In this document: one piece after another, positions 1 to 32,000 of the stretch
Layout: each line of letters starts with the position of its first letter
How positions within the stretch are numbered: the stretch's first letter is position 1
NCBI GenBank assembly: GCA_963675915.1
Contig: OY780959.1
Span: 1,020,001-1,052,000 of the forward strand
Direction: 5' to 3'
Source of the DNA: Coprobacillaceae bacterium
Lineage (GTDB): Bacteria > Bacillota_I > Bacilli_A > Erysipelotrichales > Coprobacillaceae
Length of the DNA stretch: 32,000 nt
Translations under genes and position numbers: made by a program
Notes under the pieces: generated by a model
Database searches by the model: none
Told to the model about the DNA's origin: nothing
What the model saw: the letters and a program-made list of their open reading frames with translations, nothing else

Positions 1-145
1 ATGGTCAGATCACTATTGGCAGCCTCAGTAAATATCACCTGCCACTGATCATCAGAATAATTCAAATCATCACACCTCCAATTCGATGTGATAATCATAC
101 CATCAATGAACTCGACAACCTACCACCGCTCTATTTGACGCATAC
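1..145 (+). mobile_element. Right-end remnant of a second IS66-family-like element (called X here), cut by the window edge
   Basis: Ends CCACCGCTCTATTTGACGCATAC (123..145). Its reverse complement GTATGCGTCAAATAGAG resembles the GTAAGCGTCAAATAGA termini of the adjacent intact IS66. About 75 nt match, inverted, the fragment at 3378..3452. Confidence 0.55.
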
Positions 146-232
146 AATGTAAGCGTCAAATAGATGACACGTTTTAAAATTTAGTGCCTCGGGTTATAAT
201 TTCGTTGTAAGTTATAACAGGAGGTACTTTTT

Positions 233-526
233 ATGAATGCTCAAGAGCGTTATGATTATTGGAATGGTCTAGTTAAAAATTGGCGGATTTCCGGGAAATC
301 CATTAGCCGTTGGTGCATGGAAAATGGGATCAACAAGAATTCGTTTTATAAATGGCGTAAGATCATTGATACTGATGAACTCAGCCAACCGGTTAAGTCT
401 GATGGCCGTTTCTTCGCCCCGGTATTGATTGACAATCCCACCAGGAAGATTACAATCACTGTCAACGATGTGGAACTGACATTTGATGAGTCTCTGCTTT
501 GTAAAGTGATTGGGGCTATCAAATGA
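233..526 (+). CDS. tnpA: IS66-family accessory protein TnpA (HTH)
   Basis: 97-aa ORF, first of the IS66 triplet, with a W/K-rich HTH-like segment (ISRWCMENGINKNSFYKWRK). Stop overlaps the next start (ATGA). Confidence 0.8.
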   Translation: MNAQERYDYWNGLVKNWRISGKSISRWCMENGINKNSFYKWRKIIDTDELSQPVKSDGRFFAPVLIDNPTRKITITVNDVELTFDESLLCKVIGAIK

Positions 527-882
527 TTATCAACACTGATGATGTCAAACATATTTATCTTGCCACTGGACATGTCGACATGCGCAAGTCAATCGATGGT
601 TTGTCTTTGATAGTGGCCATGGAGTTTGATTTGGATGTGATGAACGGCAGCTTGTTCATTTTTGTCAACCGGGCTCGCAACAGGATGAAGATTCTTTATT
701 ACGAAAATGGTGGGTTTTGGCTGTTTCTCAAACGGCTTGAAAGCGGAAAGTTCAAGGTTCGTGAAGATGAGAATTCAAACACCAGAGTCATTGATGAAAG
801 ACAGTTTCGCTGGTTGCTCGAGGGCCTTGAAATCGATCAAAAATATGCATTTAAAAACATGGAAAATCGGCTTATTATCTAG
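523..882 (+). CDS. tnpB: IS66-family Orf2 / TnpB
   Basis: 119 aa with the characteristic HIYLATGHVDMRKSIDGLSLIV...FIFVNRARNRMKILYYENGGFWLFLKRLE pattern of IS66 Orf2 proteins. Confidence 0.88.
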   Translation: MIINTDDVKHIYLATGHVDMRKSIDGLSLIVAMEFDLDVMNGSLFIFVNRARNRMKILYYENGGFWLFLKRLESGKFKVREDENSNTRVIDERQFRWLLEGLEIDQKYAFKNMENRLII

Positions 883-914
883 TAACTTGGCCGATTTTTT
901 GGTATAATCTAGAT

Positions 915-2486
915 ATGAAAAATACCGTTAATATCAAGAAAATGTCACGTGAGGAATTAGAAAAATCCTACATGGCTTTACATACAAAAGTAGAACAATT
1001 ATCTCAAGAGAACAGCTGGTACAAGGAACAGGTCAGACTGCAGCAGAAGAAATTGTTTGGTCAATCGTCTGAAAAAGTTCATGTTGATCAGTTGTCTTTG
1101 TTTGATGAGATTGAATTTGAATCAACACCGATCAATGATGAATCAAATATCACCGAAGTAAAATCTCATAAGCGCAAAAAGAAATCAAGAATTATGGATT
1201 TGGATTCCTTGAAGAACACTACGATTGATTATGTTTTGAGTGCTGATGAAAAGGTTTGTCCTAAATGCAATCATGAATTGCATGAGATGTCGAAAAAAGT
1301 TCGCAAAGAACTTATTTTCGTTCCTGCCAAAGTGGAAGTGATTAATCATGTCGAACACATCTACAGCTGCCGCAATTGCGAGAAGAACGACATCGAAGCA
1401 ACCATTATCAAAGCTAATGGACCAACGCCATTGATCAGCGGTAGCATTGCTTCAGCTTCACTGGTGGCAAATATCATCAATGACAAGTATGTCAAATCGT
1501 TGCCGTTATACCGTCAGGAAGTTTCCTATCAAAGAATGAGGATCAATCTGAATCGTCAGAACATGTCAAACTGGCTGATCAGGGTATCAAATAACTACTT
1601 CAAACCATTGATTGACTACATGTATAAACAGCTGATGAAGGCCCAGTATATCAATGCCGATGAGACCAGCGTCCAAGTGCTACATGAACCAGGTAAAGCG
1701 GCATCATCGAAATCATACATGTGGGTCTATATGACTGGCAGAAGCGAAGCCAATCAATACGTACTGTTTAACTACGAGCCAAGCCGCGCCCATAAGCACG
1801 CCGTTAATTACCTTGAAGATTTCAAAGGAGTTTTGATATCAGACGGTTACCAGGCATATGACAAAGTCGAAGGTGTAACTCAGGCAGGTTGTTGGGCTCA
1901 TGCTAGAAGGAAATTCAAAGAAGCTTTGGATCTGGTTCCTAAAAATGTCAATCTTGAGTCTACCGAGACATATAAATGTTTCGCAATGATCAACGAGCTG
2001 TTCGCCATAGAGAGAAAGCACAAAGATTGCGATTATGACAAACTGACCAAAATTCGGCAGGAAAAGTCATTGAAGAAAGTGAATGAATTCTTCAAAAAAA
2101 TCCATGAACTTAAAAAGGTTGCTCTACCTAAATCTCATTTAGGCGAAGCAATCAACTATGCTTACAATCAAGAATCAAAGTTGAGAACATATATTAGTGA
2201 TGGGAGAATAGATATCAGCAACAATGCAGCTGAAAACATCATCAGACCGTTCACTGTCGGCCGCAAGAATTGGCTGTTTATGAATACAGTTAAAGGTGCC
2301 AATAGCAGTTCCTACATTTACAGCTTGGTTGAGTCAGCCAAAATGAACAATCTCAAACCATATGATTATTTCCAGTATATCCTAGACCGTTTGCCGGATC
2401 TGGATATAACTGATGAAAAATCATTGGAAACAGTAATGCCGTGGGCAAAACTGCCAAAAGAACTGTATATCACTAAAAAATCATAG
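915..2486 (+). CDS. tnpC: IS66-family DDE transposase TnpC
   Basis: 523 aa with an N-terminal coiled coil, zinc finger CPKC...CRNC, NADETSVQVL and DGYQAY...AGCWAHARRKF catalytic-core motifs. Confidence 0.92.
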   Translation: MKNTVNIKKMSREELEKSYMALHTKVEQLSQENSWYKEQVRLQQKKLFGQSSEKVHVDQLSLFDEIEFESTPINDESNITEVKSHKRKKKSRIMDLDSLKNTTIDYVLSADEKVCPKCNHELHEMSKKVRKELIFVPAKVEVINHVEHIYSCRNCEKNDIEATIIKANGPTPLISGSIASASLVANIINDKYVKSLPLYRQEVSYQRMRINLNRQNMSNWLIRVSNNYFKPLIDYMYKQLMKAQYINADETSVQVLHEPGKAASSKSYMWVYMTGRSEANQYVLFNYEPSRAHKHAVNYLEDFKGVLISDGYQAYDKVEGVTQAGCWAHARRKFKEALDLVPKNVNLESTETYKCFAMINELFAIERKHKDCDYDKLTKIRQEKSLKKVNEFFKKIHELKKVALPKSHLGEAINYAYNQESKLRTYISDGRIDISNNAAENIIRPFTVGRKNWLFMNTVKGANSSSYIYSLVESAKMNNLKPYDYFQYILDRLPDLDITDEKSLETVMPWAKLPKELYITKKS

Positions 2487-2618
2487 AAATATGATCTTTT
2501 AGTGCATCAACGTAAATATCCAACTGAGCCCATTATACACTGGGGCTCTTTTCATTTGTAGGTGCCTTCTATTTGACGCTTACCATACAATTGACCGCGA
2601 AGGAGATTAAGGGCCTCA

Positions 2619-2666
2619 AAAAAGGAATCCCAAGACGGTAACAAACTGTCCCATGGATTCCTTTTT
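2619..2666. terminator. Hairpin with A/T-flanked 12-bp perfect stem (bidirectional terminator-like)
   Basis: AAAAAGGAATCC (2619..2630) pairs with GGATTCCTTTTT (2655..2666). The loop is 24 nt. It lies in orphan DNA between the IS66 and a solo IR. Confidence 0.35.
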
Positions 2667-2686
2667 GCATACCATTAAATATTTTT

Positions 2687-2709
2687 CCACCGCTCTATTT
2701 GACGCATAC
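2687..2709 (+). repeat. Solo 23-bp terminal repeat of IS66-like element X
   Basis: CCACCGCTCTATTTGACGCATAC is identical to 123..145. It abuts and truncates the IS3 orfA stub. Confidence 0.7.
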
Positions 2710-2946
2710 CTTTAAAATATCATTTTCCATCTTCAATTTTTGGTTTTCCTTGCGTAGCCGGATTAACTCGTTTTCTTCAGGACTGCGATTATCTTTTTCT
2801 TTGAAAGATCCGCTGTCACTGGACTGTCTAATCCATTTCCCAAATGATGAGGGTGTCAAATCATACTCTCTGATAATCTCGCTTAGCGGTTTTCCACTAC
2901 GGTATAAATTTACCATTTGTTGTTTGAATTCTTTACTATATTTCAT
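2695..2946 (-). pseudogene. IS3-family OrfA, C-terminally truncated
   Basis: MKYSKEFKQQMVNLYRSGKPLSEIIREYDLTPSSFGKWIRQ...ENQKLKMENDILK then runs into foreign IR sequence (VCVK*). ATG at 2946 is preceded by AAGGAG. Confidence 0.8.
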
Positions 2947-3029
2947 GTTGTCAGCTCCTTCTTTGCGGTAACTTAATACTACCACAAATATTTGTGTGTT
3001 TCACTGACAACTATCCTAACACACAGGGC
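2710..3029 (-). mobile_element. 5' stub of an IS3-family element (chimeric left end), truncated at its frameshift heptamer
   Basis: The left terminus and 5' UTR (2947..3029) differ by 2 nt from 20496..20568. The coding part matches the orfA at 31481..31765. It is cut right after TTTTAAAG by the solo IR at 2687..2709. Confidence 0.8.
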
Positions 3030-3142
3030 AACCCTACCTACTCCAAATTCATCCGTCATTTAACAACTTAAAAATTCAAATAATATAATTTGAAGTAATA
3101 TTGTAGCTCAAATAGTATATATTATTGAAGGAGGTGATTTTA

Positions 3143-3352
3143 ATGAAAAATTTCCTAGTCAATGAATAAAACACGATTAAATCTCTTGAACTCGAGTCGG
3201 TAATTGAGATATTAGTATTGTTACAAAACATTGATTCAGAATACAATATTTCAATTGTTAATATAAATAAAATACTTACTCTTCCAATATTAACTCTAAT
3301 TGATATATCAAACTATTTAAGAAGCCTTGACATAAATGAAATAAAAAATTAA
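3143..3352 (+). pseudogene. Orphan small ORF (69 codons) with an in-frame TAA after codon 8
   Basis: Near-perfect SD GAAGGAGGTG (3128..3137) precedes ATG 3143. TAA at 3167..3169 is followed by 60 further sense codons in the same frame until TAA 3350..3352. A 60-codon open stretch is improbable in such A/T-rich DNA. Confidence 0.4.
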
Positions 3353-3377
3353 CTTAACAGATTTTCATTTCATTATC

Positions 3378-3452
3378 GTATGCGTCTAATAGAACAGTGG
3401 TAGGTTGTCGAGGCCATTGATGTTTTAAAATCACATCGAATTGTAGGCGTGA
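3378..3452 (+). mobile_element. Left-end fragment of IS66-like element X
   Basis: GTATGCGTCTAATAGAACAGTGGTAGGTTGTCGAG... is the inverted counterpart of 71..145, with a few mismatches. No transposase follows. Confidence 0.6.
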
Positions 3453-3513
3453 GTCCGTATATTACAGAAGAAGTCTGGGGTCGACCGATGTAGGTCCAAA
3501 ATAGCTCCGTATT

Positions 3514-3539
3514 CCCGAGCGCAACAAGTTCAATATACT
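3514..3539. repeat. 26-nt repeat, left copy (inverted partner at 17199..17224)
   Basis: CCCGAGCGCAACAAGTTCAATATACT versus the reverse complement of AGTATATTGAACTTGTAAAGCTCGGG: 23 of 26 positions match. Confidence 0.5.
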
Positions 3540-3572
3540 ACTACAAGCGATATAAGACATTCCCGCGAAATA

Positions 3573-4529
3573 TTATAAATTCGTTCTTTCCCCTAAGCAA
3601 ATTAAACTCAAAAATCTTGAATATCTGAGTATGTATACTACTGCTAAACTAAAATATATTATAACAAACGAAAATGCAAATGTTGTCAATGCTAGAATTA
3701 AAAAATTACCACTATTTAGTACTTGATTATTAGCACAAAAAGAGGAAATTATTGCTCCTATTGGCAACAAATTTGGAAGAAAGAAATAATGTAACATGTA
3801 AATTGGAAGGGTATTTTTTCCAAAAATCATTAAGAAGGAAGGTAATCTAGCATCATAATACTTAAATAAATTAGTTAGAAGTATACATACAAAAAATCCT
3901 TGTATTTTAAAGTTAAATACAAAATTTGAGTTTAAAAGCCACAACCCAAAATATAATAATAGCGATAAAGTAAAGATTTTTTTATTAATTATTATATCTT
4001 GATAATAATAAAATATTATACCAAAAGTAAAAAAAGGGAACATTTTAATAAAATATAATCCAAATGGCAAAAAAAAGAGTAAACCTTTTTCATATAAAAA
4101 AACACATAAACTCCATGTTAATAGCATCGAAAAAATGAATAATATTTTCTTTCTGAAAATAAACCTTAAGATAATTGTAATTAATGACGAATAAAATAAC
4201 GCTGGTAAAAACCAATAGATTCCTATCTTGCTAATTTCAAAGCCAGAAACCGAGAGATAAATTAAACTGAATGATCCAAATGGTATCATCAATCTAGTAA
4301 TTTTCTTAACAATTGAAGATAAAAAAGCCCCAATAGAATAAATAATTTCCCCATTGACAATAAAGTAGCCACTTATGAACATAAAAATAGGCAAATGTAT
4401 ACTACCATAGAAACGATTAAAAAAAACATCGTTTATTCCATATGATTTTTCTGCTACATGGCCCATAACAACTAAAAGAATTGCTAAACCCCGTAATTTA
4501 TCCATATAATCCATTCGATATTTAATCAT
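3573..4529 (-). CDS. Membrane acyltransferase family 3 (putative sugar O-acetyltransferase)
   Basis: Polytopic hydrophobic protein with the N-terminal MDKLRGLAILLVVMGHV motif typical of Acyl_transf_3. ATG at 4529 has GGAGG 8 nt upstream; the ORF-track start at 4544 is a TTG inside the SD. Confidence 0.8.
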   Translation of the reverse strand: MIKYRMDYMDKLRGLAILLVVMGHVAEKSYGINDVFFNRFYGSIHLPIFMFISGYFIVNGEIIYSIGAFLSSIVKKITRLMIPFGSFSLIYLSVSGFEISKIGIYWFLPALFYSSLITIILRFIFRKKILFIFSMLLTWSLCVFLYEKGLLFFLPFGLYFIKMFPFFTFGIIFYYYQDIIINKKIFTLSLLLYFGLWLLNSNFVFNFKIQGFFVCILLTNLFKYYDARLPSFLMIFGKNTLPIYMLHYFFLPNLLPIGAIISSFCANNQVLNSGNFLILALTTFAFSFVIIYFSLAVVYILRYSRFLSLICLGERTNL

Positions 4530-4786
4530 ATAAATGACCTCCAAATATATTTTTCATAAAGAATTTTCTTTAAGTTAAAATTCAAATAATAATCAGACAA
4601 TTAATGTGACTACAAATAATATTAATTATGTAATACTATTTTTAATTATTCAAATTTTAGATGCATCAATAAGCGATAAAATTAAAAATGTAGAAACTTA
4701 CACCAAGAAATTCAATAAATTCCATTTTTCTAGTAAATTCATATTTATCGTTTTCTAGTCTCTATAATAAAGATTTATTGAATAGA

Positions 4787-5316
4787 TTAATCCTCGATTA
4801 AATTCAACGCCTCTTCCATTCGATTGACAATTATCACGTCAGAAATCTTCTAACAATTCGACCATATCATTAATAACTCGTTAGTTGTAGAAATTTTCTT
4901 CTTTCAATGTTGATTCATAGACTACTACTTGATACCTTTTCCTTTAATTCGTTTCGTGATACCTTGAATCTCAGATTTTCTGAAATCATAAGAACCAGTT
5001 TTCATCTTCAAGCGATACACCCCAACAATCTTAGGTTAACGTTCAATGATTATATTAGCATATGTACTTTTCTAGTCCGGTTGGAATCAACAGTTGCTTG
5101 AATCCTGTTTTGGGTTACATAAATTTAGTTAGCCAATAATTGATTTATATCTTTAGGCAAGCAATATCCACCGTATCCAAATGATGGGTTATTTCTTTTC
5201 ATTTAGCATTTTATCTTTTCTTCAATAATATCTACTGCTGATACTTCATTATATTGAGCCAACAAAACTGCAATTGATAATCCAACATATCCTGTTCCAA
5301 ATACTGCAACTTTCAC
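4787..5316 (-). pseudogene. ugd: Relic of UDP-glucose 6-dehydrogenase
   Basis: Minus-strand translation gives VKVAVFGTGYVGLSIAVLLAQYNEV (Rossmann N-terminus), FGYGGYCLPKDINQLLAN (catalytic Cys loop) and [32 protein letters not shown] (C-terminal domain). The pieces are separated by stops, frameshifts and large deletions: about 0.53 kb remains of an expected ~1.2 kb. Confidence 0.75.
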
Positions 5317-5321
5317 TTTTA

Positions 5322-6260
5322 CTATTCACCTTGTCTCAAATATTCTAACATCTCTACTATGGTAGCCTCAATAGAATATTCAGGGTGCCAGTTGATATTA
5401 TTCTTCAACTTTGTTATATCCGCTTCAATAACCGGGATATCTATCGGTCTTAACTTATCACGATCAACCGTAATAGTCACTTCCTCTTGTGCATGCTTTA
5501 GAATTGTATCTAAAATTTCATCAAGCGCGATTGCCCTTCCACTTCCTACATTATATATTTCACCGGCATGACCATTTTGAATCAAAAGAACATACGCTTT
5601 TACAATATCACGAATATCGGTGAAGTCACGCCTTGCAGTCAAATTACCAACCTTTATGATTGGATCTTGCACTCCCTTTTCAATATCGACAATTTGTTGA
5701 CAGAAGTTTGCAATTGCAAAAACCGATTCCTGACCCGGACCGATATAGTTAAATGTTCTGGCAGACATAATTTCTAAGCCATAGGCATCACAGTAAATGT
5801 TAGCCAATTTGCTTTGGAAAGCTTTAGTTGCTGCAAAAACGTTACCAGGACGAGTATTGCTCTCTTCGTTAATCGATAAATTGCTTTGTTCAATTTGACC
5901 ATATTCATCTCCAGTACCAACTAAGAGGACTCTTGGTTTATAATCCAGATCTTTTATTGCTTCAAGAACGTTTAATGTTCCTTTGATATTAATATCAACA
6001 GTTTGACTTGGATTTTCCCATGATTGTCCTACTGAAGATTGGCCGGCTAATTGGAAAATCCAGTCCGGTTTGAATTCAGCCAAAACGTTTATTACTTCAC
6101 CTTGATTTAATATATCAAAATTGATAACGTTACTCAATTCACTAGCATAATTAGTATCCTTACTTTTGGTGATAAGGACTTCCATACCACCAAGTTTCAA
6201 GAGTTCTTTTTCCAAAAAAGGTTCTACAAATCCCATTCCACCAAGTATTAGTGATTTCAT
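5322..6260 (-). CDS. Extended-SDR, GDP-6-deoxy-D-mannose reductase (Rmd)-like, with non-canonical catalytic and cofactor motifs
   Basis: 312 aa. LAGQSSVGQSW, VGTGDEYGQ, ARTFNYIGPGQ and VGNLTARRDFTDIRDIV align to Rmd-type GDP-4-keto-6-deoxymannose reductases. The YxxxK is FAATK, and GxxGxxG is GGMGFVE. Confidence 0.65.
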   Translation of the reverse strand: MKSLILGGMGFVEPFLEKELLKLGGMEVLITKSKDTNYASELSNVINFDILNQGEVINVLAEFKPDWIFQLAGQSSVGQSWENPSQTVDINIKGTLNVLEAIKDLDYKPRVLLVGTGDEYGQIEQSNLSINEESNTRPGNVFAATKAFQSKLANIYCDAYGLEIMSARTFNYIGPGQESVFAIANFCQQIVDIEKGVQDPIIKVGNLTARRDFTDIRDIVKAYVLLIQNGHAGEIYNVGSGRAIALDEILDTILKHAQEEVTITVDRDKLRPIDIPVIEADITKLKNNINWHPEYSIEATIVEMLEYLRQGE

Positions 6261-6262
6261 AC

Positions 6263-6307
6263 TTACATTGAATGATTAATTTGAATCCATTTGTAAAAAT
6301 TAATCAT
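6263..6307 (-). promoter_or_regulatory. 14-codon upstream ORF, possibly translationally coupled to the Rmd-like gene
   Basis: AAAGGAAAGG precedes ATG at 6307. The uORF encodes MINFYKWIQINHSM. Its stop TAA (6263..6265) lies 2 nt before the main ATG (6260), which has no SD of its own. Confidence 0.3.
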
Positions 6308-6602
6308 CCTTTCCTTTCATATTATTTTAATTATATGATGATAAATGAGCTACATTTTATGATTACTATAGATTGTCCATCATGATAAGATTATGCATAT
6401 TTGTTTACTATATCTTTCAAATTATACAATTTTTTACAGCTGAACGTTCAATTATACTTATTCAGAAGGCATAAAATCTCATTTGGTTAAATTAATAATA
6501 ATCTTAATTATCTATTAAAATTGTATCCATTTATTTTAATACTTTCCTATATAAAAGTATTTCATACTAAACACATTAAATCACAAGTAAAAATCATATT
6601 TA

Positions 6603-7538
6603 CTATATTTTCGATATTATGAGCTTTTGCACTTTGTTACTTACATAGCTTAAAATTTCAGCAAAGCAAATAATTAATATAGTAATAATCAAGAAATTTA
6701 CTGGGAAAACATGGTCTTTAAAATTCATAATAACGATTCTTTGCACTAGATATATTTCCAAGGTTCTAGAAGATAGATAAAAACATAATTTCATAATAAA
6801 TTTATTGCTTATATGGGTGAATATTGCCTCCATCCTATATAAAATCATCATTATTGAAAAAGCCCATATGAAGGTAGTTAATTGAACTGTGAACTGGAAG
6901 TGCATTAAAAACGCATACTTCATCATAACAAATTTTATAAGTACAAAAAAAATGCTAAATGTTGAAAATATAACTAAAATTGTTGATAATTTAATACGAT
7001 TAAAAATTGCAATATTATTGCGTATATAACCTCCAGCGATCATGATAGTAAAATAAGGAAGCCATTTAAAGTATCCAGACTCGACCGTCCATACACTTGT
7101 ATCTAGTAAAGTTAAGTAAATAATTGCATAGATAAAAATCAATGATGGTGCTAATAAATTAAACTTGAACTTTAAACCAGAAGAAAAAATCATGTAATAA
7201 AATAAGCAAAAGACAATATATGCTGGTAAGAACCAGTATGAAGTTGGCAAAACAAACTCATTAAATAAAATTTGAGGTTCCAAAGAATCGTAACTAATAA
7301 AAATAGTTATAGTTTCAATAATTAATAACGGTACGTATATCCTTACAAATCGTTTGGTTATCCAAACTTTAAAAGGTTCCCTAATATTTACCATGATAAA
7401 TCCAGATGCCAAGAAAAAAAGTGAATTTCCCAATGCTCCCCCTGTTGCAATAGCCGCTATTGGATAAACTTCATCAAGATGAGAGTTTGTGATTAATACA
7501 CAAGCCAACGCCTTCATAACTATAATAAATTCGAACAT
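6603..7538 (-). CDS. Polytopic membrane protein, acyltransferase-3-like
   Basis: 311 aa, about 9-10 hydrophobic segments. The N-terminal IVMKALACVLITNSHL and GNSLFFLASGF resemble Acyl_transf_3 members of EPS loci. SD AGGAGGGG sits 2 nt upstream of the ATG. Confidence 0.6.
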   Translation of the reverse strand: MFEFIIVMKALACVLITNSHLDEVYPIAAIATGGALGNSLFFLASGFIMVNIREPFKVWITKRFVRIYVPLLIIETITIFISYDSLEPQILFNEFVLPTSYWFLPAYIVFCLFYYMIFSSGLKFKFNLLAPSLIFIYAIIYLTLLDTSVWTVESGYFKWLPYFTIMIAGGYIRNNIAIFNRIKLSTILVIFSTFSIFFVLIKFVMMKYAFLMHFQFTVQLTTFIWAFSIMMILYRMEAIFTHISNKFIMKLCFYLSSRTLEIYLVQRIVIMNFKDHVFPVNFLIITILIICFAEILSYVSNKVQKLIISKI

Positions 7539-7757
7539 AACCCCTCCTATTTTATTACTTAGTATTAATATTGAGTATTTTAACCTGCGTTTCCAAATAT
7601 TTTAGAAACGCTATTGATTAGAAATATTTGGATAGTTATTGAGAAATTTTTTCGTGATGGAATAATAAATCTACTCAAGCAAAAATTCTGATAGATCAAA
7701 ATACATCTACGCAAAATTTAAAACAATTCAACATATTAAATATTAATGTACATGCTT

Positions 7758-8888
<1,131 letters not shown>

Positions 8889-8927
8889 TTACTTTTGTCG
8901 GATATTTACTATTTCTTAAGAACTGTA

Positions 8928-11618
8928 TTAAATATCTGCATTGACCATCAATTTCACCAGGTCTTCGAACGAAACATCTCGTTTCCATCCCAGGGTCTTG
9001 GTTGCTTTGGTGTTGTCGCCACGAAGTTCTTTGATACTTGATGGCCGGAAATATTTCGAATCAATACCGACCAGCAGTTTTCCGGTCTGTTTGTCATAAC
9101 CTTTTTCATCAATACCCTTGTCGCGCCACTCGATTTCGATTCCCACTGTCTTGAAGGCCAGTTCCACGAACTCGCGGACACTGTGGGATTCATTGGTTGA
9201 AAGGACATAGTCACCCGGAATTGCTTCCTGGAGCATCAGCCACATTCCTGCCACATAATCCCCGGCAAAGCCCCAGTCTCTTTTGGAATCCAGGTCCCCC
9301 AGAGTCAGCTTGTCCTGACGGCCGTTATAGATGTCGGCTACCGCTTTGGTGATTTTACGGGTCACATATTTGCTGTCGCGTCGTGGTGATTCATGATTGA
9401 ACATGATTCCATTGCAGGCGAAGATATTATATGACTTGCGGTACATCACCGTAGTCCAATAGGCATTAAGTTTCGAAATTCCGTATGGTGAATTCGGCGC
9501 GAAAGCTGTCGTTTCACTTTGAGGTACGGTTTCCAGATTGTCACCATACATGACACATGATGAAGCTTGGAAATATTTGGCATTCAGTTTCGATTTTTGG
9601 ATTGCATCGAGAATCCGGATCGCCCCCAATGAGTTGACATCATTGGTGTATTCGGGAATCTCGTAAGAAGTCGAAACGAACGACTGTGAAGCCAGGTTGT
9701 AAACTTCATCCGGCTTTATCTGTTCAATCAGACGGTTGACATTGGTTCCATCCGTCAGATCCCCGTAATGAAGATAGAACGATTTGTTTTCGATGCCTTC
9801 CAGGATTTCCCCTTCAAGATCATTGTCGTTGTTCGAGAAACGACGCATCATCCCATGGACTTCATAGCCCTTGTTAAGCAAGAAGCGTGAAAGATAGAAA
9901 CCATCCTGACCGCTCACTCCGGTGATGAAGGCTACTTTCTTTTCTTCCTTGGTTTCAATGATGCTCATCAGCTCGGCTTCAAGCTGTTTTTGTTTATTGT
10001 CGGCTTCATATTTGGTTGCCCCGATGACACAATAGTAGAACTTGCATTTCGGCTCGGTTCCACTCGGTCTTACCGCAAACCACGATCCGTCTTCAAGATA
10101 ATATTTCAAGACGTTTGATTTGGGCAGGATTTTATATGAATGACGGACGAAGACATTTTCGTTGGCGAAGTCTTCGACTTTGACCACTTTGTATCCGGCA
10201 ATCCGGTTAAGCCGCTGCTTGCGCAGGTTGTTGACCACAATTCCGGCATTTTTCAGTTTCTTCGACTTGTTGACATCGATATAGTAACCGTATTTTTCAT
10301 AGATATCATGCAAGGCATCGACCAGGTCTTTGCCTTGGGATGCATAATAGTTGGCCACTTCGGCTAAAACCATACAAGACTGCACGGCATCCTTGTCTTT
10401 TGAGATTCCACTAAACAGGTAACCATATGATTCCTCGTATCCGAAGACAAAGTCGAACTCATTAGTTCTTTCATATTCGCAGATCAACTCCCCGATGAAT
10501 TTGAATCCAGTCAGGGTGGTCTGGTTTTTTATGCCATAATTTTGGGCGATCACTTTCCCCAAACTGCTGGTAACGACCGTATCGAAAATGATGGTGTCAT
10601 TAGTCAGTCTACATTGTTTTTCCAAGGTCCCCAAAATGTACTCAAGCAGGATTGCTCCAGTCTGATTTCCGGTCAGAAAAACAAATTCACCTTCATGCTC
10701 CACCGCGATTCCCAACCGGTCACAGTCAGGATCGGTGGCAATCACATACTTGGCATTGTTCTTTTTAGCCTGCGCGATTCCCATATCGAAAGCATGGATG
10801 TTTTCCGGATTCGGATTGGGCGTGTTGACAAACTCGGTTGATGGGAAACATTGTTCCTCGACGATTTCATAATTGACTCCGCGACGGTCGAACATGGTCG
10901 TTACCGGCACGAATGAAGTCCCATGTTGAGATGAGAAAACAATCTTGGTTGCCTGATAATCGACCTCATTGTATTTGACCTTGTCAAGCAGTTGATAGTA
11001 CTTGTTGTCGATCTCTTCACCGATATACTCGATGTATTGGAGTTCTTTTTCCTTTGAGGCCATTTCAACATCAAAACCATCTTCAACCATTGTGATGTAT
11101 TCATAAATCCGGTTGGTTTCATGGACCACACATTGGTTTCCATAATGGTTGTAGACCTTGAATCCGTTATATTCCTTGGTATTGTGGCTGGCAGTGATGA
11201 CCACTCCCGCAAAAGCCTCTAACTCCTGAATCGCAAATGACAATTCCGGAGTCGGTCGCAAATCATCGAACAGGTAGACCTTGATTTCATGATTGGCCAA
11301 CACCGATGCCACGATTTTCGCGAATTCCTTAGAATGACGGCGGTTGTCATAGGCGATAACCGCTGATTTGTTATGATCGCCGACATAGGCATTGATATAG
11401 TTAGCCAGACCTTCAGCCAGTTTTCTGATGGTGAAGACATTCAGCTTCGATGGTCCCACTCCCATGATTTCGCGGACTCCACCGGTACCGAATTTCAATT
11501 TGGATCCGAAGATCTCCTTGATTTCGATCTCGCTTAAAGATTCGATTTTTGCTTTCAATTCATCTGTCAAAGGAGCTTTGAGCCACTTTTCGTATACGTC
11601 CATGTATTCCAAAATCAC
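8928..11618 (-). CDS. Fusion protein: phosphomannomutase/phosphoglucomutase (aa 1-559) :: GDP-mannose-4,6-dehydratase-like SDR (aa 560-896)
   Basis: A single 896-codon ORF. The N-terminal part carries TASHNTKEYNGFKV, DPDCDRLG, GYEESYGY and RPSGTEPKCKFY. The C-terminal part (8931..9941) starts KKVAFITGVSGQDGFYLSRFLLNKGYEVHGMMRR and aligns over its whole length to Gmd. The GTG start at 11618 has SD AGAGGT and overlaps the upstream stop (GTGA). Confidence 0.85.
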   Translation of the reverse strand: MILEYMDVYEKWLKAPLTDELKAKIESLSEIEIKEIFGSKLKFGTGGVREIMGVGPSKLNVFTIRKLAEGLANYINAYVGDHNKSAVIAYDNRRHSKEFAKIVASVLANHEIKVYLFDDLRPTPELSFAIQELEAFAGVVITASHNTKEYNGFKVYNHYGNQCVVHETNRIYEYITMVEDGFDVEMASKEKELQYIEYIGEEIDNKYYQLLDKVKYNEVDYQATKIVFSSQHGTSFVPVTTMFDRRGVNYEIVEEQCFPSTEFVNTPNPNPENIHAFDMGIAQAKKNNAKYVIATDPDCDRLGIAVEHEGEFVFLTGNQTGAILLEYILGTLEKQCRLTNDTIIFDTVVTSSLGKVIAQNYGIKNQTTLTGFKFIGELICEYERTNEFDFVFGYEESYGYLFSGISKDKDAVQSCMVLAEVANYYASQGKDLVDALHDIYEKYGYYIDVNKSKKLKNAGIVVNNLRKQRLNRIAGYKVVKVEDFANENVFVRHSYKILPKSNVLKYYLEDGSWFAVRPSGTEPKCKFYYCVIGATKYEADNKQKQLEAELMSIIETKEEKKVAFITGVSGQDGFYLSRFLLNKGYEVHGMMRRFSNNDNDLEGEILEGIENKSFYLHYGDLTDGTNVNRLIEQIKPDEVYNLASQSFVSTSYEIPEYTNDVNSLGAIRILDAIQKSKLNAKYFQASSCVMYGDNLETVPQSETTAFAPNSPYGISKLNAYWTTVMYRKSYNIFACNGIMFNHESPRRDSKYVTRKITKAVADIYNGRQDKLTLGDLDSKRDWGFAGDYVAGMWLMLQEAIPGDYVLSTNESHSVREFVELAFKTVGIEIEWRDKGIDEKGYDKQTGKLLVGIDSKYFRPSSIKELRGDNTKATKTLGWKRDVSFEDLVKLMVNADI

Positions 11619-12769
11619 TTACCTCTACTTATATTTAATTTGGTGTGATGCAAAATTATCAGTTTAGATATAACATAAATATAACGTGTAGTAAAATCTA
11701 TAATATGCCTAATGACTAGTGATAATGGTGTAAGTAAAACAAAAACCCATACCAAGATTATTATGTCAATTTTTGGCCAGTATGCAATAAACTGAACTAT
11801 CGGTCCACTTACAAAGAAAATTGCATGTAAGAACCAATATTCAGTAGAAAATTTCCCTAAAAAAACTGACAACCTAACAATTATAATAGGTTTATATATA
11901 TTTTTAAAACACCATATTAATAAAACGACAATTGGGGCCTATATGTAGTCAAGGTTAAAATTATAAACCGACTTGAAGATACCTCTACAAGCAAAAACAC
12001 ATAAAAAAATAGTTAATCCCACTGGAATAAATAAAATCTTTCTTTTTATAAAATAATCATGAGTTGGCCGCATAATACTTACAATTAAATCATATTTTGT
12101 TAAAATATAACCGCTTAATACGATTGGTAGAAATTCTAAATATTCCGACAAATAAGATGTAAATATTCCAGAACTAAATTGAATTATCAGAAATCTAAGC
12201 ATAAAAACAACGACCGTAAGAATAAACAATTCAAATAATGCTATTTGTGTCTTGAATACTGAATTCAATTTATCAGCCAAAATATGTGAAAGTGCACCAA
12301 TGATATAATCAATTAGCGGAAAAGTAAATACTATTTGCAAGTAAAAACGAAGATACCATGCGACCGGAATATAATCAGTTCTCAACACGAAAAAATTAAG
12401 TACAAAGTCTCTAATATCAAAATACAAAGTATTAGTTAAATACATGATTGGAATGTAAATAAAAATCAGAACAAACCAATATGTTGACATTAAAGGGATT
12501 AATCGTTTTAATGAATGTTTGTAAGCATTTCTCGTTTTAACCGAATACATGTAAAACATTGCTATACCAGTTAAAAATGCAAAAACAGCAACACAAATCT
12601 TTGAAAAGCCACCAAAATATGAAGAAATGGTTCTCATTCCAATTGAAAGACCAAAATATTTATTTTGATCGTATATCCATTCTGGCATTCCATAAACATG
12701 ATTGCTTACTAACATAATTATCGTAAGGCCTTTTATAAAAAGTGTATCATTCTTTGTAAAACTAACCAT
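11615..12769 (-). pseudogene. Acyltransferase family 3 gene interrupted by a single in-frame TAG
   Basis: ORFs 11939..12769 and 11615..11872 are in the same frame. Every codon between them is sense except TAG at 11939..11941. The joined product is 384 aa, with IKGLTIIMLVSNH at the N-terminus and a typical hydrophobic C-terminus. Confidence 0.8.
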
Positions 12770-12864
12770 TAATTTCCCCTCAATCTATCACAAAATTATT
12801 TGATAATTCTCCGAAGTGACATAAATAAATATGCGTTATTATAGTTTAACGAAACATTAACTTA

Positions 12865-13908
12865 TTATCTATTTCTTAACTCATGGACCTGAGCCAATTG
12901 TTCTCTTGTTCCCACTACGATCATATCTTCAGCCTCGATGAAGAAGGCATTTTCCATTCCCAAAAAGACGATTTCTTTTTTGGTCGAGAAAATGATATTG
13001 TTCTTGGCATTGTCGACGTAGAACTTCCCTTTGGTGATATTGCCGTTTTCATCTTTAGGCAGATATCTTTCCAAGGCTGCCCAGGTTCCCACATCATCCC
13101 AACCGAATGATCCTGGGATCACGTTGATGGTGTTGATTTTTTCCATGATGGCATAATCGATTGAAATCGATTCGCAGTTTGGATAAATGTCAAACAAACG
13201 GTCTTTGAACCCGGCTGATGATACTGATCCGATTTCGCTTAATTTTGCATAAGTGTCCGCCATATGGAGTTGAGCCAGTTTTTCAACATAGTTGACATTC
13301 CACATGAAGATTCCGGCATTCCAGAAATAACCACCTTCTTCAAGGTACTCTTTGGCCGTATCCAAATCAGGCTTTTCGACAAAACGTTCAACCTGTTTGA
13401 TTGAATAACCGCTGACTTCAGTCTGGTTGGCAGTCTGTTTGATGTAACCATATCCGGTTTCCGGACGGGTTGGTTCGATTCCGATTGTCACAACCGATTC
13501 TTGATGCTCATTAAGGAAAGCATCCCCGGCTTTGAGAACGTTGCAGAACTCTTCGACATCCTGAATCAAAGCATCAGAAGGAAGAACCACCGAGTTCCCA
13601 CCAGGGAACTTGGCATTGACCTGTATCGCCCCAAATACCACACAAGGCGCCGTATTGCGGCCAACTGGTTCTACCAGAATATTTTCCTCAGGCAAGTCCG
13701 GCAGTTGTTCTTTGGTAAGATTGACATATTTGTCACCGGTAGCGATGAAAATCTGTTCAATCGGCATTATTTTCAAAAGACGGTCAACCGTCATCTGGAT
13801 CATTGTTTTTTCGCCAATCAGATTCAAAAACTGTTTGGGATGTTCATCGGTCGACAAAGGAAAGAAACGAGTTCCTCTTCCACCGGCCATAATTAAAGCG
13901 CTTAACAT
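12865..13908 (-). CDS. manC: Mannose-1-phosphate guanylyltransferase (short form, no PMI domain)
   Basis: LIMAGGRGTRFFPLS nucleotidyltransferase loop, GRNTAPC, VLPSDALI, ERFVEKPD. 347 aa. SD AGAGGAGA. Confidence 0.9.
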   Translation of the reverse strand: MLSALIMAGGRGTRFFPLSTDEHPKQFLNLIGEKTMIQMTVDRLLKIMPIEQIFIATGDKYVNLTKEQLPDLPEENILVEPVGRNTAPCVVFGAIQVNAKFPGGNSVVLPSDALIQDVEEFCNVLKAGDAFLNEHQESVVTIGIEPTRPETGYGYIKQTANQTEVSGYSIKQVERFVEKPDLDTAKEYLEEGGYFWNAGIFMWNVNYVEKLAQLHMADTYAKLSEIGSVSSAGFKDRLFDIYPNCESISIDYAIMEKINTINVIPGSFGWDDVGTWAALERYLPKDENGNITKGKFYVDNAKNNIIFSTKKEIVFLGMENAFFIEAEDMIVVGTREQLAQVHELRNR

Positions 13909-13926
13909 ATGAATATTCTCCTCTTT

Positions 13927-14415
13927 TTATAAATAATCTTCTGACATATTTATTTCATTTAAGAACTTTGCATTCTTATCTTTATCAGATATGATTATGC
14001 TTATCAAATCAATATGCCAATCCATACCTATTTCAAGATCCTCTTCAAGCGACACATATCCATGTGCAAAACCACGAGGTATATACATGATTTTCTTATT
14101 CTCAAAAGATAAAATTTCTCCATGCCACTGCTTGTATGTGGAACTGTCTGGATTAACATCTAACGCAATAGAATACAAACCATCTGCCAAATATGATATC
14201 ATTTTTGCCTGAGCATATATACCTTCTTGATAATGTAAACCTCTTAAAGTATTAATTTTTTTGCTGTAGCCCTGATTAATTTGTCTAATCTCAAATTCAA
14301 CAGCCAAATCCCTTAGAACTCAATTATCAAATGGAATCGATAGACATCCTCTATAATCTTCTATAATGTCAGGAATATAAATTTTAACCTTAGTATTGCT
14401 TGGTTTTATATGCAT
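13927..14415 (-). pseudogene. RmlC-like cupin (sugar-nucleotide 3,5-epimerase family) with an in-frame TGA
   Basis: ATG at 14415 (SD GGAG) gives 31 codons (MHIKPSNTKVKIYIPDIIEDYRGCLSIPFDN). TGA follows at 14320..14322, then the same frame continues through LRGLHYQ...QAKMI...YIPRGFAHGY...ISDKD. Confidence 0.75.
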
Positions 14416-14590
14416 AAGAACTCCGTTTCTAATTTAAAAATTCTCTGAAACTTGACATTATTTTTACATAAAAATAAAACTCACATCCAATAATTTCATC
14501 GAAAAATGAGTTCTAATAAAAATCAAAAATACTTTCTAAGATAATTGATTTATTGTATTGTAATTATTCAATAACAATGAAAAAATCAGA

Positions 14591-15532
14591 TTATCTTTCA
14601 GCTCTCACTTTACTGTTCAAGAAATCTTGATATGCTAGTCTAACACCCTCTTCAAGGTCGACTTTATGTTCCCATCCAAGATCTCTACTTTTAGAAACAT
14701 CTAGCAATTTGCGCGGTGTTCCATTTGGTTTTGCAGTATCCCATTTAATCTCACCTTCAAAACCTGTTACTCTAGAAACTAAGTCAGTTAATTGCTTAAT
14801 CGATAATTCTCTACCAGTTCCAGCATTAACAGTTTCATTTCCACTATAGTTATCCATTAGGAATATACAAAAATCTGCTAAGTCATCAACATATAAGAAC
14901 TCACGAAGAGCCGAACCATCACCCCAACATATTACTTCATCCAGTCCATTCTTTTTTGCCTCATGAAAACGGCGAATTAATGCCGGTAATACATGACTAT
15001 GAGTTGGATGATAGTTGTCATTCGGACCATATAAATTTGTAGGCATAACACTTATAAAATCTGTTCCGTATTGACGGTTCAAATATTCGCAATACTTTAA
15101 TCCGCTGATTTTCGCCAATGCATAAGCTTCATTAGTTTTCTCAAGTTCACTTGTCAGCAGATACTCTTCTTTCATTGGTTGTGGTGCCATTCTAGGATAA
15201 ATGCATGAAGAACCCAAAAATAGCAATTTTTTACACCCATGTCTCCAAGCAGCATTTATCACATTCATTTGCATCATCATATTCTCGTACATAAAATCAG
15301 CCAATGATTGAGAATTAGCCATTATCCCACCTACTTTTGCTGCCGCTAAAAAAACATATTCTGGTTTTTCTTTTTCAAAAAAATCTTCAACTAAATCTTG
15401 ACGAATCAAATCCAATTCTTTGCTTGTTCTAGTTATTATATTAGTATACCCTTGTTTTAATAATTCTCTACAAATGGCGCTACCAACCATCCCTCGATGA
15501 CCTGCAACATAAATTTTTGAATCTTTTTTCAT
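14591..15532 (-). CDS. fcl: GDP-L-fucose synthase (GDP-4-keto-6-deoxy-D-mannose 3,5-epimerase/4-reductase)
   Basis: IYVAGHRGMVGSAI, LAAAKVGGI, LFLGSSCIYP, YALAKISG, NLYGPNDN. 313 aa. SD AGGGGGA. Confidence 0.92.
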   Translation of the reverse strand: MKKDSKIYVAGHRGMVGSAICRELLKQGYTNIITRTSKELDLIRQDLVEDFFEKEKPEYVFLAAAKVGGIMANSQSLADFMYENMMMQMNVINAAWRHGCKKLLFLGSSCIYPRMAPQPMKEEYLLTSELEKTNEAYALAKISGLKYCEYLNRQYGTDFISVMPTNLYGPNDNYHPTHSHVLPALIRRFHEAKKNGLDEVICWGDGSALREFLYVDDLADFCIFLMDNYSGNETVNAGTGRELSIKQLTDLVSRVTGFEGEIKWDTAKPNGTPRKLLDVSKSRDLGWEHKVDLEEGVRLAYQDFLNSKVRAER

Positions 15533-15686
15533 AATAATGTGTCCCCCTATATAACCTTGAAAATATTATAAACTACCTGTAACAAATGAAAAAAATGATA
15601 TTTATAAGTACATGATTCTTTTAATTAAAATCAATATATAATACTACAAAATGAATCATTAGCTTATTATATTACTTATGAATTAA

Positions 15687-17045
15687 GATAGTATAAAATA
15701 TTTTGTGTAAATTGAATTTCAGCTTTTAAGTAGCAAAAATGGTATAACCCCTGTAAAATTAGTTCTGCGAAAACAATCTACGGAAGGATTATACCCATGA
15801 ACTATTTTACATCATCTCTACTTAGAAGTCTAATCTCAAATGACAATAATTTGGAAGCTTTTGAACAAGTCGTTTCAGAACTTTTCAGAAGCGAACTTGA
15901 AAAAGCTATTAATGATATTCTTAAATCTGAACTGACCGTATTTCTTGATTACGAAAAATATGACAGATCAGAAAATTCCAACTCTAGAAACGGATTCTAT
16001 GAGCGTGATTACAACACCAAGTATGGTGTGTTGAATCTCAAGATTCCCCGTGATCGACACGGTGAATTTAATTCGCCTTTGGTACCGAAATATCAACGTA
16101 ACGATCTCGCTACTACTAACACAGTAATTGATTTGTTCAATACTGGAATGACCAATAGTGACATCGTCAAAACTGTTGAATCTATCTACGGGAAACAGTA
16201 TTCAAAACAGACAGTATCAAATATTACCAAAGAAGTGATCACCCATATCGACGCTTTCAAGAAACGCCCTTTAAACAAGCAATATGCGGTAATTTATACT
16301 GATGCTACGGTTATTCCATTACGTCGTGATACAGTGGCTAAAGAAGCTATTCACATTGCCATTGGGATTACTTTGGAAGGAACAAAAGAAATATTGGGAT
16401 ACTCAATCGCTCCTACAGAATCTGCCACCATATGGCAAGAGTTGCTTGAAGATTTCAAGCAACGAGGAATAGAAGAAGTCGCCTTGTTTTGTACTGATGG
16501 GCTTTCTGGTGTGGAAGCAGTCATTGAAGACACTTTCCCAATGGCAAGGATCCAACGTTGCATCGTGCACGTTTCTCGGAACATAGTTTCCAAAGTAAGA
16601 GTTAAAGATCGAAGCGAAATTGCTAAAGATTTTAAAGTTGTTTATAACTCTAATGATGCTGAAACAGCCCAATCAGAATTGGAATCCTTTATTGACAAAT
16701 GGGGAAAGAAATATCCTCGGGTAGCAAAATCATTAGAAAACAATTCCAATTTATTCACTTTTTATCTGTATCCGGCATCTGTTAGAAGAAGTATCTATAC
16801 AACCAATTTGATTGAAGGGTACAATAAACAACTGAAACGGAAAATCAAAACCAAAGAACAATTTCCTAATGAACAGGCGGCCGAGAAATATATAGTTTCT
16901 CAATTTGAACAGTATAACCAAAAGTTCATGAGCCGCGTTCACAAAGGATTCAAAGGCATCACTTACGAAGAGTGGTTCCTGTTAGAAAAGTAAATCATTG
17001 ATGAGAACTAATTTTACAAATCTACACAAAAATATTGACGCTACC
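15687..17045 (+). mobile_element. IS256-family insertion sequence (1359 bp)
   Basis: Imperfect 26-bp IRs: GATAGTATAAAATATTTTGTGTAAAT versus the reverse complement GGTAGCGTCAATATTTTTGTGTAGAT. Perfect 8-bp TSD TGAATTAA at 15679..15686 and 17046..17053. Confidence 0.88.
15797..16993 (+). CDS. IS256-family (mutator-type) transposase
   Basis: 398 aa with RNGFYERDYNTKYGVLNLKIPRDRHGEF, IYTDAT, FCTDGLSG, QRCIVH, TTNLIEGYNKQLKR. Confidence 0.93.
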   Translation: MNYFTSSLLRSLISNDNNLEAFEQVVSELFRSELEKAINDILKSELTVFLDYEKYDRSENSNSRNGFYERDYNTKYGVLNLKIPRDRHGEFNSPLVPKYQRNDLATTNTVIDLFNTGMTNSDIVKTVESIYGKQYSKQTVSNITKEVITHIDAFKKRPLNKQYAVIYTDATVIPLRRDTVAKEAIHIAIGITLEGTKEILGYSIAPTESATIWQELLEDFKQRGIEEVALFCTDGLSGVEAVIEDTFPMARIQRCIVHVSRNIVSKVRVKDRSEIAKDFKVVYNSNDAETAQSELESFIDKWGKKYPRVAKSLENNSNLFTFYLYPASVRRSIYTTNLIEGYNKQLKRKIKTKEQFPNEQAAEKYIVSQFEQYNQKFMSRVHKGFKGITYEEWFLLEK

Positions 17046-17198
17046 TGAATTAACCTACGACTGTATAGTTACGTGATTCAGTAACAATTTGATTATTTGA
17101 AATTCACATTTAAAAGTATATTATAGCGTATGTCTGTCAGCAAGGTATTATTTTGTGTAATAACAGTAAAATATTGTTAAAATGAAATAAACTTTAGC

Positions 17199-17224
17199 AG
17201 TATATTGAACTTGTAAAGCTCGGG
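17199..17224. repeat. 26-nt repeat, right copy (inverted partner at 3514..3539)
   Basis: AGTATATTGAACTTGTAAAGCTCGGG lies in the non-IS DNA that was contiguous with the fcl upstream region before the IS256 insertion. Confidence 0.5.
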
Positions 17225-17419
17225 GGGCGAACAAAATATTTTATGCTATCAGTTTAATGTTTTAATATGATATTAGATTAAAAGCTGTAGAATTACTTAT
17301 AGAATTTGATAGGAGTGTAATGGTCAAGCTTTTTTGTAATACCACTACCGGTAAATGTCAAGTATGTTGTCAGTAAAACTCTATATTTTTAGTTTATATA
17401 GAGAAATATTTTCTTTAGT

Positions 17420-18481
17420 TTATTGATTTGGATTTAGAAATACTTCATTTGGCAATGTCCAATTCCTGATATTTCTACCATTCCATCTTTCGGGATGGGC
17501 TGATTTTGCAGCTTCATAAACTTTACGACGATTATCCATGACTAACTCGCCTTCACCATTATGACGTTGAGCAGGTGTGAGAAAATTGATTCCGCTGTGA
17601 TGATGTTCATATCGATACCAGTTAACGAAGTTGGCGCACCACAAACGCGCATCATCAAGGCTTCGGAATCCTTTGGGTTGATAATTTGGTCTGAACTTTA
17701 ATGTCTTGAACAGACTCTCGGCATACGGGTTGTTATTGCTGACTCTTGGCCTGCTATTTGATGGCGTGATGCCGAGTTGATATAGCGTCGCAAGCATCGT
17801 AGCTCCCTTCATCGGACTCCCATTATCCGAGTGTAATACAAGCGGATCAGTTGATAATACACGTTGTGACAGTGCAGTTCGTCTGATGAGTTCGCTGGCA
17901 TGTTCAGCTGATTCTTCTTCCCATACTTCCCAACCAACAATATCACGGCTGTACAAGTCTGATATCAGGTAAAGATAGTAGAATTTTCCCTTGATTGGGC
18001 CGTTGAGATAAGTAATATCCCACATCCATATTTGATTGGGCGCAACCGCCACATGAGTAGAAATTGGCCGCTTCTTCGGTTCTTCACTACGTCCTCGATG
18101 GTTTTGCATCTTTTGTTCTTTCAACACTCTGTAAAACGTTGATTCTGAAGCAAGATATTTGCCTTGGTCGGCTAGAGCGGGAACTATCTCACAAGGAGGC
18201 ATACTGGCGAATTTAGGCTTATTTACTGTATCAATGATTTCATTACGTTCATCTGTTGTAAGCTTGTTGGCTGGATCCGGTCTCTTGGCTGTCGGTCGTA
18301 AATCTTCGATGGTACCAATGTTTTTCAACTGCTTCATCCAGCGGTAATACGTACGTTCCGTAATCCCTAATTCTTTGCAGGCATTGAAGAGTTTGGCACC
18401 ACTTTCCACAGCAGCTTCGATTAGTGCAATGGCTTTAATGCGATCTGAGGTACTAATCATTCGTCCTCGGGATCCCCCCAA
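17420..18481 (-). CDS. IS3-family OrfB (DDE integrase-like), expressed by -1 frameshift from OrfA
   Basis: HTH followed by WMWDITYL, HSDNGSPM, NNPYAESLFKTLK (DDE). It overlaps orfA in the -1 frame. Confidence 0.88.
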   Translation of the reverse strand: MGGSRGRMISTSDRIKAIALIEAAVESGAKLFNACKELGITERTYYRWMKQLKNIGTIEDLRPTAKRPDPANKLTTDERNEIIDTVNKPKFASMPPCEIVPALADQGKYLASESTFYRVLKEQKMQNHRGRSEEPKKRPISTHVAVAPNQIWMWDITYLNGPIKGKFYYLYLISDLYSRDIVGWEVWEEESAEHASELIRRTALSQRVLSTDPLVLHSDNGSPMKGATMLATLYQLGITPSNSRPRVSNNNPYAESLFKTLKFRPNYQPKGFRSLDDARLWCANFVNWYRYEHHHSGINFLTPAQRHNGEGELVMDNRRKVYEAAKSAHPERWNGRNIRNWTLPNEVFLNPNQ

Positions 18482-18951
18482 ATCGCATTTGCCTTTTTTC
18501 TTAAAACTAGAAGTGCAGCAGTTTCGGCCAGAGCTTTTTCCTTTCTAGTGAGTTCCTTCTCTAATCGTTTGTTTTCTTTTTCAGTAACTTTGAGTTCTTT
18601 GTTTAAGCGTGCAGCTTCTTGAGCAACACCACCATTGGCGTTCATGCAAGCGTCTTTCCAGGCTAGAATTTGCTCAACGTAGAGACCTTTTTTACGCGCA
18701 TACTCAGCTAGTTCAGTTTCATTCATGCTTGAAGTTTCAACAACTATTAGAAATTTATCCTGGGTACTCCATTTATCTGAAACAGCATCATTTCCAGGAG
18801 CAGCAACACCTCCAGCACGAGCTTTATTTCTCCAATTTCGAAGGGTCTGTTCAGAGATGCCTTCTTCTTTTGAAATCTCACTGATTGCTTCATTGTTGGG
18901 AGGAAGCATCCTCCGGGTTAGTGAATCTTTGAATTCTTTACTATATTTCAT
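18457..18951 (-). CDS. IS3-family OrfA (HTH + leucine zipper)
   Basis: MKYSKEFKDSLTRRMLPPNNEAISEISKEEGISEQTLRNWRNK... plus a coiled coil. ATG at 18951. Its SD has been displaced 1.5 kb away by the IS110 insertion. Confidence 0.85.
   Translation of the reverse strand: MKYSKEFKDSLTRRMLPPNNEAISEISKEEGISEQTLRNWRNKARAGGVAAPGNDAVSDKWSTQDKFLIVVETSSMNETELAEYARKKGLYVEQILAWKDACMNANGGVAQEAARLNKELKVTEKENKRLEKELTRKEKALAETAALLVLRKKANAIWGDPEDE
18493..18499 (-). promoter_or_regulatory. Programmed -1 frameshift heptamer A AAA AAG
   Basis: The orfA frame reads AGA AAA AAG GCA and orfB is open in the -1 frame. This is the classical IS3-family slippery site. Confidence 0.75.
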
Positions 18952-18961
18952 GTTATCAGCT

Positions 18962-19228
18962 TGTATGATTAACTTGTACACAAAATAGATACAAGTATCA
19001 TACTTTTCCTTTCATAATTATTCTTGATATTTTATGATGAAATAGACATGAGTACATTTTAATGTATACTGTAGCGTGACTACTTCCTGGAGAGTAAATC
19101 CATCGGTCTATTTTATCTTTAATTAGTTGGATAAGTCTTTGAACTTTTATTTCTAGCAAGTGTATGAGAATAGGTCGCCGATGGTTTCTATCTTGTGTCA
19201 AAACATTTTAGAAAGGCGGTCTTTTTTC
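18962..19228 (+). ncRNA. Candidate IS110 bridge (seeker) RNA region in the non-coding left end
   Basis: Established for IS110/IS621-type elements: a structured guide RNA is encoded 5' of the recombinase. Here 267 nt are non-coding. There is a long-range stem CCATCGG (19100..19106) with CCGATGG (19178..19184), and a local hairpin around 19052..19070. The exact RNA ends are unknown. Confidence 0.45.
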
Positions 19229-20395
19229 ATGGCAAAAAAACTTGTAGGCATTGATATTGCCAAAAACTTACATTTCGCCTCGATTGTCGATTCAAACGGT
19301 GAGGTTTTTGAAAAAGCTTTTCCTTTTGAAAACAACAAGGCAGGTTTCGAACTTCTTATGTCTAAAGTCAATGACTTTGACAAAGAAAACATCGTATTTG
19401 GAATGGAGTCAACAGCTCACTATTCCAATAATTTAAGTAATTTTTTATTGATCAACGGATTTCGGGTCGTTATCATCAACCCTTTGCAGACCCACGCTCT
19501 TAGAAAAACCCAAATGCGTGATGCCAAGAATGATAAAATCGATTCTATGCTTATCTGTATGGCTCTCACCTTGAATCTTGGTAATGAAATATCTTTGAAC
19601 GATACTCTGAATGAATTGTATGATCTATGCAAATCATACCATGATGTTACAAAATTGAATGCAAGAGCAAAAATTCAAATGATTACTTATCTTGATCAAA
19701 ATTTCCCTGAATATCACAAAGAATTTGGCAAAAGCACTTTTGGAAAAGCATCTTTTGCATTGCTCAAAGAATATCCGACTCCTGAGAAAATAAATAAAGT
19801 TCGAATTGACAAGCTGACTAACATTCTTCACAACAATTCACGCGGCCGGTATGGCCGAGAAAAAGCGCTTAGACTCAAACAACTAGCGCAAAACTCTGTT
19901 GGCATACAGAGAGATTCCTTGGCTGTAAGAATGCAGTTAACTATTCTTCAAATCGAACTTTACGATAATCAGAAGAAGGAACTCAAGGACCAGATACGTT
20001 GTATAGTGGAATCTCTTGATTCACCTATCATGACAATCCCTGGCATGGGATATGTACAGGCGGGAATGATTCTTTCTTCTATTAAAGATATTAACTTATT
20101 TTCTCATCCAAGTAAAGTACTGGCATATGCCGGTTTGGATCCAAGAGTTAGACAATCAGGGAAATTCAATGCCTCATCGACAAGAATGTCCAAGCGCGGA
20201 AATTCAATGCTTAGATATGCTCTAATATGGGCTGCGAACAATGTTCAAAAAAATGCCAAAACATTTAATCTGTATTACACGAAAAAAATTAACGAAGGTA
20301 AAAGCCACTATAACGCACTGGGTCATACAGCCAATAAATTGGTAAGGGTAATCTACAAACTATTAACAACCAATCAAGAATACCAAAATATTTAA
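19229..20395 (+). CDS. IS110-family DEDD recombinase/transposase
   Basis: MAKKLVGIDIAKNLHF, FGMESTAHY, INPLQT, DKIDS (RuvC-like DEDD) plus the C-terminal IPGMGYVQAGMILS...RMSKRGNSMLRYAL domain. The start is moved to 19229 from the ORF-track 19160. Confidence 0.9.
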   Translation: MAKKLVGIDIAKNLHFASIVDSNGEVFEKAFPFENNKAGFELLMSKVNDFDKENIVFGMESTAHYSNNLSNFLLINGFRVVIINPLQTHALRKTQMRDAKNDKIDSMLICMALTLNLGNEISLNDTLNELYDLCKSYHDVTKLNARAKIQMITYLDQNFPEYHKEFGKSTFGKASFALLKEYPTPEKINKVRIDKLTNILHNNSRGRYGREKALRLKQLAQNSVGIQRDSLAVRMQLTILQIELYDNQKKELKDQIRCIVESLDSPIMTIPGMGYVQAGMILSSIKDINLFSHPSKVLAYAGLDPRVRQSGKFNASSTRMSKRGNSMLRYALIWAANNVQKNAKTFNLYYTKKINEGKSHYNALGHTANKLVRVIYKLLTTNQEYQNI

Positions 20396-20610
20396 AGGAT
20401 ATTTCAAAAAAATTGAATATTTAGCCTCTTTTTAGTGCGCCCAAAAACAGGAATCATTTTTTATCAAAAATCGTTTGACTTTTCATAGTTGGTCTCCTTC
20501 TTTGCGGCAACTTAATACTACCACAAATGTTTGTGTGTTTCACTGACAACTATCCTAACACACAGGGCTACCTAAATAGATCTAGATTAAATCTTTTCTC
20601 AAATTGTATT

Positions 20611-20995
20611 TGTCAACCCAAACGACACCACTTTTCCGGTTGAATTTTGGCCACCTAGTTTATAGTTAAAGGCACCCTCGTAAAATTGGTTTTCATCATG
20701 ACGGTGCCTAAATTTTTGGTGTTGTTATAGCTGCGAGTTTTTACTTCTCCAGTCTTGAGTCTCTCTTATCCGATAGCTTTCTCCAGACATGTCGATAAGA
20801 TGCGCTTTATGAGCTAGTCTATCAACCATAGCTGATGTAAGTATTTTATCTTTGAATACTTCATTCCATCTATCGAATACCAGGTTTGAAGTTATGATTA
20901 TCGATCCGCTATTATTTCTATTTGATAATAGATTGAATAGTATCTCGCCACTATGCTGATCAAAAGTGCACTCTTCGACGGCTGGTACAAAACAG
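20611..20995 (-). mobile_element. Right-end fragment of an IS21-family element
   Basis: The terminus begins TGTCAACCCAAACGACACC at 20611. It contains only the C-terminal part of an IstB-like gene. The inner breakpoint near 20995 is approximate. Confidence 0.6.
20725..20995 (-). pseudogene. IstB-like AAA+ helper, C-terminal fragment
   Basis: FDQHSGEILFNLLSNRNNSGSIIITSNLVFDRWNEVFKDKILTSAMVDRLAHKAHLIDMSGESYRIRE matches the conserved IstB C-terminus. There is no N-terminus or Walker A. Confidence 0.7.
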
Positions 20996-21431
20996 CCGTA
21001 ATTCCTTATTCATATACTTGTGGACTGTTGTTTTGCTGATATGAATGTCTTTCCTTGCAAGGAAAATAAGCATACTTCTATGTCCGAGGATTCCCTCAAT
21101 TTCATGATAGATGCTTTCAATTTCGTTGTGAATATCGGTTTTGTTATTACGAAAATCTTTCTTTGTGTCTTTGAGATAGTTGTAATAGGCATTTGGACAA
21201 ATACTAAACTTTCTAAGCAACCATCGTAACCCAAAGAGTTCTTGATTATTTTCAATGAATCGATGAGCAGCTAATCGATTTCCTTTGCGAAGAATGCCGC
21301 TGCATTTTTTTAGGAAGTCATTCTCCTTTTCAAGTTCTGCCTTTTCCTGGCAGAGCTTCTTAATTTGCATCATCAATTCATATTCACTCATTGCTTCTTC
21401 ACTTGTTTGGCATGAGCCGATATAATAAAGT
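20996..21431 (-). pseudogene. Internal fragment of an IS3-family element with orfA and orfB fused by a 1-nt insertion
   Basis: ...EKENDFLKKCSGILRKGNRLAAHRFIENNQELFGLRWLLRKF... reads straight from orfA into the orfB frame. The slippery site is A7 (21305..21311), where the related element at 25056..25062 has A6G. Both ends are truncated. Confidence 0.65.
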
Positions 21432-21868
21432 TGTAACATCAAGGTACAGTTGATAAAATGAAATCACTACAAGGAGATGTTACCGATGTCGAAAAATCAA
21501 AAATATGAACCTGAGTTCAAAGAAAAGATTATCCGCCTTCATCTAGAGGAAGGTCGAACAAAAAAGAGTTTAACCGAAGAATACAACTTGGGTAAGGGTA
21601 CCCTTACTTACTGGCTGCAACAACGCCGCAAAGAATGCCAATCTAATCCAACAATCCAAAACGAAAATGATGCATATGAAGAAGTTAAACGCCTTCGAAA
21701 AGAATTGGCTGAAGCCAAAAAGTGTAGCTAGTCAATTTATTTGATGGATGATTCTTCAAATTATATGGGCCTTCTTTTGGTCCTTTTTTGATGTTCTTCA
21801 AATTAATTGAATGGGATATTCAGTTTATTTGAAATGATGTTTTAGAGGAGAAAGAAAATAATCGCCTG

Positions 21869-22177
21869 TTAGACGATTATCCCTGACTCGTTTAATTTGT
21901 AGATGGCTTGTGATATGGCTTCGCTGCTGATTGGATCTATCTCGCGCAATAGAGCTGACTTGTTCCAAAATTTGTCTTTGAAATATGATAGTTCCAGTCC
22001 CAGCTTCATCAACGGGATGCAAATCCAGTTTCCTTTGGCTGATTTACCTACTATCACTTCGATTTCATTGCCGTCATATCTTAGCTGGAATTCACACTTA
22101 TCTGGGTTTTGCGAGACTATTACTATCTCGTTGGCCCATGTTTTTTCATCATAGTTGCAGAAGTATTCGATTATCAA
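21869..22177 (-). CDS. Transposon ORF4, 102-aa protein of unknown function
   Basis: Conserved between the copies (1 aa difference). The TTG start overlaps the ATPase stop (TTGA), with GAGGT 7 nt upstream. I recognise no motif. Confidence 0.6.
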   Translation of the reverse strand: MIIEYFCNYDEKTWANEIVIVSQNPDKCEFQLRYDGNEIEVIVGKSAKGNWICIPLMKLGLELSYFKDKFWNKSALLREIDPISSEAISQAIYKLNESGIIV

Positions 22178-22977
22178 ATTACTACCTCTTCGATTGTTTC
22201 TAGGATTAAATCGGAATCAATTACTTCGATTTTTCTGATTGCTCCGATAAACATTGCCCGGTCGCATATCCGATCAATAACCCGACAGGTGCCGTTGGAT
22301 GCATTGATGATTGCTTCAATGGCATTGTCGTTGAACACTTCTTGAATTGTTTTTCCGCCTTGGAGCTTGTCTTTGATATAAGCAAGACTTTCAGTTTTGT
22401 TTAACGGCTCCAGTTTGTAATTGATAATCATTCGCTGACGCAGTGGTTCATGAGCGGTCAATTTAAGGTTCCTGGTTATTGTCGGCAATCCGACCATCAA
22501 GACTACCGCATGATCCTTGGAATCCATATCAAAATTGAAGATCATCTTCAAATCATTAAGAATGGCGTTATTCATGTAATTACATTCATCAAAGATAAAC
22601 ACCGGGGTAATCCTTTTTTCGTAAATCAACTGGTTTATGGCTGATTGGATCTCCCTGAACAGATCATTCTTTCGATACCGAGGAGTCAAATCCAGCGACT
22701 CAGCCAGTTGCATATAGAATTCCTTGACTGTAAGGGTCGACATTGACAAATAAATTATCTTGTAAGCTGATTTGGGGAGTGTTTTGATATAGTTCCTGAT
22801 CATGGTTGTTTTGCCATGTCCAGGTTCACCGACTATTAGTCCGAAACCTTTGATTTCAAAAAGGCTGTTAAGGCGTACTTTCAATTCCTGGTATTCACTT
22901 GTTTCAATAAATAAATTCTTTGAGTTCTTGATAAACGGATTGAATTCCAATCCGTATCTGGTCCAATATTTTTCCAT
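22174..22977 (-). CDS. TniB/ExeA-like AAA+ ATPase (transposition helper)
   Basis: YWTRYGLEFNPF, Walker A GEPGHGKTT, Walker B VFIFDECN, MVGLPTI...LRQRM and SNGTCRVIDRICDRA are typical of TniB/ExeA (AAA_22) proteins. The ATG overlaps the transposase stop (TAATG). Confidence 0.8.
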   Translation of the reverse strand: MEKYWTRYGLEFNPFIKNSKNLFIETSEYQELKVRLNSLFEIKGFGLIVGEPGHGKTTMIRNYIKTLPKSAYKIIYLSMSTLTVKEFYMQLAESLDLTPRYRKNDLFREIQSAINQLIYEKRITPVFIFDECNYMNNAILNDLKMIFNFDMDSKDHAVVLMVGLPTITRNLKLTAHEPLRQRMIINYKLEPLNKTESLAYIKDKLQGGKTIQEVFNDNAIEAIINASNGTCRVIDRICDRAMFIGAIRKIEVIDSDLILETIEEVVI

Positions 22978-24224
22978 TAATCTTCTCCTCCGCATAATTT
23001 TGGCTGCACTCGTTTTACTTTTGAATTAGCGTTTTTATCAAGTAGGTGAATCCGTTCCAGTTCGCCGGTATTCTTGTTAACTATATAGACGTTTTCCAAG
23101 TCCGGAGTATATCGGAACATATGCCTTTCACCAGAATAGATATAATCAATCTCGTATTCCCGATTATCTATTTTGATTACCGAATCAGTACTGACAGACC
23201 GCTCTACTTCGAACAGGAAAGTATTGTCGATAAAGTCATCATCAAGCCTTTTGATCAGATTGCTTTCCTGAAAAAAACGTTGATGAGGTGTCAATCCATT
23301 CAAAGACGAATGCACCTTGTTGTTGTAATCATTGATGAACTGGCTTAAATCCTGCTTCAAACCTTCTAGATTGTTTGTGTAATCTTTTATGTTTATTTGG
23401 GCGAAGAACTGATCTTTAATCGTCCGAAACACCCGCTCAATTTTTGATTTTCCTTCCGGCGAGTACGGTTTGCAGTAGCTGATGGTTGAATTAATCCTTG
23501 CTGCAATCATCTTGATCTGGTGATTTCGATAATTGGAGCCGTTGTCAAACCTGAACATCTCAGGAATTCCGTATTTGGTGACCGCACTTTTCATAGTATC
23601 CATCAAATTGACTGTGTTGTCATTCAAATACAAATCAAGATGGACGATCATCCTTGAAGCATCATCAATCAGGGCAATCATATAAGTTCGGTTTTTCTTG
23701 CCATTAATGGTTATGTAAGGACCGACCGAACTGTCACCAGCCCAGTTCATATTGATATGGGGCACTTCGTAGCGGCGCATGTCTTTCTTGTTTGATAGAC
23801 GCAATTCCGACTTTATCTGATTGACACATCGATTAACGGTTGATAGCGAAACATCAGTTTTCTTGATGATTCCCTTTTCAATCAACTTGCCGTAAATTAC
23901 AGTTGCCGGCAATCTAGGATAGGTTGTCTTATAATATTTGATTGTTTCAACGATGTCATCATCCAGTCTTCTTGACTTGCCACAATCACTTCGCTTTTGA
24001 GGAATCAATCCATCGAAGCCTTTCTCTTCGTAAGCAGCAATCCACCTGGAGATGGTACTGCTTGAGACAGTGAAATCACGGTTGTCGAAACTCTTATAGA
24101 CTTTCTTGGTAGCTTCCGTAATCGCCTGATTCTTAGACCATGCAGCATCGTAATTTCCGGTAATGATGTCATGAATGATCCGATGGCGCATCAACGCTAC
24201 GTATTCTTGTTCTTTTTTATCCAT
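22977..24224 (-). CDS. DDE transposase of the TnsB/TniA/MuA type (rve core + Mu-transposase-like C-terminal barrel)
   Basis: 415 aa with N-terminal HTHs. Candidate DDE residues lie in NWAGDSS, FRFDNGSNY and PYSPEGKSKIERVFRTIK. The C-terminal RSVSTDSVIKIDNREYEI...GERHMFRYTPDLENVYIV resembles the Mu/TniA beta-barrel. Confidence 0.82.
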   Translation of the reverse strand: MDKKEQEYVALMRHRIIHDIITGNYDAAWSKNQAITEATKKVYKSFDNRDFTVSSSTISRWIAAYEEKGFDGLIPQKRSDCGKSRRLDDDIVETIKYYKTTYPRLPATVIYGKLIEKGIIKKTDVSLSTVNRCVNQIKSELRLSNKKDMRRYEVPHINMNWAGDSSVGPYITINGKKNRTYMIALIDDASRMIVHLDLYLNDNTVNLMDTMKSAVTKYGIPEMFRFDNGSNYRNHQIKMIAARINSTISYCKPYSPEGKSKIERVFRTIKDQFFAQINIKDYTNNLEGLKQDLSQFINDYNNKVHSSLNGLTPHQRFFQESNLIKRLDDDFIDNTFLFEVERSVSTDSVIKIDNREYEIDYIYSGERHMFRYTPDLENVYIVNKNTGELERIHLLDKNANSKVKRVQPKLCGGED

Positions 24225-24272
24225 ATAATACCTCCGTCACCCACTATATACTAATAGAATCGATTATTTAAC

Positions 24273-24827
24273 TCATCCTATGTGGTTGATGGTATACAGG
24301 ATATTTATGGTATTTCTACATTGCATGAACTGCATCAAATAATTTGAAAAACAACTTTCAACAAGTTGGTTAATATCATTTGATTCAATTCTCAACGACA
24401 TCAAACGTTGCTGCCAAACATTGATATACCTGCTCACAACATTATAAATTTCACACTCAGACATATAGGGATTTCGATCAAGAATGGCTTTTAATAGTTT
24501 CTGATTATTTTTATGTATGGAAATCTCAACTTGAACAGCCAACGGGATACTTGAATATGGAACCAAACATGAAAGAAGAATTGCGTGGGTTCTGCCACAA
24601 TCCTTACATCTTAGCCGCATTATTCTCAAATTAAAAAAGCCAAAAGGCAGTTTCACCCTTCGGTTATAATAACCATGAATTATGAAATTGCCCTGGCAGT
24701 CACCAGCGCAACTCAAGGAAAAACGATTGATATTGGAAACCAATTCATTATAATAGGCCTGGAGTTTGGCCCGCGAATCAATCTTCATCAATTTATTATT
24801 GATTTTTACTCCGTGATACGTTATCAT
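24273..24827 (-). CDS. Transposon ORF1, 184-aa Cys4 zinc-ribbon protein (resembles what I recall as DUF6431; unverified)
   Basis: CxxxC...HGYYNRRVKLPFGFF.LRIMRLRCKDCGRTHAILLSCLVPYSS. The start is set at the MITYH shared with copy 2; the ORF-track extension to 24941 covers the upstream hairpin. Confidence 0.65.
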   Translation of the reverse strand: MITYHGVKINNKLMKIDSRAKLQAYYNELVSNINRFSLSCAGDCQGNFIIHGYYNRRVKLPFGFFNLRIMRLRCKDCGRTHAILLSCLVPYSSIPLAVQVEISIHKNNQKLLKAILDRNPYMSECEIYNVVSRYINVWQQRLMSLRIESNDINQLVESCFSNYLMQFMQCRNTINILYTINHIG

Positions 24828-24844
24828 ATTCTTGTCTATATGGC

Positions 24845-24882
24845 AAATGAGAGAAACTGCTTGGTGGTGGCGTCTCTCATTT
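24845..24882 (-). promoter_or_regulatory. Conserved hairpin 17 nt upstream of ORF1 (copy 1)
   Basis: AAATGAGAGA and TCTCTCATTT form a 10-bp stem with an 18-nt loop. It carries a compensatory base pair relative to copy 2. Confidence 0.6.
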
Positions 24883-25055
24883 TTTCTTTCTCTAGATTTA
24901 TTACCAATAAAATAACAAAGCAAAAGGTCAATCTCAAGCAATTTGAAGAAAAATTCATCAAATTATTTGGAATTGACCTTTATTTATTATGACTAGATTA
25001 TGGTTAGATGGCATCAAATAAAATGGCTAGCTACAAAAAAGGAAAATGAATTCTT

Positions 25056-25062
25056 AAAAAAG
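25056..25062 (+). promoter_or_regulatory. Programmed -1 frameshift heptamer A AAA AAG
   Basis: The zero frame reads TTA AAA AAG GCA and orfB is open in the -1 frame. Confidence 0.7.
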
Positions 25063-25703
25063 GCAGCGGCATTCTTTGCAAAGGAAATCGATTAGAACAA
25101 TACCGTTTCATTGAAACATATCACCAAGAGTTTGGAGTCCGTTGGTTGTTGAGAAAATTCAAACTTTACCCTAACTCTTACTATAATTATTTGAAAGACC
25201 AGCAAAGAGACGCTCGCGAGGAAAAATGCAGTATTCAACGTAAAATAGTGGAAATCTATCACGAGGAAAACGGTGTCGCCGGTTATCGTATGATCAATGA
25301 TTACTTGAAGCAAAAGAAGATTTACTATTGCAATGCAACAATCTATAAATATTTGCGAGAACTCGGTTTAAAATCAATAGTCCGCAAAAGAAAGCCTGAT
25401 TACAAAAAGGGGCCGGCAAATAAGATATTTCCAAACCTGCTGAACCAGGATTTTATTACAGATAAGCCAAACAAGATTTGGTGCACTGACTTCACGTACT
25501 TGAGACAAAGAGACGGTAGTTTCCACTACAACTGTACCATCATCGATCTTGTCGCTAGCCAGTTTATATGGTAAGTATTTCTAGGATTTTATGCAAATTA
25601 AATAGAGGCCATTGCCAATTAATTTGAATGTTTATTCTTCAAATTAGTTGAACCTGACCTCTTTTTTTGTTACCTTGTTGATAAATATTCCATAGAAAGA
25701 AAA

Positions 25704-25741
25704 AAACGAGAGACCCAACCTGCAAGTAGTTTCTCTCGTTT
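25704..25741 (+). promoter_or_regulatory. Conserved hairpin 17 nt upstream of ORF1 (copy 2)
   Basis: AAACGAGAGA (25704..25713) and TCTCTCGTTT (25732..25741) form a 10-bp stem with an 18-nt loop. Confidence 0.6.
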
Positions 25742-25758
25742 GCCATATAGACAAACGT

Positions 25759-26313
25759 ATGATAACTTATCACAACGATAAAATCAAGAGTAAATTACTC
25801 GAAATCGATTCCGAATCAAAGCTCCAAGCTTTTTATAACGAAGCTGTAAATGATATTAACCGTTACGCCATCGGTTGTGTCAACTCATGCAATGGTAATC
25901 ACATCATTCATGGTTATTATAACCGAAGGGTAAAACTGCCTTTTGGCTTTTTCAGGTTGCGGATAATGCGGCTAAGATGCAAGGATTGCGGTAGAACCCA
26001 TGCAATTCTTCTTTCATGTTTGGTTCCATATTCAAGTATCCCGTTGGCTGTTCAAGTTGAGATTTCCATACATAAAAATAATCAGAAACTATTAAAAGCC
26101 ATTCTTGATCGAAATCCCTATATGTCTGAGTGTGAAATTTATAATGTTGTGAGCAGGTATATCAATTTTTGGCAGCAACGTTTGATGTCATTGAGAATTG
26201 AATCAAATGATATTAACCGTCTTGTTGAAAGCTGTTTTTCAAATTATTTGATGCAGTTCATGCAATGTAGAAATACCATAAATATCCTGTATACAATCAA
26301 CCACATAGGATGA
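25759..26313 (+). CDS. Transposon ORF1, Cys4 zinc-ribbon protein
   Basis: 184 aa. The first ~48 aa are only ~60% identical to copy 1, and the remainder differs at 3 positions. There is no obvious SD. Confidence 0.65.
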   Translation: MITYHNDKIKSKLLEIDSESKLQAFYNEAVNDINRYAIGCVNSCNGNHIIHGYYNRRVKLPFGFFRLRIMRLRCKDCGRTHAILLSCLVPYSSIPLAVQVEISIHKNNQKLLKAILDRNPYMSECEIYNVVSRYINFWQQRLMSLRIESNDINRLVESCFSNYLMQFMQCRNTINILYTINHIG

Positions 26314-26361
26314 GTTAAATAATCGATTCTATTAGTATATAGTGGGTGACGGAGGTATTAT

Positions 26362-27609
26362 ATGGATAAAAAAGAACAAGAATACGTAGCGTTGATGCGC
26401 CATCGGATCATTCATGACATCATTACCGGAAATTATGATGCTGCATGGTCTAAGAATCAGGCGATTACGGAAGCTACCAAGAAAGTCTATAAGAGTTTCG
26501 ACAACCGTGATTTCACTGTCTCAAGCAGTACCATCTCCAGATGGATTGCTGCTTACGAAGAAAAAGGCTTCGATGGATTGATTCCTCAAAAGCGGAGTGA
26601 TTGTGGCAAGTCAAGAAGACTGGATGATGACATCGTTGAAACAATCAAATATTATAAGACAACCTATCCTAGATTGCCGGCAACTGTAATATACGGCAAG
26701 TTGATTGAGAAAGGAATCATCAAGAAAACTGATGTTTCCCTATCAACCGTTAACCGATGTGTCAATCAGATAAAGTCGGAATTGCGGCTTTCAAACAAGA
26801 AAGACATGCGTCGCTACGAAGTGCCCCATATCAATATGAACTGGGCTGGCGACAGTTCGGTCGGCCCTTACATAACCATTAATGGCAAGAAGAACCGGAC
26901 ATACATGATTGCCCTGATCGATGATGCTTCAAGGATGATCGTCCATCTTGATTTGTATTTGAATGACAACACAGTCAATTTGATGGATACCATGAAAAGT
27001 GCGGTAACAAAATATGGAGTTCCTGAGATGTTCAGGTTTGACAACGGCTCCAATTATCGAAATCACCAGATCAAGATGATTGCAGCAAGGATTAATTCAA
27101 CCATTAGCTACTGCAAACCGTACTCGCCGGAAGGAAAATCAAAAATTGAGCGGGTGTTTCGGACGATCAAAGATCAGTTCTTCGCCCAAATAAACATAAA
27201 AGATTACACAAACAATCTAGAAGGTTTGAAGCAGGATTTAAGCCAGTTCATCAATGATTACAACAACAAGGTGCATTCGTCTTTGAATGGATTGACACCT
27301 CATCAACGTTTTTTTCAGGAAAGCAACCTTATCAAAAGGCTTGATGATGACTTTATCGACAACACTTTCCTGTTCGAAGTAGAGCGGTCTGTCAGTACTG
27401 ATTCGGTAATCAAAATAGATAATCGGGAATACGAGATTGATTATATCTATTCTGGTGAAAGGCATATGTTCCGATATACTCCGGACTTGGAAAACGTCTA
27501 TATAGTCAACAAGAATACCGGCGAACTGGAACGGATTCACCTACTTGATAAAAACGCCAATTCAAAAGTAAAACGAGTGCAGCCAAAATTATGCGGAGGA
27601 GAAGATTAA
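26362..27609 (+). CDS. DDE transposase of the TnsB/TniA/MuA type
   Basis: 415 aa with 1 aa difference from copy 1 (KYGVPEMF versus KYGIPEMF). SD GGAGG lies upstream. Confidence 0.82.
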   Translation: MDKKEQEYVALMRHRIIHDIITGNYDAAWSKNQAITEATKKVYKSFDNRDFTVSSSTISRWIAAYEEKGFDGLIPQKRSDCGKSRRLDDDIVETIKYYKTTYPRLPATVIYGKLIEKGIIKKTDVSLSTVNRCVNQIKSELRLSNKKDMRRYEVPHINMNWAGDSSVGPYITINGKKNRTYMIALIDDASRMIVHLDLYLNDNTVNLMDTMKSAVTKYGVPEMFRFDNGSNYRNHQIKMIAARINSTISYCKPYSPEGKSKIERVFRTIKDQFFAQINIKDYTNNLEGLKQDLSQFINDYNNKVHSSLNGLTPHQRFFQESNLIKRLDDDFIDNTFLFEVERSVSTDSVIKIDNREYEIDYIYSGERHMFRYTPDLENVYIVNKNTGELERIHLLDKNANSKVKRVQPKLCGGED

Positions 27610-28412
27610 TGGAAAAATATTGGACCAGATATGGATTGGAATTCAATCCGTTTATCAAGAACTCAAAGAATTTATTTATTGAAACAAGTGAATACCAGGA
27701 ATTGAAAGTACGCCTTAACAGCCTTTTTGAAATCAAGGGTTTCGGACTAATAGTCGGTGAACCCGGCCATGGCAAAACAACCATGATCAGAAACTATATC
27801 AAAACACTCCCCAAATCAGCTTACAAGATAATTTATTTGTCAATGTCGACCCTTACAGTCAAGGAGTTCTATATGCAACTAGCTGAGTCGCTGGATCTGA
27901 CTCCTCGGTATCGAAAGAATGATCTGTTCAGGGAGATCCAATCAGCCATAAACCAGTTGATTTACGAAAAAAGGATTACCCCGGTGTTTATCTTTGATGA
28001 ATGTAATTACATGAATAACGCCATTCTTAATGATTTGAAGATGATCTTCAATTTTGATATGGATTCCAAGGATCATGCTGTAGTCTTGATGGTCGGATTG
28101 CCGACAATAACAAGGAACCTGAAATTAACCGCTCATGAACCATTGCGCCAGCGAATGATTATCAATTACAAACTTGAGCCATTGAACAAGAGTGAAAGTC
28201 TTGCTTATATCAAAGACAAGCTCCAAGGCGGAAAAACAATTCAAGAAGTGTTCAATGATAATGCAATTGAGGCAATCATCAATGCATCCAACGGCACCTG
28301 TCGGGTTATTGATCGGATATGTGACCGGGCAATGTTTATCGGAGCAATCAGAAAAATCGAAGTAATTGATTCCGATTTAATCCTAGAAACAATCGAAGAG
28401 GTAGTAATTTGA
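27609..28412 (+). CDS. TniB/ExeA-like AAA+ ATPase
   Basis: 267 aa from the ATG overlapping the transposase TAA. SD GGAGGA. It has 1 aa difference from copy 1. Confidence 0.8.
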   Translation: MEKYWTRYGLEFNPFIKNSKNLFIETSEYQELKVRLNSLFEIKGFGLIVGEPGHGKTTMIRNYIKTLPKSAYKIIYLSMSTLTVKEFYMQLAESLDLTPRYRKNDLFREIQSAINQLIYEKRITPVFIFDECNYMNNAILNDLKMIFNFDMDSKDHAVVLMVGLPTITRNLKLTAHEPLRQRMIINYKLEPLNKSESLAYIKDKLQGGKTIQEVFNDNAIEAIINASNGTCRVIDRICDRAMFIGAIRKIEVIDSDLILETIEEVVI

Positions 28413-28717
28413 TAATCGAATACTTCTGCAACTATGATGAAAAAACATGGGCCAACGAGATAGTAATAGTCTCACAAAACCCAGATAAGTGTGAATTCCA
28501 GCTAAGATATGACGGAAATGAAATCGAAGTGATAGTAGGTAAATCAGCCAAAGGGAACTGGATTTGCATCCCGTTGATGAAGCTGGGACTGGAACTATCA
28601 TATTTCAAAGACAAATTTTGGAACAAGTCAGCTCTATTGCGCGAGATAGATCCAATCAGCAGCGAAGCAATATCACAAGCAATCTACAAAATAAACGAGT
28701 CAGGGATAATCGTCTAA
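28409..28717 (+). CDS. Transposon ORF4, 102-aa protein of unknown function
   Basis: TTG start coupled to the ATPase stop. Conserved in both copies. Confidence 0.6.
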   Translation: MIIEYFCNYDEKTWANEIVIVSQNPDKCEFQLRYDGNEIEVIVGKSAKGNWICIPLMKLGLELSYFKDKFWNKSALLREIDPISSEAISQAIYKINESGIIV

Positions 28718-29163
28718 AAAGGCGATTATTTTCTTTTTCCTCTAAAACATCATTTCAAATAAACTGAATATTCCATTCGATTAATTTGAAGAGCATCAAA
28801 AAAGGGCCAAAAGAAGGTCCATATAATTTGAAGAATCATCCATCAAATAAATTGACTAGCTACACGATCTTTATGACCGCTCAGTAATTGCGACATTGAG
28901 TGGTAGCAATATTACTGCAAAGTTAGCTGTCGATACATTGAAAATAGCCCTCACCAGACATAAACCTGGTAAAGGGATTATCCTGCATTCAGATCAAGGT
29001 GTGCAATTTTCAGCAAAAGAATTTAATGATTATTGTGAAGAAAACCATGTTCAACAAAGTATGAGTCGAGCAGGATGTCCATATGACCCCCATGTGTTAG
29101 GATAGTTGTCGTATAGAGGGATTTGGATTATACTTATAAAAACCGATCCAAGGAGACCAAGAA

Positions 29164-29640
29164 ATGACTAAAACATATACGACTGAAGAAAAAATAAAAT
29201 TGATCAATCAAACATTGCCACCACTCAACAAAACTGTTGTTCAGATTGCTGCTGAAACTGGAATCAAAACTTCGACTCTTTATTCCTGGAAGCGTAGATA
29301 CCTAAAATGTGCCGTTAATTCCAAAATCAAGGAACGTTACAGCAAGGCTGAAAGATTCCACTTTATCGTCGAATCCGCTTCGTTGAACGAACACGAACTT
29401 GGAGAATATTGCCGGCAAAAAGGAATTTATCCTGATGAGCTGACAAAGTGGAAAAATGAATTTCTCAATGTTTCCAGTCAAGATGATTCTGCGAAGGCCG
29501 AATTGCACAAGGAGCGAAGAAAACGTAAAGAGCTGGAAAAAGAACTCAAGCGCAAAGAAAAGGCTTTGGCTGAAGCTGCTGCGCTACTGGTTCTTGAAAA
29601 AAAGCTCCAAGCAATTTGGGACGAAGAAGAGGAAGATTAA
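29164..29640 (+). CDS. IS3-family OrfA
   Basis: 158 aa with an HTH (VVQIAAETGIKTSTLYSWKRRY) and a C-terminal coiled coil. Confidence 0.85.
   Translation: MTKTYTTEEKIKLINQTLPPLNKTVVQIAAETGIKTSTLYSWKRRYLKCAVNSKIKERYSKAERFHFIVESASLNEHELGEYCRQKGIYPDELTKWKNEFLNVSSQDDSAKAELHKERRKRKELEKELKRKEKALAEAAALLVLEKKLQAIWDEEEED
29598..29604 (+). promoter_or_regulatory. Programmed -1 frameshift heptamer A AAA AAG
   Basis: The zero frame reads GAA AAA AAG CTC. The -1 frame continues KAPSNLGRRRGRLTS into OrfB. Confidence 0.75.
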
Positions 29641-30719
29641 CCTCTCTCAAATTGCGTAAACTAATCGTTTCATTGATCAAAGACGCCAACGAAAATGGTG
29701 CTCGATTGATTCCGGCGTGTAAAGTGGTTGGAATATCCAAACGAACATATGAACGGTGGACCAATGAAACAGATGTGTTGGCTGACAAACGAACGACAGC
29801 TATTAGACCTGTGCCGGCCAATAAGCTAAGCGATGATGAGCGCCAAGTCGTAATTGACACTGTCAATTCTCCTAAATACAATTCTCTGCCTCCATCAACG
29901 ATAGTGCCTAAGTTAGCTGACGAAGGTAAATATATTGGCTCAGAATCAACCATTTACCGCATTCTAAGGGAAAATAAACAATTGAAACATCGTGGAAGAA
30001 GCAAGGAGCCTCAAAAGCAGGTCCCGACAACACATATTGCCAAAGCACCCAACGAGGTTTGGAGTTGGGATATTACTTGGTTGCACCGTAAGGATGTTAG
30101 GGGAGTTTATTACAAGTTATACATGATAATGGATATTTTCAGCCGGAAGATTGTCGGACATGAAGTGTGGGAAACGGAAAATGCCGAATATTCCCAAACT
30201 CTTATAAAAAGGACACTGTTAAAAGAAAAGATAAGTGGCAGATCGCTTGTGCTGCATTCAGATAATGGTGGCCCAATGAAAGCATCATCATTCCTGGGAA
30301 CGCTTGAAAAATTAGGTGTGCAAAGCTCGTTTTCAAGGCCGAGAGTAAGTAATGACAATCCATATTCGGAAGCACTGTTCAAAACGCTAAAATACATTCC
30401 TAAGTATCCAACCAGCGGGTTTGAATCACTGGAACATGCCCGAGAATGGACTAGTGAATTCGTCCATTGGTACAATGAAGTCCATTACCATAGCGGCATC
30501 AATTATGTAACCCCAGGAAGCAGACATCGTGGCGAAGATATCGAGATATTGAAGAATCGCAAAAGTGTTTACGCCCTTGCAAGAATGAAGCATCCTGAGA
30601 GATGGAGCGGTAATACTAAAACCTGGGAATATCAAACAACGGTTGCCCTGAATCCAACCGATGAAGAAAAAAACATGATCCAGAAAAAGAAATATCAAAC
30701 AAACCAAATCTACGCATAA
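29616..30719 (+). CDS. IS3-family OrfB (DDE)
   Basis: WSWDITWL, HSDNGGPM, DNPYSEALFKTLK. About 50% identical to the OrfB at 17420..18481. Confidence 0.88.
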   Translation: MGRRRGRLTSLKLRKLIVSLIKDANENGARLIPACKVVGISKRTYERWTNETDVLADKRTTAIRPVPANKLSDDERQVVIDTVNSPKYNSLPPSTIVPKLADEGKYIGSESTIYRILRENKQLKHRGRSKEPQKQVPTTHIAKAPNEVWSWDITWLHRKDVRGVYYKLYMIMDIFSRKIVGHEVWETENAEYSQTLIKRTLLKEKISGRSLVLHSDNGGPMKASSFLGTLEKLGVQSSFSRPRVSNDNPYSEALFKTLKYIPKYPTSGFESLEHAREWTSEFVHWYNEVHYHSGINYVTPGSRHRGEDIEILKNRKSVYALARMKHPERWSGNTKTWEYQTTVALNPTDEEKNMIQKKKYQTNQIYA

Positions 30720-31005
30720 TTAATTCAAAAAAATGCGTCAACTATATTGACAAACTCCGTGACAATGCACCAATGGAACGATATTTCAACACTTTAAAAA
30801 ATGAATATCTCAAGATATTTACCTTTAAAACATTCCAGGAGCAGTACCAAGGAATCATTGAATTTAGCTATGTTAAATATAATCATAAGCGGCCTCATTC
30901 ATTTAATGGTGGCCTCCCGCCAAGTATTGCCCGACATGCAAATTAAAATTTTATACCTTGGGGGAATGCGGACAAAATCTTAGACTTTCTTGAAAGGATT
31001 TTGAT

Positions 31006-31413
31006 ATGTATTCATATGAACAACGTAAAATTGCAATTGACCTTTATATCAAATATGATCTTCAGGTTAACCCAGTTATAAAAGAATTAGGATATCCCTC
31101 AAGGAGAATATTATACAAGTGGTACAAAGAATTTTTGGAACTGGGAGGATTACCTCATAAACATACCAAAAAATCAAATTATTCGGACGAACAAAAAAAG
31201 ATTGCTGTAGATCATTACTTTGAACATGGCAAGTCTCTTGCCAATACAATTAGAAAATTGGGTTATCCGACAAAAGTCACTTTGAGATCTTGGATTGACG
31301 AAGTTTCCCCGGTTTCAACAAAGCGTTGTGATACTGGCAAATACGTAGTAAGATATCCATATAGTAAAAAGAAACAGGCTGTTTATGATCTTTGCCAACG
31401 CGAGAGTGGATAG
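31006..31413 (+). pseudogene. Double-HTH OrfA of a further IS3-like element, apparently truncated by the next IS
   Basis: MYSYEQRKIAIDLYIKYD...LGYPSRRILYKWYKEF...EQKKIAVDHYFEHGKSLANTIRKLGYPTKVTLRSWI. The frame ends inside the terminus of the following IS3 (GGA TAG). No orfB follows. Confidence 0.5.
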
Positions 31414-31480
31414 GCTACAATATGCTGGACACAATTTATACGAAGCCGTATTATAGTAGATAACATGACAGGAGATTAAT

Positions 31481-31765
31481 ATGGCTAGAAGAGAACGTAG
31501 AGTATTCAGTGAAGAATTCAAACAACAAATGGTAAATTTATACCGTAGTGGAAAACCGCGAAGCGAGATTATCAGAGAATATGATTTGACACCCTCATCA
31601 TTTGGAAAATGGATTAGACAGTCAAGTGACAGCGGATCTTTCAAAGAAAAAGATAACCGCAGTCCTGAAGAAAACGAATTAATCCAACTACGCAAAGAAA
31701 ACCAAAAATTGAAGATGGAAAATGATATTTTAAAGCAGGCAGCTCTGATTATGGGACGAAAGTAA
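31481..31765 (+). CDS. IS3-family OrfA
   Basis: 94 aa, nearly identical from EEFKQQMVNLYRSGKP onward to the stub at 2695..2946. Confidence 0.88.
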   Translation: MARRERRVFSEEFKQQMVNLYRSGKPRSEIIREYDLTPSSFGKWIRQSSDSGSFKEKDNRSPEENELIQLRKENQKLKMENDILKQAALIMGRK

Positions 31766-32000
31766 AGGTGATCAGGGCCAACTCTCATAAGTATTCAGTT
31801 AAAGCAATGTGCAAGTGCCTTAATATTTCAAGATCCGGTTATTATGGTTATCAGGAGACAGAATCTTCAATTGACGAACACAATGATGACGTGGTTAAAA
31901 TATTCAATGAGAACCAAAGAGTCTATGGAACTCGTAAGATAAAGGTCGAATTGAATAAATTAGGAATTCAATTGTCTCGGCGAAGAATTTCAAGGATAAT
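31729..32000 (+). CDS. IS3-family OrfB, N-terminal part (partial; -1 frame from heptamer T TTA AAG at 31729..31735)
   Basis: The -1 frame is open: KAGSSDYGTKVKVIRANSHKYSVKAMCKCLNISRSGYYGY...VYGTRKIKVELNKLGIQLSRRRISRI (HTH_21-like). Confidence 0.8.

Follow-up and report, generated by a model that had tools for sequence, protein, structure and literature searches.

The locus described here lies in a stretch of Coprobacillaceae DNA of 32,000 nucleotides, referred to below as the window, and consists of a single long open reading frame in which a phosphohexomutase runs without interruption into a domain of the type of Gmd, a GDP-mannose 4,6-dehydratase. The frame and its parts are, in window coordinates:

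8928..11618, minus strand: whole fusion ORF, 896 codons counted from a GTG, with the stop codon at 8928-8930
9954..11618, minus strand: alpha-D-phosphohexomutase half of PgcA/PGM2-like type, residues 1-555 (Pfam, motifs)
11154..11195, minus strand: phosphoserine loop TASHNTKEYNGFKV, residues 142-155, with Ser144 (motif)
9942..9953, minus strand: junction or linker, residues 556-559, the K-K-E-E region (ends and starts of homologues; AF2 pLDDT <50)
8931..9941, minus strand: Gmd-derived extended-SDR domain, residues 560-896 (TIGR01472)
9816..9920, minus strand: NADP-binding elements GVSGQDG (residues 567-573) and GMMRR (residues 589-593), kept (motif)
9552..9563, minus strand: active-site 'yellow wall' S686-S687-C688-V689 in place of the S-T-S-E of Gmd (alignment)
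9471..9485, minus strand: SDR dyad Y712-G-I-S-K716, kept (motif)

An earlier, sequence-only reading of this DNA had described one uninterrupted 896-codon ORF with the four alpha-D-phosphohexomutase signatures in its N-terminal half and a C-terminal half that, from residue 560 (KKVAFITGVSGQDG), aligns end to end with a stand-alone Gmd encoded 138 nt away. All of this holds: the ORF listing gives a single ORF over 8928..11618 on the minus strand, every motif quoted is located in its translation, the C-terminal half aligns with the neighbouring Gmd over its full length (51% identity, E 5e-122) and the distance from the fusion to the ATG of the stand-alone gmd is 138 nt. Reading the same interval on the plus strand is ruled out, as that translation is riddled with stops. 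The probable true start is a TTG at codon 3 (11612), giving an 894-aa protein, P0392, with which the fusion in the window is identical; this TTG is the start used by homologues and lies 4 nt past the stop of an upstream acyltransferase frame and 8 nt past the sequence AGAGG. Pfam matches cover both halves, with PGM_PMM_I (4e-38), II (3e-17), III (2e-16) and IV (7e-07) together spanning residues 41-529 and GDP_Man_Dehyd (6e-123) spanning residues 564-891, equivalent to profile positions 1-332 of 332.

Other genes of the window that bear on the interpretation of the fusion are:

12865..13908, minus strand: manC, mannose-1-phosphate guanylyltransferase (Pfam)
7761..8789, minus strand: canonical stand-alone gmd, 343 aa, T-S-E intact (TIGR01472, 479 bits)
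5322..6260, minus strand: rmd-like homologue of GDP-4-keto-6-deoxy-D-mannose reductase (best PDB match 2PK3, E 8e-69)
14591..15532, minus strand: fcl-like GDP-L-fucose synthase (NF047922, 470 bits, just below the cut-off of 500)

As had been claimed, manC is a separate gene upstream of the fusion. It is directly upstream in all related loci, and in the window the acyltransferase frame is inserted between the two. In the window copy of the rmd-like gene the Tyr of YxxxK is replaced by Phe. A canonical gmd and an rmd-like gene are found in the cluster of the fusion in four of five contexts (L003/L167, L165/L166, L162 and the window), while in the fifth, L163, the sequence retrieved stops short of the region where they would lie. 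The impression of a canonical cluster lacking gmd, which flanks of +-10 kb had suggested, was overturned when gmd and the rmd-like gene were located at the distal end of the cluster. A scan for promoters and terminators gave counts no higher than those of shuffled controls, and in the interval from the fusion to gmd it picked up nothing resembling a terminator.

The N-terminal half has the four-domain architecture of the PGM/PMM family and each of its characteristic loops, TASHN, DxDxDR, GxEES and RPSGTEP. The metal loop reads DPDCDRLG (residues 296-303), the sugar loop GYEESYGY (residues 393-400) and the phosphate loop RPSGTEPKCKFY (residues 517-528). Deviations occur in 11 of 120 near-invariant columns, and the catalytic loops are identical to those of the 118 closest stand-alone homologues save for Thr in place of Pro147 (TASHNT rather than the usual TASHNP). 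Because an intact phosphohexomutase here adjoins manC, this half presumably serves as the pathway's ManB, converting Man-6-P to Man-1-P; it is from the adjacency of manC in every locus, and from that only, that we infer a preference for mannose- over glucose-phosphate.

The earlier suggestion that a stop/start pair had been lost between two adjacent genes is consistent with the junction. The C-termini of stand-alone PGM homologues map mostly to residues 553-557 of the fusion, most often to 555, with a shorter group stopping at 532-537, and the N-terminus of stand-alone Gmds maps to residue 559, so that the linker between the two halves amounts to only ~3 residues. There is no ATG, GTG or TTG at the junction from which translation could start internally. 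The AF2 model of the full-length protein contains two confidently folded domains (pLDDT 89) on either side of a low-confidence hinge, with a pTM of 0.64; the junction is thus modelled as flexible, and the relative packing of the domains is not given by the model.

The C-terminal domain reaches 465 bits against the NCBIfam equivalog model TIGR01472 for gmd, above the cut-off of 415, so automatic annotation will call it a Gmd despite the absence of the Glu on which dehydration depends. It is the only acid/base residue that GMD has for dehydration (PMC8987622; PMC3584063), abstracting the C5 proton (PMC3584063), and the published fingerprints are [ST]SExnYx3K for GMD, where one Glu is catalytic, and just [ST]xnYx3K for GalE (PMC8987622). 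T-S-E is found in 125 of 125 stand-alone Gmds, one further sequence having SSE. In the fusion, by contrast, the dehydration Glu is Val689, the neighbouring Ser is Cys688 and the Thr of the triad is, conservatively, Ser687; S-C-V is invariant in the fusion orthologues examined, with V689 present in all 8 fusion proteins listed. In all, the C-domain departs from Gmd at 35 of 171 near-invariant positions, and at 32 of these 35 the three fusion sequences that were compared agree on the substituted residue.

Much of the machinery for cofactor and substrate binding is nevertheless kept. The Wierenga motif GxxGxxG is present as GVSGQDG and is invariant in the fusions, GMMRR supplies the GxxRR that opens the RR loop, and the [ST]...YxxxK triad is S687, Y712 and K716. 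The Arg that orients substrate and NADP+ is likewise kept in NHESPRR (residues 741-747), while the G-E-x-F that follows has become D-S-K-Y. What does not conform to the GMD type is the RR loop itself, a segment of ~10 residues, Arg...Arg, that in GMD mediates contacts to the neighbouring monomer and its cofactor (PMC3584063): the C-domain reads RRFSNNDNDL, with changes relative to the Gmd consensus (R601L, D603G, L605I) at columns whose conservation across 124 Gmds is 98-99%, and in the AF2 model the loop has pLDDT <50. At least 11 of the 35 deviating positions lie either in this loop (601, 603, 605) or in two long helices (659, 666, 667, 715, 718, 722, 725, 728), which we take to be the SDR dimer bundle, that is, the oligomer interface. 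Finally, the domain ends short, without the last ~22 residues of clostridial-type Gmds.

A recent tandem duplication of the adjacent gmd as the source of this domain is ruled out both by identities, 51% to the neighbouring gmd as against about 60% to clostridial-type Gmds, and by its place in a neighbour-joining tree, where it sits on a long branch within the clostridial Gmd clade, whose members share about 85% identity. The C-domain is shown to descend from a Gmd of clostridial type whose start was joined to the end of the mutase. Thereafter it evolved fast, fixing S-C-V over T-S-E, remodelling the RR loop and the long helices and losing the tail of ~22 residues.

The fusion is found in at least three diverged Erysipelotrichaceae/Coprobacillaceae lineages at 83-97% identity, the nearest named relatives being Coprobacillaceae and Erysipelotrichaceae MAGs; the source genome has two paralogous copies, and a genome scan of 504 relatives returned two fusion loci. 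The occurrences are:

Window (= P0392); P0001/P0391, 97%; L003, 84%; L001/L002/L164/L165, 83%; L162

Synonymous sites are saturated, with dN/dS at 0.03-0.07 in the two halves. For the window against L001-L003 dS comes to 1.4-2.0, each half having a dN/dS of 0.055-0.069, and between the window and L163, where dS is 0.49, dN/dS is 0.044 for the PGM half and 0.012 for the Gmd-like half. Over +-30 codons around the junction dN/dS is 0.13, a value that is computable for the window against L003 only, dS being saturated in the other two comparisons. The sequence-only reading had allowed that the architecture might prove common elsewhere. A phmmer search of 1.84 billion representative proteins returned, among the best 150 hits, a single other PGM-Gmd architecture, which was a fragment from the same clade, and a scan of JGI metagenome contigs, using mutase-specific search patterns, returned stand-alone mutases only. 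Judging by the best 150 hits, the architecture is limited to one small clade of gut Erysipelotrichales. Literature searches found no characterised ManB-Gmd fusion, in agreement with what had been stated at the outset.

It had been proposed that the fusion links step 1 of the pathway to step 3. The first part stands insofar as the N-half is intact and presumed to be ManB; the second does not, since a C-half with Val689 for the dehydration Glu, reading S-C-V where all 125 stand-alone Gmds read T-S-E, and accompanied by a canonical gmd in four of five clusters, is a poor candidate for supplying step 3. The reading that we favour, though only tentatively and with somewhat less than even confidence, is that an active ManB is joined to a Gmd-derived, dehydration-incompetent domain that carries out C4 redox chemistry only, of the 4-reductase or epimerase type. 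Because its single Glu for C5/C6 proton transfer is lost, the C-domain would be unable to serve as the pathway dehydratase, and dehydration would fall to the separate canonical Gmd. The domain itself would bind NADP(H) and a GDP-hexose and perform the C4 hydride-transfer half-reaction by itself, either by subfunctionalisation, with a 4-keto-reductase side activity kept and dehydration lost, or, in an alternative form, as a C4 epimerase of GalE-like type acting on a GDP-hexose. Being fused to ManB would then fix the stoichiometry and bring the pathway's first enzyme and a late one to the same place.

In favour of such redox-only chemistry are the retention of GVSGQDG, GMMRR, S687, Y712, K716 and HESPRR, the redundancy of a dehydratase role where a canonical gmd and an rmd-like gene are present, as they are in four of five contexts, and the report that 4-keto reduction is a side activity of some bacterial GMDs, in which a requirement for the Glu goes unmentioned (PMC3584063). 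There are, however, several points on the other side. An rmd-like reductase is already in the cluster, and there is no obvious need for a second unless it had the opposite stereochemistry or acted on a second sugar; a net reductase requires exchange of its cofactor, yet in GMDs NADP is a tightly bound prosthetic group; the changes cluster in the RR loop and the presumed oligomer-interface helices; and Cys688 could in principle permit an unconventional dehydration. The Lys and Tyr, moreover, were perhaps kept just for ligand binding, and a very low dN/dS suits a binding or regulatory module equally well.

In the rival that we rate highest, a distinct possibility albeit one that we regard as doubtful, the C-domain is a non-catalytic module that binds NADP(H) and/or a GDP-sugar, acting in cis as a sensor for the mutase or tethering ManB to Gmd, Rmd or ManC. 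As a sensor its ligand would be GDP-mannose or the GDP-6-deoxyhexose end product, in feedback or feed-forward, and as a tether it would act via the remodelled oligomer interface. The absent catalytic Glu, the concentration of at least 11 of 35 deviating positions in the RR loop or two long helices, the deleted C-terminal tail and a dN/dS below that of the enzyme half (0.012 vs 0.044) are all in keeping with such a module, as is the canonical gmd that accompanies the fusion in four of five contexts, and regulation in cis would directly account for the two halves having stayed together. Set against this is the invariance of Ser-Tyr-Lys, GxxGxxG, GxxRR and the substrate Arg across lineages whose dS is saturated. 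Sensor SDRs usually lose the catalytic Tyr, so that its retention here counts against a sensor. Nor is a hetero-oligomer with the resident gmd obvious, the C-domain belonging to another Gmd lineage (60% vs 51% identity), and literature searches for a Gmd pseudoenzyme turned up no precedent.

We consider it unlikely that the protein is a bifunctional ManB-Gmd whose C-domain dehydrates GDP-mannose by way of unconventional residues, Cys688 for instance. In its favour, no part of the domain is missing from the profile match and its score exceeds the TIGR01472 cut-off (465 vs 415 bits), its orthologues carry the NCBI name GDP-mannose 4,6-dehydratase, its triad is intact, and there is a precedent in the 5,6-dehydratase TunA, with motif T-C-E, where a Cys at the same wall position is the catalytic acid (PMC8987622). 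But TunA keeps its Glu, while in the fusion Glu has become Val in every orthologue, against Glu in all 125 stand-alone Gmds; a second dehydratase would be redundant with the canonical gmd present in four of five contexts, and 35 of 171 invariant positions are altered. The remaining explanation, that two genes were merged by an error of 1 nt in sequencing or assembly, or by a pseudogenising read-through of recent date, has in its favour a window rich in IS elements and containing decayed genes (the acyltransferase frame, which has a stop in frame, a fragment of rmlC and the rmd-like gene with Tyr replaced by Phe), but it is barely credible and we regard it as ruled out, because the same open frame and junction recur in independent assemblies from at least three lineages that have diverged to saturation at synonymous sites, with dN/dS of about 0.06, and in two paralogous copies within one genome. 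The fusion is a genuine two-domain protein, maintained by selection, in a GDP-6-deoxyhexose / cell-wall polysaccharide gene cluster.

Returning to the favoured redox-only domain together with its non-catalytic rival, it is quite possible, though short of an even chance, that the S-C-V domain represents an undescribed class of nucleotide-sugar SDR, being either a new C4-redox enzyme for GDP-hexoses, whether a reductase of distinct stereochemistry or a 4-epimerase on a dehydratase scaffold, or a dehydratase-derived, GDP-sugar- or NADP(H)-sensing pseudoenzyme that controls the mutase fused to it, the first committed enzyme of the pathway. On both of these views automatic annotation as 'GDP-mannose 4,6-dehydratase' would be wrong. 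We have here a natural fusion, long maintained, that joins two well-known enzyme families in a way not described in the literature searched, and a Gmd scaffold that, without its only dehydration residue, is under very strong purifying selection, providing a test case both for change of function in SDRs and for the 'fingerprint' approach to annotation of nucleotide-sugar SDRs. A new GDP-sugar reductase or epimerase would be useful in rare-sugar biocatalysis, while a sensor would amount to a pathway enzyme recycled as a cis-regulator of phosphomannomutase, of which we know of no earlier example. In either event the fusion bears on the surface-polysaccharide chemistry of little-studied gut bacteria.

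Among known systems, the N-half resembles Firmicute PgcA/PGM2-type mutases in its four domains and four catalytic loops, with 44-52% identity to phospho-sugar mutases that stand alone in Erysipelotrichaceae and Clostridia, and differs from them in carrying a C-terminal Gmd-like domain, in reading TASHNT and not TASHNP and in adjoining manC in a polysaccharide cluster, where it has presumably specialised as ManB. The C-domain matches GMD from end to end (human GMD, E 2e-109; Clostridium perfringens-type Gmd, ~60% identity) and shares its extended-SDR fold, GxxGxxG, GxxRR, Ser/Thr-Tyr-Lys and the Arg of HESPRR. Unlike GMD, it has Val for Glu, Cys for Ser and Leu for the terminal Arg of the RR loop, is altered at eight conserved long-helix positions, lacks the last ~22 residues and is fused to a mutase; the database name 'GDP-mannose 4,6-dehydratase' is probably misleading for the fusion proteins.

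In its catalytic inventory the C-domain may be like GalE-type NS-SDRs, which have the triad only (PMC8987622): its wall has no Glu, Asp or Lys, although it does contain a Cys. Similarity to GalE is nonetheless weak (TIGR01179, 56 bits against a cut-off of 262), and the scaffold and GDP-type binding residues are those of Gmd. With RMD (PDB 2PK3) and the bifunctional GMDs it would have in common the redox-only chemistry proposed for it, acting on what Gmd produces, but it is distant from RMD (E 4e-28 to 2PK3), a separate homologue of which is already in the cluster. As to other fusions within the GDP-mannose pathway, the bifunctional PMI-GMP (TIGR01479), PGM-PMI, PMI-Gmd and Gmd-aminotransferase proteins are likewise one-pathway fusions, some of them joining non-consecutive steps; none of these joins PGM_PMM I-IV to GDP_Man_Dehyd. 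The Gmd domains of the three Gmd-containing fusions fall within the TSE/SSE counts given above and hence keep the Glu that the present fusion has replaced with Val.

The fusion of a phosphohexomutase to a Gmd-like domain, first proposed from the sequence alone, is borne out as one 896-codon open reading frame at 8928..11618, which lies on the minus strand; a plus-strand reading of the interval was dropped, its translation being full of stops. Each of the motifs named in that sequence-only reading was found at its assigned residues, an end-to-end alignment with the stand-alone Gmd covers the C-terminal 337 residues (51% identity), and manC is a separate gene upstream of the fusion, as had been claimed. 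Homologues begin at codon 3, a TTG at 11612 that follows the stop codon of the frame upstream by 4 nt and an AGAGG by 8 nt. The G+C content of the fusion gene is 44.9%, against 36.6% for the window, much of which is AT-rich IS and acyltransferase sequence. The sugar-nucleotide island includes the following features.

5322..6260, minus strand: rmd-like reductase
7761..8789, minus strand: stand-alone gmd, starting 138 nt past the fusion stop
8928..11618, minus strand: fusion, with Pfam PGM_PMM_I, II, III and IV at residues 41-529 and a complete GDP_Man_Dehyd (profile 1-332 of 332, E 6e-123) at residues 564-891
11615..12769, minus strand: Acyl_transf_3 frame of 385 codons, split by an in-frame stop at codon 277 into ORFs of 276 and 85 aa; likely a pseudogene, or else a sequencing error
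12865..13908: manC
13927..14307, minus strand: rmlC (dTDP-4-dehydrorhamnose 3,5-epimerase) fragment, 126 aa, profile 37-125 of 168, between fcl and manC
14591..15532, minus strand: fcl-like gene, 470 bits against the NCBIfam GDP-L-fucose synthase equivalog (cut-off 500)

Most stand-alone mutase homologues stop between fusion residues 553 and 557 (mode 555), with a shorter group stopping at 532-537, and stand-alone Gmds start at residue 559, so that the linker between the halves amounts to about three residues, as would be expected if neighbouring genes had lost the stop codon, spacer and start codon that separated them. No internal start codon is present at the junction, and its frame is kept in all orthologues compared. 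An AlphaFold2 model gives two confident domains (mean pLDDT 89) with a low-confidence hinge at the junction; at a pTM of 0.64 the domain packing is not reliably given by the model.

The sequence-only reading had allowed for an assembly or frameshift error merging two genes, an artefact that comparison with relatives excludes, the frame being open across lineages at saturated dS. The window protein is identical to database protein P0392, which shares a single 2,625,387-bp contig with a 97%-identical paralogue (P0001), and its full-length orthologues come from a related 2.57-Mb genome (P0391, locus L163), a Coprobacillaceae MAG chromosome (L003, 84%), Erysipelotrichaceae MAGs and Logan assemblies (L001, L002, L164 and L165, ∼83%) and a 156-kb contig (L162). 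Synonymous sites are saturated between the window and L001-L003 (dS 1.4-2.0), and dN/dS, from a simple Nei-Gojobori calculation on these saturated comparisons, lies at 0.059-0.068 in the mutase half and at 0.055-0.069 in the Gmd-like half; for the window copy against L163 (dS 0.49) the values are 0.044 and 0.012, respectively. The fusion is therefore genuine, and purifying selection on it is strong. Besides its two 97%-identical fusion paralogues, the source genome has a pair of near-identical stand-alone gmd proteins (P0405, P0406); L163, at a dS of about 0.5 from the window, is the orthologue of the second fusion copy, and L162 and L164 form a similar island-versus-canonical pair (93.6% identity, dS 0.79).

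A canonical gene arrangement is found at L003 with L167, at L164, at L165 with L166 and, as far as retrieved, at L163, in the following order.

Part 1: GT4, unknown gene, rmlA, rmlC, rmlB, rmlD
Part 2: manC, then the fusion
Part 3a: GT2, Bac_transf, GT4, GT4, wzm, wzt (with Wzt_C), small ORF
Part 3b: three GT4s, 822-aa protein, GT2
Part 4: gmd (343 aa), rmd-like gene (313 aa), then LCP and CpsBCD-type genes

The gmd of this cluster sits outside the 10-kb flanks of the fusion, and a canonical cluster without gmd was rejected when look-ups beyond those flanks revealed both gmd and the rmd-like gene. The window and L162 have a condensed, IS-flanked version (manC, fusion, gmd, rmd-like gene), to which the window island adds fcl, not seen in canonical clusters, and three Acyl_transf_3 genes. 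In all five related contexts manC is immediately 5' of the fusion, with a spacing of 14-23 nt; in the window an acyltransferase frame sits between them. The rmlC fragment appears to be left over from the rmlABCD block 5' of manC in the canonical cluster. The window rmd-like protein, which has RMD (PDB 2PK3, E 8e-69) as its closest solved relative, may be inactive or altered, since the catalytic Tyr of its YxxxK motif is Phe (NVFAATK) while the 57%-identical L167 orthologue keeps Tyr (NIYAATK).

The window island is without the glycosyltransferases and exporter of the canonical cluster, and IS are dense around it (523..2486, 15797..16993, 17420..18981, 19160..20395 and 29164..30719), comprising IS66 TnpB and transposase, IS256/Mutator, two IS3-like elements and IS110. 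An inverted repeat of 2,830 nt (21869..24698 and 25888..28717; 97% complementary, arms 1,189 nt apart) appears to represent two inverted copies of one mobile element, each arm encoding a DUF6431 protein, an rve-family transposase (415 aa), an AAA_22 ATPase (273 aa) and a DUF6618 protein.

The N-terminal half is a member of the phosphohexomutase superfamily and looks fully competent, with all four catalytic loops kept and only 11 of 120 conserved columns differing. The C-domain scores well as a Gmd (E 2e-109 against human GMD; 465 bits against the NCBIfam gmd equivalog, cut-off 415), and in a neighbour-joining tree it forms a long branch inside the clostridial-type clade, being ∼60% identical to members, Clostridium perfringens-type Gmds among them, that are ∼85% identical mutually. 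At the active-site wall, all 8 fusion proteins compared read S-C-V, as opposed to T-S-E in 125 of 125 stand-alone Gmds from a mostly clostridial reference set. The GMD fingerprint is [ST]SExnYx3K, its single Glu being the sole extra catalytic residue of dehydration, and GalE-type epimerases have only [ST]xnYx3K (PMC8987622, Table 1 and mechanism section). Among the six typical GMD features given in PMC3584063, GxxGxxG, GxxRR, the triad and the substrate Arg are present and the Glu is absent. Of 171 columns with at least 97% conservation across 124 stand-alone Gmds, 35 deviate, and at 32 of these one residue is shared by all three fusion sequences compared; the RR loop is changed (Leu for the consensus Arg at 601, Gly for Asp at 603) and the C-terminal ∼22 residues seen in clostridial-type Gmds are absent. 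Eight of the deviations fall in two long helices of the AlphaFold2 model (residues 655-676 and 711-730), which we take to be the dimer interface, as generally in extended SDRs. Judged by these residues, the Gmd-like half has lost the dehydration Glu and kept those for cofactor binding and hydride transfer; it is, on this evidence, a divergent Gmd-family descendant that fails the key catalytic criterion of the family, and for that reason we leave it out of the GDP-mannose 4,6-dehydratases.

The proposal that the protein joins pathway step 1 to step 3 is partly supported: both halves are full-length and the mutase, in a cluster with manC, is presumably the ManB of the pathway, but the C-domain is without the dehydration Glu. 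We infer that the C-domain is not the dehydratase of the pathway; a canonical Gmd is encoded in the cluster wherever checkable, and dehydratase and 4-reductase accompany the fusion in four of five contexts, the distal L163 cluster not having been retrieved. Our preferred reading, to which we give somewhat less than an even chance, is that the C-domain continues to bind NADP(H) and a GDP-hexose, performing only the C4 redox half-reaction. In the simplest version it would reduce GDP-4-keto-6-deoxy-D-mannose, a 4-keto-reductase side activity having been reported for some bacterial GMDs (PMC3584063, which does not address any role of the Glu in it); 4-keto reduction would then have been kept and dehydration lost, a subfunctionalisation once a second gmd was available. 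Alternatively, it could catalyze a GalE-like 4-epimerisation. A non-catalytic ligand-binding or scaffolding module, regulating ManB or tethering it to the rest of the pathway, is the main rival and somewhat less likely: it would suit the changes in the RR loop and long helices, the loss of the C-terminal tail and the very low dN/dS, and would supply a direct reason for the halves staying fused. That the protein is a genuine ManB-Gmd dehydrating with unconventional residues is improbable; TunA does have an acid Cys at the equivalent wall position (PMC8987622), but it retains the Glu.

The fusion is confined to a narrow clade and is unusual and directly testable. Among the best 150 matches of one phmmer search of 1.84 billion cluster representatives, a single other protein spans both domains, a 423-aa fragment, 83% identical and from the same clade. 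The long proteins among these matches have other architectures, the first four of the list below, which covers further natural fusions of hexose-nucleotide pathways among representatives P0214, P0210, P0270, P0132 and P0244.

PGM-PMI, 847 aa; PMI-Gmd, 640 aa
Gmd-DegT aminotransferase, 741 aa, S-S-E wall
UDPGP-PGM, 1002 aa
Gmd with a 245-aa N-terminal extension, 603 aa

Two fusion loci were found among 504 relatives in a scan of one genome per species, and none in JGI metagenome contigs scanned with mutase-specific patterns. Two orthologues carry only the NCBI name 'GDP-mannose 4,6-dehydratase'. The literature searched held no description of a ManB-Gmd-type fusion, nor of an S-C-V wall on a Gmd scaffold. 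PMI-GMP, PGM-PMI and PMI-Gmd proteins are likewise fusions within the GDP-mannose pathway, differing from the present one in the combination of domains joined.

What the first reader, a model, noticed from the sequence alone, without database searches (positions are those of the whole stretch)
9552..9563. The fused dehydratase-like domain has Val where Gmd enzymes have the catalytic glutamate
The motif reads QASSCVMYG. The stand-alone paralogue in this window has QAATSEMFG, and E. coli Gmd has QASTSELYG, with Thr133 and Glu135 catalytic (Glu is the acid/base of the dehydration step). Codon 9552..9554 (GTC) replaces that Glu, and the preceding Ser is Cys. The SDR Tyr/Lys (SPYGISKLNAYW), GVSGQDG cofactor loop, NHESPRR and RDWGFAGDYV are retained. 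Cofactor binding and C4 redox chemistry therefore look intact, while the dehydration machinery is altered. This suggests a diverged function (C4 oxidase, epimerase/reductase or non-catalytic partner) rather than a redundant Gmd. From memory, Campylobacter heptose modification uses a GMD-like SDR (Cj1427) that only oxidises C4. I cannot verify that it has an equivalent substitution.
Basis: partly seen in the sequence, partly recalled or inferred. Interest (0 to 1): 0.65.

Follow-up and report, generated by a model that had tools for sequence, protein, structure and literature searches.

The report
Mutase fused to glutamate-less Gmd domain
A sugar-phosphate mutase gene in a gut Firmicute is fused to a copy of GDP-mannose dehydratase that has specifically lost the glutamate needed for dehydration yet is strongly conserved, so it probably does something other than its database name says.

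Summary
[quoted passage not shown] Its motif is FQASSCVMYG, with Val (GTC, 9554..9552) aligned without gaps to human Glu157 and Cys to Ser156.

- **Specific loss.** Of 45 columns at least 93% conserved in 128 diverse GMDs, the domain keeps 43. Only Glu157 and a Phe-to-Tyr change differ.
- **Conserved.** All 16 database members carry the same motif. dN/dS is about 0.06, the same as the mutase half.
- **Not tied to Gmd.** The ManC plus fusion pair occurs with or without an adjacent canonical Gmd. Rmd and Fcl occur only where the canonical Gmd does.
- **A parallel family.** At least 120 clusters of phosphomannose isomerase fused to a GMD-like domain (Acholeplasmatales-type MAGs) also lack the Glu. 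This loss appears independent.

The domain is therefore functional but very unlikely to be an ordinary dehydratase, although NCBIfam scores and names it as one. Its real role is unresolved. I favour GDP-hexose C4 redox or epimerase-type chemistry without dehydration (about 0.4). A non-catalytic GDP-sugar sensor or scaffold is next (about 0.3), then an alternative-base dehydratase (about 0.15). It is a new variant of a known kind.

The parts
8928..11618 (-). 896-aa fusion ORF: phospho-sugar mutase (ManB/PgcA type) joined directly to a GMD-like SDR domain (GMD*)
   Evidence: ORF list. Pfam PGM_PMM_I-IV at aa 41-529 and GDP_Man_Dehyd at aa 564-891, E 6e-123. Continuous 892-896 aa orthologues in 16 database entries and six loci.
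10032..11498 (-). Mutase half (aa 41-529), apparently intact
   Evidence: Pfam domains I-IV. Regex matches TASHN, D.D.DR and R.SGTEP are present in 15 of the 16 family members; the exception is a 93-aa fragment. Closest stand-alone relatives are 533-567 aa phospho-sugar mutases at 44-51% identity.
8946..9929 (-). GMD* domain (aa 564-891): GMD fold, passes the NCBIfam gmd equivalog cut-off
   Evidence: TIGR01472 465 bits against a cut-off of 415. AF2 model pLDDT 86.8, pTM 0.88. Foldseek TM 0.86-0.90 to human, Aquifex, Naegleria and E. coli GMD. phmmer E 1.7e-109 to human GMD.
9552..9563 (-). Ser686-Ser687-Cys688-Val689, in place of the GMD fingerprint Ser-[Thr/Ser]-Ser-Glu (human 154-157)
   Evidence: The Cys and Val are fixed in all family members.
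9471..9485 (-). Catalytic dyad Tyr712...Lys716 (YGISK), retained
   Evidence: Sequence. Aligned to human Y179/K183, which are 99-100% conserved in GMDs.
9900..9920 (-). GVSGQDG Rossmann loop (aa 567-573), retained. The MRRFS motif, the Arg pair at the start of the RR loop, lies downstream.
   Evidence: The role of the RR loop is described in PMC3584063.
9375..9398 (-). NHESPRRD (aa 741-748): substrate loop retained, but the usual Gly after RR is Asp
   Evidence: Gly in 311 and Asp in 2 of 337 Glu-bearing GMDs. Asp is fixed in GMD* and present in 58% of the PMI-fused clade. Its significance is unproven (control).
9036..9038 (-). Ser861 in RPSS, aligned to the GDP-contacting Glu of RPxE (human E328, P. 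aeruginosa Glu282)
   Evidence: The list of GDP contacts is in review PMC9415975.
7758..8852 (-). Canonical stand-alone Gmd (QAATSEMFG); the real start is probably Met22 at 8789
   Evidence: Pfam and TIGR01472 478 bits. 93% identical to the 343-aa Gmd beside the fusion in L167. 50% identical to GMD*.
5322..6260 (-). Rmd (GDP-4-keto-6-deoxy-D-mannose reductase)
   Evidence: phmmer E 8e-69 to 2pk3.
12865..13908 (-). ManC-type mannose-1-phosphate guanylyltransferase, always immediately upstream of the fusion
   Evidence: Pfam NTP_transferase. Same neighbour in L001, L003, L167 and L168.
14591..15532 (-). GDP-L-fucose synthase (Fcl), with GSSCIYP motif
   Evidence: phmmer E 1.8e-109 to 8du0 and 3e-105 to E. 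coli 1bsv.

Best explanation
The C-terminal 340 residues of this ManB-type mutase are a GMD-derived extended SDR. The domain still binds NADP(H) and a GDP-hexose and keeps the Ser-Tyr-Lys hydride-transfer machinery. It has lost the single extra residue (Glu) that GMDs use to eliminate water across C5/C6, and the neighbouring Ser is Cys. Shown: the domain is functional (under selection), intact, fails the GMD dehydration fingerprint, and is not tied to a canonical Gmd. Inferred: it acts on GDP-mannose made by the fused mutase plus the adjacent ManC, and carries out only C4 hydride chemistry. That would be GalE-like transient oxidation and re-reduction, for example 4-epimerisation, or oxidation with Cys-assisted proton exchange, without 4,6-dehydration. 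This would give a polysaccharide precursor other than GDP-4-keto-6-deoxymannose. My confidence that it is a functional domain and not an ordinary 4,6-dehydratase is about 0.8. The figure below is for the specific redox-only or epimerase-type mechanism.
For: Loss of the base is specific: 43 of 45 columns at least 93% conserved across 128 diverse GMDs are kept, including the Gly loop, S/T155, Y179, K183, NHES, R214, K222, R247-D-W-G and R325. Only E157 (to V) and F218 (to Y) differ. Purifying selection on the GMD* half (dN/dS 0.056-0.069) equals that on the mutase half (0.056-0.066), with dS of 0.7 to above 1.4. The motif is identical in all 16 family members. The fold is confidently GMD. Published fingerprints: GMD is [ST]SE with Glu as acid and, via water, base; GalE-type 4-epimerases have [ST]...YxxxK with no acid or base; TunA uses Cys at the +1 position as an acid (PMC8987622). 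Glu abstracts the C5 proton (PMC3584063). A precedent for the same switch exists: UDP-GlcA 4-epimerase has Ser where the decarboxylases have the catalytic Glu (PMC7984243). Context: where Rmd or Fcl occur (window, L167) a canonical Gmd is present too; where gmd is absent (L001, L002, L003, L168) no consumer of the 4-keto-6-deoxy sugar is present. In the much older PMI-fused Glu-less clade, Tyr is kept in 115/120, Lys in 120/120 and S/T in 119/120 despite identities down to 42%. This argues that hydride chemistry is still selected in such domains.
Against: There is no biochemical evidence, and no GDP-mannose 4-epimerase or C4-only GDP-mannose oxidoreductase of this lineage is known to me. I had no model coordinates, so the positions of Cys688 and Asp748 relative to C5/C6 are unknown. 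Retention of conserved residues could reflect ligand binding alone. The family spans only about 83% identity, so conservation within it is weakly informative. The guanine-contacting Glu (RPxE) is Ser here. Five of 120 PMI-fused relatives have Phe for the catalytic Tyr. SQD1 ([ST]MG) shows that an SDR lacking both canonical acid/base residues can still form a 4-keto-5,6-ene. Only 10 kb on each side of the orthologues was visible, so a gmd elsewhere in those genomes is not excluded.
Confidence: 0.4

Rival explanations
1. Non-catalytic pseudo-enzyme. The GMD* domain only binds GDP-mannose (or GDP-Fuc/GDP-Rha) and NADP(H). It serves as a feedback sensor or an oligomerisation/scaffold module for the fused early-pathway enzyme.
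For: Two apparently independent fusions put a Glu-less GMD-like domain on an enzyme upstream of ManC (ManB here, PMI in at least 120 clusters) and not on ManC or a downstream enzyme. By contrast, the Glu-bearing GMD fusions seen are with the next pathway step, an aminotransferase. GDP-contact residues are kept much better than the former acid/base positions, which vary in the PMI clade (P/C/S/A at 156; Y/Q/L/H at 157). Gln at 157 mimics the E157Q mutant crystallised with GDP-Man bound (6gpk). Five of 120 have Phe for Tyr, the RR motif is lost, and the middle Gly is kept in only 57% of the PMI clade. No enzyme that would consume a 4-keto product is present in loci lacking gmd.
Against: In GMD* every cofactor and triad residue is intact. 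Tyr, Lys and S/T are nearly invariant across the deep PMI clade. Recurrent Cys at position 156 (fixed in GMD*, 24% of the PMI clade, 0 of 128 canonical) suggests chemistry more than binding. No SDR-derived sensor of this kind came up in the searches I ran.
Confidence: 0.3
2. Still a 4,6- (or 5,6-) dehydratase that uses a different acid/base set: Cys688 as acid (as in TunA) with water, Tyr or Asp748 as base. It may also be bifunctional with 4-reduction to GDP-D-rhamnose.
For: TunA uses T-C-E with Cys as acid, CDP-glucose and PglF dehydratases use other pairs, and SQD1 has [ST]MG (PMC8987622). Asp at the NHESPRR-G position is very rare in Glu-bearing GMDs (2/337), but it is fixed here, is the majority state in the PMI clade, and is present in another Glu-less GMD, P0389. 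PBCV-1 GMD is reported to be bifunctional, also reducing the product to GDP-rhamnose (PMC9415975). The loci lacking gmd resemble Wzm/Wzt plus GT4 homopolymer clusters.
Against: No residue able to abstract H5 occupies position 157. A canonical Gmd sits immediately downstream in two lineages and would be redundant. Rmd and Fcl co-occur only with the canonical Gmd. The apparent Asp covariation is not supported by a global control: the number of columns shared with the PMI clade is within the range of ordinary GMDs.
Confidence: 0.15
3. A 4-ketoreductase or epimerase acting on the product of the canonical Gmd (Rmd- or Tld-like), that is, a catalytic partner of Gmd.
For: PBCV-1 GMD is reported to reduce its own product to GDP-rhamnose (PMC9415975). 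The window and L167 have Gmd directly downstream.
Against: Four orthologous loci have no gmd within 10 kb. The window already encodes a dedicated Rmd and an Fcl. The Gmd(-Rmd) module looks like a recently exchanged accessory: Gmd is 93% identical between lineages against 83% for the fusion.
Confidence: 0.08
4. A decaying, functionless domain, or an assembly or frameshift artefact.
For: The window is rich in insertion sequences and carries truncated neighbours: RmlC, and acyltransferase ORFs that look fragmentary.
Against: dN/dS is about 0.06. The ORF is intact in 16 entries from independent assemblies, including two complete chromosomes. 43 of 45 universal residues are kept.
Confidence: 0.02

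Closest known systems
[quoted passage not shown]
   Same: 51% (human) to 58-61% (clostridial) identity, with no gaps around the motif. Same fold (TM 0.86-0.90). Same NADP loop, RR motif, S/T-Y-K triad, NHESPRR, FVTRK-like and RDWG motifs. Scores above the equivalog cut-off.
   Different: Lacks the defining Glu (Val) and has Cys for the preceding Ser. Ser replaces the GDP-contacting Glu of RPxE, and Asp replaces Gly after NHESPRR. It is fused to a mutase and coexists with a canonical Gmd.
PMI(type I)-GMD-like fusion proteins of Acholeplasmatales/Anaeroplasmataceae-type MAGs (uncharacterised; NCBI name 'GDP-mannose 4,6-dehydratase', e.g. MCR5349805.1)
   Same: A GMD-family domain at the C-terminus of an early GDP-mannose-pathway enzyme. 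Glu is absent in 120/120. Cys at position 156 in 24%, and one member has S-C-L. Tyr/Lys and GDP contacts are kept. They lie in polysaccharide loci beside ManC and GT4 genes, with no gmd/rmd/fcl.
   Different: A separate, older clade: 45% identity to GMD*, monophyletic in the NJ tree, and more eroded (RR lost, middle Gly variable, NHES variable). The partner is PMI, not ManB.
UDP-glucuronic acid 4-epimerase versus UDP-xylose synthase/ArnA (T-S-S versus T-S-E)
   Same: In one SDR scaffold, a non-acidic residue at the +2 position goes with epimerase chemistry and Glu with the decarboxylases, and both start with C4 oxidation (PMC7984243).
   Different: Different nucleotide and sugar. This is an analogy only, and no homology-based transfer of function is possible.
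TunA UDP-GlcNAc 5,6-dehydratase (T-C-E)
   Same: Cys immediately after the triad Ser/Thr, where it is assigned as catalytic acid (PMC8987622 Table 1).
   Different: TunA keeps the Glu base; GMD* has Val. No specific sequence relationship was seen.
[quoted passage not shown]
   Same: An SDR that oxidises only C4 of a GDP-sugar (PMC10680097).
   Different: No entry identifiable as Cj1427 is among the 60 PDB sequence hits shown or the top 50 Foldseek hits. It uses alpha-ketoglutarate to recycle its cofactor. Whether it has an equivalent active-site substitution is unverified.

Membership tests
GDP-mannose 4,6-dehydratase (EC 4.2.1.47) | Family HMM score above the curated cut-off (TIGR01472 equivalog; PF16363) | tested here: met
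   465 bits against a cut-off of 415; PF16363 E 6e-123.
GDP-mannose 4,6-dehydratase (EC 4.2.1.47) | Extended-SDR GMD fold | tested here: met
   AF2 pLDDT 86.8; Foldseek TM 0.86-0.90 to 6gpl, 2z95, 5uzh and 1db3.
GDP-mannose 4,6-dehydratase (EC 4.2.1.47) | GxxGxxG loop plus the RR motif, and the S/T...YxxxK triad | tested here: met
   GVSGQDG, MRRFS, Ser687, Tyr712, Lys716.
GDP-mannose 4,6-dehydratase (EC 4.2.1.47) | [ST]-S-E fingerprint: Glu as acid and, via water, base of the 5,6-elimination | tested here: not met
   S-C-V. Glu is present in 97-100% of the GMD sets examined. Fingerprint from PMC8987622 and PMC3584063.
GDP-mannose 4,6-dehydratase (EC 4.2.1.47) | GDP-contact residues (P. aeruginosa Asn179, Val190, Lys193, Arg218, Arg279, Glu282) | tested here: inconclusive
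   Five of six are kept; Glu282 is replaced by Ser (RPSS/RPTS).
GDP-mannose 4,6-dehydratase (EC 4.2.1.47) | Conversion of GDP-mannose to GDP-4-keto-6-deoxymannose | not testable with these tools
   Needs an enzyme assay.
GalE-type NDP-hexose 4-epimerases (fingerprint only) | [ST]...YxxxK with no extra acid/base residue at +1/+2 | tested here: inconclusive
   No acidic or basic residue at +1/+2, but Cys at +1 could be catalytic. Sequence similarity to GalE is only 20-23%.
GalE-type NDP-hexose 4-epimerases (fingerprint only) | Epimerase activity with tightly bound cofactor | not testable with these tools
   Needs an assay.
Cj1427-type GDP-heptose C4-dehydrogenase | Specific sequence or structural relationship to Cj1427 | tested here: not met
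   No entry identifiable as Cj1427 among the 60 PDB sequence hits shown or the top 50 Foldseek hits, which are GMD, Rmd, DdahA and GalE types.
Rmd / GDP-4-keto-6-deoxymannose reductase | Specific similarity to Rmd (2pk3, 6x3b) | tested here: not met
   26% and 20% identity, against about 50% to GMDs. The window has its own Rmd.
TunA-type 5,6-dehydratase | T-C-E fingerprint (Cys acid plus Glu base) | tested here: not met
   Cys is present and Glu is absent.
alpha-D-phosphohexomutase (N-terminal half) | Four PGM_PMM domains with the TASHN, DxDxDR and RxSGTEP motifs | tested here: met

The most novel reading that the evidence does not exclude
Glu-less GMD-like domains fused to early GDP-mannose-pathway enzymes (ManB here; PMI in a large Acholeplasmatales-type family) are a recurrent, unrecognised functional class. 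They would be either a new GDP-hexose activity, such as GDP-mannose 4-epimerase or a C4-only oxidoreductase that makes a rare sugar in one step, or the first SDR-derived end-product sensor built into PMI/PMM. At present all are annotated as ordinary GDP-mannose 4,6-dehydratase.
Probability: 0.55. Interest if true: 0.75.

Novelty: new variant of a known kind. Interest (0 to 1): 0.55.

Why it matters
If the domain is not a dehydratase, a whole set of database entries is misnamed. [quoted passage not shown] Pathway reconstructions for gut Erysipelotrichaceae, Coprobacillaceae and Acholeplasmatales would then wrongly predict GDP-fucose or GDP-rhamnose capacity. Two independent fusions of a Glu-less GMD scaffold to PMI or PMM point either to an undescribed one-step GDP-mannose modification feeding surface polysaccharides, or to a new way of regulating entry into the GDP-mannose pathway. 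Either possibility can be tested directly with a recombinant protein, and the natural E-to-V/Q/Y variants complement the engineered E157Q and S156D mutants of human GMD.

Tried and rejected
**Accelerated divergence of GMD\*.** I first counted 34-37 deviations at columns conserved in the 120 closest (clostridial) GMDs. A control showed that the window's own canonical Gmd (39) and human GMD (27) deviate just as much. I dropped that claim and used a diverse panel instead.

**Convergent substitutions with the PMI-fused clade (A110S, G215D).** The total number of such columns (5) lies inside the distribution for ordinary GMDs, which has mean 3.4 and maximum 10. Only the Glu loss is treated as meaningful. 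Asp748 is recorded as unexplained.

**Common origin of GMD\* and the PMI-fused clade.** I rejected this on identities (59% to clostridial GMDs against 45% to the PMI clade) and NJ topology. NJ on saturated distances is not robust.

**Single-sequence AlphaFold.** The model was useless (pLDDT 35) and I repeated it with an alignment. The tools return no coordinates, so I could not measure distances from Cys688 or Asp748 to the substrate.

**Metagenome scan for further GMD\*-type genes.** It found only canonical GMDs at 55% identity or less.

**Papers not held.** The Cj1427 structure and mechanism papers, King 2009 and Webb 2004 were unavailable. One 'Glu157' hit concerned GDP-mannose dehydrogenase, a different enzyme.

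**Literature searches.** Searches for a natural ManB-GMD or PMI-GMD fusion found nothing relevant.

**Codon-level test at the Cys and Val codons.** TGT and GTC are identical in all lineages, so there is no extra evidence beyond the amino-acid level.
Full report
**1. The observation**

The finding lies in a minus-strand ORF, window 8928..11618, of 896 aa.

Pfam splits the protein into four PGM_PMM domains (aa 41-529) and a full-length GDP_Man_Dehyd domain (aa 564-891, E 6e-123). The two halves are joined almost end to start: "...LMSIIETKEE" is followed directly by "KKVAFITG".

phmmer against PDB sequences aligns FQASSCVMYG without gaps to human GMD YQASTSELYG (E 1.7e-109). The Glu of that motif is residue 157 in my numbering. 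This matches the PDB entries named "E157Q" (6gpk) and "S156D" (6q94).

**2. Is it real and selected?**

Searching 5.8 billion proteins with the whole protein found only two clusters with the fusion architecture (97% and 83% identity). These clusters hold 16 sequences. All carry FQASSCVMYG and 15 carry NHESPRRD and intact mutase motifs; the remaining one is a 93-aa fragment. NCBI names them "GDP-mannose 4,6-dehydratase [Erysipelotrichaceae bacterium]".

Species-representative genomes with the fusion are an Erysipelotrichaceae MAG and a complete Coprobacillaceae chromosome.

Nei-Gojobori estimates for the two halves:

| Region | dN/dS | Source |
|---|---|---|
| GMD-like half (GMD*) | 0.056-0.069 | |
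| Mutase half | 0.056-0.066 | |

dS was about 0.7 for the L001/L003 pair and above 1.4 for window against the others. Neighbouring codons carry synonymous differences, while the amino-acid motif does not change. Glu to Val (GTC) needs two base changes. The domain is therefore neither an artefact nor decaying.

**3. How specific is the change?**

Glu at position 157 in the GMD sets examined:

| Set | Glu present | Source |
|---|---|---|
| 120 closest stand-alone GMDs (58-61% identity, mostly Clostridium) | all (S-T-S-E) | |
| Motif matches in 80 metagenome GMD loci | all 85 | |
| 150 representatives of 50%-identity clusters | absent in five aligned sequences; three more are partial here | |

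My first count, 34-37 deviations from clostridial-conserved columns, did not survive a control. The window's canonical Gmd and human GMD deviate as much.

On a diverse panel of 128 canonical GMDs, 45 columns are at least 93% conserved. GMD* keeps 43 of them: G30, G33, G36, Y179, K183, N208-H-E-S, R214, K222, R247-D-W-G, R325 and others. It differs only at E157 (Val) and F218 (Tyr).

- Thr-to-Ser at the triad position is common in true GMDs.
- Cys at position 156 is found in 0 of 128 canonical sequences.
- The Glu of RPxE, listed among the GDP contacts of P. aeruginosa GMD (Glu282; PMC9415975), is Ser.
- The Gly after NHESPRR is Asp.

An AlphaFold model built with an alignment is confident (pLDDT 86.8, pTM 0.88). 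Its best structural matches are human, Aquifex, Naegleria and E. coli GMD (TM 0.86-0.90).

**4. What the missing residue does**

A JBC review tabulates the fingerprints of nucleotide-sugar SDRs (PMC8987622):

| Enzyme | Fingerprint | Assigned acid/base |
|---|---|---|
| GalE 4-epimerase | [ST]...YxxxK | none |
| dTDP-glucose dehydratase | [ST]DE | Asp acid, Glu base |
| CDP-glucose dehydratase | [ST]DK | Asp acid, Lys base |
| GMD | [ST]SE | Glu acid; water plus Glu base |
| TunA | TCE | Cys acid, Glu base |
| SQD1 | [ST]MG | unknown |

[quoted passage not shown] S-C-V therefore fails the defining GMD fingerprint.

A precedent for the functional meaning of this position comes from UDP-GlcA 4-epimerase. 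It carries Ser where the related decarboxylases carry the catalytic Glu (PMC7984243).

Even so, the domain scores 465 bits against the NCBIfam gmd equivalog (cut-off 415). This explains its public name.

**5. Genomic context**

In the window the order on the minus strand is:

- Fcl (14591..15532; E 1.8e-109 to GDP-L-fucose synthase)
- a truncated RmlC
- ManC
- what look like acyltransferase fragments
- ManB-GMD*
- canonical Gmd
- an acyltransferase
- Rmd (E 8e-69 to 2pk3)
- an acyltransferase
- IS66

The remainder of the window is largely insertion sequences.

In L001, L002, L003 and L168 the conserved pair ManC plus ManB-GMD* sits between RmlA-C-B-D and GT2, Bac_transf, GT4, GT4, Wzm, Wzt and several more GT4 genes. 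No gmd, rmd or fcl lies within 10 kb.

L167 carries a fusion 92% identical to that of L003. It again has a canonical Gmd (93% identical to the window's) and an Rmd fragment directly downstream.

Three points follow:

- The ManC plus fusion pair is the stable core of the locus.
- The Gmd(-Rmd) module is an exchangeable accessory. Gmd is more similar between lineages than the fusion is (93% against 83%).
- Consumers of GDP-4-keto-6-deoxymannose follow the canonical Gmd, not GMD*.

This argues against GMD* being a working dehydratase, an obligate Gmd partner, or an Rmd-like reductase. Only 10 kb on each side was visible, so this is not conclusive.

**6. A parallel family**

Among the 50%-identity representatives, P0244 (640 aa) is a type I phosphomannose isomerase fused to a GMD-like domain with T-C-Q. 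Searching with it returned at least 120 clusters of the same architecture at 52-83% identity. They come from Acholeplasmatales/Anaeroplasmataceae-type MAGs and are also named "GDP-mannose 4,6-dehydratase".

None of the 120 has Glu at position 157.

| Position (human numbering) | State in the PMI-fused clade | Source |
|---|---|---|
| 157 | Tyr 70, Gln 42, Leu 5, His 3 | |
| 156 | Pro 57, Cys 29, Ser 17, Ala 12 | |
| Y179 | kept in 115/120 (5 Phe) | |
| K183 | 120/120 | |
| N208 | 94% | |
| K222, R247, R325 | 99-100% | |
| RR motif | lost | |
| Middle Rossmann Gly (G33) | 57% | |

Their loci are polysaccharide clusters. ManC is nearby in three of four examined, GT4 genes are present, and there is no gmd, rmd or fcl. 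One locus also holds GDP-heptose pathway genes.

By identity, GMD* is 59% to clostridial GMDs and 45% to the PMI clade. In an NJ tree GMD* nests among canonical GMDs on a long stem, and the PMI clade is separately monophyletic. The two Glu losses therefore appear independent.

Asp at the NHESPRR-G position is rare in Glu-bearing GMDs (2/337). It is fixed in GMD*, is the majority state in the PMI clade, and occurs in a third Glu-less GMD, P0389. A global control shows that GMD* shares no more rare states with the PMI clade than ordinary GMDs do. I therefore leave this unexplained.

**7. Mechanism**

*Shown:* the domain is an intact, selected GMD-fold domain. Its cofactor, GDP and triad residues are kept, its dehydration residue is removed, it is coupled to ManB and ManC, and it is not tied to Gmd.

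*Inferred, best guess (0.4):* it binds GDP-mannose and performs C4 hydride chemistry without 5,6-elimination. This would be an epimerase-like or oxidoreductase reaction, possibly using Cys688 as a proton shuttle, and would supply a modified GDP-hexose to the GT4 enzymes.

*Rivals:*

- A non-catalytic GDP-sugar sensor or scaffold regulating the mutase (0.3). It is favoured by the choice of upstream fusion partners and by the variable 156/157 residues in the PMI clade.
- A dehydratase with an alternative acid/base set, Cys688 with or without Asp748 (0.15). TunA and SQD1 show this is not impossible.
- A reductase working on the product of Gmd (0.08).
- An artefact or decaying domain (0.02).

**8. 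Comparison and novelty**

The domain is a member of the GMD sequence family, but it fails the catalytic membership test. It is not close to Cj1427. That enzyme is a C4-dehydrogenase of GDP-manno-heptose (PMC10680097), but no entry identifiable as Cj1427 appears among the PDB hits listed.

I found no paper describing ManB-GMD or PMI-GMD fusions or Glu-less GMDs. I rate the finding a new variant of a known kind, of moderate interest, and directly testable.

Noticed in passing
P0244, P0391-P0509; loci L162-L166: A large uncharacterised family (at least 120 clusters at 90% identity) of type I phosphomannose isomerase fused to a GMD-like domain, in Acholeplasmatales/Anaeroplasmataceae-type MAGs. 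None has the catalytic Glu (Tyr or Gln instead). Tyr/Lys and GDP contacts are kept, while the RR motif is lost. [quoted passage not shown]
   Followed up: partly
window 9375..9377 (Asp748 in NHESPRRD): Asp replaces the near-invariant Gly after NHESPRR. Asp occurs in 2 of 337 Glu-bearing GMDs, but it is fixed in GMD*, present in 58% of the PMI-fused clade, and present in the Glu-less stand-alone P0389. It may be a relocated acid or a coincidence; a global control does not support general convergence.
   Followed up: partly
window 7758..8852 versus L167 12778..13809: The canonical Gmd is 93% identical between the window and L167, whereas the adjacent fusion (83%) and ManC (82%) are much more diverged. 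This suggests recent exchange of the Gmd(-Rmd) module between lineages. The Rmd in L167 is truncated to 208 aa.
   Followed up: partly
window 21869..24698 and 25888..28717: Two 2830-nt copies of an element encoding an rve integrase and an AAA_22 ATPase (IS21-like by my reading), 97% identical and in inverted orientation. They flank two DUF6431 genes.
   Followed up: partly
window 915..2486, 15797..16993, 17420..18981, 19160..20395, 29164..30719: The window is unusually dense in transposase genes: IS66 family, Mutator family, IS110/IS116 family, and two HTH_Tnp_1 plus rve integrase pairs that look IS3-like. They surround and probably rearrange the sugar-nucleotide gene block. No glycosyltransferase or Wzm/Wzt domain was found among the window ORFs I annotated, unlike the orthologous loci.
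   Followed up: no
window 13927..14307: A truncated dTDP-4-dehydrorhamnose 3,5-epimerase (126 aa, profile positions 37-125 of 168). It is probably a remnant of the RmlA-C-B-D block that lies upstream of ManC in L003 and L168.
   Followed up: partly
window 11615..11872 and 11939..12769: An Acyl_transf_3 ORF that covers only part of the profile (276 aa), followed by an 85-aa hydrophobic ORF, between ManC and the fusion. It looks like a disrupted acyltransferase inserted into the otherwise adjacent ManC-fusion pair.
   Followed up: no
window 14591..15532: A GDP-L-fucose synthase (GSSCIYP motif). With Gmd and Rmd present, the window encodes routes to both GDP-L-fucose and GDP-D-rhamnose, in addition to the fusion.
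   Followed up: yes
P0254, P0314, P0362, P0389: Four further GMD-family cluster representatives lack the Glu (T-S-A, S-A-L, S-S-N, S-G-R). P0254 has an unassigned C-terminal extension of about 270 aa. Loss of the Glu is sporadic but recurrent in the family.
   Followed up: no

Follow-up and report, generated by a model that had tools for sequence, protein, structure and literature searches.

Separate insertions of two copies of a DUF6431-containing transposon, 514 bp apart, within a single IS3-family element

Introduction

Two copies of a 3.3-kb transposon face each other in inverted orientation within a 32,000-nucleotide stretch of contig OY780959.1 (the window), and both interrupt the same insertion sequence. 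How did they come to lie so close together? Target immunity is attributed to the way in which a transposase and its AAA+ partner interact (phage Mu and Tn7 are examples), and to our knowledge very few families have been tested for it. A pair of insertions at this distance is of interest, provided that the two copies are real, arrived independently, and belong to a family with such a partner.

Structure of the locus

The features of the locus are listed in Table 1. The first-pass annotation had placed two inverted copies here, each with its own 6-bp target duplication, and the coordinates, the inversion and both duplications were borne out. The outer terminus of copy 1 reads TGTAGCTAGTCAATTT... 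at 21723, and that of copy 2 has the complement, at 28864. The spacer (25036-25549, 514 bp) includes one unit of each duplication, and keeps its original orientation between the two facing copies. The inverted repeat has long arms at 21869-24698 and 25888-28717 (2830 nt, 97%) and terminal arms at 21722-21870 and 28717-28865 (149 nt, 95%), while its left-end portions have diverged to 71-74%. The 7.1-kb near-palindrome described in that annotation is real.

Table 1 Features of the double insertion and its host element
Feature	Position	Strand	Remarks
Copy 1 (c1 lineage)	21723..25035	minus	3313 bp; termini TGT...ACA; inner terminus 25035
Copy 1 target duplication	21717-21722 and 25036-25041		AAAAAG, perfect 6 bp
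Copy 1 right end	21723..21845	minus	four CAAATWAWYTG-type sites, alternating in orientation
Copy 1 left end	24925..25035	minus	c1/c3 type
Copy 1 DUF6618 protein	21869..22177	minus	102 aa
Copy 1 AAA_22 / MuB-like ATPase	22174..22977	minus	267 aa, start as in homologues; ORF reaches 22995
Copy 1 DDE (rve) transposase	22977..24224	minus	415 aa
Copy 1 DUF6431 zinc-ribbon protein	24273..24827	minus	184 aa from conserved ATG
Copy 2 (c2 lineage)	25550..28864	plus	3315 bp; termini TGT...ACA; inner terminus 25550
Copy 2 target duplication	25544-25549 and 28865-28870		CGATCT, perfect 6 bp
Copy 2 DUF6431 zinc-ribbon protein	25759..26313	plus	184 aa
Copy 2 DDE transposase	26362..27609	plus	415 aa
Copy 2 MuB-like ATPase	27609..28412	plus	267 aa
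Copy 2 DUF6618 protein	28409..28717	plus	102 aa
Host IS3, 5' part	21477..21722	plus	OrfA start to insertion site 1
Host IS3, middle segment between copies	25042..25543	plus	heptamer and OrfB start
Host IS3 OrfB, copy 2 to third insertion	28871..29087	plus
Host IS3 OrfB, 3' end	30764..30946	plus	NAPMERYF...ARHAN, then stop; in frame after removal of third insertion
Third insertion in host IS3	29088..30760	plus	unrelated IS3-family IS, 1673 bp; duplication GAC or TGAC
Third insertion, OrfA	29164-29640
Third insertion, OrfB	29616-30719

Removal of each copy together with one unit of its duplication restores both reading frames of the host, as had been claimed. Joining 21380-21722, 25042-25549 and the sequence from 28871 onwards in silico gives an uninterrupted OrfA (...LAEAKK followed by ENEFLKKAAAFFAKEID and a stop codon) and a continuous OrfB (...CTIIDL/YDRSVIA...). 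Against the NCBIfam IS3 model (cut-off 160), the reconstructed OrfB reaches 206.3 bits in a single alignment that spans both junctions, and OrfA matches HTH_Tnp_1 at 1e-10; by these matches to both proteins, the host is assigned to the IS3 family. A putative -1 frameshift heptamer, TTAAAAAAGG (A AAA AAG), is found at about 25055-25064, in the overlap of OrfA and OrfB. Chance is ruled out by the 3.3-kb repeat taken together with the exact 6-bp duplications of both copies and the recovery of both frames.

A third, unrelated insertion interrupts the host IS3, which sits within a 16-kb pile of insertion sequences. The host is dead, and we see in the locus an ordinary accumulation of mobile DNA. 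No intact copy of the host was present among the retrieved loci, and exact-match scans of viral contigs with the two empty IS3 sites and with the right end of the element gave no matches.

Gene content and classification of the element

Each copy has four genes, encoding a DUF6431 zinc-ribbon protein, a DDE transposase, an AAA_22 ATPase and a DUF6618 protein. The Pfam-type domains identified are rve, HTH_32 and AAA_22. A domain search found no recombinase domain in any of the four ORFs, and hence no resolvase (BinL); there is likewise no TnsA or resolvase ORF in the element. A DUF6431 profile built from 40 sequences found nothing in the PDB below an E value of 0.85, and its Pfam matches are merely generic zinc-ribbon echoes, with no detectable similarity to TniQ. 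AlphaFold models of DUF6431 (from a four-sequence alignment) and DUF6618 (from a single sequence) have mean pLDDT values below 50 (48.5 and 44.2), too low for use in a fold search.

The transposase matches PHROG 310 (Mu-like transposase) at 1e-51, and in the PDB it finds TnsB (1e-10) and IstA (7e-8). The ATPase matches PHROG 296 ('DNA transposition protein') at 5e-25; its top PDB profile match is MuB (5e-7), with VchTnsC at E 0.84. Judged by sequence, the two proteins are nearest to the A and B proteins of phage Mu and to Tn552, rather than to TniB, IstB or IS481. The label 'TnsB/TniA + TniB' given in the first-pass annotation is narrower than the evidence allows: four genes are present, the ATPase reaches only 19.3 bits against TniB (PF05621, cut-off 22.4), and the nearest characterised relative of this ATPase is MuB. 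The label is also at odds with the 6-bp duplication, which resembles that of Tn552 and not those of Tn7, Mu or Tn5053.

Tn552 of Staphylococcus aureus, with p480 and p271, shares Bacillota hosts and the succession of a Mu-class DDE transposase and a P-loop ATPase of about 270 aa. It makes 6-bp target duplications and has long (~110-120 bp) ends with multiple sites (PMC3276174), as does the present element. The homology is distant: the transposase is 27% identical to p480 over 297 aa (E 8e-22), and the ATPase aligns with p271 over only 41 aa around the Walker A motif (the FIET-EY region, E 6e-6), although p271 was represented here by the pN315 copy, which may be truncated. At 3.3 kb, the present element is smaller than Tn552 (6.5 kb); it lacks the BinL resolvase, the res site and cargo (bla) genes, and it adds DUF6431 upstream and DUF6618 downstream.

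Phage Mu provides the best profile matches for both proteins, and it has several transposase sites at each end, as is probably the case here. Unlike Mu, the element is no phage, its duplication is 6 bp rather than 5 bp, its transposase is far smaller (415 aa), and the immunity well documented in Mu is not evident. Tn7, Tn5053 and CAST elements resemble it in the transposase, whose catalytic core and following domain align with TnsB, in the AAA+ partner, and in having a small zinc-ribbon protein, as those systems have TniQ. They differ in the TniB score, in having TnsA or a resolvase, and in a 5-bp duplication. IS21 (IstA/IstB) similarly combines a compact transposase and ATPase with repeated end motifs, and IstA is a detectable homologue, but the present element has extra genes; it scores 65.8 against the NCBIfam IS21 model (cut-off 160) and has no match to IstB_IS21 (PF01695), so that membership of IS21 was rejected. 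IS481 was rejected for similar reasons (170.6 bits where the model requires 224, and four genes where IS481 has a single ORF).

The closest published counterpart is a 'DUF6431 + DDE + AAA ATPase repetitive cassette' present in 15 copies in Clostridium sp. JS66, where it served as a substrate for homologous recombination that led to a 63-kb deletion (bioRxiv 10.64898/2026.08.16.744336). It belongs to the same family and has the same gene order, but was published as a repeat only, without ends, duplications or classification, and, like the type found in C. butyricum, it has no DUF6618. A formal description of a family combining DUF6431, a MuA-like transposase and a MuB-like ATPase was not found in the literature. 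A scan of genome contigs for the element gave a single locus, L003. In a plasmid collection, no near-identical DNA of the element was present, and tblastn found no relative of DUF6431.

Two separate insertions

About 200 positions distinguish the two copies. Their transposases are one residue apart (99.8% identical), and the cores are 97% identical, with dN/dS about 0.01, the roughly 3% of differences being nearly all synonymous. For the transposase, ATPase and DUF6618 genes dS is 0.13-0.15 and dN/dS 0.008-0.05; the genes are under purifying selection. The left 400 bp are only 66-77% identical. In copy 2, the left ~355 bp resemble lineage c4 (85-90% to L015) and the remainder is c1-like (97%). 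Copy 2 is therefore a chimera, whose left end derives from a third lineage. A c2-type copy at another locus is identical over positions 67-3315, with its left terminus separated and the duplication CTTAAT, and this near-identity suggests that the c2 type was recently active.

These observations bear on two ways in which the structure could have arisen from a single copy. Transposases of the Mu/Tn552 class without a TnsA partner are able to transpose replicatively, which generates inverted copies, and a single intramolecular event of this kind might have made the second copy. Such an event should, however, leave two copies of identical sequence and distribute the old and the new duplications between them. 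In the present case the duplication of each copy is matched, the spacer has its original orientation, and the synonymous divergence is around 0.13; we regard this origin as practically excluded, in agreement with the first-pass annotation. It is hardly more credible that one copy was falsely doubled during assembly. Inverted duplications are a known artefact of long reads, and repeats are difficult to assemble, but an artefact predicts a perfect palindrome, whereas the copies differ in sequence, in their left ends and in their flanking duplications. Moreover, the IS3 frames come back only if both copies are real. The matched duplications, the two restored frames, the core divergence and the different left ends show two independent simple insertions, as had been proposed.

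Target choice and target immunity

Three further insertions of the subfamily are found elsewhere, with 6-bp duplications CTTAAT, CTGAAG (within an ISNCY transposase gene) and ATATCG (where an IS1634-like gene begins). A 6-bp duplication thus accompanies five subfamily insertions, and also at least four insertions of a Clostridium butyricum relative (TCATAC, ACAATG, ATTGAC, CGTTAT). No common target sequence is apparent across ten insertion sites. An 86% relative (L107) and L097 were left out: neither has matching duplications, and both have probably undergone recombination or been wrongly joined where repeats end. In the C. butyricum relative the flanks are swapped between two inverted copies, and recombination between copies of the family therefore occurs.

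In our preferred account the element is an autonomous transposon that has clusters of the 11-bp CAAATWAWYTG-type motif at its ends (one such motif occurs in 24.9 kb of background), which would be bound by the transposase. The latter is a DDE enzyme of the MuA/TnsB/Tn552-p480 class, with insertion through a 6-bp staggered cut, and the MuB-like AAA+ ATPase may capture the target and activate the transposase. Copy 1, of the c1 lineage, and the recombinant c2-type copy 2 each entered the IS3 in a separate event. Their close spacing would come from insertion into, or persistence in, mobile DNA where they do no harm. The family is often found in such DNA. We consider it probable that this account of two diverged lineages in one IS3, with weak or absent self-avoidance, is correct.

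Mu and Tn7 have documented immunity, and for IstB it has only been suggested (PMC11208146). The first-pass annotation took the pair to argue that this family lacks it. The 514-bp spacing makes this a reasonable reading, and it is plausible that at 0.5 kb immunity is weak or lacking, but one pair is no measure of immunity, as a rare event can become fixed, and it cannot establish the absence. Two alternatives offered there fare less well. The diverged left ends are unlikely to have allowed an escape from immunity: at their right ends the copies are 95% identical and have an identical set of motif sites, and only one residue separates the transposases. A strong attraction to this IS3 in particular is unsupported, given the insertions in ISNCY and IS1634-like elements, and is further weakened by the third, unrelated IS in the same host and by the surrounding pile.

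A broader attraction, whether to mobile elements, to the end of a resident copy or to IS3, deserves some weight, though we think it improbable. Four of the five independent subfamily insertions fall in insertion sequences, of three families. Among 61 ORFs flanking 80 metagenomic relatives, raw counts give at least 12 IS transposase fragments (~20-30% of flanking ORFs family-wide), three group II intron reverse transcriptases and three tyrosine recombinases. Some elements of the family lie inside ISL3 or IS1634 copies, and for Tn552, insertion in or beside res sites and other transposons has been reported (PMC3276174). On the other hand, the elements that were hit represent four or more unrelated IS families with no site sequence in common, many C. 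butyricum copies have ordinary intergenic or gene settings, and purifying selection against harmful insertions would give the same pattern; the enrichment could mirror selection for harmless sites rather than preference. Nor was another adjacent pair found: there is none in the 80 metagenomic loci, where short contigs disfavour detection, and the nearest two of six C. butyricum copies are 44 kb apart. Slightly less likely still is that a Mu-like immunity does operate, and that two singly hit IS3 alleles or copies were combined by homologous recombination or gene conversion, with a crossover in the 514 bp. The nearest characterised relative of the ATPase is MuB, the paradigm immunity protein (PMC11208146), IS3-type sequences are multi-copy at the locus, copies of the family recombine (as in C. 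butyricum and JS66), and copy 2 is itself recombinant. This is less parsimonious, however, in that it needs two independent hits in one 1.2-kb IS3 as well as a crossover within 514 bp, and neither a single-insertion allele nor a second copy of the host IS3 was seen in the retrieved loci or scans. Two direct insertions into harmless DNA therefore remain our preferred reading.

Significance

Apart from the question of immunity, the double insertion is an ordinary nested-IS structure. We offer only tentatively the wider proposal that a widespread Bacillota family with DUF6431, a MuA-like transposase and a MuB-like ATPase is without immunity despite its MuB-type ATPase, and is maybe biased to mobile elements. 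If true, it would be a natural counter-example for working out which features of ATPase and transposase create immunity. With two nearly identical transposases and right ends 0.5 kb apart, this family, abundant in the gut and in Clostridia, offers an inexpensive way to ask if a MuB-like ATPase suffices for immunity. The family merits a name and annotation of its own, to replace 'DDE-type integrase', 'ExeA' and 'DUF6431'. It is multi-copy, and recombination between its copies drives inversions and deletions; short-read assemblies break at the copies, into contigs of ~3.3 kb.

Structure of the double insertion

A repeat search over 20-31 kb of the window is dominated by a long inverted repeat, the inner portions of which are far more diverged (71-74%) than its outer arms. 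Reading of the sequence shows that it is made up of two copies of a 3.3-kb element, lying head to head 514 bp apart within a single insertion sequence, the host IS3. Each of the four termini is of the TGT...ACA type. The 24-nt terminal repeat has exactly three occurrences in the window, where none is expected, and the left end of copy 2, which is the fourth end, carries a diverged version of it. Each copy is bordered by its own matched 6-bp duplication, and deletion of each copy together with one duplication gives an unbroken IS3 OrfA (...LAEAKKENEFLKKAAAFFAKEID*) and an unbroken OrfB (...HYNCTIIDLYDRSVIATLSG...). The NCBIfam IS3 model aligns continuously over both junctions of the reconstructed host, scoring 206 bits, above its cut-off of 160. 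The repeat search, the sequence reading and the IS3 model thus confirm every detail of the arrangement proposed in the first-pass annotation, namely the head-to-head copies, their coordinates, the 6-bp duplications and the restored IS3 frames.

Positions of the main features (window coordinates)
Feature	Position	Strand	Details
Copy 1 (lineage c1)	21723-25035	minus	termini read from sequence; duplication AAAAAG/AAAAAG
Copy 2 (lineage c2)	25550-28864	plus	termini read from sequence; duplication CGATCT/CGATCT
Inverted repeat, main arms	21869-24698 / 25888-28717		2830 nt, 97%
Inverted repeat, second arm pair	21722-21870 / 28717-28865		149 nt, 95%
Third insertion in host IS3	29088-30760		unrelated IS3-family element, 1673 bp; duplication GAC or TGAC
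Host OrfB, end	30946		complete when all three inserts are removed
Insertion sequence pile	15.8 kb to window end		IS256, IS3-like, IS110, IS3 fragment, host IS3, another IS3-family element, further OrfA
IS110-family gene	19160-20395		
TCACTGACAACTATCCTAACACACAGGGC	3001-3035 and 20540-20574		30-bp sequence, two occurrences
TTCAAATTATTTGATG	~26240 and ~24345		fifth end motif, element position ~690
228-bp inverted repeat	2710-2937 and 31508-31735		95.6%; near both window ends
Fusion ORF	8928-11618	minus	896 aa

The two copies together form a 7.1-kb unit with a right end facing outward at each boundary. Its outer flanks differ (AAAAAG and CGATCT), so it did not arrive as a single unit, and the matched duplications at each copy show that the spacer has kept its original orientation.

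The core regions of the two copies differ by about 3%, nearly all of it synonymous. Between the copies, dS is 0.128 for the transposase (dN/dS 0.008) and 0.149 for the ATPase (dN/dS 0.010), while dN/dS is 0.047 for the DUF6618 gene and 0.22 for the DUF6431 gene. By these values all four genes are functional, and both copies are intact. Over its first ~355 bp, comprising the left end and the first third of the DUF6431 gene, copy 2 shares only 66-77% identity with copy 1, against 85-90% with a further lineage, c4; beyond this point the relationship reverses, and copy 2 is therefore a recombinant. A metagenomic contig (L001) holds a c2-type copy that matches copy 2 without differences from position 67 to 3315 and lies at a different site, with the duplication CTTAAT, which by this identity shows that the chimera transposed recently.

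The divergence of the copies and the chimerism of copy 2 exclude an assembly duplicate. A single replicative inversion would have left two copies without differences and divided the duplications between them, and is likewise excluded. The original proposal of two independent simple insertions is therefore right.

Genes and ends of the element

Both copies contain four ORFs in identical order. These encode a DUF6431 protein (184 residues, with invariant cysteine pairs, i.e. a zinc ribbon), a transposase (415 residues, HTH_32 and rve domains), an AAA_22 ATPase (267 residues, homologues beginning at Met7 of the 273-residue ORF) and a DUF6618 protein (102 residues). Among curated IS models, the transposase falls below the cut-offs for both IS481 (170.6 against 224) and IS21 (65.8 against 160). 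Profile searches group the transposase-ATPase pair with Mu-type modules: the transposase is matched by PHROG 310 'transposase' (1e-51) and the ATPase by PHROG 296 'DNA transposition protein' (5e-25). When family profiles were compared with the PDB, the transposase matched CAST TnsB (1e-10) and IS5376 IstA (7e-8), and the top match of the ATPase was MuB (5e-7), with no significant match to TnsC. The TniB Pfam model scores 19.3 on the ATPase, under its threshold of 22.4. Tn552 of pN315 is 27% identical to the transposase over 297 residues (E 8e-22), and its alignment with the ATPase is limited to the surroundings of Walker A. In pairing a DDE transposase with an AAA+ protein the element is of a known kind, but it represents an uncharacterised and abundant variant, with Mu-like proteins, two extra conserved genes and no resolvase, and with a 6-bp duplication like that of Tn552.

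An 11-bp motif, CAAATWAWYTG, is clustered at the ends in both orientations, the left 110 bp holding two or three sites and the right 120 bp four, compared with one in 24.9 kb of background. Such multi-site ends are the architecture of Mu, Tn7 and Tn552, and the motifs are putative transposase-binding sites. A fifth motif (TTCAAATTATTTGATG) lies within the DUF6431 gene; it is conserved in all four lineages and overlaps the invariant protein motif FSNYLMQFMQ, and may be either coincidental or a transposase site within the element.

Insertions elsewhere

In a related Coprobacillaceae genome (OY776328.1, 2.88 Mb), a c1-like copy (L003) lies inside an ISNCY transposase gene, with the duplication CTGAAG, and its excision restores the frame. 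A more distant c4 copy in the same genome (L015, transposase 76% identical) sits right at the beginning of an IS1634-like transposase gene, with the duplication ATATCG. L015 and L016 represent two lineages in this genome, with transposases 76% identical to each other, so lineages able to exchange end segments coexist in one genome. At least six copies of a relative that is 52% identical (3042 bp, without DUF6618) are scattered through Clostridium butyricum, with 6-bp duplications. In one pair the flanks are exchanged, the mark of an inversion between the two copies by recombination. The inverted copies at 0.42 and 1.06 Mb of GCA_013149575.1, with exchanged duplications ATTGAC and CGTTAT, imply a chromosomal inversion of ~650 kb by inter-copy recombination.

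These insertions indicate that a 6-bp duplication is a trait of the family. Mu, Tn7 and Tn5053 duplicate 5 bp. The family differs from them in this respect and resembles Tn552, which duplicates 6 bp (PMC3276174).

Gene order is conserved among 80 metagenomic relatives (the three core genes in 54, DUF6618 as well in 20). Most are on contigs of ~3 kb, as expected of a multi-copy repeat. Clostridium sp. JS66 carries the same cassette 15 times, and 63 kb has been deleted between two of the copies; a preprint reported the cassette there without analysis as a transposon (bioRxiv 10.64898/2026.08.16.744336).

At L001, an IS66 (780-3289 of ENA ERZ21878193 ctg6212l, inserted at ~67-75 of the element) that is identical to window 146-2593 interrupts the left end; there are three IS66 copies in a 12-kb stretch. 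In Clostridium sp. LQ25 (CP111077.1) and metagenomes (L097-L104), a related three-gene element of normal size (3040 bp, no cargo) is found at a conserved site, immediately upstream of a resistance-type gene cluster (Arr-ms, MFS, nucleotidyltransferase, acetyltransferase, aminoglycoside resistance, CAT), and no matching duplication was found in its flanks.

Targets and target immunity

The nested structure is in itself ordinary. From 15.8 kb to its end the window is a pile of insertion sequences, and the host IS3, which carries a third insertion, is dead and a harmless place to land. Four of the five insertions of the subfamily are in insertion sequences, of three different families. Across the family, at least 12 of the 61 ORFs that lie no more than 900 bp from an element end are IS transposase fragments (three each of ISL3 and IS3, two each of IS1634 and IS66 TnpA, one each of IS256 and IS4), and the 61 also include three group II intron reverse transcriptases and three tyrosine recombinases. 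Copies of ISL3 and IS1634 enclose two of the elements, and no shared sequence was found among ten target sites. The suggestion that this IS3 is an attractant is thus not supported as specific, the pattern being a general association with other mobile DNA, which could reflect either neutral survival or a real preference.

It had also been suggested that the diverged left ends escape target immunity. In Mu and Tn7, immunity acts via transposase bound to either end of the resident copy (PMC11208146). Since every motif site is common to the right ends of the two copies, and a single residue separates their transposases, escape through the left end is unlikely. The remaining alternative is that the double allele was assembled by recombination between singly hit IS3 alleles. 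We favour weak or absent immunity in this family over such recombination, as far as a single pair of copies can tell; the double insertion offers a good natural starting point for tests of target immunity rather than a demonstration of its absence.

Other features of the window

The sequence TCACTGACAACTATCCTAACACACAGGGC is the reverse complement of the left terminal repeat of the insertion sequence at 29088. Its second occurrence is just downstream of the IS110-family gene, and could represent either a lone IS end or a target of IS110. The 896-residue fusion ORF joins a phosphomannomutase (PGM_PMM I-IV) to a GDP-mannose 4,6-dehydratase domain, and sits in a polysaccharide gene cluster together with three Acyl_transf_3 genes.

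Follow-up and report, generated by a model that had tools for sequence, protein, structure and literature searches.

A widespread, cargo-free transposable element in which a Mu/Tn552-like transposase and ATPase are paired with a DUF6431 zinc-ribbon protein

A transposable element of insertion sequence (IS) size occupies 25550-28864; it is intact and autonomous and carries no cargo. The coordinates used throughout are positions in the window, that is, the whole 32-kb stretch of DNA that was analyzed. The element belongs to a very widespread, unnamed family with an invariant operon encoding a DUF6431 protein, a DDE transposase and a MuB-like AAA+ ATPase. The fourth gene, encoding a DUF6618 protein, is restricted to some lineages of this family. 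The element is of a known kind; a Mu-type transposase and ATPase are paired with DUF6431 in every member of this common, unstudied family. The explanation that we favor, with a little more than even confidence, is a Mu/Tn552-type core in which ORF1 would act on the element's own DNA as a regulator or assembly subunit, ORF4 would modulate the ATPase, and an antisense RNA would damp expression.

Anatomy of the element

The element, herein called copy B, is 3315 bp long, begins with TGT, terminates with ACA and carries four genes on the same strand. Its features are as follows.

25544-25549, unstranded: left target-site duplication CGATCT
25550-25571, plus: left terminal inverted repeat TGTCGCTAGCCAGTTTATATGG
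25605-25668, plus: left-end subterminal region with an inverted TAATTTGAA pair (25620-25629 and 25637-25645)
25704-25741, unstranded: conserved hairpin P1 in the ORF1 leader, 10-bp stem, z-score -3.6
25759-25787, minus: predicted antisense promoter from a promoter scan (-35 TTGATT at 25787-25782, 17-nt spacer, -10 TATCAT at 25764-25759)
25759-26313, plus: ORF1, 184 aa, DUF6431 zinc-ribbon protein (Pfam PF20020, 32.5 bits, cut-off 26.6)
26362-27609, plus: DDE transposase, 415 aa, with HTH, rve catalytic core and C-terminal region
27609-28412, plus: AAA+ ATPase, 267 aa, Walker A GEPGHGKT, Walker B IFDE
28409-28717, plus: ORF4, 102 aa, DUF6618 (Pfam PF20323, 31.5 bits, cut-off 27)
28703-28742, plus: terminator-like hairpin and T-run at the ORF4 stop (13-pair stem, then CTTTTTCCTC)
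28781-28833, plus: right-end subterminal repeats TAATTTGAAGA at 28781-28791 and 28823-28833, spacing 42 bp
28843-28864, minus: right terminal inverted repeat TGTAGCTAGTCAATTTATTTGA, ending in ACA
28865-28870, unstranded: right target-site duplication, the same CGATCT hexamer

Copy B disrupts an IS3-family orfB, and the flanks rejoin as a single orfB. The homology between copy B and a second copy in the window (copy A, below) begins exactly at 25550. The terminal inverted repeats are imperfect, with 17 of 22 positions in agreement between TGTCGCTAGCCAGTTTATATGG and TGTAGCTAGTCAATTTATTTGA. An earlier note, made from the letters of this DNA, had described TGT...ACA ends, subterminal repeats, a 6-bp duplication and four genes, and all of these are present in the sequence. 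Its description of a compact element without cargo, resolvase or TniQ was upheld, since none of the three was found in the element by Pfam, NCBIfam or PADLOC.

The exact motif AATTTGAAG occurs seven times in the window, and six of these sites lie within the ends of copies A and B. In copy B the sites are at 25637-25645 (minus), 28783-28791 (plus) and 28825-28833 (plus), with an inverted partner carrying one mismatch at 25621-25629. When one mismatch is allowed, the motif is not enriched across the window (36 found vs 28 expected); therefore, the evidence for the subterminal repeats is their placement, not their count. The TAATTTGAA motif is common to the left and right ends in the same inward orientation (L87, R31 and R73). 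At the left end, a long imperfect hairpin encloses the inverted pair and precedes T7 (25662-25668); this layout recurs at the related loci L007 and L008, and with other motif sequences at L061 and L080. The left-end region would appear to be an inward-facing terminator and/or a set of protein-binding sites, and the palindrome may be just a terminator stem. At the right end, a small hairpin (28804-28820) lies between the two repeats, and the terminator-like hairpin at 28703-28742 would mark the end of the operon.

Two copies in one IS3-family element

21723-25035, minus: copy A, the same element inverted, 3313 bp
21717-21722 and 25036-25041: copy A duplication AAAAAG
21869-22177: ORF4 of copy A
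22174-22977: ATPase of copy A
22977-24224: transposase of copy A
24273-24827: ORF1 of copy A

Copy A sits in orfA of the same IS3-family element that copy B interrupts, 514 bp from copy B. The two copies are 97% identical over 2830 nt, and just 71-74% identical over the left ~340 bp, which includes the first ~43 codons of ORF1. The synonymous and non-synonymous differences between the copies number 30 and 1 in the transposase, 23 and 1 in the ATPase, 5 and 1 in ORF4, and 35 and 37 in ORF1 (dN/dS 0.21). Purifying selection is indicated for all four genes. The conservation of ORF1 and ORF4 in both copies, as claimed earlier, stands for ORF4 with its one non-synonymous difference, and is looser for ORF1, at 87% identity.

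Target immunity imposed by a MuB/TnsC-type ATPase would make two copies 514 bp apart in one IS3 element unexpected. Adjacent elements are also found at other loci (L158 and L135). The closely spaced copies could point instead to a preference for certain DNA.

Family size, distribution and target sites

The searches gave 2219 transposase homologues, 644 ORF1 clusters and 305 genome matches. At least six copies are present in one C. butyricum assembly, and 15 copies are reported for Clostridium sp. JS66. The order ORF1-transposase-ATPase was found in every locus with enough upstream DNA, and the same architecture is present in Geobacillus, C. estertheticum, Streptomyces, Rhodococcus and Burkholderia. 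The target-site duplications of the family are 6-7 bp. Across 16 or more independent insertions, no common target motif was seen. The literature was covered by full-text searches, in which DUF6431 had only two passing mentions, DUF6618 had none, and no functional description of the family was found.

The transposase and ATPase core

The catalytic residues D164, D227 and E263 of the transposase are invariant in the family alignment. The protein matches Pfam rve and HTH_32, and its C-terminal region aligns with the TnsB/MuA beta-barrel. The strongest profile matches of the core are to phage Mu: the transposase matches the MuA-type PHROG family phrog_310 at 1e-51, and the ATPase matches phrog_296, "DNA transposition protein", at 5e-25. 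In the PDB profile search, ShCAST TnsB (5.8e-11) and IS5376 IstA (1e-8) match the transposase; the top match of the ATPase is MuB (8xvb, 2e-11), followed by VchTnsC (3e-4). The Walker A and Walker B residues are invariant in the family, and the ATPase matches Pfam AAA_22 at 4e-20 and TniB weakly. The mechanically called ATPase frame is 273 aa long from 27591; however, the family alignment favors the 267-aa form from 27609, as had been read before. This form starts in a TAATG overlap with the transposase stop, with GGAGG upstream, an overlap by which the ATPase reads as translationally coupled to the transposase.

Tn552 of Staphylococcus aureus (p480 and p271) has the same order of a DDE transposase and an overlapping ATPase of ~270 aa. 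Its p480 is 27% identical to the element transposase over 297 aa (E 8e-22), and p271 shares the N-terminal motif FIET.EY and Walker A with the element ATPase. Tn552 also makes 6- or 7-bp duplications. Like the element, it has subterminal repeat arrays (PMC8649781). Unlike the element, Tn552 carries a BinL resolvase with a res site and bla cargo, lacks a DUF6431 or DUF6618 gene, and has a longer transposase (480 vs 415 aa). Phage Mu shares the A-then-B gene order and a small DNA-binding gene upstream, which in Mu is ner. However, the element is not a phage, its duplication spans 6-7 bp where that of Mu has 5 bp, neither Ner nor the Mu repressor is a zinc ribbon like ORF1, and no enhancer-binding domain is detectable in the 415-aa transposase, unlike MuA.

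The Tn7/Tn5053/CAST group shows TGT ends, the TnsB and TnsC profile matches given above, a PADLOC TnsB_V-K match (4.6e-9) and a similar three-protein logic of transposase, AAA+ ATPase and zinc-ribbon protein. In contrast, the element lacks TnsA, a TniQ domain, an attachment site, cargo and a 5-bp duplication, and its zinc-ribbon gene lies upstream and comes from a different family. IS21 is likewise a compact IS with a DDE transposase and a dedicated AAA+ helper (IstA/IstB). However, IstB is a DnaC-like ATPase (Pfam IstB_IS21), whereas that of the element is AAA_22/MuB-like with no IstB match, and IS21 has no third or fourth gene. The placement of the core with Mu, Tn552 and Tn7 in the earlier note is borne out by the PHROG, PDB-profile and p480 matches. 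We are highly confident of the identity of the element and of a Mu/Tn552-type core mechanism.

The element could be a plain IS481-family IS with passenger genes, already catalogued (e.g. in ISfinder), with nothing new in it. IS481 is indeed the best NCBIfam model for the transposase, and the PGAP label for the relative on Geobacillus pGeo12a is "IS481 family transposase". IS481 elements typically have TGT/ACA ends and make a 6-bp duplication (PMC6794481; PMC11406308). However, the score of 170.6 bits is under the IS481 cut-off of 224, the MuA/MuB-type PHROG matches are far stronger, and relatives carry Mu-transpos_C. Moreover, IS481 elements encode one protein and no ATPase, and the window's insertions do not show their NCTAGN target. 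The ATPase and DUF6431 genes of the family are not variable passengers: they are invariant, under purifying selection and translationally coupled, and the literature within the scope above does not describe the function of DUF6431 or DUF6618. This reading is doubtful. IS481 is thought to use copy-out-paste-in transposition without an ATPase. Since the transposase scores best on IS481, the chemistry may be replicative or of another kind.

On the model of its homologues in Mu and Tn552, the transposase would bind the TGT-terminal inverted repeats and the subterminal repeats, pair the ends and nick at TGT/ACA. The ATP-bound ATPase would bind target DNA with little sequence preference and activate strand transfer, and a stagger of 6 bp, sometimes 7 bp, would give the duplications.

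ORF1, a stand-alone zinc-ribbon protein

The statement in the earlier note that ORF1-like proteins are annotated as DUF6431 was correct (PF20020), and all 93 ORF1 family members analyzed match this model. The survey of co-occurrence with the transposase clade gave a clear result: all related loci that extend far enough upstream carry ORF1, those of the Actinomycetota and Burkholderia relatives among them. Its cysteines are C40, C44, C74 and C77; H51 and H81 are invariant. The ribbon leads into a C-terminal domain of helices, and the tail (RQFMQIK.T.NIL) is conserved. The AF2 model is of only moderate confidence (pLDDT 78.8, pTM 0.56) and has a basic beta-ribbon, then helices, with low pLDDT in the tail.

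Of the 93 members, 84 match the ISH6 transposase model in its N-terminal zinc-ribbon region, and 33 match the N-terminus of the ISL3 model; these matches are local and far under the family cut-offs. Distant relatives have HTH_28 and HTH_Tnp_ISL3, or HTH_23, after the ribbon, all sub-threshold, and the HTH_Tnp_ISL3 match of the Burkholderia relative is weak. As judged from these alignments, the ORF1 ribbon is a homologue of the DNA-binding module at the N-terminus of ISH6/ISL3 transposases, not of TniQ/TnsD, and ORF1 would be a stand-alone version of this zinc-ribbon (+HTH) module. Unlike in ISL3 and ISH6, ORF1 is a separate polypeptide, no frameshift fusion to the transposase is evident, and the transposase of the element is from another superfamily.

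ORF1 had been proposed as a minimal TniQ/TnsD-like selector that would bring the ATPase to particular targets, and ORF4 as part of the same module. Its Cys4 ribbon, its universal conservation, its conserved and probably disordered C-terminal docking motif and its size near type V-K TniQ would agree with this, as would the lack of another candidate selector in the element and the insertion of copies A and B into the same IS3 element. However, none of the 93 members matches Pfam TniQ, PADLOC found no TniQ, the PDB sequence profile found no TniQ or TnsD, and Foldseek was negative against a PDB that contains TniQ and TnsD structures. The ribbon is related to ISH6/ISL3 N-termini instead, and the ORF1 gene is upstream of the transposase, whereas tniQ comes after the ATPase. 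The insertions without a common motif do not support a site-specific selector, and selection against harmful insertions explains nesting in IS-rich DNA equally well. A role of ORF1 as a TniQ/TnsD-type host-site selector is not supported, and the selector module as a whole is improbable.

ORF1 most likely is an element-DNA-binding regulator and/or a transpososome assembly subunit, bound to the element ends or an operator. DNA binding by ORF1 is probable; the odds that its site of action is the DNA of the element itself and not that of the target are about even, and its universality and conserved tail are also compatible with a target adaptor. This tail probably docks on the transposase or the ATPase.

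ORF4, a probable accessory protein

ORF4 starts with the TTG in a TTGA overlap with the ATPase stop, with GAAGAGGT upstream, by which its translation would be coupled to that of the ATPase. Its AF2 model (pLDDT 96.7) has six strands and two helices, and no fold analogue was found in PDB or BFVD. Among 80 DUF6618 loci, 74 also encode the ATPase, nearly always directly upstream. By this distribution, ORF4 is a real gene and almost exclusive to this transposon superfamily. The survey gave a different result for constant co-occurrence: ORF4 is present in ~19 of 80 close relatives and absent from about three quarters of them. Four-gene forms are on deep branches, interspersed among three-gene forms. 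Because it is present in only about a quarter of close relatives, ORF4 is dispensable, and it would be an ancestral accessory protein.

A service of ORF1 and/or ORF4 in persistence rather than transposition (anti-host, addiction or anti-defence) would agree with the optional, fast-evolving ORF4 (dN 0.41 vs 0.165 for the core genes, against L008), its lack of a known fold analogue and the unrelated small ORFs that occupy its slot in other clades. However, ORF1 is universal across phyla with a transposase-type DNA-binding module, PADLOC gave no matches, and DUF6618 hardly ever occurs apart from the ATPase gene, to which its translation is tightly coupled. A persistence role is very unlikely. Modulation of the co-translated ATPase by ORF4 is our tentative proposal, at somewhat less than an even chance.

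The ORF1 leader and a predicted antisense RNA

Hairpin P1 is followed by a U-run on the minus strand, as in a predicted intrinsic terminator. In this hairpin, copy A has U-A in place of C-G, a compensatory change, and family-wide, double changes are present in all 12 pairs, with 84 such cells vs 33.5±4.7 in shuffles. No Rfam match was found for P1. The -10 box of the predicted antisense promoter is the reverse complement of the ORF1 start, ATGATA. ATGATA is invariant, and in 45 of 47 diverse members the TTG of the -35 box keeps a distance of exactly 17 nt despite variation in the encoded residues. The terminator lies 43-121 nt downstream of the promoter in 44 of the 47. This family-wide promoter and terminator over the ORF1 leader predict a small antisense RNA, which would start at the promoter that has the ORF1 start codon as its -10 box, and would end at the leader hairpin. 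We think it somewhat probable that this RNA exists, and it would probably damp operon expression.

IS1 encodes at its left end InsA, a small zinc-finger repressor that binds the ends of IS1. In IS10, the antisense RNA called RNA-OUT overlaps the 5' end of the transposase mRNA. These are offered as functional analogies for ORF1 and the predicted antisense RNA, respectively. Unlike RNA-OUT, the predicted RNA of the element covers the leader, not the start codon.

Anatomy of the element and its two copies

The element under study (copy B) and a second copy of it (copy A) are nested in one IS3-family element, which spans 21477-29100 of the window. The layout is as follows.

21477-21722: orfA of the IS3-family element
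21723-25035, minus strand: copy A, inverted relative to copy B, with its own 6-bp duplication AAAAAG
25036-25549: stretch between the two copies
25550-28864: copy B, starting with TGT and ending with ACA, with imperfect 22-bp terminal inverted repeats
25544-25549 and 28865-28870: target-site duplication CGATCT of copy B, a perfect 6-bp direct repeat
after copy B: the remaining orfB
25550-25888 in copy B and 24698-25035 in copy A: divergent left part

When copy B was excised in silico, the flanks merged into the IS3-family orfB. Copy A interrupts orfA of the same element. The copies stand head-to-head with insertion points only 514 bp apart, a spacing that is unexpected if the MuB-like ATPase gave target immunity. 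Adjacent elements of the family were also found in two related loci, L158 and L135.

The termini are of the TG(T)/(A)CA type with multiple subterminal repeats, as in the Mu/Tn552/Tn7-type superfamily. The window contains the exact sequence AATTTGAAG seven times, six of them inside element ends. Read inward, the motif TTCTTCAAATTA is found twice in the right end (positions 31 and 73) and once in the left (position 87), with an inverted partner at left-end position 71. The TGT/ACA ends, subterminal TAATTTGAAGA repeats, 6-bp duplication and overall anatomy that the earlier note had described for 25550-28864 are confirmed in the sequence. The claimed lack of a resolvase also holds, since the four ORFs contain no resolvase domain and leave no room for a further ORF.

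An inward-facing hairpin followed by a T-run is present at both ends (25605-25668 and 28804-28826), and the left one contains the AATTTGAA palindrome. Comparable end hairpins are found in Clostridium butyricum and at loci L014, L061 and L080. Their function may be to shield the operon from transcription that enters from outside, and the supposed "binding-site palindrome" may then be the stem of a terminator.

Over 2830 nt the two copies share 97% identity, but identity falls to 71-74% in the left ~340 bp, which cover the end, the leader and ORF1 up to codon ~43. This indicates that two related, partly mosaic elements inserted independently. The repeat motif, the hairpin and the promoter boxes are all kept within the divergent stretch. 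The left part of copy A resembles the lineage of locus L007 and protein P0003, which makes the element a recombinant mosaic. Synonymous and non-synonymous differences between the copies number 30 and 1 in the transposase, 23 and 1 in the ATPase, 5 and 1 in ORF4, and 35 and 37 in ORF1 (dN/dS 0.21). These counts show that all four genes are under purifying selection. No DNA nearly identical to the element was found in plasmid and phage collections.

The transposase and ATPase core

The 415-aa transposase contains HTH and rve domains, and D164, D227 and E263 are invariant. Among the curated NCBIfam models IS481 scores best, with 170.6 bits, which is below its cut-off of 224. The best phage family in PHROG is the MuA-type phrog_310 (1e-51, residues 5-386). 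The PDB profile search matched ShCAST TnsB (5.8e-11) over residues 153-384, which cover the catalytic core and the next barrel, and PDB also gave IS5376 IstA (1e-8). Pfam Mu-transpos_C scores above threshold in relatives, with no reported match for the window transposase itself. The enzyme is an RNase-H-fold DDE transposase with a Mu-type C-terminal beta-barrel, the combination that marks the superfamily.

A dedicated MuB/TnsC/TniB-type AAA+ ATPase of 267 aa is encoded straight after the transposase, starting at 27609 in a TAATG overlap. It matches AAA_22, and its Walker A and B motifs are intact. AAA_22 was found in 32 of 32 members and TniB in nine of them. As a single sequence the ATPase had no match in PDB, and a family profile was required; the profile returned MuB first (2e-11), then Cdc6/ORC, and VchTnsC at 3e-4. 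The PHROG match was phrog_296, "DNA transposition protein" (5e-25).

The core was also compared directly with Tn552. Its transposase p480, fetched from pN315, is 27% identical to the window transposase over 297 aa (E 8e-22). The p271 remnant shares FIET.EY and the Walker A motif with the window ATPase; the pN315 copy of p271 is truncated, so this comparison covers just 41 aa, at 37% identity. Together with the IS481, MuA, TnsB, MuB and TnsC matches, this likeness indicates that the core is a Mu/Tn552-type transposase-ATPase pair. The earlier classification was right in this respect, and an affinity to IS481 is now added: the catalytic domain of this core is close to IS481.

The family differs from each of these relatives. 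Tn552 resolves cointegrates by the serine resolvase BinL and a res site, whereas the window element has no resolvase domain. Tn7 and Tn5053 carry a target selector with a TniQ/TnsD domain, which is found neither among the window element's proteins nor among ORF1 homologues; the TnsA endonuclease of Tn7 and the TniR resolvase of Tn5053 have no counterpart domain either, and the duplication is 5 bp in both systems compared with 6-7 bp here. A Geobacillus relative of the transposase was named IS481 family by PGAP. However, IS481 elements are single-gene insertion sequences without a helper ATPase, and the present family has the ATPase in all loci that extend far enough. In IS21 the helper is of the DnaC-like IstB type, whereas the window ATPase has no IstB_IS21 match and is best matched by AAA_22 and MuB. 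The family is an AAA+-assisted DDE transposon, abundant and uncharacterised as judged by the full-text literature rather than by ISfinder or TnCentral.

Family survey and distribution

The protein collection held 2219 transposase homologues, most of them on contigs of ~3 kb, as expected of a collapsed multicopy repeat. A genome scan gave 305 confirmed loci, 80 of which were kept for analysis, and HMMs made from the window genes were run over all ORFs of these 80. The order ORF1-transposase-ATPase was found in every locus with enough upstream DNA, and each of the seven loci lacking it is truncated at the end of its contig. ORF4 was present in only ~19 of the 80, each time directly after the ATPase. 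Constant co-occurrence with the transposase, considered in the earlier note for both proteins, was thus found for ORF1 and not for ORF4. ORF1 is universal and almost certainly functional; ORF4 is a genuine gene and an optional one.

The closest of the surveyed loci (97%) belongs to a Coprobacillaceae MAG, and the others are mainly from Lachnospiraceae, Clostridium and Erysipelotrichales, with some Bacilli. C. butyricum has at least six copies of a three-gene form of 3042 bp. Not all relatives have TGT/ACA ends: these copies end in TAT...ATA, and their duplications are 6 bp (TCATAC, ACAATG) or 7 bp (CTTATAT). Distant relatives with the same architecture and 25-37% transposase identity are located on plasmids of Geobacillus, C. 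estertheticum (four genes), Streptomyces, Rhodococcus and Burkholderia. The upstream gene is DUF6431 by score in Burkholderia and Streptomyces, and sub-threshold in Rhodococcus.

Inverted copies at L001 and L002 (C. butyricum GCA_013149575.1) carry swapped hexamers, ATTGAC/CGTTAT and CGTTAT/ATTGAC. Such a swap is what a chromosomal inversion between copies leaves behind, whether it arose by homologous recombination or by intramolecular replicative transposition; the data fit both alike.

In the full-text literature, DUF6431 was found only in a gene table (PMC12323340) and in a 2026 preprint. The preprint reports that Clostridium sp. JS66 has 15 copies of a cassette of three genes (DUF6431, DDE, AAA), and that copies flank a 63-kb deletion. 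No full-text paper mentions DUF6618, and searches on ExeA/COG3267, Tn552-like elements, IS481 plus ATPase and Geobacillus IS481 returned no description or name for the family. The family is abundant: its homologues number in the thousands, genomes of gut Clostridia have many copies each, and three phyla contain members. It also drives genome rearrangements, as seen from the JS66 deletion and the C. butyricum inversion.

Target sites and the role of ORF1

Target duplications of identical or near-identical elements are CGATCT, AAAAAG, CTGAAG, ATATCG, TCATAC, ACAATG, CTTATAT, ATTGAC and CGTTAT; those in another clade include ATACAT, ACAAGAC, GAGAAGT, GTCACAA and CCCAGAC. Spurious calls by the automatic end and duplication caller (L001-L003, L027, L031, L062, L082, L107 and L119) were discarded. 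No common sequence was found among the insertion sites of identical or near-identical elements, which argues against a site-specific selector. RNA-guided targeting by a left-end RNA was considered and rejected, because identical C. butyricum copies are located at unrelated target sequences.

The suggested annotation of ORF1 as DUF6431 proved correct, with a Pfam score of 32.5 bits against a gathering threshold of 26.6, and all 93 homologues match. A single-sequence search returned just three homologues, so an alignment query was required. The family alignment has an invariant MIT start and contains C40, C42/44, H51, C74, C77, H81 and W138, together with VPYSQ. Its beta-ribbon, HGYYxR...RxxCxxCxxTH, is very basic, and the motif CF..F.RQFMQIK.T.NIL at the C-terminus is strongly conserved. 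The AlphaFold2 model from 93 sequences (pLDDT 78.8) has short N-terminal helices, a three-stranded ribbon (48-85) and a helical domain (96-172). The conserved tail has low confidence in this model, as would be typical of a docking peptide.

The suggestion that ORF1 is a TniQ/TnsD-like selector found no support. TniQ was matched by none of the 93 members in Pfam and was absent from the PADLOC results. Neither sequence profile nor Foldseek found a PDB relative of ORF1, in a library that includes TniQ and TnsD structures. Instead, 84 of the 93 members match the NCBIfam ISH6 transposase model at positions ~43-105 (best 2e-8), and 33 match the ISL3 model (best 3e-6). Weak HTH_28 and HTH_Tnp_ISL3 matches directly follow the ribbon in the Burkholderia homologue, and the Rhodococcus homologue matches HTH_23. 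From these matches, ORF1 is best seen as a stand-alone copy of the DNA-binding module, zinc ribbon plus HTH, found at the N-termini of ISL3/ISH6 transposases. Since the insertion sites share no sequence, the favoured role is binding of the element's own DNA, where ORF1 would act as a regulator or assembly factor. The logic would be analogous to that of IS1 InsA or the Mu Ner/repressor.

ORF4 and the fourth position

ORF4 (102 aa) matches Pfam DUF6618 at 31.5 bits, over a gathering threshold of 27. The family consensus is G.G(S)...vIvG....GNy.CIP....GcELs...D.FWN.E.L. The AlphaFold2 model, of very high confidence (pLDDT 96.7), is a six-stranded meander followed by two helices. Fold and sequence comparisons gave no significant match in PDB, BFVD or the PDB sequence profile, and PHROG and PADLOC gave none. 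Phmmer matches to proteins of 860-2000 aa (P0247, P0256 and P0352) were rejected as repeat or composition artefacts.

An exhaustive DUF6618 search gave 112 clusters at 50% identity, nearly all of ~100 aa, and a DUF6618 sub-alignment was used to retrieve 80 metagenome loci. The ATPase is present on 74 of these 80 loci, nearly always directly upstream, and the ORF4 start frequently overlaps the ATPase stop. The loci include far more divergent clades with ~480-aa transposases. In a transposase tree whose set was enriched for ORF4, four-gene elements occupy deep branches and are mixed with three-gene ones in the crown. This topology fits ORF4 as an ancestral gene that was repeatedly lost. ORF4 evolves faster than the core (dN 0.41 vs ~0.165 against locus L008), and it is dispensable in the multicopy three-gene elements that exist without it. 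The co-occurrence with the ATPase, the fast evolution and the dispensability point to ORF4 as a putative accessory modulator of the ATPase.

The fourth position is not reserved for DUF6618. Relatives in Burkholderia and Sporosarcina have ORFs of 78-85 aa overlapping the ATPase stop (L171:4593-4829 and L169:4550-4807). Their assignment to DUF6618 was rejected, as they are unrelated, which indicates a variable slot for small coupled genes. Two DUF6618 genes (L133:3959-4276 and L142:3959-4276) have no ATPase at the usual upstream position; one stands alone and the other lies beside a transposase-ATPase pair on the opposite strand. Two DUF6618 proteins of 211-222 aa, P0332 and P0336, share an N-terminal extension of ~100 aa, KNPYGL...YIKE...TFYDN, which has no Pfam match.

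A predicted antisense RNA over the ORF1 leader

In 47 diverse members, ORF1 starts with the invariant ATGATAAC, which includes the rare codon ATA, and no Shine-Dalgarno sequence is found upstream. On the minus strand the ATGATA start reads TATCAT, a -10 box. TTG is located exactly 17 nt upstream of it in 45 of the 47; this TTG is made of the third base of codon 9, which is always C while the residue varies, and the AA of codon 10. Four or more of six matches to TTGACA occur in 32 of the 47, compared with 12.8% at control positions. A hairpin with a T-run follows 43-121 nt downstream on the minus strand (median 74) in 44 of the 47. The features are located as follows.

25697-25787 in copy B and ~24799-24889 in copy A (mirrored): antisense unit
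25704-25741, at the position of a minus-strand terminator: leader hairpin

A compensatory C-G to U-A change in the leader hairpin distinguishes copies A and B. Family-wide, double changes were found in 12 of 12 pairs; none of 500 shuffles reached the observed value, and slid controls were lower. RNAalifold on the gappy leader alignment gave no pairs, and the explicit structure was counted instead. No Rfam family matches the hairpin. The signature also occurs in the intermediate clades L087, L143, L145 and L150, and is absent in the most distant, L091. This pattern predicts a short antisense RNA of 45-80 nt over the ORF1 leader, which would run on the minus strand from about 25752 to 25697. It can be likened to RNA-OUT of IS10.

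Wider reading

AAA+-regulated DDE transposons (Mu, Tn7/CAST, IS21, Tn552) are a source of programmable DNA-insertion tools, and how the place and time of ATPase action are signalled is their central open question. The present family is close to the minimum size for such a system, and both of its non-core proteins are still DUFs. A joint reading, which we regard as speculative and rather unlikely to hold as a whole, can be proposed. DUF6431 would be the obligatory third subunit of an unrecognised cross-phylum Mu-like class, an adaptor with a zinc ribbon and HTH that was taken over from ISL3-type transposases and couples end or target DNA to the MuB-like ATPase by a different route from that of TniQ. 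DUF6618, with a new fold, would tune the ATPase in target choice or immunity, and control would come from a conserved antisense RNA whose hairpin loop is unusually well kept. If true, the family would offer a minimal model of AAA+-regulated transposition that is open to experiment. A role for DUF6431, once assigned, would annotate hundreds of protein clusters and reveal a second solution, besides TniQ, for the third transposon subunit. The gain in annotation is immediate, as the three or four genes should be called together as one mobile element. Being abundant but uncharacterised, the family is moderately interesting rather than surprising.

Genomic setting

The window is rich in insertion sequences (233-2486, 17420-18981, 19160-20395 and 29164-30719). 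They comprise a complete IS66 (tnpA, tnpB, tnpC), a minus-strand IS3-family element and an IS110-family transposase, and another IS3-family element directly follows the interrupted one. A 79-nt direct repeat (96%) is located at 2955-3033 and 20494-20572, one copy just 3' of the IS110 gene, and a 228-nt inverted repeat (96%) lies near both window ends (2710-2937 and 31508-31735). Both repeats probably derive from other mobile elements, as their ends or as fragments.
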